Of a stretch of DNA of 64,000 bases, positions 1-64,000 are shown one piece after another. Within the stretch, counting starts at the first letter, position 1. Every line of letters begins with the position of its first letter. The stretch covers positions 1-64,000 of IMG/VR virus record IMGVR_UViG_3300027668_000013; one strand, 5' to 3'. The stretch is from a virus. Made by a program: the position numbers and the translations under genes. A model generated the notes under the pieces. The model did not search any database. It saw only the letters and a list, made by a program, of their open reading frames with translations, and was not told the origin of the DNA.

Positions 1-1
1 T

Positions 2-52
2 ACTACATGTACTCAATGTTTATCATCAAATATTAAAGAGATTAAATATTAA
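2..52 (+). CDS. 3' end of an upstream CDS (partial), CxxC-containing
   Basis: Frame 2 reads TTCTQCLSSNIKEIKY* with TAA at 50-52; CTQC suggests the second half of a zinc ribbon; start lies outside the window. Confidence 0.4.
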   Translation, partial: TTCTQCLSSNIKEIKY

Positions 53-64
53 AGAGATTAAATA
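28..64. repeat. 16-bp tandem duplication AAATATTAAAGAGATT x2 plus partial AAATA
   Basis: Identical units at 28-43 and 44-59, partial copy at 60-64. Confidence 0.9.
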
Positions 65-70
65 AACTCT

Positions 71-169
71 CCAAACATATGGCATATACGGGTTGTGTTA
101 ATTCACTGTTCAACTAAATGGAAATCTTTAGTCAGAAGAGCACCATGAGCCTAAGTGTTTGGTTTTTTT
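71..169 (+). ncRNA. Putative structured intergenic RNA / extended terminator
   Basis: Nested pairings CCAAACAT(71-78)/GTGTTTGG(155-162), GGC/GCC, GTGTT/AGCAC, CTG/CAG and ACTAAA/TTTAGT, followed by T7 (163-169); GC-richer than its flanks. Confidence 0.45.
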
Positions 170-186
170 AATTTAAAGAAATAATT

Positions 187-405
187 ATGAAAGCAGAAAA
201 CTATACATACTATGAAGTTGAAGTAACAGTAACTAAAAAGATTACTATTTTTTTAGATTTTGATGAATTAGATACTGAATTTACTCCCAAAAACTATACT
301 GTAGAAGATTACGCTATAGATGATGTGGTTAACGGTAGACATTTATCATTAGGGAAAAAAGATATAAATAAAGTAGAAGTAAAAAACATGATAATAAAAA
401 AATAG
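187..405 (+). CDS. Hypothetical protein (72 aa)
   Basis: ORF with A-rich leader, 4 nt from the next gene. Confidence 0.7.
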   Translation: MKAENYTYYEVEVTVTKKITIFLDFDELDTEFTPKNYTVEDYAIDDVVNGRHLSLGKKDINKVEVKNMIIKK

Positions 406-409
406 AACT

Positions 410-1906
410 ATGAAAACAATGATAAACATACCAGTAGATAAACTGGATACGCAAAGGTATATCCGGCAACTACGGTGTGTAGTTCGTTGGATGAAAGACT
501 ATAATGCTCGTGGCACTATCGAAGCTGCTACAGGCTTTGGTAAGTCTACATTAGGCTTGATTATTAAAGCTAAAATGAAGACGTTTACAACAATGAAGTA
601 CGGTGGTAAAGTTATTATCGTTGTACCTACTACACCTCTTAAAAAACAATGGGAAAACGTAATGAAAGACCTGGGTTTCTATGAAAACATAGAAGTACAT
701 GTTATTAATACAGTTGCGTTATCTAATGGTTTTTATAGAGATACAGATTTACTTATTATTGATGAAATCCATCTAATGGCTGCTGAAAAGTTTTCCAGAA
801 TATTCGAAAGGATTAACTACAGTTGGATATTAGGATTGACTGCAACGCTTAGTCGATTAGATGGTAAAGAAAGACTCCTTAAACGATTTGCTCCTATTTG
901 TGATTCCATTTCACAGAAAGAAGCTATTAGTAAGGGTTGGATTTCTGATTTTATAGAGTTTAATCTTGCTGTTCCTGTCTCAAGAGAGGAAGCAGAAAGA
1001 CAAATGTCTTTAAATAAAGAAGTTCGTTATTTTATGTCCAAGTTTGGCGATTTTAATCTGTTATTATCATGTTTAAAATCTTCAAATGCAAAGCTTTATG
1101 CACAGCAAAACAATTATGACGAGAAAGATGTAATGAAATGGGCTCGTCAAGGTATGCGGGTAATCACAGAGCGTAAAAGACTCTTAGAAATGCCCCAGCG
1201 TAAGATAGATGTGGCGGCTGAACTTATAAAAGAGTTTAGCTTAAAAACTATCACATTTTCTCAAGCTGCTGATTTTGCAGATGCTGTTGCAGCTAAACTT
1301 GGAGACACAGCTTTAACTTATCACTCAAACATGAGCTCAAAAACAATCAAAGTAGATCAAAAGAAGATTTACAAAACAGAAAAAGGAGCTCTGAATAATG
1401 TAGAAAAGTTAAAGTTAAAAGACGGAGTTAGTAAAGTTATGTATTACGAAAGTAAGAAGAAGGACTCCCAGCACGTAGTTAAGTGGAAACAAGAAAAAGT
1501 TTTCGGTGGAAGTACACTTGCTGCAGATGCAATGAGCAAATTCAAAAACAATGAAATCTCCGTATTATGTTCTGCAAAGGCATTGGATCAAGGTTTCGAC
1601 GATCCTTCTGTTAGACTCGGAGTAGATGGTTCACGTTCTATTAATCCTACGCAGCATACGCAAAGGACAGGACGTGTAGCCAGAATCTTTAAGTTAGAAA
1701 ACGGAAAGAATGCCGCTAAAATCTATGTGAATTTATACATTCCCGATTGGAGTGTTCCTAATTCACGAGATGAGAAAAAACTAAGACAATGCCAAGCTAA
1801 AAACTCTGAAAGTGTTGTGTGGGTTGATGATATCAAGGAATTAAAGTTAATGTTAAATCAAATATTAACAGACCGTGAACAAAAACCTAAAACAATTTCA
1901 GTCTGA
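410..1906 (+). CDS. Superfamily 2 DExH helicase (UvsW/XPB/ResIII-like)
   Basis: Walker A ATGFGKS, motif Ia VVPT, DEIH, motif III TAT, motif V LDQGFD, motif VI QRTGRVAR. Confidence 0.92.
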   Translation: MKTMINIPVDKLDTQRYIRQLRCVVRWMKDYNARGTIEAATGFGKSTLGLIIKAKMKTFTTMKYGGKVIIVVPTTPLKKQWENVMKDLGFYENIEVHVINTVALSNGFYRDTDLLIIDEIHLMAAEKFSRIFERINYSWILGLTATLSRLDGKERLLKRFAPICDSISQKEAISKGWISDFIEFNLAVPVSREEAERQMSLNKEVRYFMSKFGDFNLLLSCLKSSNAKLYAQQNNYDEKDVMKWARQGMRVITERKRLLEMPQRKIDVAAELIKEFSLKTITFSQAADFADAVAAKLGDTALTYHSNMSSKTIKVDQKKIYKTEKGALNNVEKLKLKDGVSKVMYYESKKKDSQHVVKWKQEKVFGGSTLAADAMSKFKNNEISVLCSAKALDQGFDDPSVRLGVDGSRSINPTQHTQRTGRVARIFKLENGKNAAKIYVNLYIPDWSVPNSRDEKKLRQCQAKNSESVVWVDDIKELKLMLNQILTDREQKPKTISV

Positions 1907-1922
1907 AAGTGTTGATAGTACC

Positions 1923-1930
1923 TATCTTTG
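1923..1930 (+). promoter_or_regulatory. Bacteroidota-type -7 promoter element TAnnTTTG
   Basis: TATCTTTG in the intergenic gap before the replication operon; no clear -33 TTTG seen. Confidence 0.45.
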
Positions 1931-1967
1931 AAAATAATATTAACTGCCAATCGGCATAATTTTTAAA

Positions 1968-2561
1968 GTGAGTATGTTATTCAATATCGAAGAAGATTTA
2001 AACCTCTGTCAAGAGTTAAAACTGACAGCAAGACAATTAATGTTTATTAAAATTCTGTATAGAGATCCTAAGTTGGATAAGAAAGAATGGCGGCTTAAAT
2101 CTTATGAGATGAGCTTGCGATTTCAAGACTTAAGTCCTCTTACTACAGATGAACTAAACGATATGGTTGAAAGAGATATTATAATGGATTTGAACACCGG
2201 AAATGGGAAAATTTATTATGATAGTTTCGAGATTAATCCAAAATACAAGAAAAAGTTCTCTATGAATATCGTATCTTGGGTGTCCGAACTTTTCGACGTA
2301 TATCCAAAGTTCTTCTATATGGAAGGTAGAAGATTCAATGCCATAACAACATCAGAAGATGACATCGCTGAGTGCTATCTGAAAGCCATAGGTAAAAGAA
2401 GAGAAACCCACGAAGAGGTTGTCTCATTAATAAAAGAGGCTGCAGACGATAGTGCTATAACAATGGGTATTGAAAAATTTATTAAAACAAAACATTGGTT
2501 ATCCTTAAAAGTTCTAAAACAAGAATCTAAAAGAATAACAAATGACTCAAAACTCGGATAG
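1968..2561 (+). CDS. Hypothetical replication-associated protein (possible initiator or helicase loader)
   Basis: Overlaps the dnaB start; position only, no diagnostic motif; ATG at 1974 is an alternative start. Confidence 0.55.
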   Translation: MSMLFNIEEDLNLCQELKLTARQLMFIKILYRDPKLDKKEWRLKSYEMSLRFQDLSPLTTDELNDMVERDIIMDLNTGNGKIYYDSFEINPKYKKKFSMNIVSWVSELFDVYPKFFYMEGRRFNAITTSEDDIAECYLKAIGKRRETHEEVVSLIKEAADDSAITMGIEKFIKTKHWLSLKVLKQESKRITNDSKLG

Positions 2562-3615
2562 GCCCAATGTTAAAATACTTGAAAAGTTCTCTTCTGCTCA
2601 TGTAGTAGAAAAGAATTTAAAGTATGTTGACGACAGACGTAAAGGACTAATTAAATCATTAGAAACGAAATTCCCAAGGCTGAATAAGAAACTAATGGGT
2701 GGTATCGAATTAGACACAATAACTTGTGTTGCTGCTTTATCTGGCGCAGGTAAGTCAACAATATCGAAATGTCTACGTGATTCTATTTATGAGCTTAATA
2801 AGAGTGTAAATAGTAAACAATACGTATTCAACTTCGAGATGTTAGCTCACCAGCAAATAGGTAGATCGGTAGTTACTGCTTCTAACAAAAGTCTTAACAA
2901 ATTGTATTCGGTTGATGAACCGCTAAGTGACTCAGAATTTAAGTATCTAAAAAACTATTACGATGGATTAAAAGATCGTGATATAGATTTTATAGAAAAC
3001 GCAGATACTGCAGAAACTATAGCTAACTCAATTGTTTACTATTGGAAGACAGAATGTGAAAAGCAAGGTAAAGTACTGATTTACGAGATTGACCATGCGC
3101 TTTTGACTAAAGGAAGACAGGGTCAAGGCGAGAAGGAACGTATAGATGACTTGATGTATGCTCTAATTGATGTGAAAAAGTATATCGCATCAAACGGAGG
3201 ACATTCAGTAGGAATTATTCTATCTCAAATGAACAGAGAAATACGTAAGATTGACAGGATTGCCAATAAGGAAATGCATAGACCAGACACCTCGTGTCTG
3301 TTCGGTGCTTCTTCTATTGAGATGTGCTGTGATTATATCGTATTCTCTCATATGCCAGGTAAATTAGGAATCAAGGATTATTGTGTTCAAAAGTACCCAA
3401 CAGTAATGTATATTGGAAAAGACAGATTTCATATACCCTATTTCGAACTCGTAAAAAATCGCTCAGGTGAACCTGACATAACTATTCCCATGTGGAATAA
3501 GTTGCACAGATTTGATTTCGACGAAATGGATATAGACGTCTTTAAAGATTTACATGAACAACATTTGGAAACTGGTGAGTGCCACCTTACTCCACAAAAA
3601 TCATTAAAAGTTTAA
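2542..3615 (+). CDS. dnaB: DnaB-like SF4 replicative helicase (ATPase domain, no N-terminal domain)
   Basis: Walker A ALSGAGKST, FNFEM, IDH, LSQMNR, GASSIE..CD, VKNRSG. Confidence 0.9.
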   Translation: MTQNSDRPNVKILEKFSSAHVVEKNLKYVDDRRKGLIKSLETKFPRLNKKLMGGIELDTITCVAALSGAGKSTISKCLRDSIYELNKSVNSKQYVFNFEMLAHQQIGRSVVTASNKSLNKLYSVDEPLSDSEFKYLKNYYDGLKDRDIDFIENADTAETIANSIVYYWKTECEKQGKVLIYEIDHALLTKGRQGQGEKERIDDLMYALIDVKKYIASNGGHSVGIILSQMNREIRKIDRIANKEMHRPDTSCLFGASSIEMCCDYIVFSHMPGKLGIKDYCVQKYPTVMYIGKDRFHIPYFELVKNRSGEPDITIPMWNKLHRFDFDEMDIDVFKDLHEQHLETGECHLTPQKSLKV

Positions 3616-3616
3616 A

Positions 3617-4345
3617 ATGGATCTACCAACAAAGCCACGTAAAATACTACGTGACAATCCCAAAGAATTAGTAATCTTTGGTAAACCCAAATGCGGTAAA
3701 ACTACAATAACTTCACATCTTACATTAGATGGAGACTGGTTATTATTAGAACTCGAAGACGGTGGTGCAGACTATGTAGAAGCAACTACATTATTTGCAA
3801 AAAGCTTATCTGATATTAAAGAGATAGGTAGCACAATCATGGCTAATGATAAACCATACAGTGGAATTATTGTAGATACTGTAACTAAACTCGAAGAATT
3901 GATAATGCCTCATGCAGCAGCTTTGTACAAGAAAACACCGATGGGTGTTAACTGGCAAGGCTCTGATGTGAGAACTTTACCAAAGGGTTCTGGTTATTTG
4001 TATATGCGACAAGCATTCTTTGAAGTGTTAGACTACATAAGATCGTGGTCTGATAATATTATCTTACTCGGACATTTGTCAGACAAGATGATCGAGAAGA
4101 AAGGCGAGGAAGTATCTGCAAAGGAATTAGACTTAACTGGTAAAATATCATCTTTGACGTGTGCAAGAGCCGATGCTATTGCATATTGTTACAGAAAAGA
4201 CAACCAAACTATTCTTAATTTCAAGAGTAGTGAGGATGTTATTTGCGGTGCAAGGTCTAAGCATTTAAAAGGACAGGAAATAGTGGTTGCCGAGTCCGAT
4301 GAAAAGGGAAATATCACATACAACTGGAATCAGGTTTATATTTAA
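3617..4345 (+). CDS. Sak4-like / AAA_24 ATPase (recombination, single-strand annealing)
   Basis: FGKPKCGKTT Walker A, LELEDG, IIVDTVT Walker B, LLGH, ADAIAY. Confidence 0.85.
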   Translation: MDLPTKPRKILRDNPKELVIFGKPKCGKTTITSHLTLDGDWLLLELEDGGADYVEATTLFAKSLSDIKEIGSTIMANDKPYSGIIVDTVTKLEELIMPHAAALYKKTPMGVNWQGSDVRTLPKGSGYLYMRQAFFEVLDYIRSWSDNIILLGHLSDKMIEKKGEEVSAKELDLTGKISSLTCARADAIAYCYRKDNQTILNFKSSEDVICGARSKHLKGQEIVVAESDEKGNITYNWNQVYI

Positions 4346-4376
4346 ACCGAATTATTAATTTTAAAAAGCATAAAAA

Positions 4377-4802
4377 ATGTTCAATTTTCAAGGATTATCA
4401 AAACAAAAGACAGTAGAAAACTTTGACGTAAAAGTATTAGCTGCATCAAGAATTAAGTTAAGTCAAAACGCTAAAAATACTATCAGTTTAACTGATGATA
4501 AGCAAGTATTCTTAGATAAAGATGTAACTACAAATTCTTTCTGGATTGCCGCAGTAGAAGAAAACGGTAAGAAACTTACTTCAACTAACACTTTTGGTCA
4601 TAAAGTATTGAACCAAGCATTAGGAGAAAATACAGAGTGGAAGATTGACATTTTAAATTCTAAAGAACACGATGGTGTTACTTATTTTCCATTATCTTTG
4701 ATAGAAAAGACAGAAGAATCTGTGAAGACAATTACATTGGATAAAGTAGGAAACACTGTAGAAGCTGTAGAATTAGAAACTACGGAAGAAGAAACAGTTT
4801 AG
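4377..4802 (+). CDS. Hypothetical protein with acidic C-terminus
   Basis: Clean ORF, A-rich leader, acidic tail VELETTEEETV. Confidence 0.75.
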   Translation: MFNFQGLSKQKTVENFDVKVLAASRIKLSQNAKNTISLTDDKQVFLDKDVTTNSFWIAAVEENGKKLTSTNTFGHKVLNQALGENTEWKIDILNSKEHDGVTYFPLSLIEKTEESVKTITLDKVGNTVEAVELETTEEETV

Positions 4803-4817
4803 TAAAAATAGTATTAT

Positions 4818-4854
4818 GAGACTTTCAATATAACGTTGGAAGTCTCTTTTTTTT
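4818..4854 (+). terminator. Rho-independent terminator
   Basis: GAGACTTTCAA / TTGGAAGTCTC stem followed by T8. Confidence 0.85.
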
Positions 4855-4884
4855 CAAAAATTTTAATAAATAAAAACAAAAATT

Positions 4885-5484
4885 ATGTTCGATTTTTCAA
4901 ACGAAGATTACACTGGCGAAAACAAGTTCGCAGAGATTAACCCAGGATTAAATGTTCCTGCAATTTTAGAAAAAGTAAGTGTTAATGACGAATCTGGAGA
5001 TTTAATTTTCTCTTTTAAAGGTAGTCAAGCTGGAAACACAGGAAGTTTTAATCACAGAGTATGGGCTAATAACTTTGATCCTGAACATGAGTATTACAAC
5101 AAAGATAGAGCAATAAGAACTATAAACTCTACTAAGCATATTTTAAAAGCGTTTTTACACGTTGATAAAGTAGATGCAATTAAGTCTAAAGACTGGTTGG
5201 GTTTTGCTAAAAGTATTGAAACAGCTATGGTTGAAAAAGTTTTTAAAGACAAAGAACTAAAACTAAAGATTGTTCTTAATAACTCAGACAAAGCTATATT
5301 CCCTACATTTCCAGACTTTATTTCGTCAAGCATGATGCCAAAAACATTTAGACTTAACGCAAAGGTAAATCCTAACACAGGTCAGCCATATGAGAGAATT
5401 ACGCCAGTTGAAATGGGAGGTAATGCAACAGAAAGTTTTGATGCAATCGCAACTAATGATGCACCAACACCTAAATTTGGATAA
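4885..5484 (+). CDS. Probable single-stranded DNA-binding protein
   Basis: Lies between the Sak4-like ATPase and the primase; beta-rich N-terminus and flexible acidic/Pro tail ending PKFG; no family-specific motif recognised. Confidence 0.5.
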   Translation: MFDFSNEDYTGENKFAEINPGLNVPAILEKVSVNDESGDLIFSFKGSQAGNTGSFNHRVWANNFDPEHEYYNKDRAIRTINSTKHILKAFLHVDKVDAIKSKDWLGFAKSIETAMVEKVFKDKELKLKIVLNNSDKAIFPTFPDFISSSMMPKTFRLNAKVNPNTGQPYERITPVEMGGNATESFDAIATNDAPTPKFG

Positions 5485-6614
5485 TGATTGAATTTTTACC
5501 AGACATAGATAAACAGTACATACTAAAACATGTTTCTGAAGAAGAAATCTATAAAAGGTATTTCAATCTTGACGTTTCGTTTGAAGGGGGAGCAAAGTTT
5601 TGTTCCCCTTTACGAAGCGACAGAAATCCCACCTGTAATTTTTTCAGACATCGTAATTCAAAAGAAATCTATTTAAAAGACCACGCAGGTCATTTTGTAG
5701 GTAATTGTTTTGATGCGGTAATGGTTTATTATGGATGTACTTTTATGAAAGCATTGCTAATAATAGCAGATGATTTCGAATTAACTAAAACGAATGTTGA
5801 ACGAATGCCTATCAAACATCAGTTGGTAGAAAGAGAAAAATCAGAAATAAAGTTTATAAAAAGAAATTGGAATCAAGAAGATAATGATTATTGGAAAAGT
5901 TATGGCATAAGTGAAGAACTGTTAGAATACTTTAATGTATACGCAGTTCAGAATGTATTTTTGAATGGAAATTTAATGTATACGTATCATAAATCAAACC
6001 CGGCATATGCATATATGTTTGGTGATGATGATATTAAAATATATTTCCCTAAAAAGAAAGAAAATAGATTCATTTGCAATACTTCCGTTACTCAAGGATA
6101 TAAACAGCTTCCCGACAAAGGCAAAATGCTTATAATAACTAAAAGTATGAAAGACATATTAGTCTTATACAACTTAGGTTATTCTGCAATAAGCTTTCAA
6201 AGCGAAACTAAATATATATCCGAAGAACAATATGATGATCTGAAAAATAGATTCGATGAAATTTATTCTCTTTATGATTTTGACCTAACTGGTATTAGAT
6301 CGGCTAATAAAATGAGAAAACTATATGGAATACCCGCATTATTCTTCACCAATGGTAGATTTGGAAAAGAGGATTTTCGTGCCAAAGATGTGTCAGACAA
6401 AATCCAGTTCATATTACACAATACACTCAAGTTATCGGATGTTAGCAGAGAGATACAACGCACAAAAAGGTTATTTATCTCAAGCAACAATGCTGCGTAT
6501 AGTAGCTTCTCACACATCTCGAAACAGAAAAAACTTAATGAATCCATTGAGCCCAGACGAGGTAACGAAAATGAAGGATTTCTACAAGGAATGGATGATT
6601 CCTGTCCCTTTTAG
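5484..6614 (+). CDS. DNA primase (zinc-binding domain plus Toprim)
   Basis: CSPLRSDRNPTC..DH zinc-binding region; Toprim IITKSMKD and YDFDLTG; KDVSD motif. Confidence 0.85.
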   Translation: MIEFLPDIDKQYILKHVSEEEIYKRYFNLDVSFEGGAKFCSPLRSDRNPTCNFFRHRNSKEIYLKDHAGHFVGNCFDAVMVYYGCTFMKALLIIADDFELTKTNVERMPIKHQLVEREKSEIKFIKRNWNQEDNDYWKSYGISEELLEYFNVYAVQNVFLNGNLMYTYHKSNPAYAYMFGDDDIKIYFPKKKENRFICNTSVTQGYKQLPDKGKMLIITKSMKDILVLYNLGYSAISFQSETKYISEEQYDDLKNRFDEIYSLYDFDLTGIRSANKMRKLYGIPALFFTNGRFGKEDFRAKDVSDKIQFILHNTLKLSDVSREIQRTKRLFISSNNAAYSSFSHISKQKKLNESIEPRRGNENEGFLQGMDDSCPF

Positions 6615-6939
6615 AGATGTATCTGGAAAACATCTTTCACTTGGAGATGTAATATACCGAATTGATTATAATAGACTTGTGTTATCAGTTGTTAGTAGAA
6701 TGACAGAAAGTGGCACTTTAACCTTTTTAGAATGTTATTACCCATTATGGGGAAAACAATCAGAAGGAGCACCTACAACTTATAATTACACTGAAGATGG
6801 AATACCTACTGAAAAAGTAGTAAGAACAGAAGGTCATAGTTCTGGTTATGATTCATCTAAGTATATTAAAATAGAAAAGAACGCATTAAGTGAGTTTCAA
6901 AAGAAGCTTATCAAAGACAAACTAAAAATTACAATTTAA
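6538..6939 (+). CDS. Hypothetical protein (~133 aa; start revised from 6325)
   Basis: ATG at 6538 follows A-rich AAAAAACTTA; D..GK.L..GD.I pattern typical of small phage beta-barrel proteins; stop overlaps the rIIA start. Confidence 0.6.
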   Translation: MNPLSPDEVTKMKDFYKEWMIPVPFRDVSGKHLSLGDVIYRIDYNRLVLSVVSRMTESGTLTFLECYYPLWGKQSEGAPTTYNYTEDGIPTEKVVRTEGHSSGYDSSKYIKIEKNALSEFQKKLIKDKLKITI

Positions 6940-9755
6940 TGGCAATACAAGAAATAGAAAAAAGTTCACCTGTTGGTACGGCTGGTATAGACAGGTCTAT
7001 AAATGAAGCTGCAATGGGGATGGTTATGGATATTGTTCAAGCACAACAATACCAAAAACCAATACCTTCTACTGTTAGAGAATTAACTGCAAATGCTGTA
7101 GATTCTCAAAGCGAGAAGGAGAAAGCTATAAAAATTCTAAATGGTGAATCTAAACCAGAAGAGTTCTTTATACAAAGAAAAGGTGCTTTATACGAAGACA
7201 GTAAATGGGATGCGTCATATTATGACTTAAAACATTTAGACCAGGATAATAATGGAATTGAATTACTTTATTTTGAAGGAGAAGGGACAGGTAGATGTGA
7301 TAAATTCATTGTTAAAGATTACGGTGTAGGTGTAGGTTTAAGAAGATTGAAGGGTATTTTAGAAGTAGGTTATTCTACAAAGCGTAATCGTAAGGATGCA
7401 TTAGGTGCATTCGGATTAGGTGCAAAAGTAGGTTTAGCTACAGGGGCTGATTATTACAAGATGACAACTGTACATAACGGTATAAAATATGTTTTAAAGA
7501 TTTTTAACAAAAAAGTTAACTCTTTGATTGCACCATTTAATTTACAAACTAAAGAAAAGAATATTGCCTATGAATTTAAAAACAATAACGGAGAAGTATC
7601 AGGAATTATTTATGGTGAAAAAACAGATGAGTTAAACTACACAGAAATAGAAATACCTTGCCTTAAACATTACAGATATGAATTTGAAACATCAGTAAAG
7701 ACACAATTATTGTTCTTTAGCAATGTTTCTTTTTATAGAGAATATGAAGGTATGGGAGAAGCATTTGAAATAGACTTTAAATCAGAAATTCTACACAACA
7801 GTGATAATCTAATTATTGCTAAAAATGTACCTTACTCAAAGCCATACGTAGTTATCGTAAATGGTGATAATGCAGTAGGTGTATGTTACGGACACATTGA
7901 TTTCAAAGAACTCGAACTCGAAGATTTATCAGGCCCAATCGGTATAAAATGCCAGATTAGACAGGTTTATGAAGATCCCGATACAGGTGAAGAAATTGTT
8001 GTAACTCCTGGTGTAGATGTAATTGCATCTCGTGAAGCTATTCGATGGACTCCTTCTACAAGAGATTTCTTGTTAAGTAAGTTCGAAACAGCTCAAGACG
8101 AAGCTACTATGATTGTTCAAGAACAATTGCAAGAAACAGATTTCTTGAAGTGGATTAAAGCCTGTAATGACATAACAAGTTTTAGTAGAAACGATACTCT
8201 TATTGGAAGATTGTCTAAAATTGTAGATTTAAAGAAAGTAAATCCAATTTTTAACAAGACAAAAATTAGATACCGACAACCAAAACTTATGTTCGAAGGT
8301 ATTGCCAGTGTTAGAAAGATTACTAAAGTTAAAAAACACAGTGGTCTTCATGATATTGAATATAACGAATCTGAATCTTGGTTAACTTTTGATCCTAAAG
8401 ATGCTTATTTCCTTATAAACGAACAAACCAAAGCTAAAAATGATCGTACTAAAAACTTTTTCATAGCAGGACAATCTAATTCTGATTCTTTCTTTAGAAT
8501 AGATATATTCAGTGATGAACAGTTTGAAACATGGTTAGAAAAAAAGCTTACATACTCTAATGTTTTAGGAGAAACTGCTTTTAATAAAATCAAAACAAAG
8601 AAAACTGATTTATTTAATAAAAAAGAATCAGTTTTCAATAAAGTAGAAGATGATGGTTTTAAGAAGAAAAAAGCAAAACTAAAGAAGAAACTAATCGCAA
8701 ACAGAAACAATGTAATCAATTTATTTAAAGAATCTGAAGACTATACTTCATATGAAGATGTAGTAGTTCCAGAAGACTTTAAAGTTAATCTAATTAAGAA
8801 AGAAGAAGAAATAAAGACAGAAACTCGAATTAAAGCACTAAGTAACAAAGAAAGACGTGATTTAGAAGACAGATTGGTTTTAAATACTTTTGTATGTAAA
8901 CATACAAACTACAGTGGTCAACATGAAGTATTATACAAGAAAAGTAAAGTAGAACCAAAAATAAGAGAGATAGAAGATTTTGAAGGAAAATTATACTATG
9001 GTTATCAAATAGATGATGAGAAGATGCAGTTTGCTGCAAATATTCTACATAAACAACTTAGACCACAAGGTTATAATTCCCTTTATGATACTAAAACTTT
9101 CTTTACTGATGAATTTAGACTATGTTCTATTTCTAAAAACAATAAACGTCATTTTAAAGAACATTCGCACATAGATGATTTATATGGAAAACAAGAATTA
9201 ATTAAAAAAGATGGTAAAACATTAGGATTAAAAATAGTTATGGACGACAGAATAGTAAAATGGAACACTGCAAGACTATTGAACGAAAGAATGGGAGACA
9301 TTTCTTTTTTCAGAAATTTCAAGTCAATTGATGAAGATAGAACAGCAGTTTATGATGAGATAATGTTGTATATTAAAGATAACTTTATGGAGAGTTCTGA
9401 GTTTAGAAACACCAGTTCTTACAAGAGTTTTTATAACGATTTTGTATCTTATTTAGATAATGTTGAGAAATTTCAAAACTTTGTAGAAGATGAAAACAAT
9501 AGTAATGAAGACATTTCTGAGAAAGCTAAAGAATTTGCTTTACCAAACGGTACAGTGGGTGGCGTATCTGTAGACAGTGAAATGTTGGAAAAACTAAACG
9601 AATTGCTTAATTATGCAAACCCAGTAAAAGCGTTATTTAATCGTATTGACGTTTTAAACTGTGAGAATCATCATTACGGAAAGCCTACTTTATCAGATGA
9701 TCTTTCAATGTTCTTGAAAGAAATTATTGATATGAGAGGGATTTCAAATAACTAA
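6939..9755 (+). CDS. rIIA: rIIA-like protein with N-terminal GHKL (Hsp90-type) ATPase
   Basis: VRELTANAVDS (N box), DYGVG (G1), YSTK, GAFGLGAK (G2), ASREAI; followed directly by an rIIB-like gene. Confidence 0.8.
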   Translation: MAIQEIEKSSPVGTAGIDRSINEAAMGMVMDIVQAQQYQKPIPSTVRELTANAVDSQSEKEKAIKILNGESKPEEFFIQRKGALYEDSKWDASYYDLKHLDQDNNGIELLYFEGEGTGRCDKFIVKDYGVGVGLRRLKGILEVGYSTKRNRKDALGAFGLGAKVGLATGADYYKMTTVHNGIKYVLKIFNKKVNSLIAPFNLQTKEKNIAYEFKNNNGEVSGIIYGEKTDELNYTEIEIPCLKHYRYEFETSVKTQLLFFSNVSFYREYEGMGEAFEIDFKSEILHNSDNLIIAKNVPYSKPYVVIVNGDNAVGVCYGHIDFKELELEDLSGPIGIKCQIRQVYEDPDTGEEIVVTPGVDVIASREAIRWTPSTRDFLLSKFETAQDEATMIVQEQLQETDFLKWIKACNDITSFSRNDTLIGRLSKIVDLKKVNPIFNKTKIRYRQPKLMFEGIASVRKITKVKKHSGLHDIEYNESESWLTFDPKDAYFLINEQTKAKNDRTKNFFIAGQSNSDSFFRIDIFSDEQFETWLEKKLTYSNVLGETAFNKIKTKKTDLFNKKESVFNKVEDDGFKKKKAKLKKKLIANRNNVINLFKESEDYTSYEDVVVPEDFKVNLIKKEEEIKTETRIKALSNKERRDLEDRLVLNTFVCKHTNYSGQHEVLYKKSKVEPKIREIEDFEGKLYYGYQIDDEKMQFAANILHKQLRPQGYNSLYDTKTFFTDEFRLCSISKNNKRHFKEHSHIDDLYGKQELIKKDGKTLGLKIVMDDRIVKWNTARLLNERMGDISFFRNFKSIDEDRTAVYDEIMLYIKDNFMESSEFRNTSSYKSFYNDFVSYLDNVEKFQNFVEDENNSNEDISEKAKEFALPNGTVGGVSVDSEMLEKLNELLNYANPVKALFNRIDVLNCENHHYGKPTLSDDLSMFLKEIIDMRGISNN

Positions 9756-9784
9756 AATTAATTATTAAATTTAAACTAAAAACT

Positions 9785-10942
9785 ATGATTGTAGTTAACA
9801 AAATGGATGATGTAATAAGCATATCCACAAACAACGAGGAGTACACAATTCCTCATTGCGAAATTAAATTCGCACAATTAATGAAGCTATCTGCTAAAGC
9901 TCAAGAAATTTCTTCTATGGAAGATTATGCAATCTTGATGGAAGATTTAGAAGGAATCCTTAAGCAAGGCGAAATGGAAAAAGCAGAGTCTTTTCACCCA
10001 GACGTGTACAGATGTCCTAAAACAAATGGATATTATCTAAAAATTAAGACAGGAGTTATTTCTTCTGTTGCAATGCCAAAACCTTTAGTTCGAAGATTAG
10101 AGGAGTCTATTGACAAAACAATTGATATTTCACCTTTGCTTAAATGTTGGATGAGATTTTTAAGAAACAAGAAAGCAAATCAATCTGATTTTGCAAACAG
10201 GTTCTTTAATTACATCGACATGAAGTATCAACACCCTAAGATTTACAACGAAAAGTTGGAAGCTGGTTATTCAGAAGAAGTTGCTGAGAAGATGGCTGAA
10301 GTTTTTCAGGTTAAGATTACTAACGAAGGCTTGATAAACTGTTATAAGGTATCTTCAGAAGTTGATTGGGCATATAAGTCAGACGAAGATGGTAACCCTA
10401 TTAAAAAGCCTTTGTATGAGAAAACTTTCGATCCTGTAACTGGTGAAGTGACTGGTGATTCAAGAGAAGGTCTTACTGCAGAAGCAAGAACATTCATTCC
10501 TGCAATAATGGCTATGGGTGGTGATGCTTTTTATTGTGAGGGCGACCTTGTAGATAAAGCAGGTCACATAATTAAAGTTGGTCATGTTCATAGACTTCCT
10601 TCGTGGGATAATGTGAATTGTGATGACAACAGAAGTTGTGTACCTGGATTACACGTAGGTGGATTGCATTATATCTCATATATCAGTGGTGAGATTCATA
10701 ACGTTTTTGTAGATCCTATGCACATTGGTGCCATACCAAATGACGATACAGGCGCAATGCGAGTATTACAGTATTTTGTTCATTCTTCAATGACAGCTGT
10801 AAATGGAGCTATTTATCATTCTTCTAAGTATGCAGAAAAGACTGAAGGAGATTGGAAAGAAATCAAATCTGAAATCCTCAAAAAGTTTGGGGAATTAGAA
10901 AAATCTAATTCTAAAGAAGAAGAAGAGGTAAATGCTTTATAA
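9785..10942 (+). CDS. rIIB: rIIB-like protein
   Basis: ITNEG...YKV and SCVPGLHVG..Y...VDP..I..IP motifs resemble the T4 rIIB C-terminal signature; adjacent to rIIA. Confidence 0.78.
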   Translation: MIVVNKMDDVISISTNNEEYTIPHCEIKFAQLMKLSAKAQEISSMEDYAILMEDLEGILKQGEMEKAESFHPDVYRCPKTNGYYLKIKTGVISSVAMPKPLVRRLEESIDKTIDISPLLKCWMRFLRNKKANQSDFANRFFNYIDMKYQHPKIYNEKLEAGYSEEVAEKMAEVFQVKITNEGLINCYKVSSEVDWAYKSDEDGNPIKKPLYEKTFDPVTGEVTGDSREGLTAEARTFIPAIMAMGGDAFYCEGDLVDKAGHIIKVGHVHRLPSWDNVNCDDNRSCVPGLHVGGLHYISYISGEIHNVFVDPMHIGAIPNDDTGAMRVLQYFVHSSMTAVNGAIYHSSKYAEKTEGDWKEIKSEILKKFGELEKSNSKEEEEVNAL

Positions 10943-10944
10943 AT

Positions 10945-10972
10945 GAGAGAGGGCCTTGAGCCCTCTTTTTTT
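10945..10972 (+). terminator. Rho-independent terminator
   Basis: AGAGGGC-CTTGA-GCCCTCT followed by a T-run. Confidence 0.88.
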
Positions 10973-10985
10973 AAATTAAATTCTT

Positions 10986-11651
10986 ATGCAAACAGTAACA
11001 ATACCCCAATATTTAAGAAGGGTAAAACTGTCTGAAGCACGTCGAGCGAAGTATTACGAATTAGGGAAAAAACCACCCAAAGCCAAGAAGTATCACGATA
11101 AAAATAAATATGAATATCGTGAAGTTAAAGGTTTTGGTAAAAGGCGTTTTTTAATTGATAAAGAAACAGGAGATAGGGTTGTAGCAAACCCACGTGCAGC
11201 AGGCACACCAAACTACATTATGATAAATGGTCAAAAGATTTATAACGGAGAAGTTTCCGGGCCATTTAGAAATAAATTAATGAAGGCTATTAAAAAGGAG
11301 ATGTCAAAATATACAGATACTCTTAAACCTATTAAAGAATTTCCAATAAGAATCAATCTTGAGATACACGATGTAATTCAAGAGGATGGGTTTTCTTATT
11401 GGGATGTAGATAATAGATCCTGGCCTTACATTAAAGCTTTCCAAGATTGTTTAACAGGAGATAGAGGTAATTGTAAGAAAATTATCGAGGACGATCACAT
11501 TATGTATGTGACACAAGCCCCAATACCTTTATTTATACCAGTTAGCGATTCTAAAGATAGAAAGCTTGTATTTACAATTACAAAAGAAAGCGACGATAGG
11601 ATACTAAAGCAAAAAGAATTTAAGGAACATTTAAAAAAATTAAAAAAATGA
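10986..11651 (+). CDS. rusA: RusA-like Holliday junction resolvase with basic N-terminal extension
   Basis: WDVDN....IKAFQDCL....IIEDD matches the RusA DxDN..K..D.L...DD catalytic pattern. Confidence 0.7.
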   Translation: MQTVTIPQYLRRVKLSEARRAKYYELGKKPPKAKKYHDKNKYEYREVKGFGKRRFLIDKETGDRVVANPRAAGTPNYIMINGQKIYNGEVSGPFRNKLMKAIKKEMSKYTDTLKPIKEFPIRINLEIHDVIQEDGFSYWDVDNRSWPYIKAFQDCLTGDRGNCKKIIEDDHIMYVTQAPIPLFIPVSDSKDRKLVFTITKESDDRILKQKEFKEHLKKLKK

Positions 11652-12262
11652 AGTTTGAAGATTATTTAGAAGGTATTAATAGAACCTGGAACAAGGACGA
11701 CAAGCAATCAGAAATTGATCATTGTCGTTTGGCTATAATGGAAGAGGTTGGAGAGATAATAGGTTGGTATAAGAAGATACATGGTTACAAGAGAGAGAAA
11801 ACAAATGAGTGGAGAACAGAATTAAAAGGTGAATTTGGAGATTTAATCTATTATGTGGTTAAATTACTTGAGATACTTGATGAAACTGAAATGATAGCTC
11901 ATGATTTTAAACAACTTTCGTATCAAGATATTATTGAAATAAATCATTTAACTTATATGTCAAGATGTGCTGTGCAAATTTCAGAATTTGTTGAAATGGA
12001 GAAAGATAAATTTGATCAAAGACCTCTAAATGCACTTATTCTAAACAGTCTTGATGGGTTATTTGACTTTACAAGAATGTTAATTGTATACGAAGGTCTT
12101 GATTTTGAAGATGTACTTCTTTCAAACTTATTAAAACTACAAACCAGACACGGTTCTGATTTCGATATTGATTCTACTGTAGAAAAAGGTAGAGATAGAG
12201 AAGCAGAGTCTGAGTCGCTTAATTTAATTACAAAATTCAAACATTTAAAACCAAGAAATTAA
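11648..12262 (+). CDS. mazG: MazG-like nucleoside triphosphate pyrophosphohydrolase
   Basis: EEVGE...KK and EFGDLIYY acidic motifs; C-terminal NLLKLQTRH. Confidence 0.82.
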   Translation: MKFEDYLEGINRTWNKDDKQSEIDHCRLAIMEEVGEIIGWYKKIHGYKREKTNEWRTELKGEFGDLIYYVVKLLEILDETEMIAHDFKQLSYQDIIEINHLTYMSRCAVQISEFVEMEKDKFDQRPLNALILNSLDGLFDFTRMLIVYEGLDFEDVLLSNLLKLQTRHGSDFDIDSTVEKGRDREAESESLNLITKFKHLKPRN

Positions 12263-13320
12263 TGGAAGAATTACATTATTATTCCATTCCTGCTGTATCT
12301 AACAGTGGGTTGAAGGAAATTAACCCTGATCAGGGAGGTTCGCCAGCAAAATTCAAGAAAGTTGTTCTTGATAGAGATGTTACATACGAACCAAATCCGT
12401 CTTTTGAAAACGGGAAGATAATCCACAAGTACGTAGAAGATCCAGCAAACTTTGTTATTTCAGACTTTACAAAGCCGACGGAAACTATGGCCCTATGGGT
12501 TGGGAGAGTCTTTAATGCATTACCAGGTGCTATTACTGTAGATAATTTTCTAAGTTCAGAAAAGATCATAAAGGAAATAGCTTTGGACGTAAGAGAAGGA
12601 GCTTACAAGTCTATGAAAGATGATACTGTAACTGCTAAATTCTGGAAAGAAGGTGCAGAGTACATTAATTATTTATTTATAGAAAGAAGTGATCAAATAA
12701 TTCTGAATCAGCAGCAATTAAACATGATGGGTTTTATTATTGAAAGTATCAATAACAATCCAAAAGCTTATGAGTTGCTTTTCAAAGAGCCAGACTTCAA
12801 AGACGATATAAAAGCTTACAACGAGGAAGCTATTTATTGGAAAAAAGAAGTTAATCCTGGAAGTACTTACAGTCTTGTGAGTATGAACATGAAATCTTTA
12901 GTTGACAGATTCAAATTACATTTTATTTCTAAAAAAACCATTGTTGTAGATTTAATTGACTTTAAAACTACATCTTCTACTGTTGCAAACTTTAAATACA
13001 GTTTTAAAAAGTATCGTTATTATCGACAACTTGCTTTATATAAAGAAGCAATTACAGAGTTTATTAAACAAACTTATATCTTAAAAGGAGATTATCCTGA
13101 AGATACAAGAATTGTTTTTAGTCACTATATAGTTGCTGTAGAAACAACAGGTCTTTATCAATGTAAAGTTTTTAGAATTGGAGAAAAATACATTGAGAAA
13201 GGTGAAAAAGAATACAATCGTTTGTTAAGCATGGTTGCTTATCACCAGGCTTCTGGACAATGGAGTAAAACACAAGAAGAGTTTATACATGGACACGAAG
13301 TCTTAGAACTCGAAGAGTAA
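12262..13320 (+). CDS. PD-(D/E)XK exonuclease (RecE/exonuclease VIII, DUF3799-like)
   Basis: SNSGLK, G..IH, EEAIYW, KSLVDR, IDFKTT, YYRQLALY. Confidence 0.85.
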   Translation: MEELHYYSIPAVSNSGLKEINPDQGGSPAKFKKVVLDRDVTYEPNPSFENGKIIHKYVEDPANFVISDFTKPTETMALWVGRVFNALPGAITVDNFLSSEKIIKEIALDVREGAYKSMKDDTVTAKFWKEGAEYINYLFIERSDQIILNQQQLNMMGFIIESINNNPKAYELLFKEPDFKDDIKAYNEEAIYWKKEVNPGSTYSLVSMNMKSLVDRFKLHFISKKTIVVDLIDFKTTSSTVANFKYSFKKYRYYRQLALYKEAITEFIKQTYILKGDYPEDTRIVFSHYIVAVETTGLYQCKVFRIGEKYIEKGEKEYNRLLSMVAYHQASGQWSKTQEEFIHGHEVLELEE

Positions 13321-13325
13321 CAATC

Positions 13326-13388
13326 AAACCAGCCACAGTTCGAAAAGTACAGTTTAGAAAATGTACCTATTAGACAGTGGCGGTTTTT
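13326..13388 (+). ncRNA. Putative small structured RNA / attenuator
   Basis: AAACC(A)GCCAC pairs with GTGGCGGTTT; inner GTT/GAC and GTACA/TGTAC stems; ends in T5. Confidence 0.45.
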
Positions 13389-13398
13389 AAACTTAATT

Positions 13399-13659
13399 AT
13401 GACAAAAATAATGAAAGAGCCAAAAATAATAAGAGAGTTCGATTTAAAGTACAGCTGGGGAAGCTGGGTGGCAGTAATAAGAAAGCATTTCAGAAGAGAC
13501 GAATATGTTTGGTCAGTATCTGATAAAAATGGAGATGAAACTTATGATTTATACAGTGACATTGACAGTGAGTTAAAATCTCCAGAAGATGCTGAAAAAG
13601 ATATGATAAAAACTGTTTATGATAAAATTGGCCACTGTCCAGATTCACAATTAAGTTGA
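13399..13659 (+). CDS. Hypothetical protein (86 aa)
   Basis: ORF with AT-rich leader in the + strand operon. Confidence 0.7.
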   Translation: MTKIMKEPKIIREFDLKYSWGSWVAVIRKHFRRDEYVWSVSDKNGDETYDLYSDIDSELKSPEDAEKDMIKTVYDKIGHCPDSQLS

Positions 13660-13687
13660 TAATTATTAACTATTTAAAAAAATATTC

Positions 13688-14053
13688 ATGATAAAAGGAT
13701 TTGAAAATGAAACAGAACCATTAAGCGCAGAAGAACTTATAGCATTACCAATACTTATAGAAGGTTTTAAGAAACTTAAAGGAAAAGAATGTGCTATGAC
13801 AGCAAAATATATAGCTGCACAAATGAAAAAGCATCATTTTATAACAATAGATGGTGCAAGAATTAGAAAAGTAGTTAATTATATTAGAACAAATAATAAA
13901 GTGCCATTTCTTATGGCTACAAGTAGAGGATATTATGTATCTGATTCAACAGATGAGATATTAGAATACGTAAAGTCTTTAAAAGACCGAGCTGATTCTA
14001 TTTATCATGTTGCTAAATGTTTAGAAGGTCAAATTAATAATTACGAAATATGA
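13688..14053 (+). CDS. Winged-helix DNA-binding protein (putative regulator)
   Basis: AMTAKYIA...IDGARIRKVVNYIR helix-turn-helix followed by the wing ATSRGYYV. Confidence 0.65.
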   Translation: MIKGFENETEPLSAEELIALPILIEGFKKLKGKECAMTAKYIAAQMKKHHFITIDGARIRKVVNYIRTNNKVPFLMATSRGYYVSDSTDEILEYVKSLKDRADSIYHVAKCLEGQINNYEI

Positions 14054-14187
14054 GTTTTATACTAAATGCTGTTTTAATTGTAATAGTTGGAACAGCAACA
14101 CTTACCCTTATACCTATTGTTATAATGTCAATTGTTTGGATTTTGTACACATTAATCTATATAATTAAAAAAATTTTTAAAAACTGA
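14050..14187 (+). CDS. Small membrane protein, 45 aa (absent from the ORF track)
   Basis: ATGA overlap with the upstream stop; MSFILNAVLIVIVGTATLTLIPIVIMSIVWILYTLIYIIKKIFKN* is hydrophobic with a basic tail. Confidence 0.7.
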   Translation: MSFILNAVLIVIVGTATLTLIPIVIMSIVWILYTLIYIIKKIFKN

Positions 14188-14364
14188 AATATAACTCTAT
14201 TAGATGCAATAATCTAAACAGTATCAAACAAAAGACAGACGAGAGAAACAAGTACCAATTTAATAAATCCTTTTTGGAATTTAGTACTTAAAGGTGGAAT
14301 AGCATATTGTAAACAAGAGAACTGCACTTACAGAGGAGAGTTTAGTCGAACGAGTTATATTTCA
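14185..14364 (+). ncRNA. Putative ~180-nt structured RNA closed by a perfect 13-bp inverted repeat
   Basis: TGAAATATAACTC (14185-14197) is the exact reverse complement of GAGTTATATTTCA (14352-14364); internal stems TTAGAT/ATCTAA, GACAGAC/GTTTAGTC, AAGTAC/GTACTT and AGGTG/CACTT. Confidence 0.6.
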
Positions 14365-14376
14365 AAAAAACATTTT

Positions 14377-15237
14377 ATGAAAATCCAAAAGATTGATCGA
14401 AAATCTATGGTAATAAGGGAGTCTGGAAGGAGTAGTGATTACATTACTCCTTCTTTTGGCTATGGGTGTTTGTTAAATTGTAGCTATTGCTATATGAAAC
14501 GACATCTTTCCAAAGGACTATCAATAGCAAGAAATGCTAATCAAATTTTAAGTGAAGTAAACAACCATTCGTATTTTGTTGCCGATGTAGAAAAGCCTAA
14601 TCAAACACATAAAGCACATATCACTTATGATATTGCATGTAACGAGGATTTTGCACTACATAGAAAACACCACGATTGGAAATTTATTTTTGATTTTTTT
14701 AGAAATCATCCAATTGCTATGGCTACATTTGCAACCAAGATAATACCTGTTGAATTTCTAAATTACGATCCTGATAAAAAAGTTAGGATTAGATTTAGTT
14801 TAATGCCACAAGTAATATCTAATGAATTGGAGCCAAACACACCTGCTATCATAGATAGGATAAAGGCTGTAGACGCTTTTATTGACGCTGGTTATGAAGT
14901 TCATCTTAATTTTAGCCCGGTCATTGTATATAAGAATTGGTTAGAAGATTACAAGTTTTTGTTTCAAATGTGCAATGATTACATTGATTACAAAGACGAA
15001 GTAAAATGCGAAGTAATCTTTCTTACACATAATGAAAGAAAGCATTATGTAAATTTAGAAAACAATGTAGGTGGTGAAACTTTATTATGGACACCTCAAA
15101 ACCAGGAGAAGAAAGTATCAAGTTATGGAGGTACGAATGTTAGATATAAACGTAATTTAAAAAACAATTATATAAAATTATTCGTAGACTTGCATGACAG
15201 AATTATTAACTGGAATAAAATCCGCTACATTTTTTAG
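14377..15237 (+). CDS. Spore photoproduct lyase-like radical SAM protein
   Basis: GCLLNCSYCY (CxxxCxxC plus Tyr); DIACNED aligns with the SPL EAACTSD Cys motif; FATK, RIRFSLMP, RIKAV....AGYEV...FSPVI. Confidence 0.85.
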   Translation: MKIQKIDRKSMVIRESGRSSDYITPSFGYGCLLNCSYCYMKRHLSKGLSIARNANQILSEVNNHSYFVADVEKPNQTHKAHITYDIACNEDFALHRKHHDWKFIFDFFRNHPIAMATFATKIIPVEFLNYDPDKKVRIRFSLMPQVISNELEPNTPAIIDRIKAVDAFIDAGYEVHLNFSPVIVYKNWLEDYKFLFQMCNDYIDYKDEVKCEVIFLTHNERKHYVNLENNVGGETLLWTPQNQEKKVSSYGGTNVRYKRNLKNNYIKLFVDLHDRIINWNKIRYIF

Positions 15238-15240
15238 AAC

Positions 15241-15360
15241 ATGAAGAAACCGAAACCAAACAAAGAAGAAAACATGGAATTGTACAAAAAGTACATGAAC
15301 TACAGAAAAACTCTTAAACACAAATTAAGTTTTCAAGAGTATCAAAAGAATCACATGTAA
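15241..15360 (+). CDS. Small basic protein, 39 aa (absent from the ORF track)
   Basis: MKKPKPNKEENMELYKKYMNYRKTLKHKLSFQEYQKNHM* fills the gap between the SPL-like stop and the terminator exactly. Confidence 0.65.
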   Translation: MKKPKPNKEENMELYKKYMNYRKTLKHKLSFQEYQKNHM

Positions 15361-15364
15361 AATC

Positions 15365-15399
15365 AAAAAAGGAAGGGCTAAGATCCTTCCTTTTTTTTT
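15365..15399. terminator. Bidirectional intrinsic terminator at the convergence of the two gene blocks
   Basis: A6-GGAAGG-loop-CCTTCC-T9 between convergent genes. Confidence 0.9.
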
Positions 15400-15428
15400 A
15401 CTAACACTAAACCAAACCTAAACTAATA

Positions 15429-16085
15429 TTAATATTGTACTACTTTTTCTCTTAATGAAGAAGGTCTATTAGACTTATGATAAACAATATGAGGATGAGT
15501 TGTAAATGATTTATCTCTATCCCTATGTAATTCCATAGTCATCTGGTCAATTGGCTTATCAAACTTTTCAAGCTTTTCAATATATGCATCATAAACATTT
15601 TCGTTTATACCATATGCTTGACAACACCATGCTCCTCCTAATTTTTTTAAACATGCTGCTACCCACTCGGAAGGATGTTCGTCAAATGAGTTAAAATGTA
15701 AAAAATCCCAATTTCCTTTTTCTTTTTTAGGTAAAGAATTTAGTGCTTTTCTAAAAATACTTTGGAAATTAATATTGATCATATATGAATCATCTTCAAA
15801 TATAAATATTCTTTTATATCCTTTTGCTTTAGCGTTTTTAATAAGTTTTAAAGTTGTAAATGCTAAAGCAGCAGCGTTTTTATTCCAACCTTCAGTTTCA
15901 GTACCATTAAATACAACACGTTTATCTTTCCCAGAAATAGCAGCAACTCTGGCTGCTTTTACTCCTGTTCTTATAGCTTCTATTTTAAAATTAGCTAATC
16001 TAACTTTATCTTTTGCTAAATTTATTACATACACTTTATCAAAAAATGCATTTAATGGTGGTACTTCTTTTTCCTTCTTTTCCAT
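15429..16085 (-). CDS. Glycosyltransferase family 25-like protein
   Basis: VYVINL....R, R..AI.G, IFIFEDD, W..L.F and ..AY.I.....PID motifs of GT25. Confidence 0.82.
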   Translation of the reverse strand: MEKKEKEVPPLNAFFDKVYVINLAKDKVRLANFKIEAIRTGVKAARVAAISGKDKRVVFNGTETEGWNKNAAALAFTTLKLIKNAKAKGYKRIFIFEDDSYMININFQSIFRKALNSLPKKEKGNWDFLHFNSFDEHPSEWVAACLKKLGGAWCCQAYGINENVYDAYIEKLEKFDKPIDQMTMELHRDRDKSFTTHPHIVYHKSNRPSSLREKVVQY

Positions 16086-16115
16086 CTGTCTTTATTTTAT
16101 TCCCCTTATTAATAA

Positions 16116-18473
16116 TTATGGAAGTGGTTGTGGTCTTGGATTATTTATATCCGAATGTGCTTCAAAATTACTTCCTTGAAAAACGTGAGGTTCTGTACCA
16201 CTTGTAATAAGAACTGCTAATGGGTAACCAATACTTGTCCATGTATATGCCCCACCTTGTGGTGCATGATCAATACTATAACCTACTGATTCATTTGCTA
16301 CATCTGAACCAGTTCCTTTTACTCCATTTGGAGGAGGAAAAGTACCTGTAAAAAGACCACTACCACCAGCACCTTCGTAAGAAACAATTATATCAGTATT
16401 AGAACTACTACTACCTGGCCACCAGTGATTATTTTTTGTTACTACTCCTTCTACTGAATGAGGTCTACTCATTAAATTTGAACTTTGTGCTTTAATATAA
16501 TAAAATCCTGTTGTCATGCTTACAATAATCCCAAGTCCTTGTGATTTAGCACTGTTTGCATATTGAAGATTTATTGCTGCCATTAAACCAGCTGTTACTG
16601 TAGCTTTTGTTACTGTACCTGTTGCAGGAGTAGTATAAGTAATTGCGTAGTTAAGTACAGACTGAGTACCTACAGGCCAATTTTCAAATTCTATCGAGAA
16701 CGTAGCGTTATTTGAAACGGCAGAATCTTCAATTTCTAAAAGAAATTCTGGTTGCGTTGATTCACTAAGTCCTTTTTGTCTTACTGATACAATTTGAGAA
16801 TACCAACTTGTATAATCAATAACTTGCGTATCAGCATTAGGAGTAATAAAAGAAAAACTATTTAAAGGAAAATCCTTAAAGGTTTTATTTCGAATACCTC
16901 TACAAAAACTTGTATTCATTAAAGAAGGCCCAGAAATGTATCCTGTACCACCAGTACTTACTTGTCCAAACATTAAATTTGCACACTCATCTCCAAACAT
17001 ATTACCTCTTCCTCCGTTTATTCCATGAAATGAAATATTTGAACAAGCTATTCCGAATGTATTATATGCCATTTCAGAATATGGAGAATAATAATTACCT
17101 CCAACAAAAGAAGCATCTTGCTCTCCAATTAAATTAATTAAGTTACAACCTTGAGCAAATCTGTTATATCCACCTGAATAAATATCAATAGCTGTACAAC
17201 TTGCTCTAAAATCGTTTGCTGTAGTACTTCCTAAACTAATTGCACCACAACTATTTCCAAATACATTCTTATGAGATTGTCTAATTATAAAAACTCCTAC
17301 ATTTTTACTACCTAATTCATTAAAATTACTTTTTAAAATAATAATATCATTTGATTTCTGCTTTATTTCATTATTAGTAGAATCAATTACTAAAACTTCA
17401 TTACAATGATTTTCAATTTTATTTTCATTACTATCAAATATTAAAATTTCAGTACATTTTTTACCAATAGAAATTTCGTCAGATCGCATTACTACAACGT
17501 TAGAAGAATCTTCACCAATGGCAATGTTTCTACAAGCCAATATTGTTATTCCATTTGACCCTTTCCCAATTTCTATATTTTCACATTTATGACTTGCACC
17601 AAAGAATTGATTTCCACTACCGATTAAAACATTTGTAACTCCTTTTGCTAATTTAATTCCAGTATGAGTTGACTCAGAATTGGATTTAAGAAAACAAGGA
17701 TAAAAAGTAGGGGTTGATGATACAGTAATAGTATTACTAAATAGTTCTATAGACCCTCCATTATAAGCATAATAAGGTTGATTTTCAAATACATTACCAA
17801 TATCATTAACCAATCTAAAATTATTTTGAGCTGAATCATCTCTAACAGAAATACGAATACCCCCATTAGATGGATCTCTATACATTTCACTTCTATCAAC
17901 TGTAGTTGCCGTACTTGGAATTGAACTGTTAAGTAATTTAAATCTTGCAACAGTATAATTTCTGAAATCAAAATAAGCTTCGTTATCATTTAAGATATCA
18001 TATCTTCTAATTACAGTACCATTATCAAGAACTGCAGGTGAACCATGGCTTGCTTGAGTTTGATTATATTCTATAACATCATATGGATTGTCTTCTGAAA
18101 GAGCAAAACCACTCAACTTATTGGTAGTAGTTGCAAGAACTAAGAACTTTTCAATGATTTGAGTATATCCTGGAACTGTAGTATTTGTTAATAAACTATC
18201 AGTAATAGCATGAACATTTTCAAAATCAAATCTATACCATGTACCAGGTACTAATGTACCAGCTGCTACATGAACTCCTAATTGAGCATATGTTAAATTT
18301 ACTATGTTTGCGTTACCACCTCCAACATTGTCTCCCCATAAGGATTCAATCATGTCGCATAATGATTTTTGCAGTCCTTCTCCTGTTATTCCAAAAGTAT
18401 CATTTTTAAAAACCTTTGCTACTACAGCATTTATTAGGTCTTGTTTTACGTTATAATCAGTTCCTATTGCCAT
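16116..18473 (-). CDS. Tail fibre/spike with beta-helix repeats
   Basis: N-terminal LVPGTWYR...DVIEY...RRYD..N....DFRN module followed by many N.IG..C/S..I repeats typical of parallel beta-helices. Confidence 0.75.
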   Translation of the reverse strand: MAIGTDYNVKQDLINAVVAKVFKNDTFGITGEGLQKSLCDMIESLWGDNVGGGNANIVNLTYAQLGVHVAAGTLVPGTWYRFDFENVHAITDSLLTNTTVPGYTQIIEKFLVLATTTNKLSGFALSEDNPYDVIEYNQTQASHGSPAVLDNGTVIRRYDILNDNEAYFDFRNYTVARFKLLNSSIPSTATTVDRSEMYRDPSNGGIRISVRDDSAQNNFRLVNDIGNVFENQPYYAYNGGSIELFSNTITVSSTPTFYPCFLKSNSESTHTGIKLAKGVTNVLIGSGNQFFGASHKCENIEIGKGSNGITILACRNIAIGEDSSNVVVMRSDEISIGKKCTEILIFDSNENKIENHCNEVLVIDSTNNEIKQKSNDIIILKSNFNELGSKNVGVFIIRQSHKNVFGNSCGAISLGSTTANDFRASCTAIDIYSGGYNRFAQGCNLINLIGEQDASFVGGNYYSPYSEMAYNTFGIACSNISFHGINGGRGNMFGDECANLMFGQVSTGGTGYISGPSLMNTSFCRGIRNKTFKDFPLNSFSFITPNADTQVIDYTSWYSQIVSVRQKGLSESTQPEFLLEIEDSAVSNNATFSIEFENWPVGTQSVLNYAITYTTPATGTVTKATVTAGLMAAINLQYANSAKSQGLGIIVSMTTGFYYIKAQSSNLMSRPHSVEGVVTKNNHWWPGSSSSNTDIIVSYEGAGGSGLFTGTFPPPNGVKGTGSDVANESVGYSIDHAPQGGAYTWTSIGYPLAVLITSGTEPHVFQGSNFEAHSDINNPRPQPLP

Positions 18474-18476
18474 AAT

Positions 18477-19010
18477 CTAAGGTTTTATTTGTTTTAATAC
18501 TGAACATCCTGGTTCTACAGGTACACAAGAAGCTTTCTTTGTACCACCTGTTAAAGTAAATCCCGCACTCGTGAAATCACAGTACGAAAACTCTCCTTTG
18601 AACAATGTAGGATCTGCACAAGGTTCATTTAATTCTATTTTTAATTCTGAAGCTAATGATTTCCACTTACTTAAGTAGTTTCCACCAAGCTCATTTGATA
18701 TGCAAGGTAAGTTTTTTTGAACACAGTCTATTTTAAATTCTGAAAAAACAACACTTGAAATACAAGTCCTGTCTATTTTATTTCTTTCCATGTACGAATC
18801 TATATTCATCGCATAATGAAAAAGATATATATAATAATTGGCCGCTTTATAATTTTTTAAAGCCTTTTTAGCTTTTCCTTTTAAATCATATTTCCAAGCA
18901 GCATTTAATAATGCAGTTACTTCAGTATCTACAATTGCCCATGCTTTAATGTACTTGTTTTCAACTACATTAGCTACGGCTTTCTTACTATATGGTACAA
19001 TTAAACTCAT
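18477..19010 (-). CDS. Cys-rich virion structural protein (collar/fibre attachment candidate)
   Basis: Located in the tail block; multiple Cys; translationally coupled to the upstream gene. Confidence 0.55.
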   Translation of the reverse strand: MSLIVPYSKKAVANVVENKYIKAWAIVDTEVTALLNAAWKYDLKGKAKKALKNYKAANYYIYLFHYAMNIDSYMERNKIDRTCISSVVFSEFKIDCVQKNLPCISNELGGNYLSKWKSLASELKIELNEPCADPTLFKGEFSYCDFTSAGFTLTGGTKKASCVPVEPGCSVLKQIKP

Positions 19011-20851
19011 CAGCTACAACCACATCCACTTGAGGATGTATTTACATTAGTACTTGCAGTATTTGTAGAGTTACAATTGCAACTTCCACTCTTACTACTC
19101 CAGCTATTTACAGGCCCATTAGTGTTTGTTCCTTCTGAAAAAGAAGAATCTAAACACTTTCTTCTACTACAAAATAAAGACATTTTATTTAAAACGCTAC
19201 TAATTGAAGTTAATTCATCTAATTTTTCTTGAGACAATCCAGTATAAAAATTATTTAAAGCATATTCTTTATTCAATTTCATGAAATAAGTATAGCTCAT
19301 TAATAGTATCTGGTTAAGTTCATTGTCTTCTGGACATGGTGAACAAGGATCACCTCCTCCACAAAGTAAATCTGTTATATAACTTGTGATACATTTTTCA
19401 ACTTCACAGTGATTACTAATTATATATTTTTCTACCGTAGTACCATAAGTAGCTGTCATTACAAAAATTCCAGGATTTGTAAAAGTAATATCTGTACTTC
19501 CACCTGCTACTAAAGCACCAGAAGCTACAGATTTTGTTACACCATGTTGTTCAATATTATAAGCAACATCAGTAACACTACTCTTATTTTCTATTGTGTA
19601 TGTATTACAAGACTTGTATTTTACATTAATAAATTTACAAGTTTCAACGCAATATTCTATTGGAAACTCAGTGCCACAATCATCATCTTCAATTACAGCT
19701 TTTATTTTATATGTACCAAGCTTAAGTAGTTTAAGTGTTACAGTAGCATTTGCAAAACTTGTACTTAAAGGAAACGTATCCTGAGCTGTACCTGAAGTGT
19801 TAATTGGATCAACATCAAATCCATCTGAATCTGTTATAGTATAAACAATTTTGTGATTGTTTGCTATAGATCCCGGTCTATTTAAAGTCCAAGTTGGAGT
19901 TATTGTAATTGTTTCTCCCATAGCATAGCAACTTAAAGAAGTTGAAGCAAGGGGTTTATTTGGAGTTGTAAAACCTAAAGATAAATCAGGTCTGTATTCT
20001 GTAATACTTACATTTGTTACTTTATCTAAAATTAAATAATTTCCAATTGGTTGTTTTGTTTTATTAAAAACTGTATTTCCTTGTAAAGTAGTTGCAAAAG
20101 CTTTTAACCATTCTGAATTTTCTACAACATGTTTAACTTGGTAATTACCAGGATATATAAAATCTATCTTAGTTTTAGTTCCTGTAGAATATAAAATATT
20201 GTTTACATACCAAGAAGATTGTGAAATACTTCCTGAATTTGCTGAGTAATAATCTGCTTTAAACGAACATATGTCTAAAAAATGAAACATGTCTGGATAA
20301 ATATTAGCATATGGATGGACATTAACTTTAACAACCGAACCACCTTCTGGATCAGTACTTACACCAAAAGATTTATTTACTTTAATTTCATAATCAGATA
20401 CTATATGAGTAACTGTAGTATTACCATCATAACTTGCATTTGTTGCTCCGGCATCTTGTGTTATAGAAATAACATCTCCTACAATAAAAGAATGTTTATT
20501 AGTACTACTAAAAGATAAAAATGTTAAAGTTCCTGCACCTGTACCGTTATTATACCCATTGTCGTCAAATTTCCAAGCTACATTATTTCCTATTGGTACA
20601 ATTTCTTGTAAAACAATATCTATTGCTTTATCTGCAGAATATACATTATCAATAGTCATTGAATACGGCTGATAACCAGTTTTAGTAACTGTTATATTTA
20701 CAGCTGTTTTATTTGTAACAGCAGCCGTAAAAGTATTTACCGTACCCGTTGATGATAAAGAACCTATCGTGATACCACCTGCCGCAACGGTTAAAGCTGT
20801 TTTAGCTGAGGTAGCATAATCTGTACTTTTGACGTTTATAGTTAAATTCAT
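19010..20851 (-). CDS. Virion structural protein with Ig/PKD-like domains and Cys-rich C-terminus
   Basis: Thr-rich beta strands, ITVTKTGY, PGNYQV and LGTYKI PKD-like motifs, C-terminal CNC...GCGCS. Confidence 0.65.
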   Translation of the reverse strand: MNLTINVKSTDYATSAKTALTVAAGGITIGSLSSTGTVNTFTAAVTNKTAVNITVTKTGYQPYSMTIDNVYSADKAIDIVLQEIVPIGNNVAWKFDDNGYNNGTGAGTLTFLSFSSTNKHSFIVGDVISITQDAGATNASYDGNTTVTHIVSDYEIKVNKSFGVSTDPEGGSVVKVNVHPYANIYPDMFHFLDICSFKADYYSANSGSISQSSWYVNNILYSTGTKTKIDFIYPGNYQVKHVVENSEWLKAFATTLQGNTVFNKTKQPIGNYLILDKVTNVSITEYRPDLSLGFTTPNKPLASTSLSCYAMGETITITPTWTLNRPGSIANNHKIVYTITDSDGFDVDPINTSGTAQDTFPLSTSFANATVTLKLLKLGTYKIKAVIEDDDCGTEFPIEYCVETCKFINVKYKSCNTYTIENKSSVTDVAYNIEQHGVTKSVASGALVAGGSTDITFTNPGIFVMTATYGTTVEKYIISNHCEVEKCITSYITDLLCGGGDPCSPCPEDNELNQILLMSYTYFMKLNKEYALNNFYTGLSQEKLDELTSISSVLNKMSLFCSRRKCLDSSFSEGTNTNGPVNSWSSKSGSCNCNSTNTASTNVNTSSSGCGCS

Positions 20852-21330
20852 TGTATAAGTATTTTAATTAAAAATACAGACACAACACCAACTGCAGTAC
20901 CGTATCTAAACATTTTCCATTGTCTTTTTTCCAGTTCCCCAACCTTTTTAGTAAGATAGTCATTTTCTATGTCTATTTTAACAAGAGTTTCAGTACAATC
21001 GTCTAAACCTTCTATTAAAACAAATTTTTGCTTATTGGTACTATCAATTTCTGCTTGTAAATTTTCTTCAATTAAATCATTTATAATGTTAAGAGAATCC
21101 AATTTTCTCTGTACGTTTGGAAGATCACGTTTAATTTTCTCTAAATTCTTTTTATAAAGATAAAATTCAGTAAACTTCTCAGGACTCATTTGAATCTTCT
21201 GACAAGATGAGTCAACCTGTACAATAGAGACAGAATCTTTATCGCATTGACCAAATGTACTAAAAGTTGTTAATAGTAGCAAAACTATTACCTTATAGTA
21301 TCCTTTACTCCGTGTGTATCTTTTATCCAT
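20848..21330 (-). CDS. Spanin-like lysis protein (signal peptide, coiled coil, C-terminal TM)
   Basis: VIVLLLLTTFSTFGQC signal, coiled-coil middle, C-terminal GTAVGVVSVFLIKILI; overlaps the upstream gene of the lysis cassette. Confidence 0.55.
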   Translation of the reverse strand: MDKRYTRSKGYYKVIVLLLLTTFSTFGQCDKDSVSIVQVDSSCQKIQMSPEKFTEFYLYKKNLEKIKRDLPNVQRKLDSLNIINDLIEENLQAEIDSTNKQKFVLIEGLDDCTETLVKIDIENDYLTKKVGELEKRQWKMFRYGTAVGVVSVFLIKILIQ

Positions 21331-21626
21331 GATAATGCTTCAATTACATCTTTATGTGTAACGGTTATTTTTGTATGACCTTTAATTATATTAATTGCAG
21401 AGTCCAATTCGTTATCAATTGTATTCTGAACTAATATTAAAGAATCTCTTTCAATTTGCAATTTTCGAATTGCGATTGAATCTTGAAAAATGATACTATC
21501 ACGGAAAACCTGTCTTTTTTCAAAAAGAATTAGTTTGCTTTCATATGTATCTTCAACAACAACTTTAGTAAATAAGTTACTTAAACACAAAGCTAAAACA
21601 AATGAAATTATGATTTTATACGTCAT
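21288..21626 (-). CDS. i-spanin-like protein
   Basis: N-terminal TM IIISFVLALCLSNLF followed by a coiled coil; follows the holin candidates. Confidence 0.55.
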   Translation of the reverse strand: MTYKIIISFVLALCLSNLFTKVVVEDTYESKLILFEKRQVFRDSIIFQDSIAIRKLQIERDSLILVQNTIDNELDSAINIIKGHTKITVTHKDVIEALSWIKDTHGVKDTIR

Positions 21627-21828
21627 TTTCTTTTTTCTTTACAGAAGGTTTAACCGTTTCAGCTCCTAAGTAAGTCATTATTGGCGCGTTTATAAAAGCA
21701 AGTCCAGCACCAAGAGATGCAAGATCAGAACCTTTATACATACCGTACCAAAAAAGTAAAACATTTACCATAAATGCAAAGACAGTTATTTTCAGTCTTT
21801 TACTCACTGGCATCTTCATCTTTTCCAT
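21616..21828 (-). CDS. Holin-like membrane protein (2 TM)
   Basis: Two hydrophobic segments and a charged C-terminus KKKENDV; lysis cassette context. Confidence 0.6.
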   Translation of the reverse strand: MEKMKMPVSKRLKITVFAFMVNVLLFWYGMYKGSDLASLGAGLAFINAPIMTYLGAETVKPSVKKKENDV

Positions 21829-22018
21829 TTAATTTCTTTTTATCAAGTTTTGCAAATATTTTCTTCAACCATCGGTTTACTAAAAAACCTACAACACCAC
21901 CTACTATCGCTCCTATTGTAGACAATAATATTGTATGCATTGCTACCTCTACAAATCCAGCAGCACCAATGCTACCGAAAATTGCTCCCACCATGTTATT
22001 TGATCCTTGATCGTTCAT
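21800..22018 (-). CDS. Holin/antiholin-like membrane protein (start revised to 22018)
   Basis: ATG 1 nt after the endolysin stop; Gly-rich TM segments GAIVGGVVGFLV and basic tail. Confidence 0.6.
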   Translation of the reverse strand: MNDQGSNNMVGAIFGSIGAAGFVEVAMHTILLSTIGAIVGGVVGFLVNRWLKKIFAKLDKKKLNGKDEDASE

Positions 22019-22019
22019 T

Positions 22020-22748
22020 TTAAAAATCTTTTTCTTCGAGTAATGTATAAGTGAAGTTTTCACCTTGACCGTGTTTTGTTTGTAATTCACAAAGAGTAAT
22101 TAAACGAAGAAAAAGATCCGGACTTTGAATAACTTGACATCCTGCTGAATACCTGCCAATATTCAATAAGTTTTTCCACTTAGACGCACGATGTATGTTA
22201 GTTTTAGAATTAGATATTTCAAACTTATCACTATTGTGATCTGTTGTCATATCTTCATATAGATTAAAATCTAATTCAGAATCTTTAGAATTGTCACGAA
22301 CATAAGTCATAGGTTTAACTTGTTCGAGTGCCTTATAAGCTGTCTTTGGTCTACTTCGACCATGAATACCTATTCGATAAGCTCCTCTGTATTGGCCAGG
22401 TACAATAATGATAGTTCCTTTTTTGTTCATTGGGTTTAAAAGCCAATGTTTACCAGGATCTGTAGTACATGGAAATACTTCGTGACATTCTTCTCCTTTT
22501 TCGTCTTTAAATAAAACATGAATTTCATCATCAAACTTATCAGATTGGCTATTGTTAGATCGTATTCCTATAATATTTAAATTATAGCTCCCCTTACTAA
22601 AAAACTTATAGCCTTTTCCTTTAACGGTCTTAATAATACTCTTAGATGATATATATTTTTTCATGTTATAATTATTATAAATTCTATATTTTTTTACTTT
22701 AGCATACAATAAAATAAGTATTATCATAATGATAGGAAAAGATAACAT
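22020..22748 (-). CDS. Endolysin, YkuD/L,D-transpeptidase-like fold
   Basis: NIIGIR, FDD, TTDPG, GQY and NIH.....SAGCQV (His...SxGC catalytic motif); adjacent to holin candidates; alternative start at 22664. Confidence 0.75.
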   Translation of the reverse strand: MLSFPIIMIILILLYAKVKKYRIYNNYNMKKYISSKSIIKTVKGKGYKFFSKGSYNLNIIGIRSNNSQSDKFDDEIHVLFKDEKGEECHEVFPCTTDPGKHWLLNPMNKKGTIIIVPGQYRGAYRIGIHGRSRPKTAYKALEQVKPMTYVRDNSKDSELDFNLYEDMTTDHNSDKFEISNSKTNIHRASKWKNLLNIGRYSAGCQVIQSPDLFLRLITLCELQTKHGQGENFTYTLLEEKDF

Positions 22749-22749
22749 A

Positions 22750-23145
22750 TTAATCTAAATAAGTTACTTCTACATCTCCTACATTTGGAAAAAACTCTTC
22801 AATTATTTGTTTTCCATAATTACTCATCATATAATGTAAAGCCTTTAAACCTGTTTTACCCCCTTCAGAATAAATATACTTATCAGATTTATCTTCTTTT
22901 TCCATTTCAAAGTCTTGGCCCATAATGTTTTTTTCTGAACCTTCAATACTTAACTTAACAGCATTCTCTGCTTTCCATTCAGTAGACTCTCCGTAACACC
23001 AATTAAAAGGTATGTTAAAAGTTTGAAGAGTTTCTCTTCCTGTACCAATATTCCCAGGACAAGATATTTTTCTTATACCTGCTGCGTAAATATCAAGACC
23101 TCCTGCTTTTACTCCGCTATTTTCTGTTAAAGTTATTGTTATCAT
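22750..23145 (-). CDS. Hypothetical protein (tail fibre region)
   Basis: Tightly packed ORF; no motif recognised. Confidence 0.65.
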   Translation of the reverse strand: MITITLTENSGVKAGGLDIYAAGIRKISCPGNIGTGRETLQTFNIPFNWCYGESTEWKAENAVKLSIEGSEKNIMGQDFEMEKEDKSDKYIYSEGGKTGLKALHYMMSNYGKQIIEEFFPNVGDVEVTYLD

Positions 23146-23157
23146 TTTTATTATTTT

Positions 23158-24171
23158 TTACATCATTAAAAAAAAATTATTATTTCCTGTAGAAGCTTCA
23201 GTAGTTACACTACCGTTTAAAGTAATATTTCTGGTTGTAGCATCAGTTGACGCTACGGTTAATGTTTCACTATTATAATCAGCTTCTGATAAACTTGTTT
23301 TAAGTCTTACATAAACTGTTCTTGGTTCTGATACAAGGTCACCCCCAGATCTACCTATTGACGCAGTTCCTCCAAACCCACTCCCACTTGATAATGATAC
23401 TTCATAATTAGTAGGTGCGGTAATAATTGCGTTTGCAGTTAAGTCATCTCCAGATACAGTAAAGGTTTGATTTGAACTTGGTCCAGAACCTTCCTCATAA
23501 GTAAATCCACTTAATGCTGTTTCTGAAACAGTAAGAGTTGGAGTTGCAGAAACTGCTGCTTTTATTTCTATAGTATTGTTAGTAAACTGCTTCCAACTTG
23601 CACTTGCAGTTACAACACAAGTAACTGTTCCTGATACTTCCTGAGTAGAAAGACCAACCCCCATTTTATTACCAATGTTTAGATTGTGTCTTTTGATTAA
23701 AGTTTGGCCCCCTATTGTCCAACTCCCTTGAGATGGGGATTGAGTACTGATACCCATTAATAACATTCTTGATCCAGCAGTTACTCCAGTTCTGTTTCTT
23801 GAGTGAGGTGTGTTTGCTACATCGTTATTTCCAACAACTCCACCATCAGAAGACGCTCCTGTAAATGAATAAACATGAGTTCCAATTGGATTCCAAGTTC
23901 CAGCAGTCATGGTTATTTTAACTTGATTTGTTCCAGTTGCTGGGTTGGCTAAAACAAAAAACCCATACTTATTAGTAGATCCGTTGTGATACAATCTTGA
24001 TGTTAAAGTAACATTATTGTATTTGATGTTGCTTATCTGGTTAGATTTATTATGAGCAATAGCAATAACAAGAAATCTATCATCACCTGTATTTTGGCTA
24101 TGATTAAATGTAACAGTAGTTCCTCCCGGATTTGTTACATTAGTTGTTTTTGTTCCTGCTGCTATCGCCAT
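23158..24171 (-). CDS. Putative receptor-binding/fibre-associated protein with C-terminal Ig-like domain
   Basis: Thr/Ser/Gly-rich beta protein; PTLTVSETALSGF...GPS..QTFTVSG..L...TVYVRL Ig-like module; ends NNNFFLMM. Confidence 0.65.
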   Translation of the reverse strand: MAIAAGTKTTNVTNPGGTTVTFNHSQNTGDDRFLVIAIAHNKSNQISNIKYNNVTLTSRLYHNGSTNKYGFFVLANPATGTNQVKITMTAGTWNPIGTHVYSFTGASSDGGVVGNNDVANTPHSRNRTGVTAGSRMLLMGISTQSPSQGSWTIGGQTLIKRHNLNIGNKMGVGLSTQEVSGTVTCVVTASASWKQFTNNTIEIKAAVSATPTLTVSETALSGFTYEEGSGPSSNQTFTVSGDDLTANAIITAPTNYEVSLSSGSGFGGTASIGRSGGDLVSEPRTVYVRLKTSLSEADYNSETLTVASTDATTRNITLNGSVTTEASTGNNNFFLMM

Positions 24172-24172
24172 A

Positions 24173-24463
24173 CTAAAGTTGGTTTATGTTTGTTACCTCA
24201 ACACCTTTTAATTCACCAGAATCATAAACTTCTGTTCTTGCTTCATAAACATGTTCAACGTTATTATCGGTAAAAAATGTTGAAATATCAAGAGTTTCCA
24301 TTTCCAAAGCAACTCTATTATCTTCAATAAAAGTTCCTAAAGTATTATCATATAAATTATTTATTTCTTCTTGTAAAGAAATATCTGTAGTAAAAGCATG
24401 CTCAGAAAACTTTAATTCTCCAGGTATGTCACTTAACTCTATTTTACTTATAACTATATACAT
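24173..24463 (-). CDS. Hypothetical acidic protein (possible fibre chaperone)
   Basis: Small ORF between fibre genes. Confidence 0.6.
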   Translation of the reverse strand: MYIVISKIELSDIPGELKFSEHAFTTDISLQEEINNLYDNTLGTFIEDNRVALEMETLDISTFFTDNNVEHVYEARTEVYDSGELKGVEVTNINQL

Positions 24464-24474
24464 TAGTCTTCATT

Positions 24475-26910
24475 TTATGGTTGAACTTGTACTGCTACAA
24501 CATCCCATTTAGTATCTACTACATTATATTTACAACCTATGTAAACTGTTTTACCTGCCACAGTTGTAGTTGGTAAAGCTCCTGTATAATCTACAAATAT
24601 AGCGTTCCAAGTTAATCCGTAAGCATTTCCGTTATCTTTTATTCTAAAAGTTAATTCTTTTCCCTCATAAAATGAAGATGCTACACCAGTTGGTACTGCT
24701 ATTGTTAAAGCACTTGCTAATGCTGAAACAATTTCCATTTCTGAACTATCAATATTAGGCGTTATAGTTGTTGCACTTGCAACAGAAACGCTTTCAATAT
24801 TACCTTTTATCTTTTCCCAAGCCGTACCGTTCCAAAAGAACTTTTTATTTTTATCAGTGTCAAAACCTTCTAATCCTTTTTGATCTGCATTAAATGAGCC
24901 ACTACTATTTATAAAACCGTTAGTTGTAGTTCTTACATTTGCAAAAAATAGTTGTTGGTAAGTATTAGCACTTGCGTTTTGAATTGTAAACTTTGCCCCT
25001 GTTATTCCTGTTTGACCACCTACCACTAAGGATGTTGCATCAATATGAGAAGCACCACTTTGTAAGTCTACAATCAACCCTCTTGAAGAGTGATAAAGTT
25101 GTATGTGTGGAACTCCACCTTGAGCAAAAGTTAGAAATATAACACCTTGACTGCTGTTAGCTGTAGTTATTCTTCCAGCAGTACCTAAATTAATTCCCGT
25201 TGTTCCATTATTGTCTATAAGTCTTAAAAGACTTGATGCTTGATTACTTGGGTTATACATTATGTGTGCAACATTGACAACTTTTGCACCACCCCAACAA
25301 GTTTGTCCGTTATTTCTTACATCTAATAAACTAAGGTTATTAACATCAGTAACTTTGAACCCGCTTGTTGATGCTGAATTGTTCGATCCCTTAATTAACG
25401 TATCTTCTTGAATGCTGAATTTTTCGTTTGCTATTGGAGATGGCGCCGTCGTTTGCGTAGACCAAACAAAAACGCCCGTATCCATTGATCCATAAAAAGT
25501 TGAACTATCGTTTGATTTGAAATTAACCTTGTTTGACTTAAACCACGTTGCCCAAGCGGGTGACGTAACATTAAACACTATATTTATTCCCAATTCTATC
25601 GAAGTGGGAATAGTTCCATTTGATTGACCAGTCAATATTAAATCATCTCCTAAAGTGTTTATTTTTGCCCCTCCATTTCTAAAAGTTATAATTCCAACAT
25701 TTGCGCCCGATCCCTTTATTGATACAGAAGGAATTGCGCCAACTGCATCGGCATCACCAGCATAAAAATTTAGATTTGTCCCATTTTCCCATTGAATAGA
25801 TTGATTTGTGCCTCTAAATCTTAATTTAGAGATACCTGCAATTGCTGACCTTGTATAAGTCCGTATTAAATCTGTTTGAACTAAGTCAGAAGTTGAAAGA
25901 TTATCACTACTTGCCAAAGCTGCAATAGCTTGTTTTATTCTTTGTGCAGTAAATCTTTTAGCGTTTGTATCTGTCCCTGCTTCTATTTCTGCTTGAGTTA
26001 TTAAAGGTACTTGGTTATTATAAGCAGTTTCTATTTCCGCATCTGTTTGATCAGTTGTTGCACTGGCTTCAATTCCGGATAACTTATTAGTCTGTGCTGA
26101 ACTAATACCAGTTTTAGCTGTGTTTAAAGCTATTGCATTTGCATTGACTTGGATGTCCGCTGCTCTGGAGTTAATATTAGTTACGTTAGTTGCTATTGCA
26201 GTAGCGTTAGTTGCTATGCCAGAAATATCTTGATCTCCTGTATTAGTACCATTTACTGTTCCTAATTTAGTTTTTTCTGCATCGGTAAAAGCATTTGTAT
26301 CATTTTCCCCCTCATAGGAAGACTTAATCTGTGCACCTGTTTGATCTGCTGTTGCTCCATTTTCTACATTAATTATAGATCTTACTGAAGCAGGATTTAA
26401 ATCTTCAGGATCTCCTGTTCCACCAGTTAATCTACCTTTAATTGCACCAGAAAGCATGTTTGCCAACTTATTGTTACTTATTTTATCATCTCCTATAGTA
26501 AGAACTGTTGTTCCTGTTACATCTCCTGAATGGTTTACTACTAAATCACCTCCGCCAGCATTTGATAATCTACCGTCATAAATTACAACACTATTTACTT
26601 CAAGTACCCCATATCCAGAGTAAGAAATTACTCCTGTACCATTGTTTACAGGAATAGTATTTAAAACAACTACACCTTCAATAAAAAGAGTAACAGTTTC
26701 AGTAGAATTAAACTCTACTATATCGTGTTCTAAACTACTAACGGTATTGTCAGAATTTTCCAATCGTCCATAAAATCCAGACCTTGCAATATTTAAACCA
26801 ATAAATTTTTCTACGAATTGTTTAGTCTGATATTTTTTATTTCTAAATAATTCAGTTGCATTTTCAATAATGCTTATAACATCTATGTTTTTTATGTCTT
26901 TAAATTTCAT
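24475..26910 (-). CDS. Tail fibre protein
   Basis: Trimeric coiled coil ATNATAIATNVTNINS, repeats ATADQT/ATTDQT/NTGDQD, Gly-rich beta region, C-terminal RIKDNG..LTW..LPTTT..KWDVVA module. Confidence 0.8.
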   Translation of the reverse strand: MKFKDIKNIDVISIIENATELFRNKKYQTKQFVEKFIGLNIARSGFYGRLENSDNTVSSLEHDIVEFNSTETVTLFIEGVVVLNTIPVNNGTGVISYSGYGVLEVNSVVIYDGRLSNAGGGDLVVNHSGDVTGTTVLTIGDDKISNNKLANMLSGAIKGRLTGGTGDPEDLNPASVRSIINVENGATADQTGAQIKSSYEGENDTNAFTDAEKTKLGTVNGTNTGDQDISGIATNATAIATNVTNINSRAADIQVNANAIALNTAKTGISSAQTNKLSGIEASATTDQTDAEIETAYNNQVPLITQAEIEAGTDTNAKRFTAQRIKQAIAALASSDNLSTSDLVQTDLIRTYTRSAIAGISKLRFRGTNQSIQWENGTNLNFYAGDADAVGAIPSVSIKGSGANVGIITFRNGGAKINTLGDDLILTGQSNGTIPTSIELGINIVFNVTSPAWATWFKSNKVNFKSNDSSTFYGSMDTGVFVWSTQTTAPSPIANEKFSIQEDTLIKGSNNSASTSGFKVTDVNNLSLLDVRNNGQTCWGGAKVVNVAHIMYNPSNQASSLLRLIDNNGTTGINLGTAGRITTANSSQGVIFLTFAQGGVPHIQLYHSSRGLIVDLQSGASHIDATSLVVGGQTGITGAKFTIQNASANTYQQLFFANVRTTTNGFINSSGSFNADQKGLEGFDTDKNKKFFWNGTAWEKIKGNIESVSVASATTITPNIDSSEMEIVSALASALTIAVPTGVASSFYEGKELTFRIKDNGNAYGLTWNAIFVDYTGALPTTTVAGKTVYIGCKYNVVDTKWDVVAVQVQP

Positions 26911-27010
26911 ACTTTAAAATTTTAATGATACTGTCTCCCACTAAACATTAAACGTATAAAAAAATACAACTTTGTTTATAAAGATAAGTAAAATTTTACT
27001 ACTAATAAAC

Positions 27011-30000
27011 TTACATTGTATTTGTATTTACTAAATACTGGTACGATTTCTTTACGTCTTTTGCTACAAACTGTTTATAAAAAGGATTAAATAATTTTTG
27101 CACATTTACATAAGTTTTAGATTCTCCTTTAAATTGACCACGTTCATAATATTCTGGAGAAATACCAAAACCATCTTCCATAAGTTGAACTCCCGTTCTG
27201 TATAATGCTTCTAATATTGATATTGTTGCCGATGGACTTTTTATAAATCTTAAACCTTCTCCAAATATACCTACCGGGGTATAGAAAGCAAGTTCTCCAT
27301 ATTGCCTTCTCATTAAATATGCTAAAGCATATATCTTTCTTTCATCATCTTCATCACCAACACCTTCAGCTAATTTAACTAACAGAGTAGAAGCAATTAA
27401 AGTTGCAACTGTCATTGATAATTCTGCAATAGCACTTTTTATATTTCCTTTTTCGGTATCTGTAAGCTTATTCCATTCTTTAGAATAAACTTCTGTTTGC
27501 ATAAATTTACCATGTTTCCATAGTTTACTTAAATACATAATTCCAGACACGTAAGTTCCTTCTTTAAACTCTTCTGAGAATTGAGAATACATTGCTCTAT
27601 CTTCTAAATTAGAGTCTATATCTTTAAATAAATTTTCTCCACCTCTCCATCTTCTTTGAACACCAGGTATCATCCATTTCTTTAAAAAGAATACAAGCTT
27701 TCCATACCAATGTCTTTGTATTTGAGCTTTATTGTTCTCGTCGTAGTTACCATGAAGATCTTTTACTACTTCTTTTAATATTTTAGACATTACAAATTCT
27801 ATGTCTGGAGCATCTTCATATCCTTCAACTTTCCAATCTTTGTTTTTTAAAGTTAACTTTCCTTTTGTAGCCTCTTTATCTTTTGGATCATAGTAAGCTT
27901 CATCTAAACTTATTGCTTCTTCTCTTGTTGCAACTACATTACCATTTTTACCAATATACTCGCCATTTTTATTAACTACTTTTTTATTATTTAAAAAAGC
28001 ATAAACAACTGTACCGTGTATGTAATGTTCCGCAGCACTATTTATAGCATGTAAACTTTGCATTCCTGCCATGTTCTTAAATCTACTATCTTTAGTAAGT
28101 TTGTTCGACATCCCAGTAAAATCCATAGAAGTATCTACAAATTTTTCAATAAGCATTTGAGTTTTAGATGTAGGATAACCTACTCTACCAATATCTGCAG
28201 ACCAATTTGTAAAGTCTAACATGTATTTAAGTTCAGCGGCTCTTAAATCTTTTCTTCCATAGTGCTGTCCTCTAACACCTTCAAACCAGTTCATTACTTT
28301 ACCAGCAAGCATGTTTGCACCACCTCCCATATAATTTGCAATAAGGAAATTATTAGAAGACCATCCTATAAGACCGTCGGTTAAAGAATCTACATCCATA
28401 CCGAGTATCTTGAAATCAGATTTAACCATTTGTCTACCATACAGTCTATCTTCAATTATACCTTTTATTAACTCATAACTCTGAGAAGTTTTCCCACTTT
28501 CTAATATTTCTTGCTCTTCATCTAATTCTACACCAGCTAAATTTTTAACTTTACTAAGTAATCTTTTAGAACCTCTATTTTTAACAACACTTCTTTCTCC
28601 CATAATATCAGAAAGAACTTCTATTTGTGTTTTTATTGCATTTTTATTCTTATAATTAAGGGATACAAATCTATTTGTTAAAGCCATTCCCATTAAATCA
28701 TAAGACTGATCTTCGTATTCTAATTTGCTTCTAAAAGGAATATTAACTCTTTTTAATACGTTTCCAGATTCATCAGTAACAACTTTTACCCCTTTACCAT
28801 CTTCTGTAAGATCTCCGTATTTATCAGATTCATCTTTTTGAACTCTTTTAAGTTCTTTCCAAACCCTACTTGCAGTTTTTTTCGCTCCATTATCTGTTAA
28901 AGTTTCAGAAAGAGCTTTACTAATACCAGGTAGTTTGAATCCTAACTTGGCTTGTTGAGGGACATTGTTATCTGAATCTTTATTAAACTGAATAAGATAA
29001 TCATACATTTCTTTTTTTCTACTATCTTTTTGTAGAGCAAAGTATTGTGGATTAAGATTGTCTTTTTCTGGATAATTTTTTTGAAATTCTTCTTTTAATT
29101 CACGTCTTTTTTTAGCACTTTCCTCTTTAAATAATTTTTGATTTAATTCATTTTTAGCTGTATAATAAGTAGAATAATATAGTTGTACATAATAGTTAGT
29201 TTCTTTACCATTAATCTTTTCAATAATATTATTGTACAATTCCTTTTGATTTGTAGGAGTTACTGATTTTCCAAAACCTTTTTTAAATTCTTTCCAAGTG
29301 TCTATTGCATCTACTCTTTTGTCAATAAATTCAGCTTGACTACTTTTTTCAGCGCGTTCTAACATCTGAACTGTTAATTGTACAAGATGATCATTAATTC
29401 CTTTTGGATCTATAAGTAATTTAGAAAAAGCACTAATATCTTTTTTAGAAACGTCTAACATTTCTCTTAGGGTTTTCTTCTCTTCCCTTAGAATTTTTGC
29501 AGCATTATCATTCATTGCCTGTTTGATATATGCTTTTGCCGCTAAGTTGTGCTCTTTTGCACTAAGCTTTGTTTTAGAACGAGGGTTATTAACTCTAAAC
29601 TCCCTTGCAAATTTTTCTTTATATGTATCTCTTACTAAAGAAGATTCGTTTGCAAGAATATCAACCATTACATCTTTAGAGTACGCTATATATTTTGCAT
29701 CAAAAGAATCTACTCTACCTGCAGCACTTGCAATTCTTGCCTTAAAACTTTTAGGAATATCATCTCTACTTTCTATTATTTTAGCAAGATCTTTAACCAT
29801 GTCAAAAGTACCAGCATAATCACGAAGTCTTTTTAAATTTCCAGGGCTCTTTTTAAAAGAACCACTTTCTATTTTTTCTATTAAACTTCCAGTAACATCA
29901 ACTTTTCTACCACCTACTACTTTAGTATATCCTAAATGAGAATCTATGTTTTGTATGTAAATTAAAATTGATTTTGTAATATCTGCTTTTTCAAAGTCTT

Positions 30001-30337
30001 CTATTAATTGTTTTAATTTTTTTATAGATTCTTCTTTTTTAGAACCTTCGTAAATATTGTATTTAGTACGTAAAGAATTTAAAATTCTATTTCTTTGTTT
30101 AGAAATTTTCATAAAAAAGTCAGAGTCTAAATCCTGTTTTTCATTCATTTCAAAAGAAGCTTCAGAACCATCCGTCATTGAATAACTACCATCTGCATCA
30201 ATAATTGGCATTTCATAACCATTCTTAGAAAAAATAAAGTAGGCTTCTAATTCTCCTACTTTTTCTACTAAGATATTCCAATCGCTTTTTTCTTGAGTTG
30301 GATCTGTTTTAAAACTTATATTGGGACAATTTGCCAT
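27011..30337 (-). CDS. Large helical virion cargo/ejection protein (1108 aa)
   Basis: Directly downstream of the vRNAP; alpha-helical composition; hydrophobic helix LSMTVATLIASTLLVKL near the C-terminus. Confidence 0.7.
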   Translation of the reverse strand: MANCPNISFKTDPTQEKSDWNILVEKVGELEAYFIFSKNGYEMPIIDADGSYSMTDGSEASFEMNEKQDLDSDFFMKISKQRNRILNSLRTKYNIYEGSKKEESIKKLKQLIEDFEKADITKSILIYIQNIDSHLGYTKVVGGRKVDVTGSLIEKIESGSFKKSPGNLKRLRDYAGTFDMVKDLAKIIESRDDIPKSFKARIASAAGRVDSFDAKYIAYSKDVMVDILANESSLVRDTYKEKFAREFRVNNPRSKTKLSAKEHNLAAKAYIKQAMNDNAAKILREEKKTLREMLDVSKKDISAFSKLLIDPKGINDHLVQLTVQMLERAEKSSQAEFIDKRVDAIDTWKEFKKGFGKSVTPTNQKELYNNIIEKINGKETNYYVQLYYSTYYTAKNELNQKLFKEESAKKRRELKEEFQKNYPEKDNLNPQYFALQKDSRKKEMYDYLIQFNKDSDNNVPQQAKLGFKLPGISKALSETLTDNGAKKTASRVWKELKRVQKDESDKYGDLTEDGKGVKVVTDESGNVLKRVNIPFRSKLEYEDQSYDLMGMALTNRFVSLNYKNKNAIKTQIEVLSDIMGERSVVKNRGSKRLLSKVKNLAGVELDEEQEILESGKTSQSYELIKGIIEDRLYGRQMVKSDFKILGMDVDSLTDGLIGWSSNNFLIANYMGGGANMLAGKVMNWFEGVRGQHYGRKDLRAAELKYMLDFTNWSADIGRVGYPTSKTQMLIEKFVDTSMDFTGMSNKLTKDSRFKNMAGMQSLHAINSAAEHYIHGTVVYAFLNNKKVVNKNGEYIGKNGNVVATREEAISLDEAYYDPKDKEATKGKLTLKNKDWKVEGYEDAPDIEFVMSKILKEVVKDLHGNYDENNKAQIQRHWYGKLVFFLKKWMIPGVQRRWRGGENLFKDIDSNLEDRAMYSQFSEEFKEGTYVSGIMYLSKLWKHGKFMQTEVYSKEWNKLTDTEKGNIKSAIAELSMTVATLIASTLLVKLAEGVGDEDDERKIYALAYLMRRQYGELAFYTPVGIFGEGLRFIKSPSATISILEALYRTGVQLMEDGFGISPEYYERGQFKGESKTYVNVQKLFNPFYKQFVAKDVKKSYQYLVNTNTM

Positions 30338-30343
30338 AACTAT

Positions 30344-33300
30344 TTATTTACATGAGTTATTTAAAGATAATAACAATCCTTGAATGTCAAAGCGACTAAT
30401 CTTTGCTTTAGCCAAAGCTACTGCTTCTTCTTGAGTTGACGCACCTTTTGGTAACATACTTTTTCCTTCTTTTAAATCAGCAGCTGCATCTTTATCAACA
30501 TTTTCTATTAAAACATCATCAACTATATATGCTTGATAAACAACACTGCCTTCTACAATTTCTCTTCTAACTTCTACTCTAAATCCAGAAACTTCGTTTA
30601 CTCTAAAAACTTTAACTACAGACTCGTCTTCATTTTTAATTTCTTCTATTGAAGGAGGTTTAGGTAAATCTTCTACTTTAGGTACAGAAGCTTTATTTTC
30701 AACAACATCTGCAACCGTATCTTTTCTAAACTGTTCAACCATTTCTTTATCTTGAGGAACTTCTATTAGTTCAGAAGATAAAATAGACTGATGTTCTTCT
30801 GGAATTGGTTTACCAACTGAATTAGGACTATGGAATTTACCAAACTCTATATTCCCTTCTGTATCATAACTGTACTCTGTAGGAACTAATAAGATACTTG
30901 TAGTTGCAACTTCAAATCCTTTTTGTTCAAGCATCTCTTTATAGATACTAAGTTGTCTACTCCAACCTGTTAATTTAGATTCGAACATACCGTCATTATA
31001 TAAATTGCTATCCCAGAATTGTTGTTTGTCTGAATTAAATATTTTGTTTTTAAAATCAATAATGTGAAGTTTTCCATCTGAATCTACACCAAGTAAATCA
31101 AGAGTACCACCGATACCATCTTTTCCTTGGGCTTTGATTTGTTCTGCTGTAAAGTTTGCGTTTAAGAACAATTCTTTAGAAATAAATTTCATGTCAGGGA
31201 AAGACGATTTAATAGATGTTAAGTGATCTACTAATAAGTCAAACTCTTTTTGAGTTACGTTATTTAATTTAAATCCGTTTTCTTTATTTTGAGTATCTGC
31301 TTCTTTAACATATTCTGCTAAAGTTTTTACTTTACCACCATCAAAAATATCTCGTCCTACATTATCTACAAAGTTTCCTACAGAAGCTCCTGCTTTCATT
31401 GCTGGTTTAGCTTCAGATTGTTTAATTGCTTTATCTACAACCGCTTTTCCTATAGGAGATGTAATTCCTCCTTTTAAAACAGCTCCTGTTTTTAAATTAG
31501 TTATTTTCCCATTTTTAAAATCTACGCTATATTTAATACCATTGTATTCTACTCCTAATTTACGTGTTACATAATTAGATTGTCTTTCTAAAACTTGGTC
31601 TCCTAATTTATAAACAGACTCTTCGCCTATATCACTTTCAACTGTTGCCAAAGATGATTGTTTAGAAACTTCTTGTAAACCGTCAAGTTTACTTATAGTA
31701 GTTTCTGCTGGTGTTTGTTCAGTAGTTTTATTCATTTTTAACATTCCAGTATCAACCCATTCTTTACTAAATACAATATTAGAAGGTCTGTCTATTAAAC
31801 CTTCAGCGTCATTAAACATTTCAATCATTTCTAATCCTGTATAACCATTTAAAGACATTTCTGTAGTATTTCTATAAGCTACTTTAAATTGTTTATTAGG
31901 ATTTTGTTTAGCTGCTTCATATAGTTTAATTATACTTGTTGTAATATCTCCTTTAGAAATAGATTTAAAACCTCTATTTTCTTTTATTCTTAAGTCTTTT
32001 GTAGGTAAAGCATAAGCATTTCCTTGTAATCCTTCACCTTGTCCGGATGTAGCTCCAAATTGATCTTTAGCAATTTTAGCTGCTCCTTTTCCATGTCTCC
32101 CTTCAGGATTACTTCCGAATACAAATATAGTATTAGGTTCAGGAGTTATATTTCCTTCATAATACTGTTCAACATTTTCTTCTTCTGTTTCTTCCGTTTC
32201 TGTTTCTTCCGTTACTTCTTCAAGTATTGGTTCGTTACCATTTCTAAAAGAAGGACTATCATCATTGGTAATATATCCAACTCCAGAAGATTGATTACCA
32301 ATACTATTTTCATAGTCCGGACTTAGTGTGCTTTCAAAAGGACTTACAATTGAAGATTCAACCTCTGTATCATAAGCATACTCTGTTATATGATTTCCTT
32401 TTTGACTCATTCCTAAAGTAGGAACTCTTTTATAATATTGTTTTCCTCCTTTTTCTCCCATGCGTTTATATAATAATTTAGAAGTTTCATGTTTATATCC
32501 TGTATCAACATCTTCGTCTACAAATTTTTTCTTAGGTGTAAGTACAATAAACTTTCTAAGTTTACCCTCCCCATGATCTGAATAAAAAGAATAAGGAATA
32601 TATTTAGAATCTACACTAAAACCACCTTTGTATTTATTTAAAGCACCAGTTTTATCCGCAATACCTTTAAGCTTTTTATCATTTATAGTATGAGTAGGTA
32701 AAATATCAACATTATGACCAATAAATTGATCAAAGAAAGTATCAAAATTCACACCTTCTGCAAATGTGTTTTCCATAATAGAATTAAAAGGTAATACTCC
32801 ATCTTCCATTGATCTTTGTAAAATCGTATTTGGAATTAAATCGTAAAACGAATTTATATTTTTTTGGAAACCAGAAGATGCATAAGCATACTTTATTAAG
32901 TCTGTTGCAAATGCTTTTGTTTCTTCATTATCATATAACTCTTCCCACTCTAACCACAATGGATCTTTTTCTCTACCTTCTTTTTTCTTAGAAGAAGCAA
33001 AGGTAACAAAGTCTGGTCCTTTTCCAGGATTAACTAAAGTACCTAAAGAATTTAAAAAGGAATTAGAAGAATACAATTCTGTATTTCTCAATTTAAGTAA
33101 TCTTTTAGCCATACTTCTGTCTCCAAAAAACATTGCTTTTGTATTTTCAGGACTTAAATTAAGAGCATTTGAAAATGAATACGTTTGATATGCTTTAAGT
33201 ACTTTTCTATTAAATTCAACATCTGTACCATCATAATTTTGATATGTAGAGTTTAATCCTATTTCTTGATTTGTTTTTATAACAAGATCAATCATAGGTT

Positions 33301-36300
33301 TTTTAGCTGTTGAGAATAGATTCGACATTAAAGTTTGAACATCGTCAAATGCTGTTTCTTTCATAGCTCCAACAAAAGTCTCATTTATAATTGCCTTGTA
33401 CTCTTCTGCAAACTCTCCATCTAAAACTTCTTGTTCTAATTGTTTTGTAGCTATATGTTCTGCAATTCCAGAACCAGGCCCTGTAGTATCATACTTTGAT
33501 GCAGTAACCATTTTATTAAATTTTCTACCAAGTTGTTCTTGTTCCATAAAGAATAAGATCAATCCTGGATCGCTCTCGCCACTAACAATCATTTCTTCTA
33601 TCTCAGCTTCAGTAAATTCATTTGGTCCTTTAGAAGTTAATTTTTCTAATTCGGATTCTTTCATATTTAAATGAGAAAACTTTTCAAATGTTTTACTCCA
33701 AGGGTTTATAACACTATTGGTTGCAGAAGTTGTTTTTAAACTACCATTCTTAGTAAGCCCAAGTATTTTAATATGATCTTTCTTTTCTTTCTTAATTAAT
33801 TTACTGTTTTGAGAATCTATATTTTTTACATAATTTCTTATTTCTGGAAGAGATAACAATCTGTTTGCAGTACTTGCAGACATTCCTTGTCTCAACATAT
33901 AAAATACAGTGTTTGCGGTATTTAAATTGTTGTTAATTAAAGATATAAAAGGATCTTTCGCATTATCAACATATGCATTCATATAAGCCGATAAAGTTTC
34001 TGAAATAGATCTTCCATCAGTACTATAAATCTCAGCCATTTTTACAGCTTGTAATAAGTTGTGGTGAGTTAAATGATTTGCTGTTATACCAACACCTGCT
34101 TTACCACCAAGGTTTCTTTCTCTTATTTCATTTTGTGTAAATGGAGAAGCAAATTCTAAAGAACTACCAGGCCTCTGTTTAAAGAACTTAGCAGCAGCTT
34201 CATCTCTTAATCCTGTTGGTAAAGCCATGTAATTATTAAAAATTTCAGTTGGACTTAAAGCATCTCCTTTTTCATCAAGGAATAAGTTTAAGTCTACGTT
34301 GTCATCTGTCGCATACTTAGTATTTTTAAACCAATTTACAAATTCTTCTGTATTTTTTCTAATACCTAAAGTTTCAGTAAGAACATCCTCTAAACCATCT
34401 TTTTTAGAAGTATTGTCTTCTGATATATAATTTAATAAATGTAAATAATAAGCTTCGTTCTTTAACCAAGTTGTATCTACAGGTAATATAGCATCTGTAA
34501 ATGTACCTTTTGATTCTAATACACTTGCCCACATTTCCAATCTCTCGTTTTCAAGAGCCATTTCAGCTCTTTTACGAGCACCATATTTCTTTTTAGTTTT
34601 TGGATTTACTGCAAGTTTTGAGTTTTTATTATTAACTCTTTCAAGTATACCAGACTTAGGATTAAAGACAGTGTTGTACATCATTACGTACATCTTATCA
34701 ATATCAAAATCCGATCCTGTTTTACCAGTAATCTCATCGTACACAACTACACTATCTCCAGCAGAAGGAGGTAAAATTCCTACAATCTCAAGACTATCCA
34801 TCCCTGAAATTTTTTGGTTAGGAATACGATAACCTACTATGTTCTTAATTGTATCTCCAAGTGCGTCTTTTAAGTCTTTATCACTCATGTTTTCCCAACC
34901 TGGAATATTTTCTACATCTTTAAATGGTAAGTAAACTTGAGCTGACAAAGAACCATCCTCACGAATACGAGGACCTTTTAATTTGTTAGTACTCTTTGGG
35001 TCATAACCTTCTAAATGTCGAATATTATTTTTAGTAAATTTATCGATTTTGCTATAAGCAGCTGTTTTTTCAAAACCTTCTCCAGCAATTTGTACAAAAG
35101 ATCCACCAGTAGATGTTAATTTTATAGTAGCCTTTTTAAGCTCGGCAAATATTTCTTGTTCTATTTTATCAACGTGTTGAAATATTAAACTTAAAGGAAC
35201 CCTTGTTTCAAGTTGTTCTATTACGTTCATATCAACATTATCTCTTTTAAATTTCTCTATTAAATGTTCATAGATAGCTTCTTGATTTGTAATTCTTCCG
35301 TTTACTACATCATATTTTTGATCAAATTTCTGTCTACCTAAATGAGAAAGAACACTTTCTACCGCATTTATTTTTTGAGCCATTTGATCAGGAGTAAGTT
35401 TTTTTCCATTAAGAACGTATTCTCTTACATATTCTCCGTTAGCATTTCTTTCGAACATATTCTGAAATATGTTTTTACGAGGTTGTGAACCTACAAGTGC
35501 TTCACCTTTCTTCTCATATTTCGTAGGTAAATCTTGTTGTAGTTTCCAATGATAATTAGAAAGAGTAGTTGTTTTATAATCTACTTTACCACTAATTACA
35601 TCTTCTTTATTATAAACCGTACCTGCACCAGACTTAGCACCAGACTCATATATTACTTCGTCAATTGGATTATTAGGATTTCTCATTTTTTTAAGCAATC
35701 CTTCATGTGAAGTTCCTTTAACAAGACTCGGCCATAATACAGCTTGTGAATATTTAAGATAAGTAGGTACTGCAGATCCATTTTCATTACGTAATTCAAA
35801 ATGCATACCTTTTAGAGGTTGCATTGCTAAAAGATCTCTTGGGTCTGGATCTCCATCTTTATCCATTAATCTTTCAAAAGCTTCATCGTAATTAGTTGGC
35901 CAATTACCAAGTCCTATCATTAAAGACTTGAATCTTTCTGGAGTAATAAAAGCTTGACCATCTGCTTTATTTAACTCGTTTTTACGATAAGGTTTTAATA
36001 TTGCTATTGCTTCTTCTTTAGTGTATGCGTTAACATCTTTTCCATTACGAACAATCTTTTGATTCATAAGATGATTTAAATAATCATCGTACTGCTCACT
36101 TGTTTCTGTATCAGCATCTTTTATTACTAATATTTTATAGTCTTTAGGAGTATTGTACTTTCCAAATTCATCTTTTGTAAAAATTAAATCTGAACCTTGA
36201 CCTGAAGTAGCTGGTGTACGTTTAGATATATCCTTATAGAATGCAGGATCTCCTGTAAACAACATTGTAAATTCTATATTTGCTGTCATTGAATTTACCA

Positions 36301-39300
36301 TATAATCAAGAACCATATTATTAACAGCATCTGTTTCAGTTGCGTTTTCATTTTGATAATGATTTAAAACGGTAGAATCTATACCAATTATTGTTAATCC
36401 TCCTTCTGGATTTTCTTTTATAATATTATTATCTTTTAAAGTCTGTACAGCTTTTTCGTGTTGTAATTCTATAGTTTCTTTAATATGGTTTTTAACTTTT
36501 ATTACAACTTTTTCGTCAGAAATATTTACCACACCTTTACTATCAAACAAACCTATTTCTTTTGCCAAGGTAGTTCCAAATGATAATTCTGGAAACCAGA
36601 AAAACTTTTTACTTCCTTCGTTATCAAAATATTCGTTTCCGGTTTTATTTTTTTTGTTTCGAGCGTTTGAATATCTATCTACTTCTGCAGTAAAATATTG
36701 AAACATATCCTCTACGGCCTTATGATCGGCATTACCGTTTTTATCTACATTAATTAATTGTCCATTTTGAGCAACCCTATATTGATCCATTGGGAGCCCA
36801 GTAAACATAAAGTGAGAACTTTTATCTGCAAGTGTAAGTGGAGAAAATACAGAACCATTTTTATTTCTAACTCCATTTAAAACTTTGTTCATACTATCAA
36901 GTTGCATATCAACAGTGGTCATGTTCTTAAACGCTGTACCAGGATCTGATGAGTCGTTCTCAACTCTGTTTGATAAATAAACTTGTACTGCAAATTCTTC
37001 TAATCTTTGCTTACTTTGAGAACTTAATTCTTGAGGTTCTAAACTATTAAAGTCATACTCATCTCCAAGTAAGAACTTAATCCATTTTGAAGACTGATGA
37101 TATTTACCACTATTAAGTAATTTACTTAAAGATGTATGGTCTTGTTTCCACTGATTAACATTTTTACTAATAAAGTTGTTTAATGACTTAGTCCAGTACA
37201 AGTTATTCTCTGGTCCTAAAACCATATTTTCAAGAGTGTCTTTTTTACGGTATCCTTCAATTGATGCAAAAGTTTGGAAAATAGAATTTTCAGTAATAAA
37301 GTCTGAATTTTCATCTGTATCAAAATCATAATCTTTACTAATCATTTTTTCTAAAGTCAAAGACTTATTGTTTCTTGCGTAAGAAGAACCTGACTTTATA
37401 ATCTTTCCGTTTGCGTCTTTTACTTGTGTAGTTCCAGGCTCAAGAAAAGGGAATATCATTTTCTTTAAAAAAGAGTTTCTAAACTTACTCGCTTCTGAAG
37501 CATTAGTTACTTTTTCATAGACTCCAGGGACAACTTGTTCTGTAAGTTGACTACCCATTACATATGATTGTAATGATTCTGGTGAAACTTCGATACCTAA
37601 TGTATCAAGAGCATCTGAAATAGTAATGTAATAACTAAAGTCAAATTTTCCTTCGTTTCTTTTGTTAAAACCTTTTAAGTCATCATTAAGTTCTATAGCA
37701 ATAGATCTAAATGTTTCAACAACTTCAGATAATTTTTTTCTTGCACGTACTTCAGTAGCCGTGTCTGGTTTGAAATCACCATTTTCAATAAATTTATACC
37801 TGAAGTTTTCACTAAACTGGTTTCTTAATAATTTAGCATGTGATTGTTGATCTGCATTTCCTATTTTATAATTATACTCCTCCCCTTCGACTATAACCCC
37901 AGTGTGATTGTACGTAATTTTTTGTTTAGAAAACGCTCTATAAAATTGAACCTTTTTAAATAAAGGAACAACGTCATCAGGAGCTTCCAATTGACTTATC
38001 AGTTCATTAAACTCTGGATGAGTTACTGCTAAACTTTTTATTTTGTTTAACATTTTATCAACTTGATCTCCGTTAGAATCTTCAACAATGTTAGCAAGAC
38101 TGTCTTCTAACATTCTCCAAGACACTTCAAACGGAGCAAGTTTTTTAAACTTACCTCCAAAGTTTTTAGAAGTTGTATTTGGATCAGCTAACATCTTTAC
38201 CATAAATCTGGTATTGTGTGTAGCATTGTCTTTACCAGAATAAGTAAGTGCTTGTCTAATATTTAAATCTCCACTCACATCATCTTCTTGTGTCTCACCC
38301 ATTGGAGTTTCGTCTGTAATAGATTCAGAGTCTAAAAGAGCAAAGCTTTTAAGTGAGTCTTTAGATAGTTCTACAAGGTCTTTCCAGTTATCTAATTTTT
38401 TATCTGCACTATGAAGAAGTTCAAGCTGATCAAAAGTAACCCAATCATCTGTTACATCAGCTTCATCGTATGCCATGTTTATTTCATTGACAATATCTTT
38501 TCTTATTATTTCAAAAATATCATCTAAGTCTTCAAAGCCTTCTTGAACAGATAGATCCATAGATCTTATCCCAGCCATTTGAATTGCTTGATAAGTAATG
38601 TGATCAACAGCTTCGTGTATAAGATCTTGTTTTATACCACCTTTTAATCTTGAATTAATAATTCTTTTTGAATGAGCAAAAGGAGGAATGTAATCAAATC
38701 TACCTCTTCTTATTTGTGAAAATATCTTTCCTTTGTTAGTTCTAAATGCATCTACTAAGTCCATTAGTAAATCATAAATCCATTTAACAGAATTAGGAAC
38801 CTTCATTGTTCTTTTAGAAAGCATGTACTCTCTAAACTCTTCTGCTAATATCTCTTCAGCTTGAGCAGCGTTTACAGCATATTTCTTTTGTACTTTCTTA
38901 AGAAGGTTGTTTCTTTCTCTTAAAGTTAAATAACCGTCCATTACAGCATGGAAACCTTCATGGTATGCAATACCTTCGTTAGCTCCGTTAGCAATAGTAA
39001 CAACACCTTGATAAAACTGACCTTCTGCAACACCACCATAAGCACCTGCTATTAAAGTTTTAGCAACTTCAACTGGAACATGAGGTAATATTAATGCTAA
39101 GTTTTCAAGTTCTTTAGTAATGTCTGCTTCAGTTTTTCTTTTTGAGTATATTGAATATGTAGGATCATCTTTTATTTCTTTTTCTATTTCTTTTTTTCTT
39201 TCAATAGGAACAGTATTTATTAAAGTTTGTTCTTGTGGAGTAAAATCAGTAATTATTTTACCGCTAATCATATGTCTGACTAACTGTTCTGCTTTTTGAG

Positions 39301-42300
39301 TATCAGTTCCTTTATTTTTATTATTAGCAACTTCTCCATTAGCTACAATTTCTTTTTGTTTAGTAGTTAACGTTTCTACTTCTCTACGATTTCTTACTTT
39401 TTTTGTACCAGGATTAGGTTTAGCTAACCCATTTGCATTCTGATTATCAGTCTCACTCGCTACTTTACCTTTTCCTTCAAGTGAAGTAGCAATTTTTATA
39501 TCGGGTATATTTGTTGGAAACTTGTCTGTTTGATTTTCAGGATTTCCTTCTACTCTTCCATTAGCTTCTTTTTGAGTTACATTAAGAGGGTTTCCTTCTT
39601 TTTTTCCAGAAGTATTATTTTTATTTTGATAAACAGCCTTTTTCTTTGGTGCACCTTTATCTTTAAATTCATTAGGTCCTGGAGTAGTAGTATCGACATC
39701 TGCTTCTTTAGCTATTTCTGCAGCAGTTTGTTCTTTTTGTGCAGCTGCGTCTTTTTGTGCAAATGCTTTAACTGATTCTTCAAGAATGTTTTTAGTTCTA
39801 CCAAATACTTTTAGTATTGCCCCACTGTCAGTTTGAGACATGGACATCACTACACCTTTTCTATTTACTACATACTTAAACTTGTTTTCCTTTCCATTTT
39901 TATCTACATACGAATCTTCAACAACAACAGCATCTCCTTTTTTTATTTGATAGTTTGCAAATATTTTATTTCGTACTGTATTTTTTGTACCCTCTTTAAA
40001 TGCAAAAACTTCTACACCTTTATGATTTAAAATTTGAGAACCTTTAATAAAGTATCTTGATTTTTTTTGCTCTGCTTTAGGAGCATTTGGGTTCCTTATA
40101 TAAAAAACTTCATTTGAATTAGGATCTGTAATATCAGGTACTGTTTCAGATTTAGTAGAGGTATCTCTTGATGGGAGTTTTCCTCTTATTTTATAAAATT
40201 CTCGACTTGCAATAACAAAATTTATAGCGTCTTTTACAGCGTCTTTTCCTTTAAACGTTGTTTGTTTTCCATTAATTTCTACATACCAAACACTTTTTGC
40301 TCCTTTTCTAACTCCGATGTCAAATGTTTTACCAAAACTATCTACTACTTTATTTAAGTATTGTGCATCTGTTAAAGGTTTAACTTTAGTAGGAATATAA
40401 GCTACTGGTAATACTTCTTCTTCTCCTATTTTATCACCAGCATCTTCTATTTCTTTTCTAACTTTTGGATATAGTTCTGTTAGGTATTCAATAGCTTCTT
40501 TTGCAGTATAAAATGACTTTGATTTGTTACGACTTTTTACATTAAAAGTATTTTCTCTTCCCCCCTGTGTTATCGTAATCGTATTGTTCTTAGGCAAAAA
40601 CTCTTTGAAATGATTACTAAGTTCCGTAAGTTTAGAAATATCAGTTAATTCATTATCTGCATTTTCTTTTAAGTCAGAAGGTTTTACCTCATCGTTAGAT
40701 TTAGATATTTCTTCTTCTTTTTCTCTAATCTTTTTTTGAGCGTCTGTTTCAAATGAAGTTCTTTTTGTTTCTGATTTTTTGAAACCAGTAGTTTTTTTGA
40801 AAAAAGAATCTTCTCCATTTTTTAAAAGAATCTCAATAAGTCTTTTACCTGCTTCAACTCTTTTAGCAGGCATGTCTTTTGTTCCATAATTTGTAGCAAT
40901 CTCTTGTAAAGTACTAATAATACTTTCATCACCCCTTTTCTTTAAAGTAGATCTAATTTCTTCTACTAATTGTTTAGCTTCTTCATTGTTTGGAAAAACT
41001 TGTTCTTTAAGAAAAACTGTTAGTGCGTTATACGTAGTATAATTATTTGCCTTTATTCTAAGAGCATCTAATCCTAACCAAGTTTTATTATAAAAATTTT
41101 CTGAAAGAACAGGTTCTGATTTTATAGAAGGATCTGATATTGCTTTTATACCAGCAAGAGTATCATCGTAATCATAAAATTCATGAATGTCTTCTTTTGT
41201 TATTTCTTCTTTCCCAGTACCAGTTAAAAACCCCCAGTTTGATGTTTCTTTTTTACCACCAATCTTTTTCCAGTTCTTTGGTTCACTCATAATAACTGTA
41301 GGATTAACAAACAGTCTATTACTTGGGAATGTAGCATTTGTACTTAATGCTTTTTGAGAAAATTGAAAATCATTGTAATTAGTATCTGAAGGAATTTCAT
41401 CACCAAACCATGTAAATGTAGTGTTACCAACATCTGTTTGATTTAATTTTTGATTAAGAAATTTTGCATTTGTTGTTCTCCACATTACTGCAAGAGATTC
41501 TGCAATTTCTAATTGAACACTTGACTCTTGTAATTCAGAAAGTTCAACTTTCTTTTTATTTTTTCCAAAAGTTATAGAAGGGCTTGGCTTGTCTGATAGA
41601 TTTATCCAAAAAGGATATTCTGTATTTAAACTGGCTTGGCCCGTATAGATTAACAAATCCATTATATCCTTATTTCTAAGTCCTGATATATTAGATTTTC
41701 CATTAAACAAAGCAGCAGAGTCGGCACCTTCAGCATATGCTACAAGTACTTCCATGATTGCTTGTATCTCTTTATTTTCTAACTTTCTTGAGTTAAGTTT
41801 TAATGGGAAAGGTTTATTGTCAAGACTTCTTACTTTCATAAAAACAAATCCTGCAAGTCCCCCTACACTCGCTCGACCTGAGTTTTCAAGTTCTTCATCT
41901 TCTATATTCTCTTTAGTATCATACACAAGACCAACACCATCAGAGACTAATAATTTTCCTTCTCCGTTTGCTTTAGGTTTATCAAAAAACTCACTTGGAT
42001 CATTTCTTAATCCTGTTTTAGTATCAGACTTAAGTATTCCAGTTGAAACACTTTCTATTTTAGTTTCATATGTTTCACCATTTAGTAAAGCTTTTATTAT
42101 ATCTTTTCTTGCTGCAGTAACGGATTCGTACTGACCTTCAACATTTAAATCAAAAGGCAATTTAAAACGACCATAAACTTCTTTAGCTAAAACTTTTATC
42201 TTATTACCATTTCTATCATAAGCAACCATTCTAATTGGAAGGAATTGCATATCTTCTTCAGTTAAAGAATTTGGATCATTAAAGAATTTATCTATAGCTT

Positions 42301-45300
42301 TAGCTGCTTCACCTTCTCCTTTAGTAGCCCATTTTGCTTTACCGTCTGCTTTATCAACTTCAAATCTAAAGGAAGTACCTCTCTTATCTGTAATCTCACT
42401 TTCTAACCAATCAGAAATACCACTATCATCTAAATCACCAACACCATCGGAAGAAGAAACATAGGCTAAACTCCAACCATACTTCTCATTCATTCCTTTT
42501 TGCTTACTATTATGAGAATTACTTATTGGAGGATTTATTTCAGGATTAGTAACATCTGTAACTACAACATCTTTATTAGCTTTATCCGCAGCTATTTCTT
42601 GCGCTGTAGCAGCAGCTGCTACTTCTGAAGCAAGTTTACCACTGGGATCAAGATTTTCAGTTATTACTTCTGTAACAGCTTTCAATGTTTCAGAAGTAGT
42701 TTGAGTTGTTCCTTCTGGATTTGGATTACCTGGTTGAGAATTATCTGTAACACCAGTAAGGTCTACTACTGAAATACCATCAGGTACTTCTTTAGGTCCT
42801 GTTTCAGCTTCAAGATTTACTCCTGCTGCTTTAGCTAATGCATCTATTTCAGCTTGGAGAGCATCTGCTTTATTAGTAACAGCTTGCTTTAATCCATTTT
42901 CATTTACTTCTGCAACAGTTTCAGTAATGCTTAATTTATTTTCTTCCGGTACTTCAGTAGGTACTTTATTAGCTCCTGTGTTTGTTTCTGTAGGTTGTCC
43001 TTTTATAGGCCCGTCTTCTCCTTTACCAACTACAAGGGCTCCATCTCCACCACCTTCTCCTTCAATTACTTCTGTTGTATTTTCTTCTTCAAATTCAGAA
43101 TCTATATTTCCATCAACTAATGTTTCTAAATATTTATCAACTCTATATTTAAAACCATCTGCAGTTTCATGAATTTCAATCGCTTTTAATTCATTGATTG
43201 CTATATCATATCGAGCACTCATTTTTTCTCTTTGTGCAGCAACCTGTTCTTTCTTTTGTTTGTATACAGTTTTTGCAACAGCTCTTTCTGAAATAGCTTT
43301 TTTCATTTCTGCTCTTTCTAAACTATGCTCTTTACGTAAACTGGATTCAGCTTCTTTTAATCTTTTATATTCGGTAGGTGAGTACTTTATATTTATTTTT
43401 TGTTTTTCTTGTAAAGTAAGACCTTCTTTGTTCTTACGCATGTATCCGTACTTACCAATTTGCTTCTCTTGTTCAAAAGCATTAAGTTCTTGTTTAGCTT
43501 TACTGTAAGCACGACCAGTTGTAGATACTTTATCTCTTTGTTCTTTGAAGTCGTATTCGTTCTTTTCTTTCCAATCATCCCAGGCTTTAGAAGATTTAGC
43601 ATCAATTGCTATTTTCATTCTTTTTATAGCATTAATTCTTTTCTCAGATCTCATGACTTGGTCTTTGACGTCATTCATCTCATCTGTGATTTCTTTATTT
43701 GCTACATTTAATTTGTCAATTAAATCCTGTCTTTGTTTTTTACTTAACTCAACTTTACCAATCATTGCCAGATTGGTATAAACATCTTTTTCATTAAATG
43801 TTTTAGTTTCAATTTCGTTTGTTAAGTACTCATGATATTTTTTCCTAAGTAATTTTTTAGATTTTGCAGAGTTTTCAAATTCAAAAGTTTTAGACAAACC
43901 TTGATACCCAACCCAAGCACTCATTTTTTTACCTGCTGTTTCTACAAACTTTTTATAAGAATCAAGAGATTCTATTTCATTATCAGATATGTATTTTCCA
44001 AATGATTCTGAACCATCTCCTTTCTTAACTTTAACTTCTTCTTCAAGCTTCCCAATCTTCTTTTCAATTTCTGCTTCTTTAGCAATAAGTTGTTCTGCTA
44101 ATCCTATTTTTAATTCTGGATTTTTGTTAAGCTTGGATCTCATTTGATTCAATGCTACCATTTCGGCTTTAGTAGCCATTAGTTCTAATTGTAAAGGACT
44201 AACGTCTTTTCCACTAACACTTTTAACTTCTTTTATAATTGAATTTCTACTAACATCTAAATCCTTATCAATTGCCGTCATTGTTTGCTTTAACCCATCA
44301 ATTCGAGACTTTAATTTAAATAAATCATTTGCTTTAGCAGTACCATGTTTATTGTATAAGCTCATGTAATCTGAAGAGTAGCCTTCTAATTTTGATAATA
44401 AAGCAGTTGCTTTTGTTTGATCTTCAGCAGTATATCCTTCTCCACCAGCTTCAACTTCTTTTAAATGATTTTCAAGACCTTCTATCATACCCCTATTTGC
44501 GTATCTTGCAAACAAGCCTTCAAATCTTTGATTTTCTATATCCTCCATTGCTGTACCGTCTTCATCTAATACAGCATCTTTATAGGCCATCATAAGATTA
44601 CCTTCTTCTTTAAAGAATTTATCAAGATCTTCTTTTGCTTTTAGGTTTGTACCAAGCCTTCTATTTTCTATATAGTTTACGTATTCTTGTTTTTCAAGTG
44701 TGTGTTTATTTTTTCTTTCTTGATACCCTTTCATTTCAGCATCAAATTCTTTTACAGATTCATTGTACTGATCTTCTGAAACACCAGACTCATCATAAAC
44801 TTTTTTCTTTTCTCTGTAATCATCCCACTCTTTTGCTGTAACAACTTTAGATGCGTCTTCTTTACTAACTCCTTTATTAGCAGCCATGTATTTTTCAACA
44901 GGATCTAAAGGAGCGGGTCCTTCTGGAACAGATTGTTCCTTTACAATATCTCCTCTCTTAGGTCTTTCTTCTGTAAATTCTTTTGGTTTGGTAACAGGGT
45001 CTATAAGTCCTGCCGCTTCTCTTGCTTTAGTTATACTTGCTGAAAAAGCCTTTACAGTATAATGTTGAAAAGGACCTCCAATAAATCCCATAAAACCTTC
45101 AGTCAAACCTTCTTCGGAAGTTGCATAATCAGTAGCCCTACCTAAGTAAGAAGATTTATCTTTTTGTTCTAATCCAAGTTGAATAAGAGCATCTCTTGTA
45201 TTATCTTTTTGAAAGAATCCAGCAGACATTTCTTCAAATGATTCTCCTAATCCGTCTTTAAGATGGTTTCCCATTTGTTGCTTAAAGCCTTGTTTCATTC

Positions 45301-46312
45301 CTCCTCTAATCGTACCGTTCCCTTTAATAATACCTCTTAAAGCAATCGCATCTGTAAAAACGTTTACTTTATTATACAGCATAAAGTCTGATACTTCACT
45401 ATCAGCTATCTTTACAGCTTCTGCGTAAGACACATCATTTGCAAGTGCTTTATCCATAATTTCTTTGTGCATTTCTGCACCCATCATTACAGATTCAGCA
45501 TAGTTAGTAACAGCTGCTGTTCCAAGTTGTGTTATAATTTGTTGTGGGATTTTACCCATCTTAACTAAAGTCCCTATTAAACCTGTAGCACCTTTAACTA
45601 AACTTCCAGCACCAGCACCAATACCAGCAAAACCAACTGTAGAATCTACAAGTCCTTGCAGTCCCCGCATTGTTTGTGCCATTGCGCTATCTCCATAAAT
45701 ACCATTGTATTCATCGTACTTTTCTTTTCTTTCGCCAGCCCATTCAGATAACATGTTTGTATATCCTTCTTCAAATGAATTTGAAAATCCAAACCATTGT
45801 GGTACATCGGCAATATAACCAACGTTTTGAATAAACGTCATTGTACCTTTATAAACACCTCCAGCTACAGCTCGTGTAAGTTGAGAACCAAAATTTTGAG
45901 CTTCTTCAAATGCTTTATCAGCATCGGCATTTACTTTTAGAAAAGCGTTTTGTGGAATTTCATATTCTTCGGCTTCGGCTAATTGAGCGTCAGTAATTGC
46001 TTTAGATTGTAAAGATATATCTTCAAATTCTGAACTACTAACTCCATCTTCTTCATCAAAGTAATTAGACATTTTATCAAACCCGGAAGTATCGTCAACA
46101 GCTGGTTCTTCAACTACTTCTTCTTCAAGATTAGTATCTGCAACTACTTCATTATTAATAACTTCCGGTTTTTCTGGACTTATTTCTGTTCCTTCCTTAA
46201 CCTCTGCTCCAGATCCCACAACCGTAGGATTAACTTCAGTTTCTGGCGTTTCATTTTTATTATTTGATGCAACACCATCTTCGTATAATCTTTCATTAAT
46301 CCTACTTGCCAT
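30344..46312 (-). CDS. Giant virion-packaged RNA polymerase polyprotein (5322 aa)
   Basis: GSDFDIDK catalytic motif (DFDIDK at 34694-34711), YRIPNQ, ADGQAFI, YLKYS and AYVDNAKD motifs of crAss-like vRNAPs; HEGFH zincin motif; extra C-terminal domains. Confidence 0.92.
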   Translation of the reverse strand: MASRINERLYEDGVASNNKNETPETEVNPTVVGSGAEVKEGTEISPEKPEVINNEVVADTNLEEEVVEEPAVDDTSGFDKMSNYFDEEDGVSSSEFEDISLQSKAITDAQLAEAEEYEIPQNAFLKVNADADKAFEEAQNFGSQLTRAVAGGVYKGTMTFIQNVGYIADVPQWFGFSNSFEEGYTNMLSEWAGERKEKYDEYNGIYGDSAMAQTMRGLQGLVDSTVGFAGIGAGAGSLVKGATGLIGTLVKMGKIPQQIITQLGTAAVTNYAESVMMGAEMHKEIMDKALANDVSYAEAVKIADSEVSDFMLYNKVNVFTDAIALRGIIKGNGTIRGGMKQGFKQQMGNHLKDGLGESFEEMSAGFFQKDNTRDALIQLGLEQKDKSSYLGRATDYATSEEGLTEGFMGFIGGPFQHYTVKAFSASITKAREAAGLIDPVTKPKEFTEERPKRGDIVKEQSVPEGPAPLDPVEKYMAANKGVSKEDASKVVTAKEWDDYREKKKVYDESGVSEDQYNESVKEFDAEMKGYQERKNKHTLEKQEYVNYIENRRLGTNLKAKEDLDKFFKEEGNLMMAYKDAVLDEDGTAMEDIENQRFEGLFARYANRGMIEGLENHLKEVEAGGEGYTAEDQTKATALLSKLEGYSSDYMSLYNKHGTAKANDLFKLKSRIDGLKQTMTAIDKDLDVSRNSIIKEVKSVSGKDVSPLQLELMATKAEMVALNQMRSKLNKNPELKIGLAEQLIAKEAEIEKKIGKLEEEVKVKKGDGSESFGKYISDNEIESLDSYKKFVETAGKKMSAWVGYQGLSKTFEFENSAKSKKLLRKKYHEYLTNEIETKTFNEKDVYTNLAMIGKVELSKKQRQDLIDKLNVANKEITDEMNDVKDQVMRSEKRINAIKRMKIAIDAKSSKAWDDWKEKNEYDFKEQRDKVSTTGRAYSKAKQELNAFEQEKQIGKYGYMRKNKEGLTLQEKQKINIKYSPTEYKRLKEAESSLRKEHSLERAEMKKAISERAVAKTVYKQKKEQVAAQREKMSARYDIAINELKAIEIHETADGFKYRVDKYLETLVDGNIDSEFEEENTTEVIEGEGGGDGALVVGKGEDGPIKGQPTETNTGANKVPTEVPEENKLSITETVAEVNENGLKQAVTNKADALQAEIDALAKAAGVNLEAETGPKEVPDGISVVDLTGVTDNSQPGNPNPEGTTQTTSETLKAVTEVITENLDPSGKLASEVAAAATAQEIAADKANKDVVVTDVTNPEINPPISNSHNSKQKGMNEKYGWSLAYVSSSDGVGDLDDSGISDWLESEITDKRGTSFRFEVDKADGKAKWATKGEGEAAKAIDKFFNDPNSLTEEDMQFLPIRMVAYDRNGNKIKVLAKEVYGRFKLPFDLNVEGQYESVTAARKDIIKALLNGETYETKIESVSTGILKSDTKTGLRNDPSEFFDKPKANGEGKLLVSDGVGLVYDTKENIEDEELENSGRASVGGLAGFVFMKVRSLDNKPFPLKLNSRKLENKEIQAIMEVLVAYAEGADSAALFNGKSNISGLRNKDIMDLLIYTGQASLNTEYPFWINLSDKPSPSITFGKNKKKVELSELQESSVQLEIAESLAVMWRTTNAKFLNQKLNQTDVGNTTFTWFGDEIPSDTNYNDFQFSQKALSTNATFPSNRLFVNPTVIMSEPKNWKKIGGKKETSNWGFLTGTGKEEITKEDIHEFYDYDDTLAGIKAISDPSIKSEPVLSENFYNKTWLGLDALRIKANNYTTYNALTVFLKEQVFPNNEEAKQLVEEIRSTLKKRGDESIISTLQEIATNYGTKDMPAKRVEAGKRLIEILLKNGEDSFFKKTTGFKKSETKRTSFETDAQKKIREKEEEISKSNDEVKPSDLKENADNELTDISKLTELSNHFKEFLPKNNTITITQGGRENTFNVKSRNKSKSFYTAKEAIEYLTELYPKVRKEIEDAGDKIGEEEVLPVAYIPTKVKPLTDAQYLNKVVDSFGKTFDIGVRKGAKSVWYVEINGKQTTFKGKDAVKDAINFVIASREFYKIRGKLPSRDTSTKSETVPDITDPNSNEVFYIRNPNAPKAEQKKSRYFIKGSQILNHKGVEVFAFKEGTKNTVRNKIFANYQIKKGDAVVVEDSYVDKNGKENKFKYVVNRKGVVMSMSQTDSGAILKVFGRTKNILEESVKAFAQKDAAAQKEQTAAEIAKEADVDTTTPGPNEFKDKGAPKKKAVYQNKNNTSGKKEGNPLNVTQKEANGRVEGNPENQTDKFPTNIPDIKIATSLEGKGKVASETDNQNANGLAKPNPGTKKVRNRREVETLTTKQKEIVANGEVANNKNKGTDTQKAEQLVRHMISGKIITDFTPQEQTLINTVPIERKKEIEKEIKDDPTYSIYSKRKTEADITKELENLALILPHVPVEVAKTLIAGAYGGVAEGQFYQGVVTIANGANEGIAYHEGFHAVMDGYLTLRERNNLLKKVQKKYAVNAAQAEEILAEEFREYMLSKRTMKVPNSVKWIYDLLMDLVDAFRTNKGKIFSQIRRGRFDYIPPFAHSKRIINSRLKGGIKQDLIHEAVDHITYQAIQMAGIRSMDLSVQEGFEDLDDIFEIIRKDIVNEINMAYDEADVTDDWVTFDQLELLHSADKKLDNWKDLVELSKDSLKSFALLDSESITDETPMGETQEDDVSGDLNIRQALTYSGKDNATHNTRFMVKMLADPNTTSKNFGGKFKKLAPFEVSWRMLEDSLANIVEDSNGDQVDKMLNKIKSLAVTHPEFNELISQLEAPDDVVPLFKKVQFYRAFSKQKITYNHTGVIVEGEEYNYKIGNADQQSHAKLLRNQFSENFRYKFIENGDFKPDTATEVRARKKLSEVVETFRSIAIELNDDLKGFNKRNEGKFDFSYYITISDALDTLGIEVSPESLQSYVMGSQLTEQVVPGVYEKVTNASEASKFRNSFLKKMIFPFLEPGTTQVKDANGKIIKSGSSYARNNKSLTLEKMISKDYDFDTDENSDFITENSIFQTFASIEGYRKKDTLENMVLGPENNLYWTKSLNNFISKNVNQWKQDHTSLSKLLNSGKYHQSSKWIKFLLGDEYDFNSLEPQELSSQSKQRLEEFAVQVYLSNRVENDSSDPGTAFKNMTTVDMQLDSMNKVLNGVRNKNGSVFSPLTLADKSSHFMFTGLPMDQYRVAQNGQLINVDKNGNADHKAVEDMFQYFTAEVDRYSNARNKKNKTGNEYFDNEGSKKFFWFPELSFGTTLAKEIGLFDSKGVVNISDEKVVIKVKNHIKETIELQHEKAVQTLKDNNIIKENPEGGLTIIGIDSTVLNHYQNENATETDAVNNMVLDYMVNSMTANIEFTMLFTGDPAFYKDISKRTPATSGQGSDLIFTKDEFGKYNTPKDYKILVIKDADTETSEQYDDYLNHLMNQKIVRNGKDVNAYTKEEAIAILKPYRKNELNKADGQAFITPERFKSLMIGLGNWPTNYDEAFERLMDKDGDPDPRDLLAMQPLKGMHFELRNENGSAVPTYLKYSQAVLWPSLVKGTSHEGLLKKMRNPNNPIDEVIYESGAKSGAGTVYNKEDVISGKVDYKTTTLSNYHWKLQQDLPTKYEKKGEALVGSQPRKNIFQNMFERNANGEYVREYVLNGKKLTPDQMAQKINAVESVLSHLGRQKFDQKYDVVNGRITNQEAIYEHLIEKFKRDNVDMNVIEQLETRVPLSLIFQHVDKIEQEIFAELKKATIKLTSTGGSFVQIAGEGFEKTAAYSKIDKFTKNNIRHLEGYDPKSTNKLKGPRIREDGSLSAQVYLPFKDVENIPGWENMSDKDLKDALGDTIKNIVGYRIPNQKISGMDSLEIVGILPPSAGDSVVVYDEITGKTGSDFDIDKMYVMMYNTVFNPKSGILERVNNKNSKLAVNPKTKKKYGARKRAEMALENERLEMWASVLESKGTFTDAILPVDTTWLKNEAYYLHLLNYISEDNTSKKDGLEDVLTETLGIRKNTEEFVNWFKNTKYATDDNVDLNLFLDEKGDALSPTEIFNNYMALPTGLRDEAAAKFFKQRPGSSLEFASPFTQNEIRERNLGGKAGVGITANHLTHHNLLQAVKMAEIYSTDGRSISETLSAYMNAYVDNAKDPFISLINNNLNTANTVFYMLRQGMSASTANRLLSLPEIRNYVKNIDSQNSKLIKKEKKDHIKILGLTKNGSLKTTSATNSVINPWSKTFEKFSHLNMKESELEKLTSKGPNEFTEAEIEEMIVSGESDPGLILFFMEQEQLGRKFNKMVTASKYDTTGPGSGIAEHIATKQLEQEVLDGEFAEEYKAIINETFVGAMKETAFDDVQTLMSNLFSTAKKPMIDLVIKTNQEIGLNSTYQNYDGTDVEFNRKVLKAYQTYSFSNALNLSPENTKAMFFGDRSMAKRLLKLRNTELYSSNSFLNSLGTLVNPGKGPDFVTFASSKKKEGREKDPLWLEWEELYDNEETKAFATDLIKYAYASSGFQKNINSFYDLIPNTILQRSMEDGVLPFNSIMENTFAEGVNFDTFFDQFIGHNVDILPTHTINDKKLKGIADKTGALNKYKGGFSVDSKYIPYSFYSDHGEGKLRKFIVLTPKKKFVDEDVDTGYKHETSKLLYKRMGEKGGKQYYKRVPTLGMSQKGNHITEYAYDTEVESSIVSPFESTLSPDYENSIGNQSSGVGYITNDDSPSFRNGNEPILEEVTEETETEETEEENVEQYYEGNITPEPNTIFVFGSNPEGRHGKGAAKIAKDQFGATSGQGEGLQGNAYALPTKDLRIKENRGFKSISKGDITTSIIKLYEAAKQNPNKQFKVAYRNTTEMSLNGYTGLEMIEMFNDAEGLIDRPSNIVFSKEWVDTGMLKMNKTTEQTPAETTISKLDGLQEVSKQSSLATVESDIGEESVYKLGDQVLERQSNYVTRKLGVEYNGIKYSVDFKNGKITNLKTGAVLKGGITSPIGKAVVDKAIKQSEAKPAMKAGASVGNFVDNVGRDIFDGGKVKTLAEYVKEADTQNKENGFKLNNVTQKEFDLLVDHLTSIKSSFPDMKFISKELFLNANFTAEQIKAQGKDGIGGTLDLLGVDSDGKLHIIDFKNKIFNSDKQQFWDSNLYNDGMFESKLTGWSRQLSIYKEMLEQKGFEVATTSILLVPTEYSYDTEGNIEFGKFHSPNSVGKPIPEEHQSILSSELIEVPQDKEMVEQFRKDTVADVVENKASVPKVEDLPKPPSIEEIKNEDESVVKVFRVNEVSGFRVEVRREIVEGSVVYQAYIVDDVLIENVDKDAAADLKEGKSMLPKGASTQEEAVALAKAKISRFDIQGLLLSLNNSCK

Positions 46313-46373
46313 TGAAAAATATTTTAGTACAAGTGCTAATATAACTAAAATAATAATCAGATACTATTTTCAA

Positions 46374-49300
46374 TTAAGTTGTTCCTACTGTAATATCTTT
46401 TTGATAGTAATTGCTTTTTTTATTTTTATCTTCTACTTTTGCTTTATCCATTAATGCTTGTAATTCTTTAGTGTCTGTGGCAGTCATATTAGATACCCTT
46501 CTCTTAGAAATTATTTCATGGGTATCTGAATTAAATTCCATAATACTAACAGAGTCTTTTTGATTACCACCAAGAAGTCTTAACGTTCCGTCTTGGTTAG
46601 CACCAGCGTTAAAAGCAACATGATAACCTGAAGATCCCTTTGAACCTTTTCTTCTAATTACTATAATATCACCCGGTTTATCATCGTCTTTAGCAACAGC
46701 CGATCCAAGTTTTTGATAATCTCTGGCTCTTATGTTTTTGTAAGGATTATTAATGTTTCCTTTTACTTTTAATCGTTTACCTTCATCATCTGTTAATTTC
46801 TGTACTGGGTCATAACCACCATGTAATAACACATGGTTAACAAAAGCAGCACACCAAGCAGTACTTGTAACAGAGTCTTTCTTTGCAAAATGAGAGTCTG
46901 TTCCACCTATAGCTTCAGTAAAGAATCCGTGGATAGTCTCTTGTTGATCTATGTCATTTTCATTGTAACTAAGAAAAGAAGAAGCGTATTCTATCACGTT
47001 TTCTTTTGTTGGCTTCTTTCCGTCTGGAAAAGGGTAAAGCATTCGCTCTAATCCTTTTTCAACCAATTCTACTTTTTTATCTGCAGCACCTTCTGGATTA
47101 GCTAAATCTTTTTTAATTATTTCTTTTTTAGCAACAGGAGAAACTGTTTTTAAATTTACAATTTTTAATGAATCATCTGTGTTTAATGGGGTAGGAATAT
47201 TTAATTTAGTAAGTTCCTCATCAAAATTATTTACTTTTAAATCCTCTCTATCTAAATTAAATGATTGCGGTTTATCTAAATTTTCAGAATCTTTTTCGTC
47301 GAAATCAAAATTTACCATTTCTTCAACTTCTTCATCAGATATGTTTGTTGGATTTTCATTAACATCAAAATTAGGATTAACTTCTCCTTGATCATCAACA
47401 TATCTTCTACTTGTATTATTAAATTGACTTGGGTTAAATGCTTCAGCGTTGTCAAAAGGAATAGTTGTCTCATTGTCTTGAACTTCCGCTTGAGCTATTT
47501 CATCTTGAGACATTGCTTGTTTTTCAATATCTGTAAATCTATACGGTTCAAATTCTTCTTCTTCTGGTTCAGATGTTAATGATGAATCAGAATAATCAGA
47601 ATACTCTCTCATTTCCGCTTCCATAATAGAATCGAGTTCTTCAGGTCTCATTTTTAAATTTGGTTGAACACCATCTGGATAAGAATACATTCTACCTTCT
47701 GAATAACTCATACCATTTCTACCTTCTGAATATCTTCTACCGTGTCTAAAAGAACCTAATTCAACTTTCTTCTTTTCAATTTCTTTATAGTCTTTAGGTT
47801 TTTTATTAGGGTTTATTTCATATATTTTTTCTCTTACCAACTGTCTCGATATTTCACGAGCATTCATATCTTTAAATCTTGGATAAGCATCTTGAAAGTT
47901 TTTTAATCTTTTAGGATTTGATTCTAAAGTAGAACTGTTTTTATAAACTTTTAAAAATTGAATAGCATCTGGGCCTGTTAGATTTAATTCCTTATTTGTC
48001 ATTCCATTTCCAAGGTCTATGAAAATACCAACTGAGGTTGGATCTAATGAAATTTTATAAGCCCCCCCATCAGAAAAATTGAAATTAAAATCCTTTTTAA
48101 ACGGTTTACCTGCACCAGGCTCTTTAGTTTGTATACTAACTCCATCTCTATGATTTCCAACAGGAGTTCTACTTAAAGAATTTATTCTTGCATTATGTAA
48201 ATCAGATCTAATTTCACTTTCTACCAATTCTCTTTTTGGAACACTATAACCTTTAAGTTCAAGTTTGTATCCACCAGCTGGTTTAGGTTGATTAATAGTA
48301 AAAGGAATTTTAAAATTCTTACCATTTAATGTAAATGTAATATTTTTTTGTCCTGTAATAGGGTCTATATCATCACTAAAGAAACCATCTGATATTGATT
48401 TTGTTAAAACACTAATGTAATCTTTAGGTTCTACAGCATTTGAACCACCTGTTTTAAAAGTACTTCTTGGTGTTTCTTTAGTATTGTTATCTAAAGCTGT
48501 AAAAAATGAACCGTCAAGAATTGTACTAATAGGTAAATTCTTTATAATATCTTTCATAAAAAACTGCCTATCTTCTACTCCAGCTATATCTGATTTTAAA
48601 TTTATAACATTCGATTGATTTAACTCTATTGATACTCCTTTTTCTCTTTTTGCATTTAATGATTTATTAAAAATATCGTCAGATCGAGTAAGTTGATCTT
48701 TCATTTCTTGATGATTATTTTTTACTTTTCTATATTCTTTTTTTTCTTTTGCCATGGTTGCAGAAAATCTTTTAAGTTTTTCCCAACCTGCTTCTGGATC
48801 TCCGTTTCCTATGTTTGTTAAAAATTTTGAGTTTGATGCTACTCCTAATATCTTCTCTTTGTATGATGACATATTCTTTTCAAAGTCATCACTACCTGGT
48901 TTTTCATCGTCGTCTGCGTCTGCATCGGCTCCTTGAAAATACCTACTTTCCATTGAAGAAAGTAATTTAGAAATACCATTAATATTTATACCAGATTTGT
49001 TAGCTCCAGTAGACCTATGAGCATTTGTTGTTCCAGATACTGTACGAGTATAATTATCTCTAATATAATCTACTCCCTCTTTGTAATTAGATCTTACTGT
49101 AGCAAGTTTATCTGCTGTGTATGGAAGATTTGTTTCTGGATCAATATCAAATTTTGTTTTAAGACCTTTAATTAAAAAACCATCTACTTTACTTACAATA
49201 GCAGTTGACATTTTATCTTGTTGTAATTTTAATTCTTTAACTCCATTAGGACGTGCTAAAAGACCTTTTTCGTAAACTTCTCTTTCATTTTCTTTAATTC

Positions 49301-50837
49301 TTAGCTCATTTAAATAAGTTATTTTATCTCTTTGTTTTGCAAGTTTTATAAATTCATCTGCATCTTTTTTACTGTAAAAGAGCTTATCTGTTTTAACGTC
49401 ATCATCATTAAGAACAGTCATGTTATTTACAAGATCGTCATCTCCTTCGGCTATTCTTTTAAAAAGAACATTGTAACCAACTTCACTAATTTCAGAAGTT
49501 ACCCCATCTTGTGAAACATTCACTAACTTTTTAAGTTCTGAATCACTATTAAATATTTTTAATAATCTACCATTAAAATCATCTTTAATTTTATTATTTG
49601 ATTCAACACTTGATAAGTCTTGATTTTTAAAGTTGTTTTTAAAAGTATTGTAAATCTGACCTTGATCGGTATAGTTAAGTAGATAATTTTTATTTCCTTT
49701 TGTTATTTTCTTTTTTAGAGTTTTTAAAAGTTCATCCTCATCTACTTTTTCATTATTTTCTTTAAATTGATTATTGTAGTTATTAGCAGTTGAATTTGAT
49801 ACAACAATCCCTTGCTTTTCTAAAGCTTCCTTTTGAGCTTTTTTATTAGCAATTTCATCTTTAAGTTTATTATCTGCAGTAAGTGTATATTCACTTTCTT
49901 CTTGCATATAAGCATAAGCATCTATGAATCCAAACTTTTCAGCAAACTTCATTTGTTGATATTCAGTTCTACTAAGATCTCTTGTTTCAACCCCTATTGT
50001 ACCGTCAGCATTTTTAACAGGAACTTTTCTGTTTTTATGCATACCAACCATCCTTTCGGCATCAATCATATCTTTGAAATCAGGAAGGTCGTAAATACCT
50101 GAAGCAACTTCTCTAATACGAGCTAAATCTACTCCTTTTTGAACTGTACCTTTAGTAACAAGTTTTCCTAAGTCTTCATCGCGATAAGTTGTAGATGCAC
50201 CAACATTAGCAAATTTTGTAACAGTTTTTCCATTTGCATCTTTAGTTGTATATCTTTGAATTTTATCTCCTTTATTTGCTTTTAGTTTATCAACCCAACC
50301 AACTAAAGTATCGGCTAATTTACTTTCATCATAAAGAATTGGCTCGTCTATTCTACCTCCTCCACGAACTCCTCCTGAACTATTATAACGAGTTCTTAAA
50401 TAATTAGATTGTGCTTTTTTCATTCTACCAGAAAGTTCAGAATCTTTTATTTGTTCTAATTTTTCAGTCATTTCAGCTAAACGAGAAACTGCTTGAGCTC
50501 CTTCTCCAGTAGTAATAAAGTTTCTATATTGAGAAGCTACTCCTTTAACAGAACCACTTAACTTACGCCAATCTCCATTAACAGCCTTTAAAGCGTCACC
50601 AATAGTATTTTGGTACTTATTAACTTCTTCCTTCATTAAAGGTTTATCAGCATCTAATACTTTTTCACCCATTTTAGAACTAATAACAGCCCAGTTATCT
50701 TCAATCGTATCAAACTCCTTTTGTTCGTTTTCTGCTTTTTTTTGCATTACTTCAAAAGGCATAGGGACGTATTGACTAACATATGTTTGACTATATTGGT
50801 CTTGAACTGGTCCCATGTTTTCGTTAACATCACTCAT
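46374..50837 (-). CDS. Virion cargo protein with C-terminal CHAP/NlpC-P60-like (TIGR02594-type) peptidoglycan hydrolase
   Basis: N-terminal YVSQYVPMPF typical of crAss cargo proteins; C-terminal TAWCAAFVN...PGDIIV..R...HVAF....LLGGNQ. Confidence 0.8.
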   Translation of the reverse strand: MSDVNENMGPVQDQYSQTYVSQYVPMPFEVMQKKAENEQKEFDTIEDNWAVISSKMGEKVLDADKPLMKEEVNKYQNTIGDALKAVNGDWRKLSGSVKGVASQYRNFITTGEGAQAVSRLAEMTEKLEQIKDSELSGRMKKAQSNYLRTRYNSSGGVRGGGRIDEPILYDESKLADTLVGWVDKLKANKGDKIQRYTTKDANGKTVTKFANVGASTTYRDEDLGKLVTKGTVQKGVDLARIREVASGIYDLPDFKDMIDAERMVGMHKNRKVPVKNADGTIGVETRDLSRTEYQQMKFAEKFGFIDAYAYMQEESEYTLTADNKLKDEIANKKAQKEALEKQGIVVSNSTANNYNNQFKENNEKVDEDELLKTLKKKITKGNKNYLLNYTDQGQIYNTFKNNFKNQDLSSVESNNKIKDDFNGRLLKIFNSDSELKKLVNVSQDGVTSEISEVGYNVLFKRIAEGDDDLVNNMTVLNDDDVKTDKLFYSKKDADEFIKLAKQRDKITYLNELRIKENEREVYEKGLLARPNGVKELKLQQDKMSTAIVSKVDGFLIKGLKTKFDIDPETNLPYTADKLATVRSNYKEGVDYIRDNYTRTVSGTTNAHRSTGANKSGININGISKLLSSMESRYFQGADADADDDEKPGSDDFEKNMSSYKEKILGVASNSKFLTNIGNGDPEAGWEKLKRFSATMAKEKKEYRKVKNNHQEMKDQLTRSDDIFNKSLNAKREKGVSIELNQSNVINLKSDIAGVEDRQFFMKDIIKNLPISTILDGSFFTALDNNTKETPRSTFKTGGSNAVEPKDYISVLTKSISDGFFSDDIDPITGQKNITFTLNGKNFKIPFTINQPKPAGGYKLELKGYSVPKRELVESEIRSDLHNARINSLSRTPVGNHRDGVSIQTKEPGAGKPFKKDFNFNFSDGGAYKISLDPTSVGIFIDLGNGMTNKELNLTGPDAIQFLKVYKNSSTLESNPKRLKNFQDAYPRFKDMNAREISRQLVREKIYEINPNKKPKDYKEIEKKKVELGSFRHGRRYSEGRNGMSYSEGRMYSYPDGVQPNLKMRPEELDSIMEAEMREYSDYSDSSLTSEPEEEEFEPYRFTDIEKQAMSQDEIAQAEVQDNETTIPFDNAEAFNPSQFNNTSRRYVDDQGEVNPNFDVNENPTNISDEEVEEMVNFDFDEKDSENLDKPQSFNLDREDLKVNNFDEELTKLNIPTPLNTDDSLKIVNLKTVSPVAKKEIIKKDLANPEGAADKKVELVEKGLERMLYPFPDGKKPTKENVIEYASSFLSYNENDIDQQETIHGFFTEAIGGTDSHFAKKDSVTSTAWCAAFVNHVLLHGGYDPVQKLTDDEGKRLKVKGNINNPYKNIRARDYQKLGSAVAKDDDKPGDIIVIRRKGSKGSSGYHVAFNAGANQDGTLRLLGGNQKDSVSIMEFNSDTHEIISKRRVSNMTATDTKELQALMDKAKVEDKNKKSNYYQKDITVGTT

Positions 50838-50864
50838 AACTAAAATATATTATTAGTATTTATT

Positions 50865-53543
50865 TTATTTTGCATGGTATACACCATCTGCATCTTTAGT
50901 ATAAAGAACTCCACCTATTAAAACATCTTTTCCTTTAGATTGTTTAGTACTTGTTGTTTCATCTGTTGTCCCATCTGATTTATATTTAACACCATCTGGA
51001 GTAACTCCAAATTTATTTGTACCAAGATAAGGAAGTGTTGCTTTATCTCTTAAAAACATTTTACGATCTTTATTCATCATATACTGTTTTTGCTCGTCCA
51101 ATTGTGCAAATTTACTAAAATCTGAGTAAGAAGCATCTTTATATCTTTGTTGAACTCCTCTTTGTTGTCTTTCTATTGCATCATATTGATTAGCAAGAGC
51201 CGTGTTTGCTTGCTTATCTTTATTTGTTAACTCAACATTTGCGTTTGAAATCTCATATCTTTTTTTATTTTCTCTTTGATTTATTCCTTCAGAGTTACCA
51301 TAATACTGAGCATTATTCTGAGCACCATAAGATTGAATTTGTCCTGCTGTAAGACCCTTACCTCTCATAGAAAGGTTTTGATAATTTCTTTGTTCTACGT
51401 TAGTTTGTCTGTCTTTAGCAGACATGTCTTCGTACTTATATTTTTCAGAATTAGAGAATCTTCTTTCTACTCCTTCAATAGGTTTACTACCTTGAATAGA
51501 TTTATTAATCATTGAAGCGTACTTGCCAGGATTATTGTACTTCTCCATCTTGGTAATTTCATCCCAAGTTTTTTGACCATCACTTACTTCTTCTCCCTTT
51601 TCAACTGCTTTTACTCTTTTTTGATATTCTTCGTAATCACCTTCTTCATTTGAAGATTGTTCTACTTTTTGTAAACCTTCCCCACTCTGAGATGAATTAG
51701 GACTGTCTTCAACTGGAGACATTTTTATTTCGTTTCCATTCTCGTCTACTGGAGGACCAAAGTTATAAGTTCCGTCTGGATTTTGATTAGGACCCCCTGT
51801 CACTTCAGCAGTCTGGTTTACCTCTGGTGGAGTATCACTTTGATTAGATACGTTTTGTATCGAAGGAAGTGTTCCTGTCTTATTAAGTTTATATCTCTGC
51901 TTTGCTTCAACCATTGCCTGAATATCCTTAGCGTCTTGTACATTATTTGGATCTAAAAACCCATCTGGTCTAACGCCATTATAAGTATCAGTTACTTTCT
52001 TATAAGTTTCTTGGTTTTGTGTATTACCAATTCTTCCTTTAAAACTTTTTTCATATGTAGGATTTGGATTTTCTAAAGTATATCTTTCATTTGTATTAGG
52101 ATCTACACCATCTGTTTTATAACCGTCGTGTTTAGCAGCTACAATATCATCTAAAGTTATATTTTCAAGGTTTTCAGGAACAGGATTTTTTCCTGCACCA
52201 TTCCATTTATCTAAAGTTATATCTCCTCCTGCGTAGGCTAATACATCGCTTGCAGACCTACCACTATTAAAATTCCAATCTGTTAATTCTTTAAGAATGT
52301 CAGTATCTAATTTATTAAAATTTTCTTCTCCCAAATTCTTTTTCATATCTGGGATATAATGATTTTTTAATAAATTAACTAAATCTTCATGTGTCTTTAC
52401 CTTACCTGGTAAGTATGGATTATTCGCTGTAAACTTTGCTATAGAAAGAGCTTGTCCTTGAAAACCACCTTTTTTTTCTGCATTTTCTATCCCATATGCC
52501 AACTCTTCAATTTGAGCATCTGTCATTCCTTTAGTTTTAGAACCACCAGAAGGAACCTTCGTAGAAGTACGAATATTAGCCATTTCTTCACCCATTTCAT
52601 CACCAAGTTGTTTTTTACTTACGTCATCCATACCTAAAGCTTTTAGATAATCTTGTGATGTAGGTGAATCAACTCTATTTTGCATTTGATCAACAGTTTC
52701 ACCTTGATTACTATTAGATAACATCTCGTCTGCAAATTGCTCAAAATCTTTTCCTGTTTTAGAACTATCAATTATTTTTTTCTCATTGTCTTTCAAGAAC
52801 TCATCGTAATTTATATTAGGAAATTTTTTCTCAAAAGCTTTTCTTTTTGCTTCTAAATTTGTTTTAGTTATATATTCACCATAAGCTTTACCTTTACCTT
52901 CGGGATACTTTTTATCATACCCGTAATCTTCATCGGTAGGTAATCTGTCTCTTGTTCTATCTAATAATTTTTTAGCACGAGGATCTCTTTTTAATTTCCA
53001 TTTATTTATAGCTCCAAGAACTTTATTAAATTCTTCTTCGTTATCTTGAGTTGGAAATATGATGTCTTCTTTTTCAAGGTTTTTTATTTCAAAACCACCA
53101 TCTTCGTGTCTTTCGCTACCTCTTGCAATATTTTTAATGTTATAGTTCTTATCAACATGAATCTCTCCAATACCAGAAGCGCTTCCGGAGCCGTCTCCTT
53201 CTATTTCTGCAGTTTCGTATCTCTTATTAGGATTCATTCCGTATCGTGCCTGTGCGCTTACCATAGTATCTTCTCTTAACGATCTACCTTCTAAGTTATC
53301 TGTAAATTCATTTTTTAATTTAGCGTTACCAAGTGCTTGTTTTTCCAATCTCTGCATTTTCTTTTGCTGAGTTAAAGCATACCCTCCTGCAATAAGTCCT
53401 CCAGCGGCAGCTCCGTAAGGCCCAAAGTTAGCACCTAATTTAGCACCTTGTGCCGCAGCACCTGCTGTTGCGCTTGCTACATCTAAACCATCTCTAACTT
53501 CAGGTTCTTTAACTTTTTGTACTCCGTAAATATTATTTGCCAT
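50865..53543 (-). CDS. Virion cargo protein with glycine-zipper N-terminus and lysozyme-like central domain
   Basis: GAAAQGAKLGANFGPYGAAAGGLIAGG hydrophobic zipper; AEIEG...HEDGG; central E..GG...DWNFNSG...GRI resembling GH108/lysozyme-like folds; Gln/Asn-rich helical C-terminus. Confidence 0.68.
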   Translation of the reverse strand: MANNIYGVQKVKEPEVRDGLDVASATAGAAAQGAKLGANFGPYGAAAGGLIAGGYALTQQKKMQRLEKQALGNAKLKNEFTDNLEGRSLREDTMVSAQARYGMNPNKRYETAEIEGDGSGSASGIGEIHVDKNYNIKNIARGSERHEDGGFEIKNLEKEDIIFPTQDNEEEFNKVLGAINKWKLKRDPRAKKLLDRTRDRLPTDEDYGYDKKYPEGKGKAYGEYITKTNLEAKRKAFEKKFPNINYDEFLKDNEKKIIDSSKTGKDFEQFADEMLSNSNQGETVDQMQNRVDSPTSQDYLKALGMDDVSKKQLGDEMGEEMANIRTSTKVPSGGSKTKGMTDAQIEELAYGIENAEKKGGFQGQALSIAKFTANNPYLPGKVKTHEDLVNLLKNHYIPDMKKNLGEENFNKLDTDILKELTDWNFNSGRSASDVLAYAGGDITLDKWNGAGKNPVPENLENITLDDIVAAKHDGYKTDGVDPNTNERYTLENPNPTYEKSFKGRIGNTQNQETYKKVTDTYNGVRPDGFLDPNNVQDAKDIQAMVEAKQRYKLNKTGTLPSIQNVSNQSDTPPEVNQTAEVTGGPNQNPDGTYNFGPPVDENGNEIKMSPVEDSPNSSQSGEGLQKVEQSSNEEGDYEEYQKRVKAVEKGEEVSDGQKTWDEITKMEKYNNPGKYASMINKSIQGSKPIEGVERRFSNSEKYKYEDMSAKDRQTNVEQRNYQNLSMRGKGLTAGQIQSYGAQNNAQYYGNSEGINQRENKKRYEISNANVELTNKDKQANTALANQYDAIERQQRGVQQRYKDASYSDFSKFAQLDEQKQYMMNKDRKMFLRDKATLPYLGTNKFGVTPDGVKYKSDGTTDETTSTKQSKGKDVLIGGVLYTKDADGVYHAK

Positions 53544-53544
53544 C

Positions 53545-56500
53545 TTATCTAAAGTTATTAGTAAATATAGTTTTTAAGAAATTTAAAACAAATTCTAAAT
53601 TTAAAGTATTATCGTATTTTAAATTTACTACTATATGATCTCCTTTTATTCTTTCTCTAAACTTTTTTGTATTATCTAAATTCGTTGTAGCAAAAAGATC
53701 AATTGAATTATCTACAACTGAATCTCTTGGTATTGTAATTCTATATTCGTTATTTCTATATTTAACAGAAACTTCTCCATTTGCTACTGCAACATTAAAT
53801 GTATTACCTGGAATCATGGTATATGGCCCGGTATTACTTATTTGATTATGAGCAGACATTTTATAGAAATTATCATCTCTTTGTTTAATGTTTGTAGTTC
53901 TATCTTTTGAAACAGAATTTATAACAATATTATTAAACGTGCAAGTTTGCCCTTTTGTAGTAACAACAAAAGTTAATTCTGAATCATACACTGTTCCGAA
54001 ATAAGAACCTTTAGGCCCTATATTCATCTCATGAAATTGAGAAGTTGTTGTTTTATTATCTACAAATAAGAATCTATTGTTATAAGATATATAAATATTA
54101 GGCATGTAAGAATGATAATTAAACCATTTGCCTATATCTTTTGCATAAGATAAAGTAAATCCATTTGTTTGTCCATCAACTGGGAACTTAGTAATAAGAT
54201 ATCTATTTAGTTTATAATCATACCCAGAAACAATTCCAATTCCTAAATATGGATTATCAATTAAATGTGCCTTTTTTGTACTAACATTTGTTAAATCTGT
54301 TTGTCCACTAATTTTAGTTATACCTAAAGAAAGAGTTTTATGCATTTCTGTAGATATACCTTCTTTACTTATTTCTTTAAGTATAGTTCCTCCTGTTTTA
54401 GTAGCACCTACAAGAAATATTTTACCTTGTAGTATATCAGCAAAAATATAACCAAGCTGCGTATGAGCTCCACCATACTGTGAAATACTACCACCATAAC
54501 CTCCATCTGTCTCAAGTACTTCTTGAGCAGGTCTTGCAAACAACCTACTTGTTCCAAGAATTGCATCTGCTATATTACCACCTTTAATTGTAGCTTGTCC
54601 TTCTGCAAATGTTTGCCATAATGCTTTTGGAGTATGCATAAATAAAGTATTAAACTCTATAAACGTATCCCAAATAGGTCCTTTTTCAGAAGGTAAATCA
54701 TAATAATCATTTTGTAAAAAAGATCTATACGAATCTAATGTATCTTCTTCTGCAGCTTTTTCTGAATATATAGTTCTGTTTTCAAAATCAGATATTGTTT
54801 GTTGTGTAGAACCCCCTAAGAAAGATTCTATTACATTATTTTCATATGAGTATTGTGTATTGTATGCTTGAATGTTTTTTAAATATGGATACCAATTATG
54901 AAGCATCTTACTCATATCTATTTCATTTGGAAAATAATCTTGCAATGGCTCATCTGCAGGACGATGTCTGTAATTAGTATTTATATTAGATTCTACAAAA
55001 TAATAAGTACAAGTTCTAAAGTCCCAACCGTTAACCGTACCTGTACCAACTACATTACCATAACTTCCTGGTCTTTGAGTATTACCTCCTTTAGCACTAT
55101 TTATTGGATAAGTTCCCCCATCATAAAAAGGATCATAACGAACAAGTATTCCAGCATTAAAAGAATATTTACTAATAAATGTATCTCCTCCAAAAACACT
55201 ATTAAATACAAGAATACCAACCCCATTTACTGGATTTTTTATAGGAGTTCTTTTTATTGGAATATAAGCAGCGTTATTAATTTGCCCATATTGTTTAAGA
55301 TTGTCAATACTTATATTATATAAAGATCTTAAATTCTCTGCGGTACTACTACCAGTATGAGATGTAAAATTATTATTAACATCTTTACTACCAATTGAAG
55401 TTACAGTACCAGTAAAATCATTAGAATCTTTATACATGTAAGTATTATTACATCTCATTGATGCTACATCAGATCCTGCTGCCCCACCATTAGTAGTAAA
55501 AGAATCAGCATTTAAAAGTAATTGCAATCCTCCTTGATTCCACCTTGTATTTGTTTTAAGAGCAGGGTGATCTGGATCTAAAGAAGCATGTCTTTCTATA
55601 TTTGGTTCAAGATAACGAGCGTCTTCAATTTCTCTGTTTTTTGCAGAATCAATCGGAACAGTATCTATTTCTGAATAATTACAATATGAATCAAAATACA
55701 TAAATTTATCTATCCTATATTCATTATTAATCAGACCACCAGTTCTTGAATTTTGTCTATCTCCTTTAAAATTAACGCCAATAATTTTACCTTTTATTCT
55801 TAATTCTTCAACTAAATTTTGACCTACTAATTGAGCTTCTTTTAATTTAAAACCAGTTTCTAAATTACTTTCTGGACTGTGAAACATTACTTGATTTTTT
55901 ATAACTTCACTTATCATTCTTTTACCATTCTGGTAGGTGGCATTACTTGGTTGAACATTTCTTATTGGATTTACCATACCAGTACGAACTTCTGCTCCGT
56001 TATCTTCAAAATTACTTAAACCAGTAACTTCAAAATTTAAATTAAAAAAAGGAATTTCTTGTAAATGATAGTTACTTTTCATGTTGTCATAGGCACTACC
56101 ACTAACATCTTGTAATGCAGTTCCCAGTACCTGACCATCATTATTAAAACCATCAGCTGTAATCATATGTTTATGAATAAGTCCTTGAGAATATATAGAT
56201 TTGTTATTATCTGTATTTCTACGTTCTCTTAAAAATATAATATCATCTGCTTCTTCAAGTATACTTTGTGGGATAGCTTGTGTAAATTCAAAATCTAATC
56301 CTAAAACTCTTATAAATTCTACACCACCATCGTTTTTATAATGAGGTTCGTTTTCTAATCTTGGTATGTAATGATGTCTAATATTACGTTCTATTCCTGC
56401 AGGACCTTGTTCAGTAGTATCATCTCCGGTATCATTTCCAGGATATTTTTGATCAAGTGAATAAAGATCTTCTGAAACATAAGTTCCAAGATATCCTTGT

Positions 56501-58569
56501 CCAGTACCTGTCCCTACGTTTGTAGTAGGCCATAAGTCAGCTCCCGTAGGTGCTATTTTACCTTTGGTATTTGCTGTAGTATATCCAGCATAACCAGGTA
56601 TGTGAAAAGCAGTAGACATTGATCCATCTTTCCAAAGTACTTTAAAACCAAGAGAATATACTTCTCCTCTTCTATATCCTTTTTTAGTAGCTGTTAAAAA
56701 TTCATTTGTATAATCTGTAAATCCAGGAACTACATTTAAACCTGCACTACCTACAGGCTGTACTGCTAATACAGGTAATCCTGATGTTCCTGTCTCGAAA
56801 TCATCTGTAAGAGTTGCATTTTTAAAACCTGGAGAAAGTACAATTAATTCATCTGCAACATTTACTGTTTGAGGAAATGTTATATCTATTTCATTTGTTA
56901 CAGAAACAACTGCTGTAGTAGCATTAATTGTTACAACTGTTGTATTTGCACCAGCAAACGAAGTTGCTGTAATAGCTGCAGTATTGTTAGATGTAACTGT
57001 ACTATTTGCAGCTATATCTACTGTAGACCATGATAAACTAACAACATTTGCTGTAGGAGCAATGGCAAAATATTCTGTTATAAGAAGAGAATTATTAATT
57101 GCAGTAAACAAATTTATAGCAGTATTATTATTGTCAGTTCCAATTGCGAATTGTTCAGCTGTAGGTGATGCCCCAGCTGCAATTGCAGTAAAAGTTACAG
57201 CCACTTGAGATCCTGTATACCCAGCACCTGTAGGTGCAGATATAATAATTGTATTTCCTACTACAATTTGAGTATAATCTACTATTGTTATTGCTGCTGC
57301 TGCAGGAGTACCATTTTTTATTAATTGATATGTTGCAGGAACGATAGCCGTAATAGAATCAACATCTTCATTCATTGGTAAAGTACATGTAAAATTACCT
57401 TGAAGAAAAGGATTTGAAGTATTAGTAAAAACTAAACTTGGTGTTGTACTTACATCGTCTCCTCTTCCTGAAAACTGAACGTTTTCTATTCTATACTTTA
57501 CTCTTATTTTATTTGCAACATCTTGAAGATCTCCAGAAAGTTTACTTCTATCATCTCTAAGATTTGATAAAAATAAAGAATTGTCTTTTTGCTCAATACA
57601 CTTAGCATGTGTATAAGAAACACCAACTTGTTGTAATTCGGCTCTTGTTAAATTAATTAAATTTTCTGTATTTGGACCAGTATATGTAAACTCAACTGTA
57701 TCACCTGATATTGGAACTTGTCCAACAACACATGCTCTAAATACAGAAGAAGAACTTTCATAAAATAAAGCTACAACTTCCAACTCTTGATATTTAGTAT
57801 CTACATTTTCAAATTTAACTACTAAGTTTTTATTTACTATACCAAATTCATAAAACTCACCAGAATATGCACTTACCCCATCTTTTTTTTCAGAAGTTAC
57901 AATTGGAAAAACTTCAGAAGGCAATCCAAATATTGTTGTACCTCCGTTTGCAGTAACATATCTTGTTATAAATTGAACAACTCCAGGTTGTATAGAGGAT
58001 TGTACTCCTTCTATAATTTCTGTTACAGTAATTTTTGGTACAGATTGATCAAAAATAAGCTTAACAGATTCAGCAACTTTTCCTACAACAGGAGGTTCAT
58101 CTAAATCAAAAAATCCATAAGGAACATTGTTGTCTGTAAAATATAATAATCTGTGACCATTAATAAGTTTTCTACTTACACAATCAACAGGTCTGTTCTT
58201 TTGAAAACCCAATTCGCTATTATTTGAAACAGGAAGACCTGATGAGTCAACAGGCCCTGAAGCATGGTAAAAGCCTGTAGTAGCATCTGGACTATCATCT
58301 TCTACAATGTATCCAATTTGACTATTGTTTGTAGCATCACAAAGTATTACTATAATATCATTATTTAAAATAGTATGACCAATAGGTTTAAATCCAGTCG
58401 GGAATTTAATGTTAGACATTAATTTAGTACCACTTTCATTAGTAATACTATATAAGTTTCCCTCTTCCGTCATGGGAATAAAATTCAAACCATACCGAAT
58501 AGTATGTTCTTTTTGTTGACTTGGATGCGAATCCGTATCAAGACCTCCTAAAAACTTATTAATATCCAT
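53545..58569 (-). CDS. Tail stabilisation / muzzle protein (P22 gp10-like)
   Basis: N-terminal FLGGLDTD...NESG, YFTDN, GYRRGEVYSLG, FGGDTFI and W..YHSY.P motifs; typical position before the cargo genes. Confidence 0.82.
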   Translation of the reverse strand: MDINKFLGGLDTDSHPSQQKEHTIRYGLNFIPMTEEGNLYSITNESGTKLMSNIKFPTGFKPIGHTILNNDIIVILCDATNNSQIGYIVEDDSPDATTGFYHASGPVDSSGLPVSNNSELGFQKNRPVDCVSRKLINGHRLLYFTDNNVPYGFFDLDEPPVVGKVAESVKLIFDQSVPKITVTEIIEGVQSSIQPGVVQFITRYVTANGGTTIFGLPSEVFPIVTSEKKDGVSAYSGEFYEFGIVNKNLVVKFENVDTKYQELEVVALFYESSSSVFRACVVGQVPISGDTVEFTYTGPNTENLINLTRAELQQVGVSYTHAKCIEQKDNSLFLSNLRDDRSKLSGDLQDVANKIRVKYRIENVQFSGRGDDVSTTPSLVFTNTSNPFLQGNFTCTLPMNEDVDSITAIVPATYQLIKNGTPAAAAITIVDYTQIVVGNTIIISAPTGAGYTGSQVAVTFTAIAAGASPTAEQFAIGTDNNNTAINLFTAINNSLLITEYFAIAPTANVVSLSWSTVDIAANSTVTSNNTAAITATSFAGANTTVVTINATTAVVSVTNEIDITFPQTVNVADELIVLSPGFKNATLTDDFETGTSGLPVLAVQPVGSAGLNVVPGFTDYTNEFLTATKKGYRRGEVYSLGFKVLWKDGSMSTAFHIPGYAGYTTANTKGKIAPTGADLWPTTNVGTGTGQGYLGTYVSEDLYSLDQKYPGNDTGDDTTEQGPAGIERNIRHHYIPRLENEPHYKNDGGVEFIRVLGLDFEFTQAIPQSILEEADDIIFLRERRNTDNNKSIYSQGLIHKHMITADGFNNDGQVLGTALQDVSGSAYDNMKSNYHLQEIPFFNLNFEVTGLSNFEDNGAEVRTGMVNPIRNVQPSNATYQNGKRMISEVIKNQVMFHSPESNLETGFKLKEAQLVGQNLVEELRIKGKIIGVNFKGDRQNSRTGGLINNEYRIDKFMYFDSYCNYSEIDTVPIDSAKNREIEDARYLEPNIERHASLDPDHPALKTNTRWNQGGLQLLLNADSFTTNGGAAGSDVASMRCNNTYMYKDSNDFTGTVTSIGSKDVNNNFTSHTGSSTAENLRSLYNISIDNLKQYGQINNAAYIPIKRTPIKNPVNGVGILVFNSVFGGDTFISKYSFNAGILVRYDPFYDGGTYPINSAKGGNTQRPGSYGNVVGTGTVNGWDFRTCTYYFVESNINTNYRHRPADEPLQDYFPNEIDMSKMLHNWYPYLKNIQAYNTQYSYENNVIESFLGGSTQQTISDFENRTIYSEKAAEEDTLDSYRSFLQNDYYDLPSEKGPIWDTFIEFNTLFMHTPKALWQTFAEGQATIKGGNIADAILGTSRLFARPAQEVLETDGGYGGSISQYGGAHTQLGYIFADILQGKIFLVGATKTGGTILKEISKEGISTEMHKTLSLGITKISGQTDLTNVSTKKAHLIDNPYLGIGIVSGYDYKLNRYLITKFPVDGQTNGFTLSYAKDIGKWFNYHSYMPNIYISYNNRFLFVDNKTTTSQFHEMNIGPKGSYFGTVYDSELTFVVTTKGQTCTFNNIVINSVSKDRTTNIKQRDDNFYKMSAHNQISNTGPYTMIPGNTFNVAVANGEVSVKYRNNEYRITIPRDSVVDNSIDLFATTNLDNTKKFRERIKGDHIVVNLKYDNTLNLEFVLNFLKTIFTNNFR

Positions 58570-59375
58570 TATCTTCTACCGTCTAAATCGTTATAATCAA
58601 ATACCCTTAACCAATTATTTTTTAGTCTTTCTATAGTCTCTAAGTCTGGCATATTAGCACTTGCTCTTGCTTGACCACAATATTTTAACCATCTCATTTC
58701 ACAAACTTCATAATTACGAAGTTGTGGATTTTTTAATAACAAAGGATTTAACATAGCTATATGCATTGCACATTTCCAAAATAAAGCATCTCTAAAAGAT
58801 ACATCATCTGGAACTAAAGGAAAACCTTTGTCATCAACAGGCATTGCTAAATACTGAAGTTGTATTACACCAGTTTTAAAAGCGGCTGTGATTTTGTTAA
58901 AATTTATATTGTAATCCATATCGGTATGCTTGTTTGCTTTAACATTACCAATGAGATTATTATTTCTTTCTAAAGCATTTGCTATTTGATGAGGTATTGG
59001 AAGATCCGATCTCTGTAGTCCTTGAACCGGGAGAATATTGAATCTTTCATACGCGGGTAAGTTTTTCCATTCTACTCCACATTCAGATAACATTGATTGA
59101 ATTGACCCACCATAAAAACCACTACTTGTAGGTTCTATTGAACAACCTGCTTTAAATCTAATAGGTTTGTGAAAGTCACAAGGTAACATACCTGTATATT
59201 CTTCTATTAGTATGTTACATTCTTTTTCTTCAAATTGATAATATGATCCTATATGCTCAAGTGCATCTGCAATCCATTCAATAAAAGATTGATATGGGAT
59301 TTCACCTTGACCAAGTCCTAAGTCAGTTATTACTTTATTGATTACTCTATCTATGGAATTTAAATTATGAATCAT
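58569..59375 (-). CDS. Tail ring / tubular protein
   Basis: EWIADALEHIG, LPCDF, LQYLAMPVDDKGFPLVPD; lies between the IHF-like and muzzle genes as in crAss-like phages. Confidence 0.78.
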   Translation of the reverse strand: MIHNLNSIDRVINKVITDLGLGQGEIPYQSFIEWIADALEHIGSYYQFEEKECNILIEEYTGMLPCDFHKPIRFKAGCSIEPTSSGFYGGSIQSMLSECGVEWKNLPAYERFNILPVQGLQRSDLPIPHQIANALERNNNLIGNVKANKHTDMDYNINFNKITAAFKTGVIQLQYLAMPVDDKGFPLVPDDVSFRDALFWKCAMHIAMLNPLLLKNPQLRNYEVCEMRWLKYCGQARASANMPDLETIERLKNNWLRVFDYNDLDGRR

Positions 59376-59815
59376 GTCAAAAATCTTTTATGTATGTCTT
59401 TTTGTTTTATAAACTTCCTCAACCTTCTTGCATTAGACCACGTTGGTTTAAATGTATAGTAAACAACATGATGAGAAACAGATCTTAATCTATTCCAAGC
59501 CCACTTTGCTAAATATCCATCTTCTGGTAACTCTAACAAATAATGAGTTATCCCAGTCTCCTTAGTTTTTCTAATATCAATTTTGAGTTTGCTATAAACA
59601 ATCTCATACTTTTTAATTCTAATTCTACCCATTTTAAAAGGTAGTTTAACAATCTTCCCTTCAAATGCATCCTCAACTAACATCTTGTTAAAATCACAAC
59701 ACATGTCTCTGTACGCGCGTTTACTAATTTTATAATTCTCTCCTTTTGGAAAGTGCTTATCTTTGTAAAATTTATAAGCATGAGATATACTATATCCCTT
59801 ACTTACCTCCGGCAC
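59372..59815 (-). CDS. IHF/HU-like basic protein of the crAss structural module
   Basis: Highly basic; EGKIVKLPFKMGRIRIK resembles the HU/IHF G..V.L..FG.F motif. Confidence 0.72.
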   Translation of the reverse strand: MPEVSKGYSISHAYKFYKDKHFPKGENYKISKRAYRDMCCDFNKMLVEDAFEGKIVKLPFKMGRIRIKKYEIVYSKLKIDIRKTKETGITHYLLELPEDGYLAKWAWNRLRSVSHHVVYYTFKPTWSNARRLRKFIKQKDIHKRFLT

Positions 59816-60512
59816 CTAACAATTCTGTTAATTGATCTAAACTATTATTTGAATTATCTACAGGTATTGCAGATAGTACTGACAATTCTGTTTGAGCGAT
59901 TAACTTAACTATTGTGTCTACGTGATGTAACGGTAAAGGATATTCAAAATCAAATCCTTTTGAACAAGGATCATCATTTCCAGGACAATCACAAGTTTTA
60001 AATTCTTCTGCTTTTTGAGGACTTTCAAATATTCCTTGAACATTCATATCAGAAAACATTTTTGTAGGAGGGTCTACTAAATAAACATATCCCCCTTGAA
60101 AATACCAAGCTGGTTCCTTGCCTGTCCATTTTGCAGCACCTTTCCAATACATTGCATTGTGAGATTTATGCTGAAAAGGTTTTCCATTAGAATTACCAAC
60201 AAAAGTTATATTTATACCTGTGTGTGACTCTAAAGGCTTTGGAAGTTTTAATGATGTTCTTAAAATACAATCGTCTGGTTCATCAGTATCGCATTTTTCG
60301 TTTTTATCTTTTTGACTAACCTCAACACATCCTAAGTTTTGAACATACAAAGATTGCATGAATCTACCCTTTTCTTGATCTTGTTTTAGTAGCCTTGCTC
60401 TGTAGTAATCAATTATAAACATTAACTGTTTGTTGGAAATGTTTTCATCATCTGATTGAACTCCTCCAGCAATAAGGTTTTTAATATTGTATATAATTTC
60501 TGAAGCTAACAT
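59799..60512 (-). CDS. Tail ring / head-tail connector protein
   Basis: EIIYNI...SDD..IS.....F.I..YRA.L, QNLGC and GIFESP...YPLP motifs; structural block context. Confidence 0.72.
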   Translation of the reverse strand: MLASEIIYNIKNLIAGGVQSDDENISNKQLMFIIDYYRARLLKQDQEKGRFMQSLYVQNLGCVEVSQKDKNEKCDTDEPDDCILRTSLKLPKPLESHTGINITFVGNSNGKPFQHKSHNAMYWKGAAKWTGKEPAWYFQGGYVYLVDPPTKMFSDMNVQGIFESPQKAEEFKTCDCPGNDDPCSKGFDFEYPLPLHHVDTIVKLIAQTELSVLSAIPVDNSNNSLDQLTELLGAGGK

Positions 60513-60542
60513 ATATTGTAAATATAATTAATCTTATGGTAT

Positions 60543-60570
60543 AAAAAAAGGGAGTATAAAAACTCCCTCC
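60543..60570 (-). terminator. Rho-independent terminator
   Basis: Minus strand GGGAGT-loop-ACTCCC followed by T7, downstream of the 429-aa gene. Confidence 0.8.
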
Positions 60571-60598
60571 TTTTAAAAATTTATAAACAACCTTTCTA

Positions 60599-61888
60599 TT
60601 AGAAAGAAATTGCAGCGAATCCTAATTTAGTTCCAAAGAAACCATTAAGTTTTGCTGTAAACTTGTTGTTACCTGCAGTAGCATCAGCTTGAGCTGTTCC
60701 AGTAGGAATATAGATCTCAGTCTGAAGAGGTGCTGAGTATTGACCTTGAAAGTCTCCACCTTGTACATCTGCATGAGTAATAATAATTGAATTGTATTCT
60801 ACAGTTGGATCAACTACAGAGTTAATTCTCTTATCGTAGAATCTTCTTTTAGAAGTATCTCCGAAGTATCCTTTAGCAGCTTCTTCTCTGTCAGCAACTT
60901 GTTTCCAGTATCCTTGTCCAGGATTTCCAGCAACTTTTGTTACAGTAGCAGAAACTTGTCCAGATGCTAAATCATCAGTTGTAGAGAATACAGCGTCAAA
61001 GTTAATAAACTCATACTGATCAAATGGCTCATTAGCCGCTCTACTTACATCAGAATCCTGAGCAACAGCAGTTAATTTAAATCCAAATTCAGTAGGAACT
61101 GTTCCAGTTGAAGCAATGAATTTAATATTTGCTGCAGCAATTGTACCAGTTGCACCTTTGTAAGCTACATCTAATTTAATTTCTCCATCAGCAGTTACTG
61201 TAAACCCATATACAGGGGAAGCAACAGTAGGAGTAACTGTGTCAATTCTAACAAAACCAGTTGCACCAACTGCACCAAAAGTAACTCCAGCTTTAGCAAC
61301 CTTTGTTGATCCTTTAACTACAGCAGCAGTACCCGCAGTAGCTGCATAAGTACCATTAGATACTCTTTCTAATTTGATTTTGTCAGACATGTAATTGTCT
61401 CCATAATCTTTTTGATCAAACAAAGCTGCAATAGAATAAGCCAATTTAGCTTTATCTGTACCAGCAGCAGTGAAATTAACATCACCGATTGTTTGACGCA
61501 TTCCATTAACTCTTACAGAATCTTTTATTAAGACTCTCAATCTGTATTCTGTATCTGCAACAGCAGGAATACTTGTAGACGCTGTTCCGTTATAACCCAA
61601 GGTAACAACCTGTTCCGAAGGAGTGACTTTTCCAAGACCCTCGAACTTCGAAACAGTGTTGCCTTGAATTGGGGAAGACAGAATCGCTATACCGTCTGCA
61701 ATTCCTGCAGCGATAGTTACTTTTTCAAATCGCGGTAATGCTGCAGCAGCAGCTACAGTTGCGATTACGTTTTTACTTTCGTCTATTAGTAAAAGGTCTC
61801 CTTTTTTGATACCTGAAAGATGTGTAACTGAAGCGGTAGTAATACCATCTCCAATCAACACTCTGTTTACATTGTTGTAATTAGACAT
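60599..61888 (-). CDS. Auxiliary capsid / abundant structural protein
   Basis: Ala/Thr-rich, followed by its own terminator; PGQG.WKQV...E....GY motif; conserved position downstream of the MCP in crAss-like phages. Confidence 0.68.
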   Translation of the reverse strand: MSNYNNVNRVLIGDGITTASVTHLSGIKKGDLLLIDESKNVIATVAAAAALPRFEKVTIAAGIADGIAILSSPIQGNTVSKFEGLGKVTPSEQVVTLGYNGTASTSIPAVADTEYRLRVLIKDSVRVNGMRQTIGDVNFTAAGTDKAKLAYSIAALFDQKDYGDNYMSDKIKLERVSNGTYAATAGTAAVVKGSTKVAKAGVTFGAVGATGFVRIDTVTPTVASPVYGFTVTADGEIKLDVAYKGATGTIAAANIKFIASTGTVPTEFGFKLTAVAQDSDVSRAANEPFDQYEFINFDAVFSTTDDLASGQVSATVTKVAGNPGQGYWKQVADREEAAKGYFGDTSKRRFYDKRINSVVDPTVEYNSIIITHADVQGGDFQGQYSAPLQTEIYIPTGTAQADATAGNNKFTAKLNGFFGTKLGFAAISF

Positions 61889-61925
61889 AACTTTTAAATT
61901 TAAGATTAATAATTAAAAAAAATTT

Positions 61926-62645
61926 TTATTCAATACTCTGTGTATTCTTTACGTTTGATTGTACTCTTGGTGATTGTAGATTTTCAAGAGAAATATCTAC
62001 TGCCATTTGTACAATTTCTTTATGCATATGCTCACTTAGTTCACAATCAGTTGTTGTACTAAGATTCATTCTTATTGGTTTCTTTATAAATGTAATTAAA
62101 ACATTGCTAATAGTATCATTATCTCCAACTTGAATAAATAAATTACCTTCTTCAAAAAATCCAACAGGATTATTAGCACTTGGCTTATTAAAGGGATCGC
62201 TTCCAAGAGTATACAAATCATCTTGTTGTACTAACTTTATAGAAGATCTTGTTCCACTACAACCTGTTCCTGAAACAAATGCATCTCCTTTTATATAAAA
62301 CATGTACTCTTCTATAGCACCCGAAAGTAGTCCAACATCATTATATAAACCTCCAAGACTTAAATCTGCTTGAGAAACATTTTTTCCAACACTTGTGTAC
62401 TGAGGTACAGGAGTTAAATTTGGAAATCTTGATACAACAAGTTCTTTTAAATCATCTGTACGCTTTTGATTTTCTTCAAATCCTTTTCTATACAAATTGT
62501 TTTTACCATAGCGAGTTTTTACAACTCTGTCCATTGCCTCGTTTAAAGTGATGTCAATTTCTTCGTCCAACATTTCAGGGTATGCGTTGGAATCAACGGC
62601 ATCCCTAAATATTTTGAACTCTAAATGCATTTCGGCAATAGTCAT
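61926..62645 (-). CDS. Ring / head-tail adaptor protein
   Basis: MTIAEMH..F....D......EEID..LN.A, GFEENQKRTDDL, CELSEHMHKEIV..AV. Confidence 0.75.
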   Translation of the reverse strand: MTIAEMHLEFKIFRDAVDSNAYPEMLDEEIDITLNEAMDRVVKTRYGKNNLYRKGFEENQKRTDDLKELVVSRFPNLTPVPQYTSVGKNVSQADLSLGGLYNDVGLLSGAIEEYMFYIKGDAFVSGTGCSGTRSSIKLVQQDDLYTLGSDPFNKPSANNPVGFFEEGNLFIQVGDNDTISNVLITFIKKPIRMNLSTTTDCELSEHMHKEIVQMAVDISLENLQSPRVQSNVKNTQSIE

Positions 62646-62658
62646 TTGTTTTTATTCT

Positions 62659-63471
62659 TTACAATTTATCAATAGCTTGTTCAGCTTTCTTTAAACCAAT
62701 TAAAATGTTTTGGTTATCTTTTGATTTCAAATATGCTACTGCAGCATCAATAGAATCTCCAAGTAAAATATCATTAAATCTTAATGGTAAATTATAACCT
62801 TGTCCAACACCATCTTTACTTACAATACCTTTCTTAACTAATTTTATAATCCACACCTTGTCTTCAAAGTAAGGATCTCCAATTATTGCTAAGAATTTTG
62901 CAGGATTCTTTTCCAACTTGTCTCCAAGTAAATTTCTACAAATTTCTGGATCAGTAGTTCCTGGATAAGCACCTAACATGTATAATGCGTTGGCAACTTC
63001 GTCCTGAGTCATTGTTGCAAACTTAGCATAAGATTTTGCTACAATATCTCTTTCTTTATTTTTAGTTTTAGCTTCATCATTAGCAGTAACCATTATAAAT
63101 TCAATACCAGGCCCATTAATTTGACCTTGTGTTGTTGCAATTGTAGGATCTGCTTTTAAAGCATGATACTGCAAGTTGTGAAGTGGTACGTTTTCAGTAT
63201 CTAACTGAACACCTTCTTCTGAAATAATAATAAAAAAATTATCCCAAAAATCACCATTCATTTTCAAAGAACCTTCGTTGAGCCCTAACTCTTCTTCAAA
63301 TTTTGTTTCTTCCTTTTGTGTTAAACCTGTTCTTAATTGGCCAGTACTTTTATTTAAACCAGGAACCCATTTGGTTGCTGTATTATCATACTGTGGTTTA
63401 ACCTTACCAGTCTTTTTGTCTTTTACTCCCCATGATACTTCACGGTCATGTTTTTTTACTGTAACTATCAT
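62659..63471 (-). CDS. Conserved crAss-like virion-module protein downstream of the MCP
   Basis: TGLT..E...FE..L......FW and LG.....AV.YL...NQ patterns; position immediately after the MCP. Confidence 0.68.
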   Translation of the reverse strand: MIVTVKKHDREVSWGVKDKKTGKVKPQYDNTATKWVPGLNKSTGQLRTGLTQKEETKFEEELGLNEGSLKMNGDFWDNFFIIISEEGVQLDTENVPLHNLQYHALKADPTIATTQGQINGPGIEFIMVTANDEAKTKNKERDIVAKSYAKFATMTQDEVANALYMLGAYPGTTDPEICRNLLGDKLEKNPAKFLAIIGDPYFEDKVWIIKLVKKGIVSKDGVGQGYNLPLRFNDILLGDSIDAAVAYLKSKDNQNILIGLKKAEQAIDKL

Positions 63472-63498
63472 TTTCTGTCTTCTTTAAATTTCTTTCCC

Positions 63499-63540
63499 AA
63501 AAATAAAGGAGGGTTGGGGAAATCCCTTCCCCCTCCTTAT
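63499..63540 (-). terminator. Hairpin/terminator after the major capsid gene
   Basis: AAGGAGGG / CCCTCCTT stem with inner GGGA/TCCC; T-rich tail on the minus strand. Confidence 0.7.
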
Positions 63541-63544
63541 TATA

Positions 63545-64000
63545 TTATATTGATCTTAAGATTAATTCTCCACACGATGTTGGATCTTCAACCATGATAC
63601 CACACTGCGATAAGAAGTGAACTTCATACCCGTCAATACCACTTGACCTTTGTATACTAATTGATTTAGCAACTCCTCCATAAGGATCTGTTGAACCATT
63701 AACATGCCACATAGCCATATCTGAATCTTTCATTGCAACCTTTCGGATGTTTGCTCTACCATTCTTTCTACCGAAGTTTAAGATTGAAAATCTGTAAGAC
63801 TCAATTGGTTTTTTAGTAATTGGATGTAAATCTCTGTTTCTGATGATGTCATCATACGGAGAAAATTCCTTAACAGTCAACTCAATACCATTCATAAACG
63901 TTACCGTTCTGAAGTATCCAGTGAATCCTAATTCATCACCCTTACCTGTAATAAACGTTCCTGTATTAGTAACAGTAATGTTATTACCTTTTGCGTACTC
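63545..64000 (-). CDS. Major capsid protein, C-terminal part (gene continues beyond the window)
   Basis: Frame is open to 64000 (EYAKGNN...FTGYFRTVTFMNG); HPITKKPIESYRF and DGYEVHFLSQCGIMVEDP resemble the crAss-like MCP C-terminus. Confidence 0.85.
   Translation of the reverse strand, partial: EYAKGNNITVTNTGTFITGKGDELGFTGYFRTVTFMNGIELTVKEFSPYDDIIRNRDLHPITKKPIESYRFSILNFGRKNGRANIRKVAMKDSDMAMWHVNGSTDPYGGVAKSISIQRSSGIDGYEVHFLSQCGIMVEDPTSCGELILRSI

Follow-up and report, generated by a model that had tools for sequence, protein, structure and literature searches.

What purpose, if any, is served by the untranslated stretch that separates a spore-photoproduct-lyase-like (SPL-like, hereafter SPL) radical SAM gene from its upstream neighbors in a viral genome, and by the perfect inverted repeat that frames most of it? 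A preliminary description of this DNA had read the 180 nt between the outer ends of the repeat as an undescribed multi-stem RNA, and the question was whether they represent a conserved structured RNA, a structure acting on the SPL gene itself or a mere trace of recombination. The window analyzed here (64 kb) is the first part of the 77.5-kb IMG/VR virus record IMGVR_UViG_3300027668_000013, which has a G+C content of 32%, is estimated to be 80% complete and is taken by us to derive from an uncultured marine crAss-like phage; the stretch is present in marine metagenome runs. A rightward block of replication-type genes extends from 410 to 15237 and has the SPL gene as its final gene, and the leftward block includes the gene for a 5322-aa protein. 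The features around the gap are collected in Table 1. Within the replication block, the 938-aa and 385-aa proteins encoded at 6939-10942 match RIIA- and RIIB-type PHROG families.

Table 1. Features at and around the gap upstream of the SPL gene (positions in the window)
Feature	Position	Strand	Remarks
Exonuclease VIII-like PD-(D/E)XK protein	12262-13320	+ block	
86-aa ORF	between the exonuclease VIII-like gene and the 121-aa gene		
121-aa phrog_2113 protein (o121)	13688-14053	+ block	
45-codon hydrophobic ORF (o45), putative gene	14050-14187	+	ATG overlaps the o121 stop (ATGA)
Outer left arm	14105-14144	+	inside o45; three predicted helices (10, 7 and 10 bp) with SPL codons 2-15
Inverted-repeat left arm	14185-14197	+	its first three bases are the o45 TGA stop
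Looped-out core, 154 nt	14198-14351	+	hairpins 14200-14217 and 14250-14289; remainder without stable fold
Inverted-repeat right arm	14352-14364	+	13/13 bp match to the left arm
A-rich 12-nt leader plus SPL ATG, predicted unpaired	14365-14379	+	15-nt internal loop between two long-range helices
SPL-like radical SAM gene, 286 aa	14377-15237	+	Pfam PF20903, E=3.6e-22
Outer right arm	14380-14419	+	SPL codons 2-15
GC-rich hairpin between A and T runs, convergent junction	15365-15396	not assigned	

The gap, its inverted repeat and its probable transcription

The basic geometry given in the preliminary description was reproduced: the repeat is perfect over 13 bp, its arms are 154 nt apart, it ends 12 nt before the SPL ATG, and the 189 nt without an ORF in which it lies form the largest non-coding gap of the + block. 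When the gap was shuffled, none of 1000 sequences contained a 13-bp closing helix, and the longest one obtained measured 10 bp. The 13-bp repeat is real, and it is probably not a product of chance.

The interior of the element turned out to be far less structured than had been proposed. Partition function calculations gave pair probabilities of about 1.0 for twelve pairs of the closing helix and of 0.54 for the thirteenth, the terminal one, and they supported the hairpin TTAGAT/ATCTAA (about 0.9). Two further stems had been drawn at a junction; that at 14250-14289 was recovered with a pair probability of about 0.7, but that at 14292-14329 shrank to a 3-bp helix with a probability of at most 0.44, and the helix GACAGAC/GTTTAGTC that was said to lead into this junction did not exceed 0.1. 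The fold ensemble was diffuse, with a frequency of 0.0007 for the minimum free energy (MFE) structure. The two strands had folding z-scores, calculated on 197 nt, of -2.3 (+) and -2.4 (minus), and 21% of the 190-nt windows across the whole record folded equally well or better relative to their shuffles, the folding energy of the 180 nt being ordinary for this genome. As judged from these predictions, the proposed 180-nt multi-stem RNA would consist mostly of the closing helix and two small hairpins. Since the robust helices are all purely Watson-Crick, they are silent on which strand matters and on whether it matters as RNA or as DNA.

Perfect 13-bp inverted repeats with a spacer of up to 300 nt occur five times in the whole window, versus 1.27 expected from first-order Markov shuffles. 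The remaining four have at least one arm each within an ORF and share no motif with the repeat at 14185/14352.

The o45 gene, the gap and the SPL gene lie in one and the same reading frame, whose sole stops are the TGA at 14185 and a TAA at 14215, and the 53 codons that precede the SPL ATG are open but devoid of ATG, GTG or TTG, which makes them the longest such stretch in the record. A coding role for this 53-codon extension was considered and rejected, the Pfam match not being lengthened by it and no convincing alignment being found among 731 SPL matches. Variants at the strain level occur in marine metagenomes; one of them, a 336-nt contig of run X3 that covers 14120-14454, carries 12 substitutions and an extra T after 14319, and this natural +1 insertion indicates that the core is not coding; the open stretch upstream of the SPL ATG is treated here as non-coding. 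Equally rejected was the idea that the gap is a remnant of the ORFs found upstream in homologous loci, for which the best match (E=0.001) came from a tiny database and fell at an inconsistent position.

Scanning of the gap for sigma-70-like promoters gave results at chance level, the Bacteroidota-type -33/-7 pattern had no match in it, and the gaps of this genome revealed no common motif. No terminator-like hairpin was observed in the gap, other gaps of the genome carrying clear GC-rich terminators, and the purine skew of the gap equals that of the + genes. The absence of a terminator and this skew indicate that the gap is most likely transcribed together with o121, o45 and SPL. The GC-rich hairpin at the convergent junction downstream of SPL is likely to mark the point at which the + transcript with the leader and SPL terminates. 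The sole RNA contig that could be placed on the locus covers 14456-14615, within the SPL coding sequence. The 78-nt gap that follows the exonuclease-like gene (13321-13398) likewise has a long-range closing helix, AACCAGCCACAGT/ACAGTGGCGGTT, with a small hairpin inside it and TTTTT after it; this could be a terminator whose loop is unusually large.

Comparison with known families and with other SPL loci

Searching the whole window with cmscan against Rfam 15 produced no match at the gathering threshold. When 13900-14700 was searched at E <=10, the element was overlapped by a single match, to mir-146 on the minus strand, with 13.4 bits versus a gathering threshold of 50, and ARAGORN called neither a tRNA nor a tmRNA. 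The likenesses to 6S RNA, RNase P, riboswitches and retrons that had been mentioned for the element found no support in Rfam, and the reverse transcriptase that a retron calls for (PF00078) had no match in the 77.5-kb record. As to a miniature mobile element, the terminal inverted repeats match at 13/13 bp, but this reading failed on copy number: the element matched only itself in the 77.5-kb record, and a search with both arms gave zero matches in IMG/VR and in 185,579 GTDB species genomes. The element is most likely not a riboswitch, and it is neither a member of a known RNA family nor a repeated mobile element.

Homologues of the element were sought in several collections. BLASTN (word size 7) and nhmmer comparisons with 80 SPL loci and 80+3 o121 loci returned noise only, the top match (locus L101) falling within a 223-aa ORF. 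A covariance model built on the single sequence (R1) found nothing below E=0.06 elsewhere in the window, in 163 related loci (about 0.83-0.89 Mb) or in 12 kb of the Cellulophaga crAss-like phage phi14:2. BLAST against the whole records of loci L010 and L012 and of phi14:2 yielded one 16-nt exact match only, in the L010 record, where it forms the start of a 91-aa ORF that has 5 residues in common with the element. An exact-pattern scan of IMG/VR for the two purine-rich strands gave nothing. Close relatives of the phage itself were looked for through o352, through the o121 alignment and through o121 in JGI metagenomes, and none exceeded 51% identity, the value of the best o121 match in IMG/VR and the JGI metagenomes. 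The GenBank phage collection contained no DNA or protein match, and this included SPL, which had no tblastn match in 50,697 GenBank phage records. The claim of an undescribed multi-stem RNA thus fails the test of conservation, no homologue having been found in the 163 loci, phi14:2 or the IMG/VR and GTDB scans, and because there are no homologues there is no covariation either. As far as these sequence collections go, a new conserved structured RNA family was not borne out, and the element appears to be a singleton.

At least 589 IMG/VR stretches encode an SPL relative, and 731 cluster representatives match SPL at E <=0.001; the gene is widespread in uncultured phages and occurs in many unrelated neighborhoods. 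Among the 80 best SPL loci (64-84% identity), which we used as the context set, the neighbors differ, and o45 has no homologue in any of them. L010 alone shares o352 and o121, and there SPL sits between these two genes, whereas in the phage studied here it follows o121. SPL overlaps or abuts the upstream ORF in most of the 80 loci, and in each of the six closest full-length homologues the intergenic distance is -1 or -4. Where SPL is preceded by a gap of 120-530 nt, this gap does not resemble the element in sequence, and its potential for a closing helix is no greater than expected by chance; the 185-nt gap of L010 consists of unrelated sequence with an ordinary terminator hairpin. Because SPL homologues are mostly without a leader, a leader or riboswitch family tied to SPL is not supported. 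The overlap of the closest homologues with their upstream ORFs points to coupling as the ancestral state of the SPL gene.

ARAGORN made tmRNA-like calls in two SPL-bearing phage contigs, L013 (2370-2726) and L068 (6015-6401), and the call in L013 sits in a 375-nt gap directly upstream of SPL. Both calls may be false positives in AT-rich DNA.

Predicted long-range pairing around the SPL start codon

Examination of the flanks revealed that the 13-bp repeat is the inner perfect core of an imperfect palindrome of about 315 nt (14105-14419), which extends into o45 on one side and into the SPL coding sequence on the other. Its outer arms form a 40-nt pair that is 70% complementary. When 14095-14430 (336 nt) was folded, the 13-bp helix and the outer helices nested around it were common to the MFE and centroid structures (total z=-1.65); the outer ones pair 14105-14114 with 14409-14419, 14127-14133 with 14391-14397, and 14135-14144 with 14380-14389, the last one through 10 perfect pairs. 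The segment left unpaired between these helices and the 13-bp helix contains the SPL ATG and no Shine-Dalgarno sequence.

The strength of this pairing was compared with several controls. The outer arms alone formed a duplex of -29.6 kcal/mol (p=0.008 versus shuffles), and 3.6% of the genomic controls of the same geometry were as good; the whole arms reached -41.6 kcal/mol, within the top 0.6% of same-geometry pairs genome-wide. A start-region score was also calculated for each gene as the pairing of positions -25 to +45 with the upstream 305 nt. For SPL the duplex amounted to -41.1 kcal/mol, with z=-7.0 versus its own shuffles, none of 300 shuffles reaching this value. Across the 56 genes of the record, SPL was the extreme case with z=-6.7, the next gene having -2.8 (mean -0.28, sd 1.36), and the same score in 64 homologous loci gave a mean z of -0.47 and a best value of -3.5. 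On the minus strand the long-range pairing is just as good (-60.7 versus -58.6 kcal/mol), and it includes two G-U pairs only. The complementary segments, their predicted pairing and its statistical oddity are thus established features of this locus, and in the predicted helices the start region of the downstream gene pairs inside the upstream cistron, as translational coupling would demand.

The reading that we favor, tentatively and while holding it to be somewhat short of probable, is that the gap may work as a lineage-specific mRNA clamp that couples the translation of SPL to upstream translation; it builds on the modeled pairing. The 180 nt would be an unconserved intercistronic leader on the + strand and part of an o121-o45-SPL message. 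In this mRNA, the 13-bp helix and the outer helices of 10, 7 and 10 bp would loop out the 154-nt core; the SPL start codon would then lie in the 15-nt internal loop, and the 3' half of o45 would pair with positions +4 to +43. The TGA of o45 is situated within the 13-bp helix, and ribosomes that read o45 as far as this stop would melt the pairing of the left arms and thereby make the SPL initiation region accessible. In this way upstream translation would gate that of SPL, or be coupled to it, across 189 nt, and the clamp would restore what the closest homologues obtain from a stop codon that overlaps the start codon of the next gene. We infer that the leader is transcribed, that o45 is translated and that the two translation events are coupled. 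The pairing could also be a DNA-level palindrome, which is conceivable because it is equal on both strands and contains only the two G-U pairs, and the hydrophobic sequence of o45 could reflect nothing else than the reverse complement of the A-rich 5' end of SPL.

A cis role on the radical SAM gene, which the preliminary description had placed first, stays our best guess, but not in the form in which it was proposed; what stands is the long-range pairing, which reaches past the coordinates given there and surrounds the region of the SPL start codon. We regard the element as an orphan palindromic leader that most likely acts in cis, as an mRNA structure, on the start of SPL, or else is a recombination scar. 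It is very improbable that the 154-nt core adds to the clamp a sensing domain that would decide, in response to a ligand, temperature or a protein, whether the clamp closes on the start of SPL, a radical SAM gene of the DNA-repair type; a core of this kind would be an orphan riboswitch-like device, its role possibly akin to that of the non-coding RNAs of phi14:2.

Translational coupling via long-range mRNA pairing is known from the "Min Jou" interaction between the coat and replicase genes of phage MS2 and from rpmI-rplT of E. coli. As in these systems, the start region of SPL lies in a predicted helix with sequence of the upstream cistron, and ribosomes on the latter would open the helix. Unlike in MS2 and rpmI-rplT, the pairing partners at SPL are split by a 154-nt looped-out spacer that has a perfect closing helix of its own, the start codon itself is unpaired, and the predicted arrangement is seen in one lineage only. 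If the clamp operates as envisaged, it shows how an accessory gene that a phage has acquired horizontally stays linked in translation to its neighbors after a 180-nt spacer has come in between, and the locus would be a clean natural case for start-site control in Shine-Dalgarno-poor messages of the Bacteroidota type.

Alternative origins of the palindrome

Rather unlikely, but the most serious alternative to the clamp, is that the palindrome is a neutral scar, left by an inverted duplication or illegitimate recombination when the SPL cassette was acquired or moved, and that it has no function. According to this explanation, about 70-90 nt of the SPL 5' end were copied in reverse, o45 is the drifted left copy, and the gap is a plain spacer that carries at most a promoter. 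The mobility of SPL is in agreement with such an event, given the many unrelated contexts of the gene, the single syntenic locus (L010) among the 80 and the different position of SPL relative to o121 in that locus and in the studied phage. The arms, moreover, align as perfect blocks within an overall identity of 61% and with a 25-nt indel, a pattern compatible with an inverted duplication of the 5' end of SPL long ago, and both the symmetry of the pairing between strands and the lack of conservation in every search carried out are what a scar would show. It is harder to reconcile with a scar that decay has spared the non-coding 13-bp and 10-bp blocks, which are perfect, but not the remainder of the arms, and that the right arm coincides exactly with the translation start region. 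In addition, the G+C content (0.31) and skew of the element are those of the genome, so that it is not recent foreign DNA. A scar and nothing more would still document how gene cassettes are pasted into crAss-like genomes; under the clamp and the scar alike, no new RNA family is opened.

That the element acts as a structured RNA in its own right, be it a leader that senses a ligand or a small RNA acting in trans, seems improbable to us. Its closing helix and two local hairpins would suit such a molecule, and a precedent exists in phage phi14:2, whose long intergenic regions are highly transcribed and of unknown function (10.1101/2020.03.07.982082). The gene-free stretch of phi14:2 between g004 and g006 spans about 1.7 kb (2905-4601), and the gap upstream of SPL resembles it in being a gene-free stretch, presumably transcribed rightward, in the replication or early arm of a marine crAss-like phage. 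The SPL gap, however, comprises only 189 nt and occupies the distal end of the arm, and neither sequence comparison nor the covariance model relates it to phi14:2. Further arguments against an independent RNA are that there is no relevant Rfam match even at E <=10, that the covariance model finds no homologue in the related loci or in phi14:2, that most of the core is without a stable fold, that SPL homologues are normally leaderless and that the element has no terminator of its own.

Still less credit can be given to the insertion of a 180-bp non-autonomous element of the MITE type with 13-bp termini between an o45 and an SPL gene that formerly overlapped. Bacterial MITEs, such as the Correia elements, are small and have terminal inverted repeats; the present element is likewise small, has perfect termini and is intergenic, beside a start codon. 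Deletion of 14185-14371 would make o45 end at the TGA of the SPL ATGA, an overlap like that of the homologues, but this outcome has a one-in-three chance. The sequences that directly flank the element are AAAAAC (left) and AAAAAAC (right), a repeat that could be a target-site duplication but is offset by one base and lies within an A-rich run. Unlike Correia-type elements, it is present in a single copy, and its complementarity runs past the supposed termini.

Least probable of all the readings is an invertible promoter, in which a recombinase would flip the 154-bp core between the 13-bp repeats and so switch SPL on and off: short inverted repeats around some 150 bp directly upstream of a gene resemble the architecture of Bacteroidota invertons, but neither a tyrosine nor a serine recombinase (PF00589, PF00239) was matched in the 80%-complete record, although a host enzyme could act, no promoter consensus rose above chance on either strand of the core, and in the contigs of two runs (X2 and X3) that cover the core it was always oriented as in the assembly, with no strand-changing joint reported, a weak test given that minor forms drop out of contigs.

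Two other structures were encountered in the course of this work. The first is a 13-bp hairpin GGAAGGAGTAGTG/CATTACTCCTTCT at 14424-14457, within SPL codons 16-27 (peptide SGRSSDYITPSF); the 190-nt window 14372-14561 has a folding z of -3.9. Both the nucleotides of GGAAGGAGTAGTG/CATTACTCCTTCT and the hairpin, at -17 to -21 kcal/mol, are found again in the closest SPL homologues (L004, L005, L008, L012, L017, L020 and L073), and more distant SPL homologues keep the peptide SGRSSDYITPSF without the hairpin. The second lies at the far end of the record, outside the window (76579-77092; 280-793 of locus L176), where a gene-free stretch of 514 nt accompanies rightward genes. ARAGORN and Rfam made no call in it, and it contains two similar units with a tRNA-like T-arm (GGTTCGATTCC between complementary pentamers); this stretch may correspond to the non-coding RNAs that phi14:2 makes early.

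Follow-up and report, generated by a model that had tools for sequence, protein, structure and literature searches.

A probably packaged polyvalent protein of a marine crAss-like phage joins a two-barrel RNA polymerase to zincin-like, macrodomain-fold and predicted nuclease modules

Few known viruses are as abundant as the crAss-like phages. The closest described counterparts of the locus considered here are the proteins gp67, gp66 and gp65 of phage phi14:2 and gp47, gp50 and gp49 of crAss001. The presence of the crAss001 proteins gp47, gp49 and gp50 in the virion is known from mass spectrometry, that of the phi14:2 homologues from record annotation. Drobysheva et al. already report cargo module, zincin and polymerase in fused form, and cite a statement on fused polyproteins by Yutin et al. 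2018. In a wider context, Iyer, Burroughs, Anand, de Souza and Aravind (2017, PMC5512222) surveyed the polyvalent proteins that phages and conjugative elements encode; N4-like virion RNA polymerases fused to a zincin-like peptidase are among them. Packaged Macro, NADAR and SLOG domains are on record (PMC9503650), and the phage macrodomain AdfM (PhiKZ gp104, PMC13309987) can remove DarT2 marks from DNA. In the pre-ejectosome of the cyanopodophage A4, a disulfide between gp27 Cys1715 and gp26 Cys5 was seen by cryo-EM (PMC12002296).

The window analysed here is a stretch of 64,000 nucleotides from the IMG/VR record IMGVR_UViG_3300027668_000013. Its positions 30344-46312 hold, as originally predicted, an ATG-initiated open reading frame on the minus strand that continues over 5322 codons with zero internal stops, a length far beyond chance expectation for DNA of about 31% G+C. 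The features of this ORF, and the gene following it, are:

30344..46312, minus strand: whole ORF, polyvalent virion RNA polymerase protein (P0001), 5322 aa
43613..46090, minus strand: module A, gp47/gp67-type cargo part (aa 75-900), conserved in P0004-P0007, L002 and L018
41243..42631, minus strand: module B, a strongly conserved domain (aa 1228-1690) with many invariant columns in alignment A1
39173..41242, minus strand: variable insert with low-complexity linkers (aa 1691-2380), missing from P0004-P0007
38633..39172, minus strand: zincin-like domain (aa 2381-2560) with HEGFH at 2451-2455, from profile and structural matches
32243..38632, minus strand: two-barrel virion RNA polymerase (aa 2561-4690), from homology to PDB 6VR4
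32168..32242, minus strand: acidic linker (aa 4691-4715), from composition
31730..32167, minus strand: A1S_2505-family module with predicted macrodomain fold (aa 4716-4861), from NCBIfam and an AF2 model
30626..31450, minus strand: predicted PD-(D/E)XK nuclease (aa 4955-5229), with D5072, D5086-x-K5088 and Q5120xxxY
30347..30625, minus strand: conserved C-terminal tail (aa 5230-5322), with T5293, A5297 and C5321 invariant in alignment A1
27011..30337, minus strand: next gene, gp65/gp49-type cargo protein of 1108 aa, from BLASTP homology

All motifs named in the original prediction were recovered at their positions in the translation, namely GFAGIGAGAGSLVKGATGLIGTLV (aa 227), HEGFH (2451, the sole HExxH of the protein), DFDID (3868), GSN (4733), HGKGAA (4740) and IIDFK (5084). 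The acidic leader is likewise present (22% D+E over aa 1-200). A simple composition heuristic places low-complexity stretches at approximately aa 1081-1220, 1841-1900, 2201-2340 and 4701-4760, the last of which spans the acidic linker, and agrees with the predicted linkers; the long coiled coils proposed alongside them have a similar heuristic as their sole basis. A megablast search with the whole gene gave no match among 50,697 phage records, a sequence search with the N-terminal 2500 aa gave none in the PDB, and scans of both protein halves against Pfam, PHROG and NCBIfam returned the A1S_2505 / PHROG 2072 match only. The upstream genes match the Pfam families crAss_MUZ (E 2.7e-34) and CrAss_Ring_1 (E 1.6e-40), hence muzzle and ring genes adjoin the cargo block, which comprises a ring protein, a muzzle, two cargo proteins, the 5322-aa ORF and the gp65-like protein. 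We regard it as likely that this marine crAss-like phage packages the product of the ORF, a polyvalent protein, in its virions; this judgement covers jointly the fusion, the cassette, packaging and ejection, ADP-ribose removal, the nuclease, processing by the zincin and the cysteine tether discussed below, with packaging deduced from the experimentally characterised homologues of phi14:2 and crAss001.

The largest module of the chain is the RNA polymerase. A phmmer search retrieved PDB 6VR4, the structure of phi14:2 gp66, with an E-value of 2.4e-93 over approximately aa 3008-4177 together with a weaker N-terminal stretch, and BLASTP aligned gp66 over 1464 columns (28% identity, E 7e-100) and crAss001 gp50 with an E-value of 6e-20. 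The motif DFDID (aa 3868-3872, window positions 34697-34711) aligns with that of gp66, is invariant in alignments A1 and A2 and belongs to a stretch, GSDFDIDKMYVM, that is identical in both proteins; the predicted polymerase core is thereby confirmed. Sequence comparison identifies the ORF as an in-frame fusion of a gp47/gp67-type cargo module, with the zincin at its end, and a gp50/gp66-type polymerase, because matches to modules A and B fall in separate upstream ORFs of split loci and because the zincin domain ends crAss001 gp47. Module A is a separate upstream ORF in the split loci L008, L016, L021, L055 and L075; module B has matches in the upstream ORFs of L009 and L016 as well as a weak match to residues 1088-1122 of phi14:2 gp67 (E 0.008). 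The variable insert (aa 1691-2380) shows no internal repeat. Within it lie two short conserved elements, aa 2078-2168 and aa 2338-2380, which are found again in the gp67-like upstream ORFs of L017, L023 and L025. In the crAss-like loci of IMG/VR, fusions measuring 3,500-5,500 aa occur commonly, with ORFs of up to 5,549 aa. Neither the size of the protein nor the fusion of zincin and polymerase is new. The original prediction had set the architecture apart from the far shorter characterised enzyme: the part comprising cargo module, zincin and polymerase is already described and common in metagenomes, whereas for the macro-plus-nuclease cassette we found no published description.

A second feature of the locus concerns the ends of neighbouring cargo proteins. 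The only cysteine of the 5322-aa protein, C5321 (codon 30350-30352), is its second to last residue and faces C4 (codon 30326-30328), the sole cysteine of the 1108-aa protein encoded by the next gene (BLASTP E 4e-76 to phi14:2 gp65 and 4e-38 to crAss001 gp49). The relatives follow the same terminal-cysteine rule in 50 of 52, 18 of 18 and 47 of 48 cases, the first count referring to a cysteine within the last 8 residues of complete polymerase ORFs and the last to a cysteine at position 2-7 in orthologues of the 1108-aa protein. Both phi14:2 and crAss001 conform, the facing residues in crAss001 being C2339 of gp47 and C5 of gp50, and C2404 of gp50 and C5 of gp49; the fused forms P0009 and L047 are without the pair. 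The pattern suggests that C5321 and C4 are probably joined by a disulfide within the particle, which would couple the chain to the following cargo protein until the bond is reduced in the cytoplasm. If the bond is real, the whole polymerase block would leave the capsid as one thread.

The zincin-like domain sits precisely where cargo module and polymerase meet. Within alignment A3 (25 sequences) H2451, E2452 and H2455 are invariant and E2487 is nearly so, making E2486/E2487 the candidate third ligand, as in zincins of the gluzincin, M34-like type. A profile of the domain matches Zmp1/PPEP-1 in the PDB (E 0.04) with both motifs aligned. The AF2 model (pLDDT 76.5) has anthrax lethal factor (Z 6.8), PPEP-2 (6.6), IrrE/PprI (5.8) and ArdC (5.0) among its best structural matches, and the top matches of an unbiased search across 48,161 chains are all zincins, with Z only 5-6.8 and a Foldseek E-value of 0.16; Z below 7 is middling, and the tool itself warns that such scores can reflect a common arrangement. 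An equivalent domain forms the C-terminal end of crAss001 gp47 (E 1e-36). No Pfam peptidase model, including MPTase-PolyVal, matched the protein significantly, and the A3 profile found zero matches in phi14:2 gp65, gp66 and gp67, where the only HExxH occurs in gp65. With the HExxH motif and the downstream Glu conserved, the domain is regarded as zincin-like, in line with the zincin motif originally noted at HEGFH.

The domain may process the chain, which leads to an alternative explanation that we consider rather unlikely, namely that the ORF encodes a true polyprotein. The zincin-like domain would then cut the chain during assembly or after ejection, and cargo module, polymerase, macro-like module and nuclease would be separate proteins that act individually, so that the notion of one ejected chain would be wrong. 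Besides the location of the domain at the joint, this explanation draws on the orthologues of the parts, which are separate proteins in phi14:2 and crAss001, on the acidic and low-complexity linkers flanking the modules, on the suggestion by Drobysheva et al. that fused forms are cleaved and on the autoprocessing by comparable peptidases proposed by Iyer et al. (PMC5512222). However, crAss001 gp47 keeps the zincin domain at its end although the genes are already split, and therefore cutting the joint of cargo module and polymerase cannot be the sole role of the domain. The terminal-cysteine pairs at split joints also suggest selection for continuity of the chain. The original prediction proposed a single, early-acting ejected chain; the parts of the chain are homologous to proteins that mass spectrometry detected in virions of phi14:2 and crAss001.

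A third group of modules follows the polymerase. Sequence comparison assigns the macro-like module and the nuclease to a clade-specific cassette inserted between the polymerase body and the conserved C-terminal tail, since in P0004-P0007 the polymerase runs directly into the tail. A comparison of accessory domains across related virion RNA polymerases reveals a payload that varies between relatives. The closest relative, P0002 (5453 aa, 71% identity over 88%), has the nuclease and no A1S match; instead it has a precomputed match to Pfam PF12694, which presumably lies at the macro-like slot. P0003 has an A1S-family domain as well as the nuclease. Among the best 149 A1S cluster representatives, 39 of the 53 giant proteins (at least 2000 aa) with an A1S module also match the crAss-type polymerase profile; in the 36 that allowed both to be placed, the module follows the polymerase span in 16, precedes it in 13 and lies within it in 7. 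An exact 27-base search with the 5' joint of the macro cassette gave zero matches in IMG/VR, and hence no DNA-level sign of recent exchange at this locus.

The macro-like module matches NCBIfam NF049995 (E 1.2e-27, 96.3 bits, cut-off 45) and PHROG 2072 (E 5.9e-31). Its invariant or nearly invariant residues are G4733, S4734 and N4735, H4740, G4741 and G4743, T4771 and K4772 as well as G4823, Y4824 and G4826. The AF2 model (pLDDT 90.2) retrieves alphavirus macro domains and TARG1 by Foldseek (E 7e-4), and VIA-align reports TTHA0132 (Z 11.1), TARG1 (10.9) and DarG (9.7), the alignments with Z 10-11 comprising 123-134 residues at an rmsd of about 3 A. The top 50 VIA-align matches are all macrodomains, macrodomain-containing chains or scaffolds built on macrodomains. 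In the model, the conserved loops GSN..G.HG.G and NGYTG are found at strand-to-helix turns. A Pfam scan that included Macro gave zero matches for the module at E-values up to 1, and a profile of 28 A1S family members found zero macrodomains in the PDB; with no sequence-level match to Macro or a solved macrodomain, the module is described as macrodomain-fold and not filed in PF01661. By protein-language-model features only, A1S_2505 / PHROG 2072 is a look-alike of DUF7831. The GSN..G.HG.GAA domain of the original prediction hence keeps its place and gains, as judged from the model, a macrodomain fold; the relation is one of fold, which does not by itself give a substrate. K4772 and N4735 putatively correspond to the catalytic residues of TARG1 (Lys84) and DarG (Asn), an equivalence that we assume.

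DNA ADP-ribosylation is a bacterial anti-phage weapon, and enzymes of macrodomain fold erase such marks. By analogy, the macro-like module would strip ADP-ribose from nucleic acid, or degrade an ADP-ribose-derived signal, upon entry of the unprotected genome, a proposal that rests on the fold and on the precedents DarG, TARG1 and the phage macrodomain AdfM. Action on the template DNA is proposed because the module rides on the polymerase. The nuclease would act on DNA at the same early moment. It is predicted to be a RecB/Cas4-like PD-(D/E)XK enzyme, in agreement with the original prediction: D5072, D5086, K5088 and Q5120 are invariant in 8 homologues of 20-82% identity (alignment A5), of which 4 match Pfam PDDEXK_1 (PF12705, best E 3.7e-6) and 2 match Cas4. 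The 5322-aa protein's own segment has no match to Pfam PDDEXK_1; in the ESM Atlas, 27 of the 30 neighbours are clusters of PDDEXK_1. The best PDB match of the nuclease profile is a PD-(D/E)XK protein, but with an E-value of 0.94. A homologous stretch is present in crAss001 gp47 (residues 1698-1871, E 2e-6).

Alternatively, the accessory domains might serve the phage's own DNA and RNA handling or packing in the capsid and not counter-defence, for example with a nuclease for genome ends or recombination and a macro-like module that binds nucleotide or clears by-products of RNA repair. Macrodomains do also process ADP-ribose-1''-phosphate from RNA repair (PMC9503650), the genomes of crAss-like phages generally carry between one and three genes for PD-(D/E)XK nucleases without an assigned function (PMC7886860), and the homologous nuclease segment is fixed in crAss001 gp47 and many gp67-like proteins. 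Such a housekeeping role appears unlikely to us, as the macro slot varies among close relatives and the macro-like module, at 55-79% identity, turns up at different positions and in unrelated giant proteins, a pattern typical of arms-race payloads. Moreover, phage macrodomains of proven role counter DarT.

At the opposite end of the chain, module A contains a Gly/Ala-rich hydrophobic segment (aa 221-250) that agrees with the one originally predicted and is conserved in relatives. The accompanying claim, according to which these N-terminal helices enter the membrane and the same chain also forms an ejection channel, has a precedent in the channel-making ejection proteins of other podoviruses. 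We consider it improbable and rejected it on hydropathy: over 19-residue stretches of the N-terminal part, the Kyte-Doolittle mean peaks at 1.32 (0.96-1.52 in relatives), whereas a membrane helix is usually called only from about 1.6 upwards. In crAss001, channel role and predicted membrane helix belong to gp45/gp46, whose counterparts here are separate proteins of 892 and 1487 aa. Of the functions thought to be fused in one chain, protease-like, polymerase, macrodomain-fold and nuclease modules are thus retained, but not the membrane channel. That the giant ORF is an artefact of assembly or gene calling joining separate genes, an idea prompted only by the split forms of relatives, can practically be dismissed, as the frame is equally uninterrupted in relatives from independent metagenomes (P0002 with 5453 aa and many IMG/VR ORFs of 3,500-5,549 aa) and the junction cysteines that mark split genes are missing inside the ORF.

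[quoted passage not shown] A more far-reaching version, to which we assign somewhat less than an even chance, is that the chain and the 1108-aa protein, disulfide-bonded through C5321 and C4, form a covalent thread of about 6,400 residues, which exits the capsid as one string and splits only after arrival in the reducing cytoplasm. For building such a string, gene fusion and pairs of terminal cysteines would be interchangeable. It would bear swappable nucleic-acid-cleaning payloads, here a DarG/TARG1-like ADP-ribose remover and a nuclease, whose tether to the polymerase would let them treat the entering template ahead of all phage gene expression. The packaged polymerase can be seen as a carrier of exchangeable enzyme modules, beyond its role in starting transcription. 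If the modules are active, the particle would already contain the means of counter-defence, and these would be located on the template. The terminal-cysteine pattern bears on how the particle puts several megadaltons of protein in order before ejection.

Compared with gp67-gp66-gp65 of phi14:2 and gp47-gp50-gp49 of crAss001, the locus is alike in the polymerase core with its identical DFDID stretch, the cargo neighbourhood, the downstream gp65/gp49 homologue and the terminal-cysteine pattern; zincin domain and nuclease segment are common to the 5322-aa protein and crAss001 gp47. It differs in that the gp47/gp67-type protein and the polymerase, separate in both phages, share one ORF, as well as in the 690-residue variable insert and the macro-like module and nuclease between polymerase and tail. 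The polyvalent proteins (PMC5512222) likewise combine unrelated enzymatic domains in one giant polypeptide among virion genes, among them a zincin-like peptidase and a polymerase for the onset of transcription, with predicted delivery alongside the DNA; of the at least two disparate enzymatic domains that define them, the 5322-aa protein has zincin-like, polymerase, macro-fold and PD-(D/E)XK domains. That survey does not mention crAss-like phages, its partner domains are ART, lysozyme and PBECR where a macro-like module and a PD-(D/E)XK nuclease are found here, and the polymerase of N4 is single-subunit and T7-like in contrast to the two-barrel enzyme. With DarG and TARG1 the macro-like module shares the fold and, in the model, the placing of two loops at the diphosphate site of macrodomains: one rich in Gly that follows the first core strand, and another with Gly that precedes a helix. 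The A1S_2505 / PHROG 2072 module is nevertheless a family separate from DarG, TARG1 and AdfM, with undetectable sequence similarity, and AdfM is a soluble early protein whereas the module is embedded in a polymerase predicted to be packaged. In cyanophage A4 the observed disulfide connects a near-C-terminal cysteine of an ejection protein with Cys5 of its neighbour, an arrangement comparable to C5321 and C4, although the proteins are unrelated, the phage belongs to another group and the crAss-like link derives from comparative patterns only. [quoted passage not shown]

The interval 30344-46312 is a single unbroken ORF of 5322 codons on the minus strand. As stops are frequent in random frames at the G+C content of the window (about 31%), the length of this frame cannot be due to chance. 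The frame is likewise open in independent metagenomic relatives, including P0002 (5453 aa, 71% identical over 88% of length), confirming the single giant ORF of the original prediction, whose listed motifs were each found at the residue it gave. Two plus-strand ORFs inside the gene (41754-42134 and 43194-43508; 126 and 104 aa) are probably chance frames. The neighbourhood, listed here in the direction of transcription, is a cargo block as described for crAss001:

Upstream: ring protein of a crassvirus tail (Pfam CrAss_Ring_1, E 1.6e-40)
Upstream: muzzle protein (crAss_MUZ, E 2.7e-34)
Upstream: 892-aa protein
46374-50837, upstream: 1487-aa cargo protein (weak CHAP match, E 2.6e-4, below cut-off)
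Downstream: 1108-aa protein, homologous to phi14:2 gp65 (E 4e-76) and crAss001 gp49 (E 4e-38)

The C-terminus of the 1487-aa protein matches the PHROG 'baseplate hub and tail lysozyme', and its sole cysteine, C1329, lies within this domain and could be a catalytic residue. In crAss001, virion mass spectrometry detected gp45 and gp46 as well as the polymerase-associated gp47, gp49 and gp50 (PMC10172136).

The giant protein itself belongs to the crAss-type virion RNA polymerases and is a polyvalent protein. Around the polymerase, the following modules were delimited:

aa 75-900: module A, conserved in relatives
aa 1228-1690: module B, conserved in relatives
aa 2381-2560: zincin-like domain with the only HExxH of the protein
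aa 4716-4861: A1S_2505-family module (NCBIfam A1S_2505 well above cut-off; PHROG 2072)
aa 4955-5229: PD-(D/E)XK nuclease module (D5072, D5086-x-K5088, Q5120xxxY)

Residues from about 2630 to 4350 align with phi14:2 gp66 of known crystal structure (6VR4, E 2.4e-93; BLASTP 7e-100), with an identical catalytic stretch; by extrapolation, the polymerase part ends near residue 4690, at the start of an acidic linker. Within the zincin-like domain, both histidines and the glutamate of HExxH are invariant in 25 homologous segments and a downstream glutamate is nearly so; in a profile built from these segments, both motifs align with Zmp1, a Pro-Pro endopeptidase (E 0.04). When the AF2 model of the domain (pLDDT 76.5) was compared with 48,161 chains in an unbiased search, the highest-ranking hits were exclusively zincins, although their scores were intermediate: Z 6.8 for the catalytic domain of anthrax lethal factor, 6.6 for PPEP-2, 5.8 for PprI and 5.0 for ArdC. 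The zincin-like domain also occurs at the end of crAss001 gp47 (E 1e-36; 46 residues before the C-terminus), and modules A and B constitute a separate upstream ORF in genomes whose polymerase is short and stand-alone. The giant protein is therefore an in-frame fusion of a gp47/gp67-type and a gp50/gp66-type protein. A variable insert (window 39173-41242) holds two small conserved units, aa 2078-2168 and 2338-2380, which recur with 43-63% identity toward the C-termini of separately encoded gp67-like proteins in the crAss-like loci L023, L017 and L025.

The original prediction had described one injected chain that also forms a membrane channel. This interpretation is supported in part. Its assignment to the crAss-type virion polymerases stands; the channel reading is weak, since the Gly/Ala-rich segment does not reach the hydropathy of a membrane helix (highest 19-residue Kyte-Doolittle mean, 1.32; 0.96-1.52 in relatives), and the channel role in crAss001 is given to gp45/gp46 (PMC10172136).

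Among 79 IMG/VR loci retrieved with the polymerase profile, in which only complete polymerase ORFs were sized, two size groups exist: ORFs of about 2,000-2,700 aa consist of the polymerase alone, whereas those of 3,500-5,549 aa combine cargo module, zincin and polymerase, sometimes with more. Drobysheva et al. already described the three polymerase-block proteins as one huge polyprotein in some phages, and a zincin-like domain in one of the three. Size and zincin-polymerase fusion are therefore already known. The largest ORF (5549 aa, L047:2823-19469) joins cargo module, zincin, polymerase and a gp65-like protein (match at residues 4894-5513). In P0009, a 3650-aa protein from a Tara sample, a DUF7831 domain (E 2.6e-36) and an HExxH separate the polymerase from a fused C-terminal half of gp65-like type. 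The close relative P0003 (3988 aa; 64-71% identical where BLAST aligns it) begins at the counterpart of residue 1207, within the low-complexity linker, and has no N-terminal cysteine; it is either a truncated gene call or a split without the cysteine pair.

The new aspect of the giant protein is a cassette of macro-fold and nuclease modules ahead of a conserved, cysteine-bearing tail. In the relatives P0004-P0007 the polymerase leads directly into this tail of about 90 residues with a cysteine at its end; in the giant protein 540 residues are inserted ahead of it. The families matched by aa 4716-4861, A1S_2505 and PHROG 2072, are both of unknown function. A model based on an alignment with 27 stand-alone family members (pLDDT 90.2) matched only macrodomains: in Foldseek, alphavirus macro and TARG1 were found at E 7e-4, and VIA-align gave Z 11.1-9.7 to TTHA0132, TARG1, YmdB and DarG. 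The invariant GSN..G.HG.G and NGYTG motifs are located on strand-to-helix loops of the model, corresponding to those with which macrodomains grip the diphosphate. Neither Pfam Macro nor any solved macrodomain could be linked to the module by sequence, and it is therefore called macrodomain-fold rather than a member of PF01661.

The nuclease motif residues are invariant in eight homologues with identities down to 20%. Pfam PDDEXK_1 is matched by four of the eight (best E 3.7e-6) and Cas4 by two, and a protein language model places the segment among PDDEXK_1 clusters. The virion protein crAss001 gp47 (L081:1120-8145) carries a homologous segment (residues 1698-1871, E 2e-6), followed by the zincin at 2093-2295 and, shortly after, the terminal cysteine. 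Other homologues reside in gp67-like or gp65-like proteins of other loci, and one lies upstream of the zincin in locus L026; the nuclease thus recurs within the block at shifting positions.

The payload varies. P0002, the closest relative, has the nuclease and no A1S match; 170 of its residues, opening with GGQTGADR, do not align to the giant protein. The precomputed Pfam family of P0002 is PF12694, which probably occupies the A1S slot. P0003 has the nuclease together with an A1S-family domain that is diverged and contains an insertion. At an E threshold of 0.001, 3,318 cluster representatives match the A1S module. The best 149 of these include 41 small stand-alone proteins and 53 giants (2,000 aa or more), of which 39 match the crAss polymerase profile; where both were placed, the module follows the polymerase span in 16, precedes it in 13 and is nested in it in 7. 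Across carriers P0024-P0172 the modules are 41-79% identical to aa 4716-4861 (window 31730-32167), unusually conserved given that carriers examined by BLAST are only 22-39% identical in the polymerase part. An inserted domain sometimes interrupts the module (two-part matches in P0068, P0074 and P0117). Additional domains of further carriers are a PIF1-like helicase, DUF7831 or, by a weak match, an AlkB-type dioxygenase, and the gut phages cr116_1 and cr50_1 harbor the same fold within giant proteins.

Across loci L001-L081, terminal cysteines follow a rule: the upstream protein ends with one, a stand-alone polymerase carries one at each terminus and the downstream protein has one near its N-terminus, usually as the sole cysteines of these proteins. 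The giant protein has a single cysteine in 5322 residues (C5321, codon 30350-30352), as has the downstream protein in 1108 (C4, codon 30326-30328). A cysteine occurs within the last eight residues of 50 of 52 complete polymerase ORFs versus 26 of 281 other ORFs (composition-based expectation 0.5%). An additional one at position 3-6 is found in 18/18 stand-alone polymerases, one at position 2-7 in 47/48 downstream proteins, and, by inspection of ORF ends, a terminal cysteine closes about 21 of the 22 complete upstream gp67-like proteins at split loci. The rule holds in phi14:2 (gp67, C1797, last residue and sole; gp66, C3 and C2179 only; gp65, C3 only) and in crAss001 (gp47, C2339 only; gp50, C5, C2404 and C1334; gp49, C5 only). 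The junction pair is absent from the giant protein and most other cargo-plus-polymerase fusions, and P0009 has a single cysteine at position 7 and none at the C-terminus. The two C-terminal exceptions are a polymerase split over two ORFs and L047, whose fusion of all three genes lacks terminal cysteines, as the rule predicts.

The most economical reading of this sequence pattern is a putative disulfide or metal bridge that would string the block into one thread. Neither the phi14:2 preprint nor the crAss001 paper (PMC10172136) mentions a cysteine link between block proteins; in cyanophage A4, cryo-EM shows a bond between a C-terminal cysteine and Cys5 of the ejection protein that follows (PMC12002296). 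The giant protein fits the 'polyvalent protein' concept (PMC5512222) and the proposal of packaged and injected Macro, NADAR and SLOG domains (PMC9503650), neither of which mentions crAss-like phages, and our literature search found no paper combining Crassvirales and macrodomains. The best functional precedent for a putative activity of the macro-fold module is AdfM, a phage macrodomain able to erase DarT2 marks from DNA (PMC13309987).
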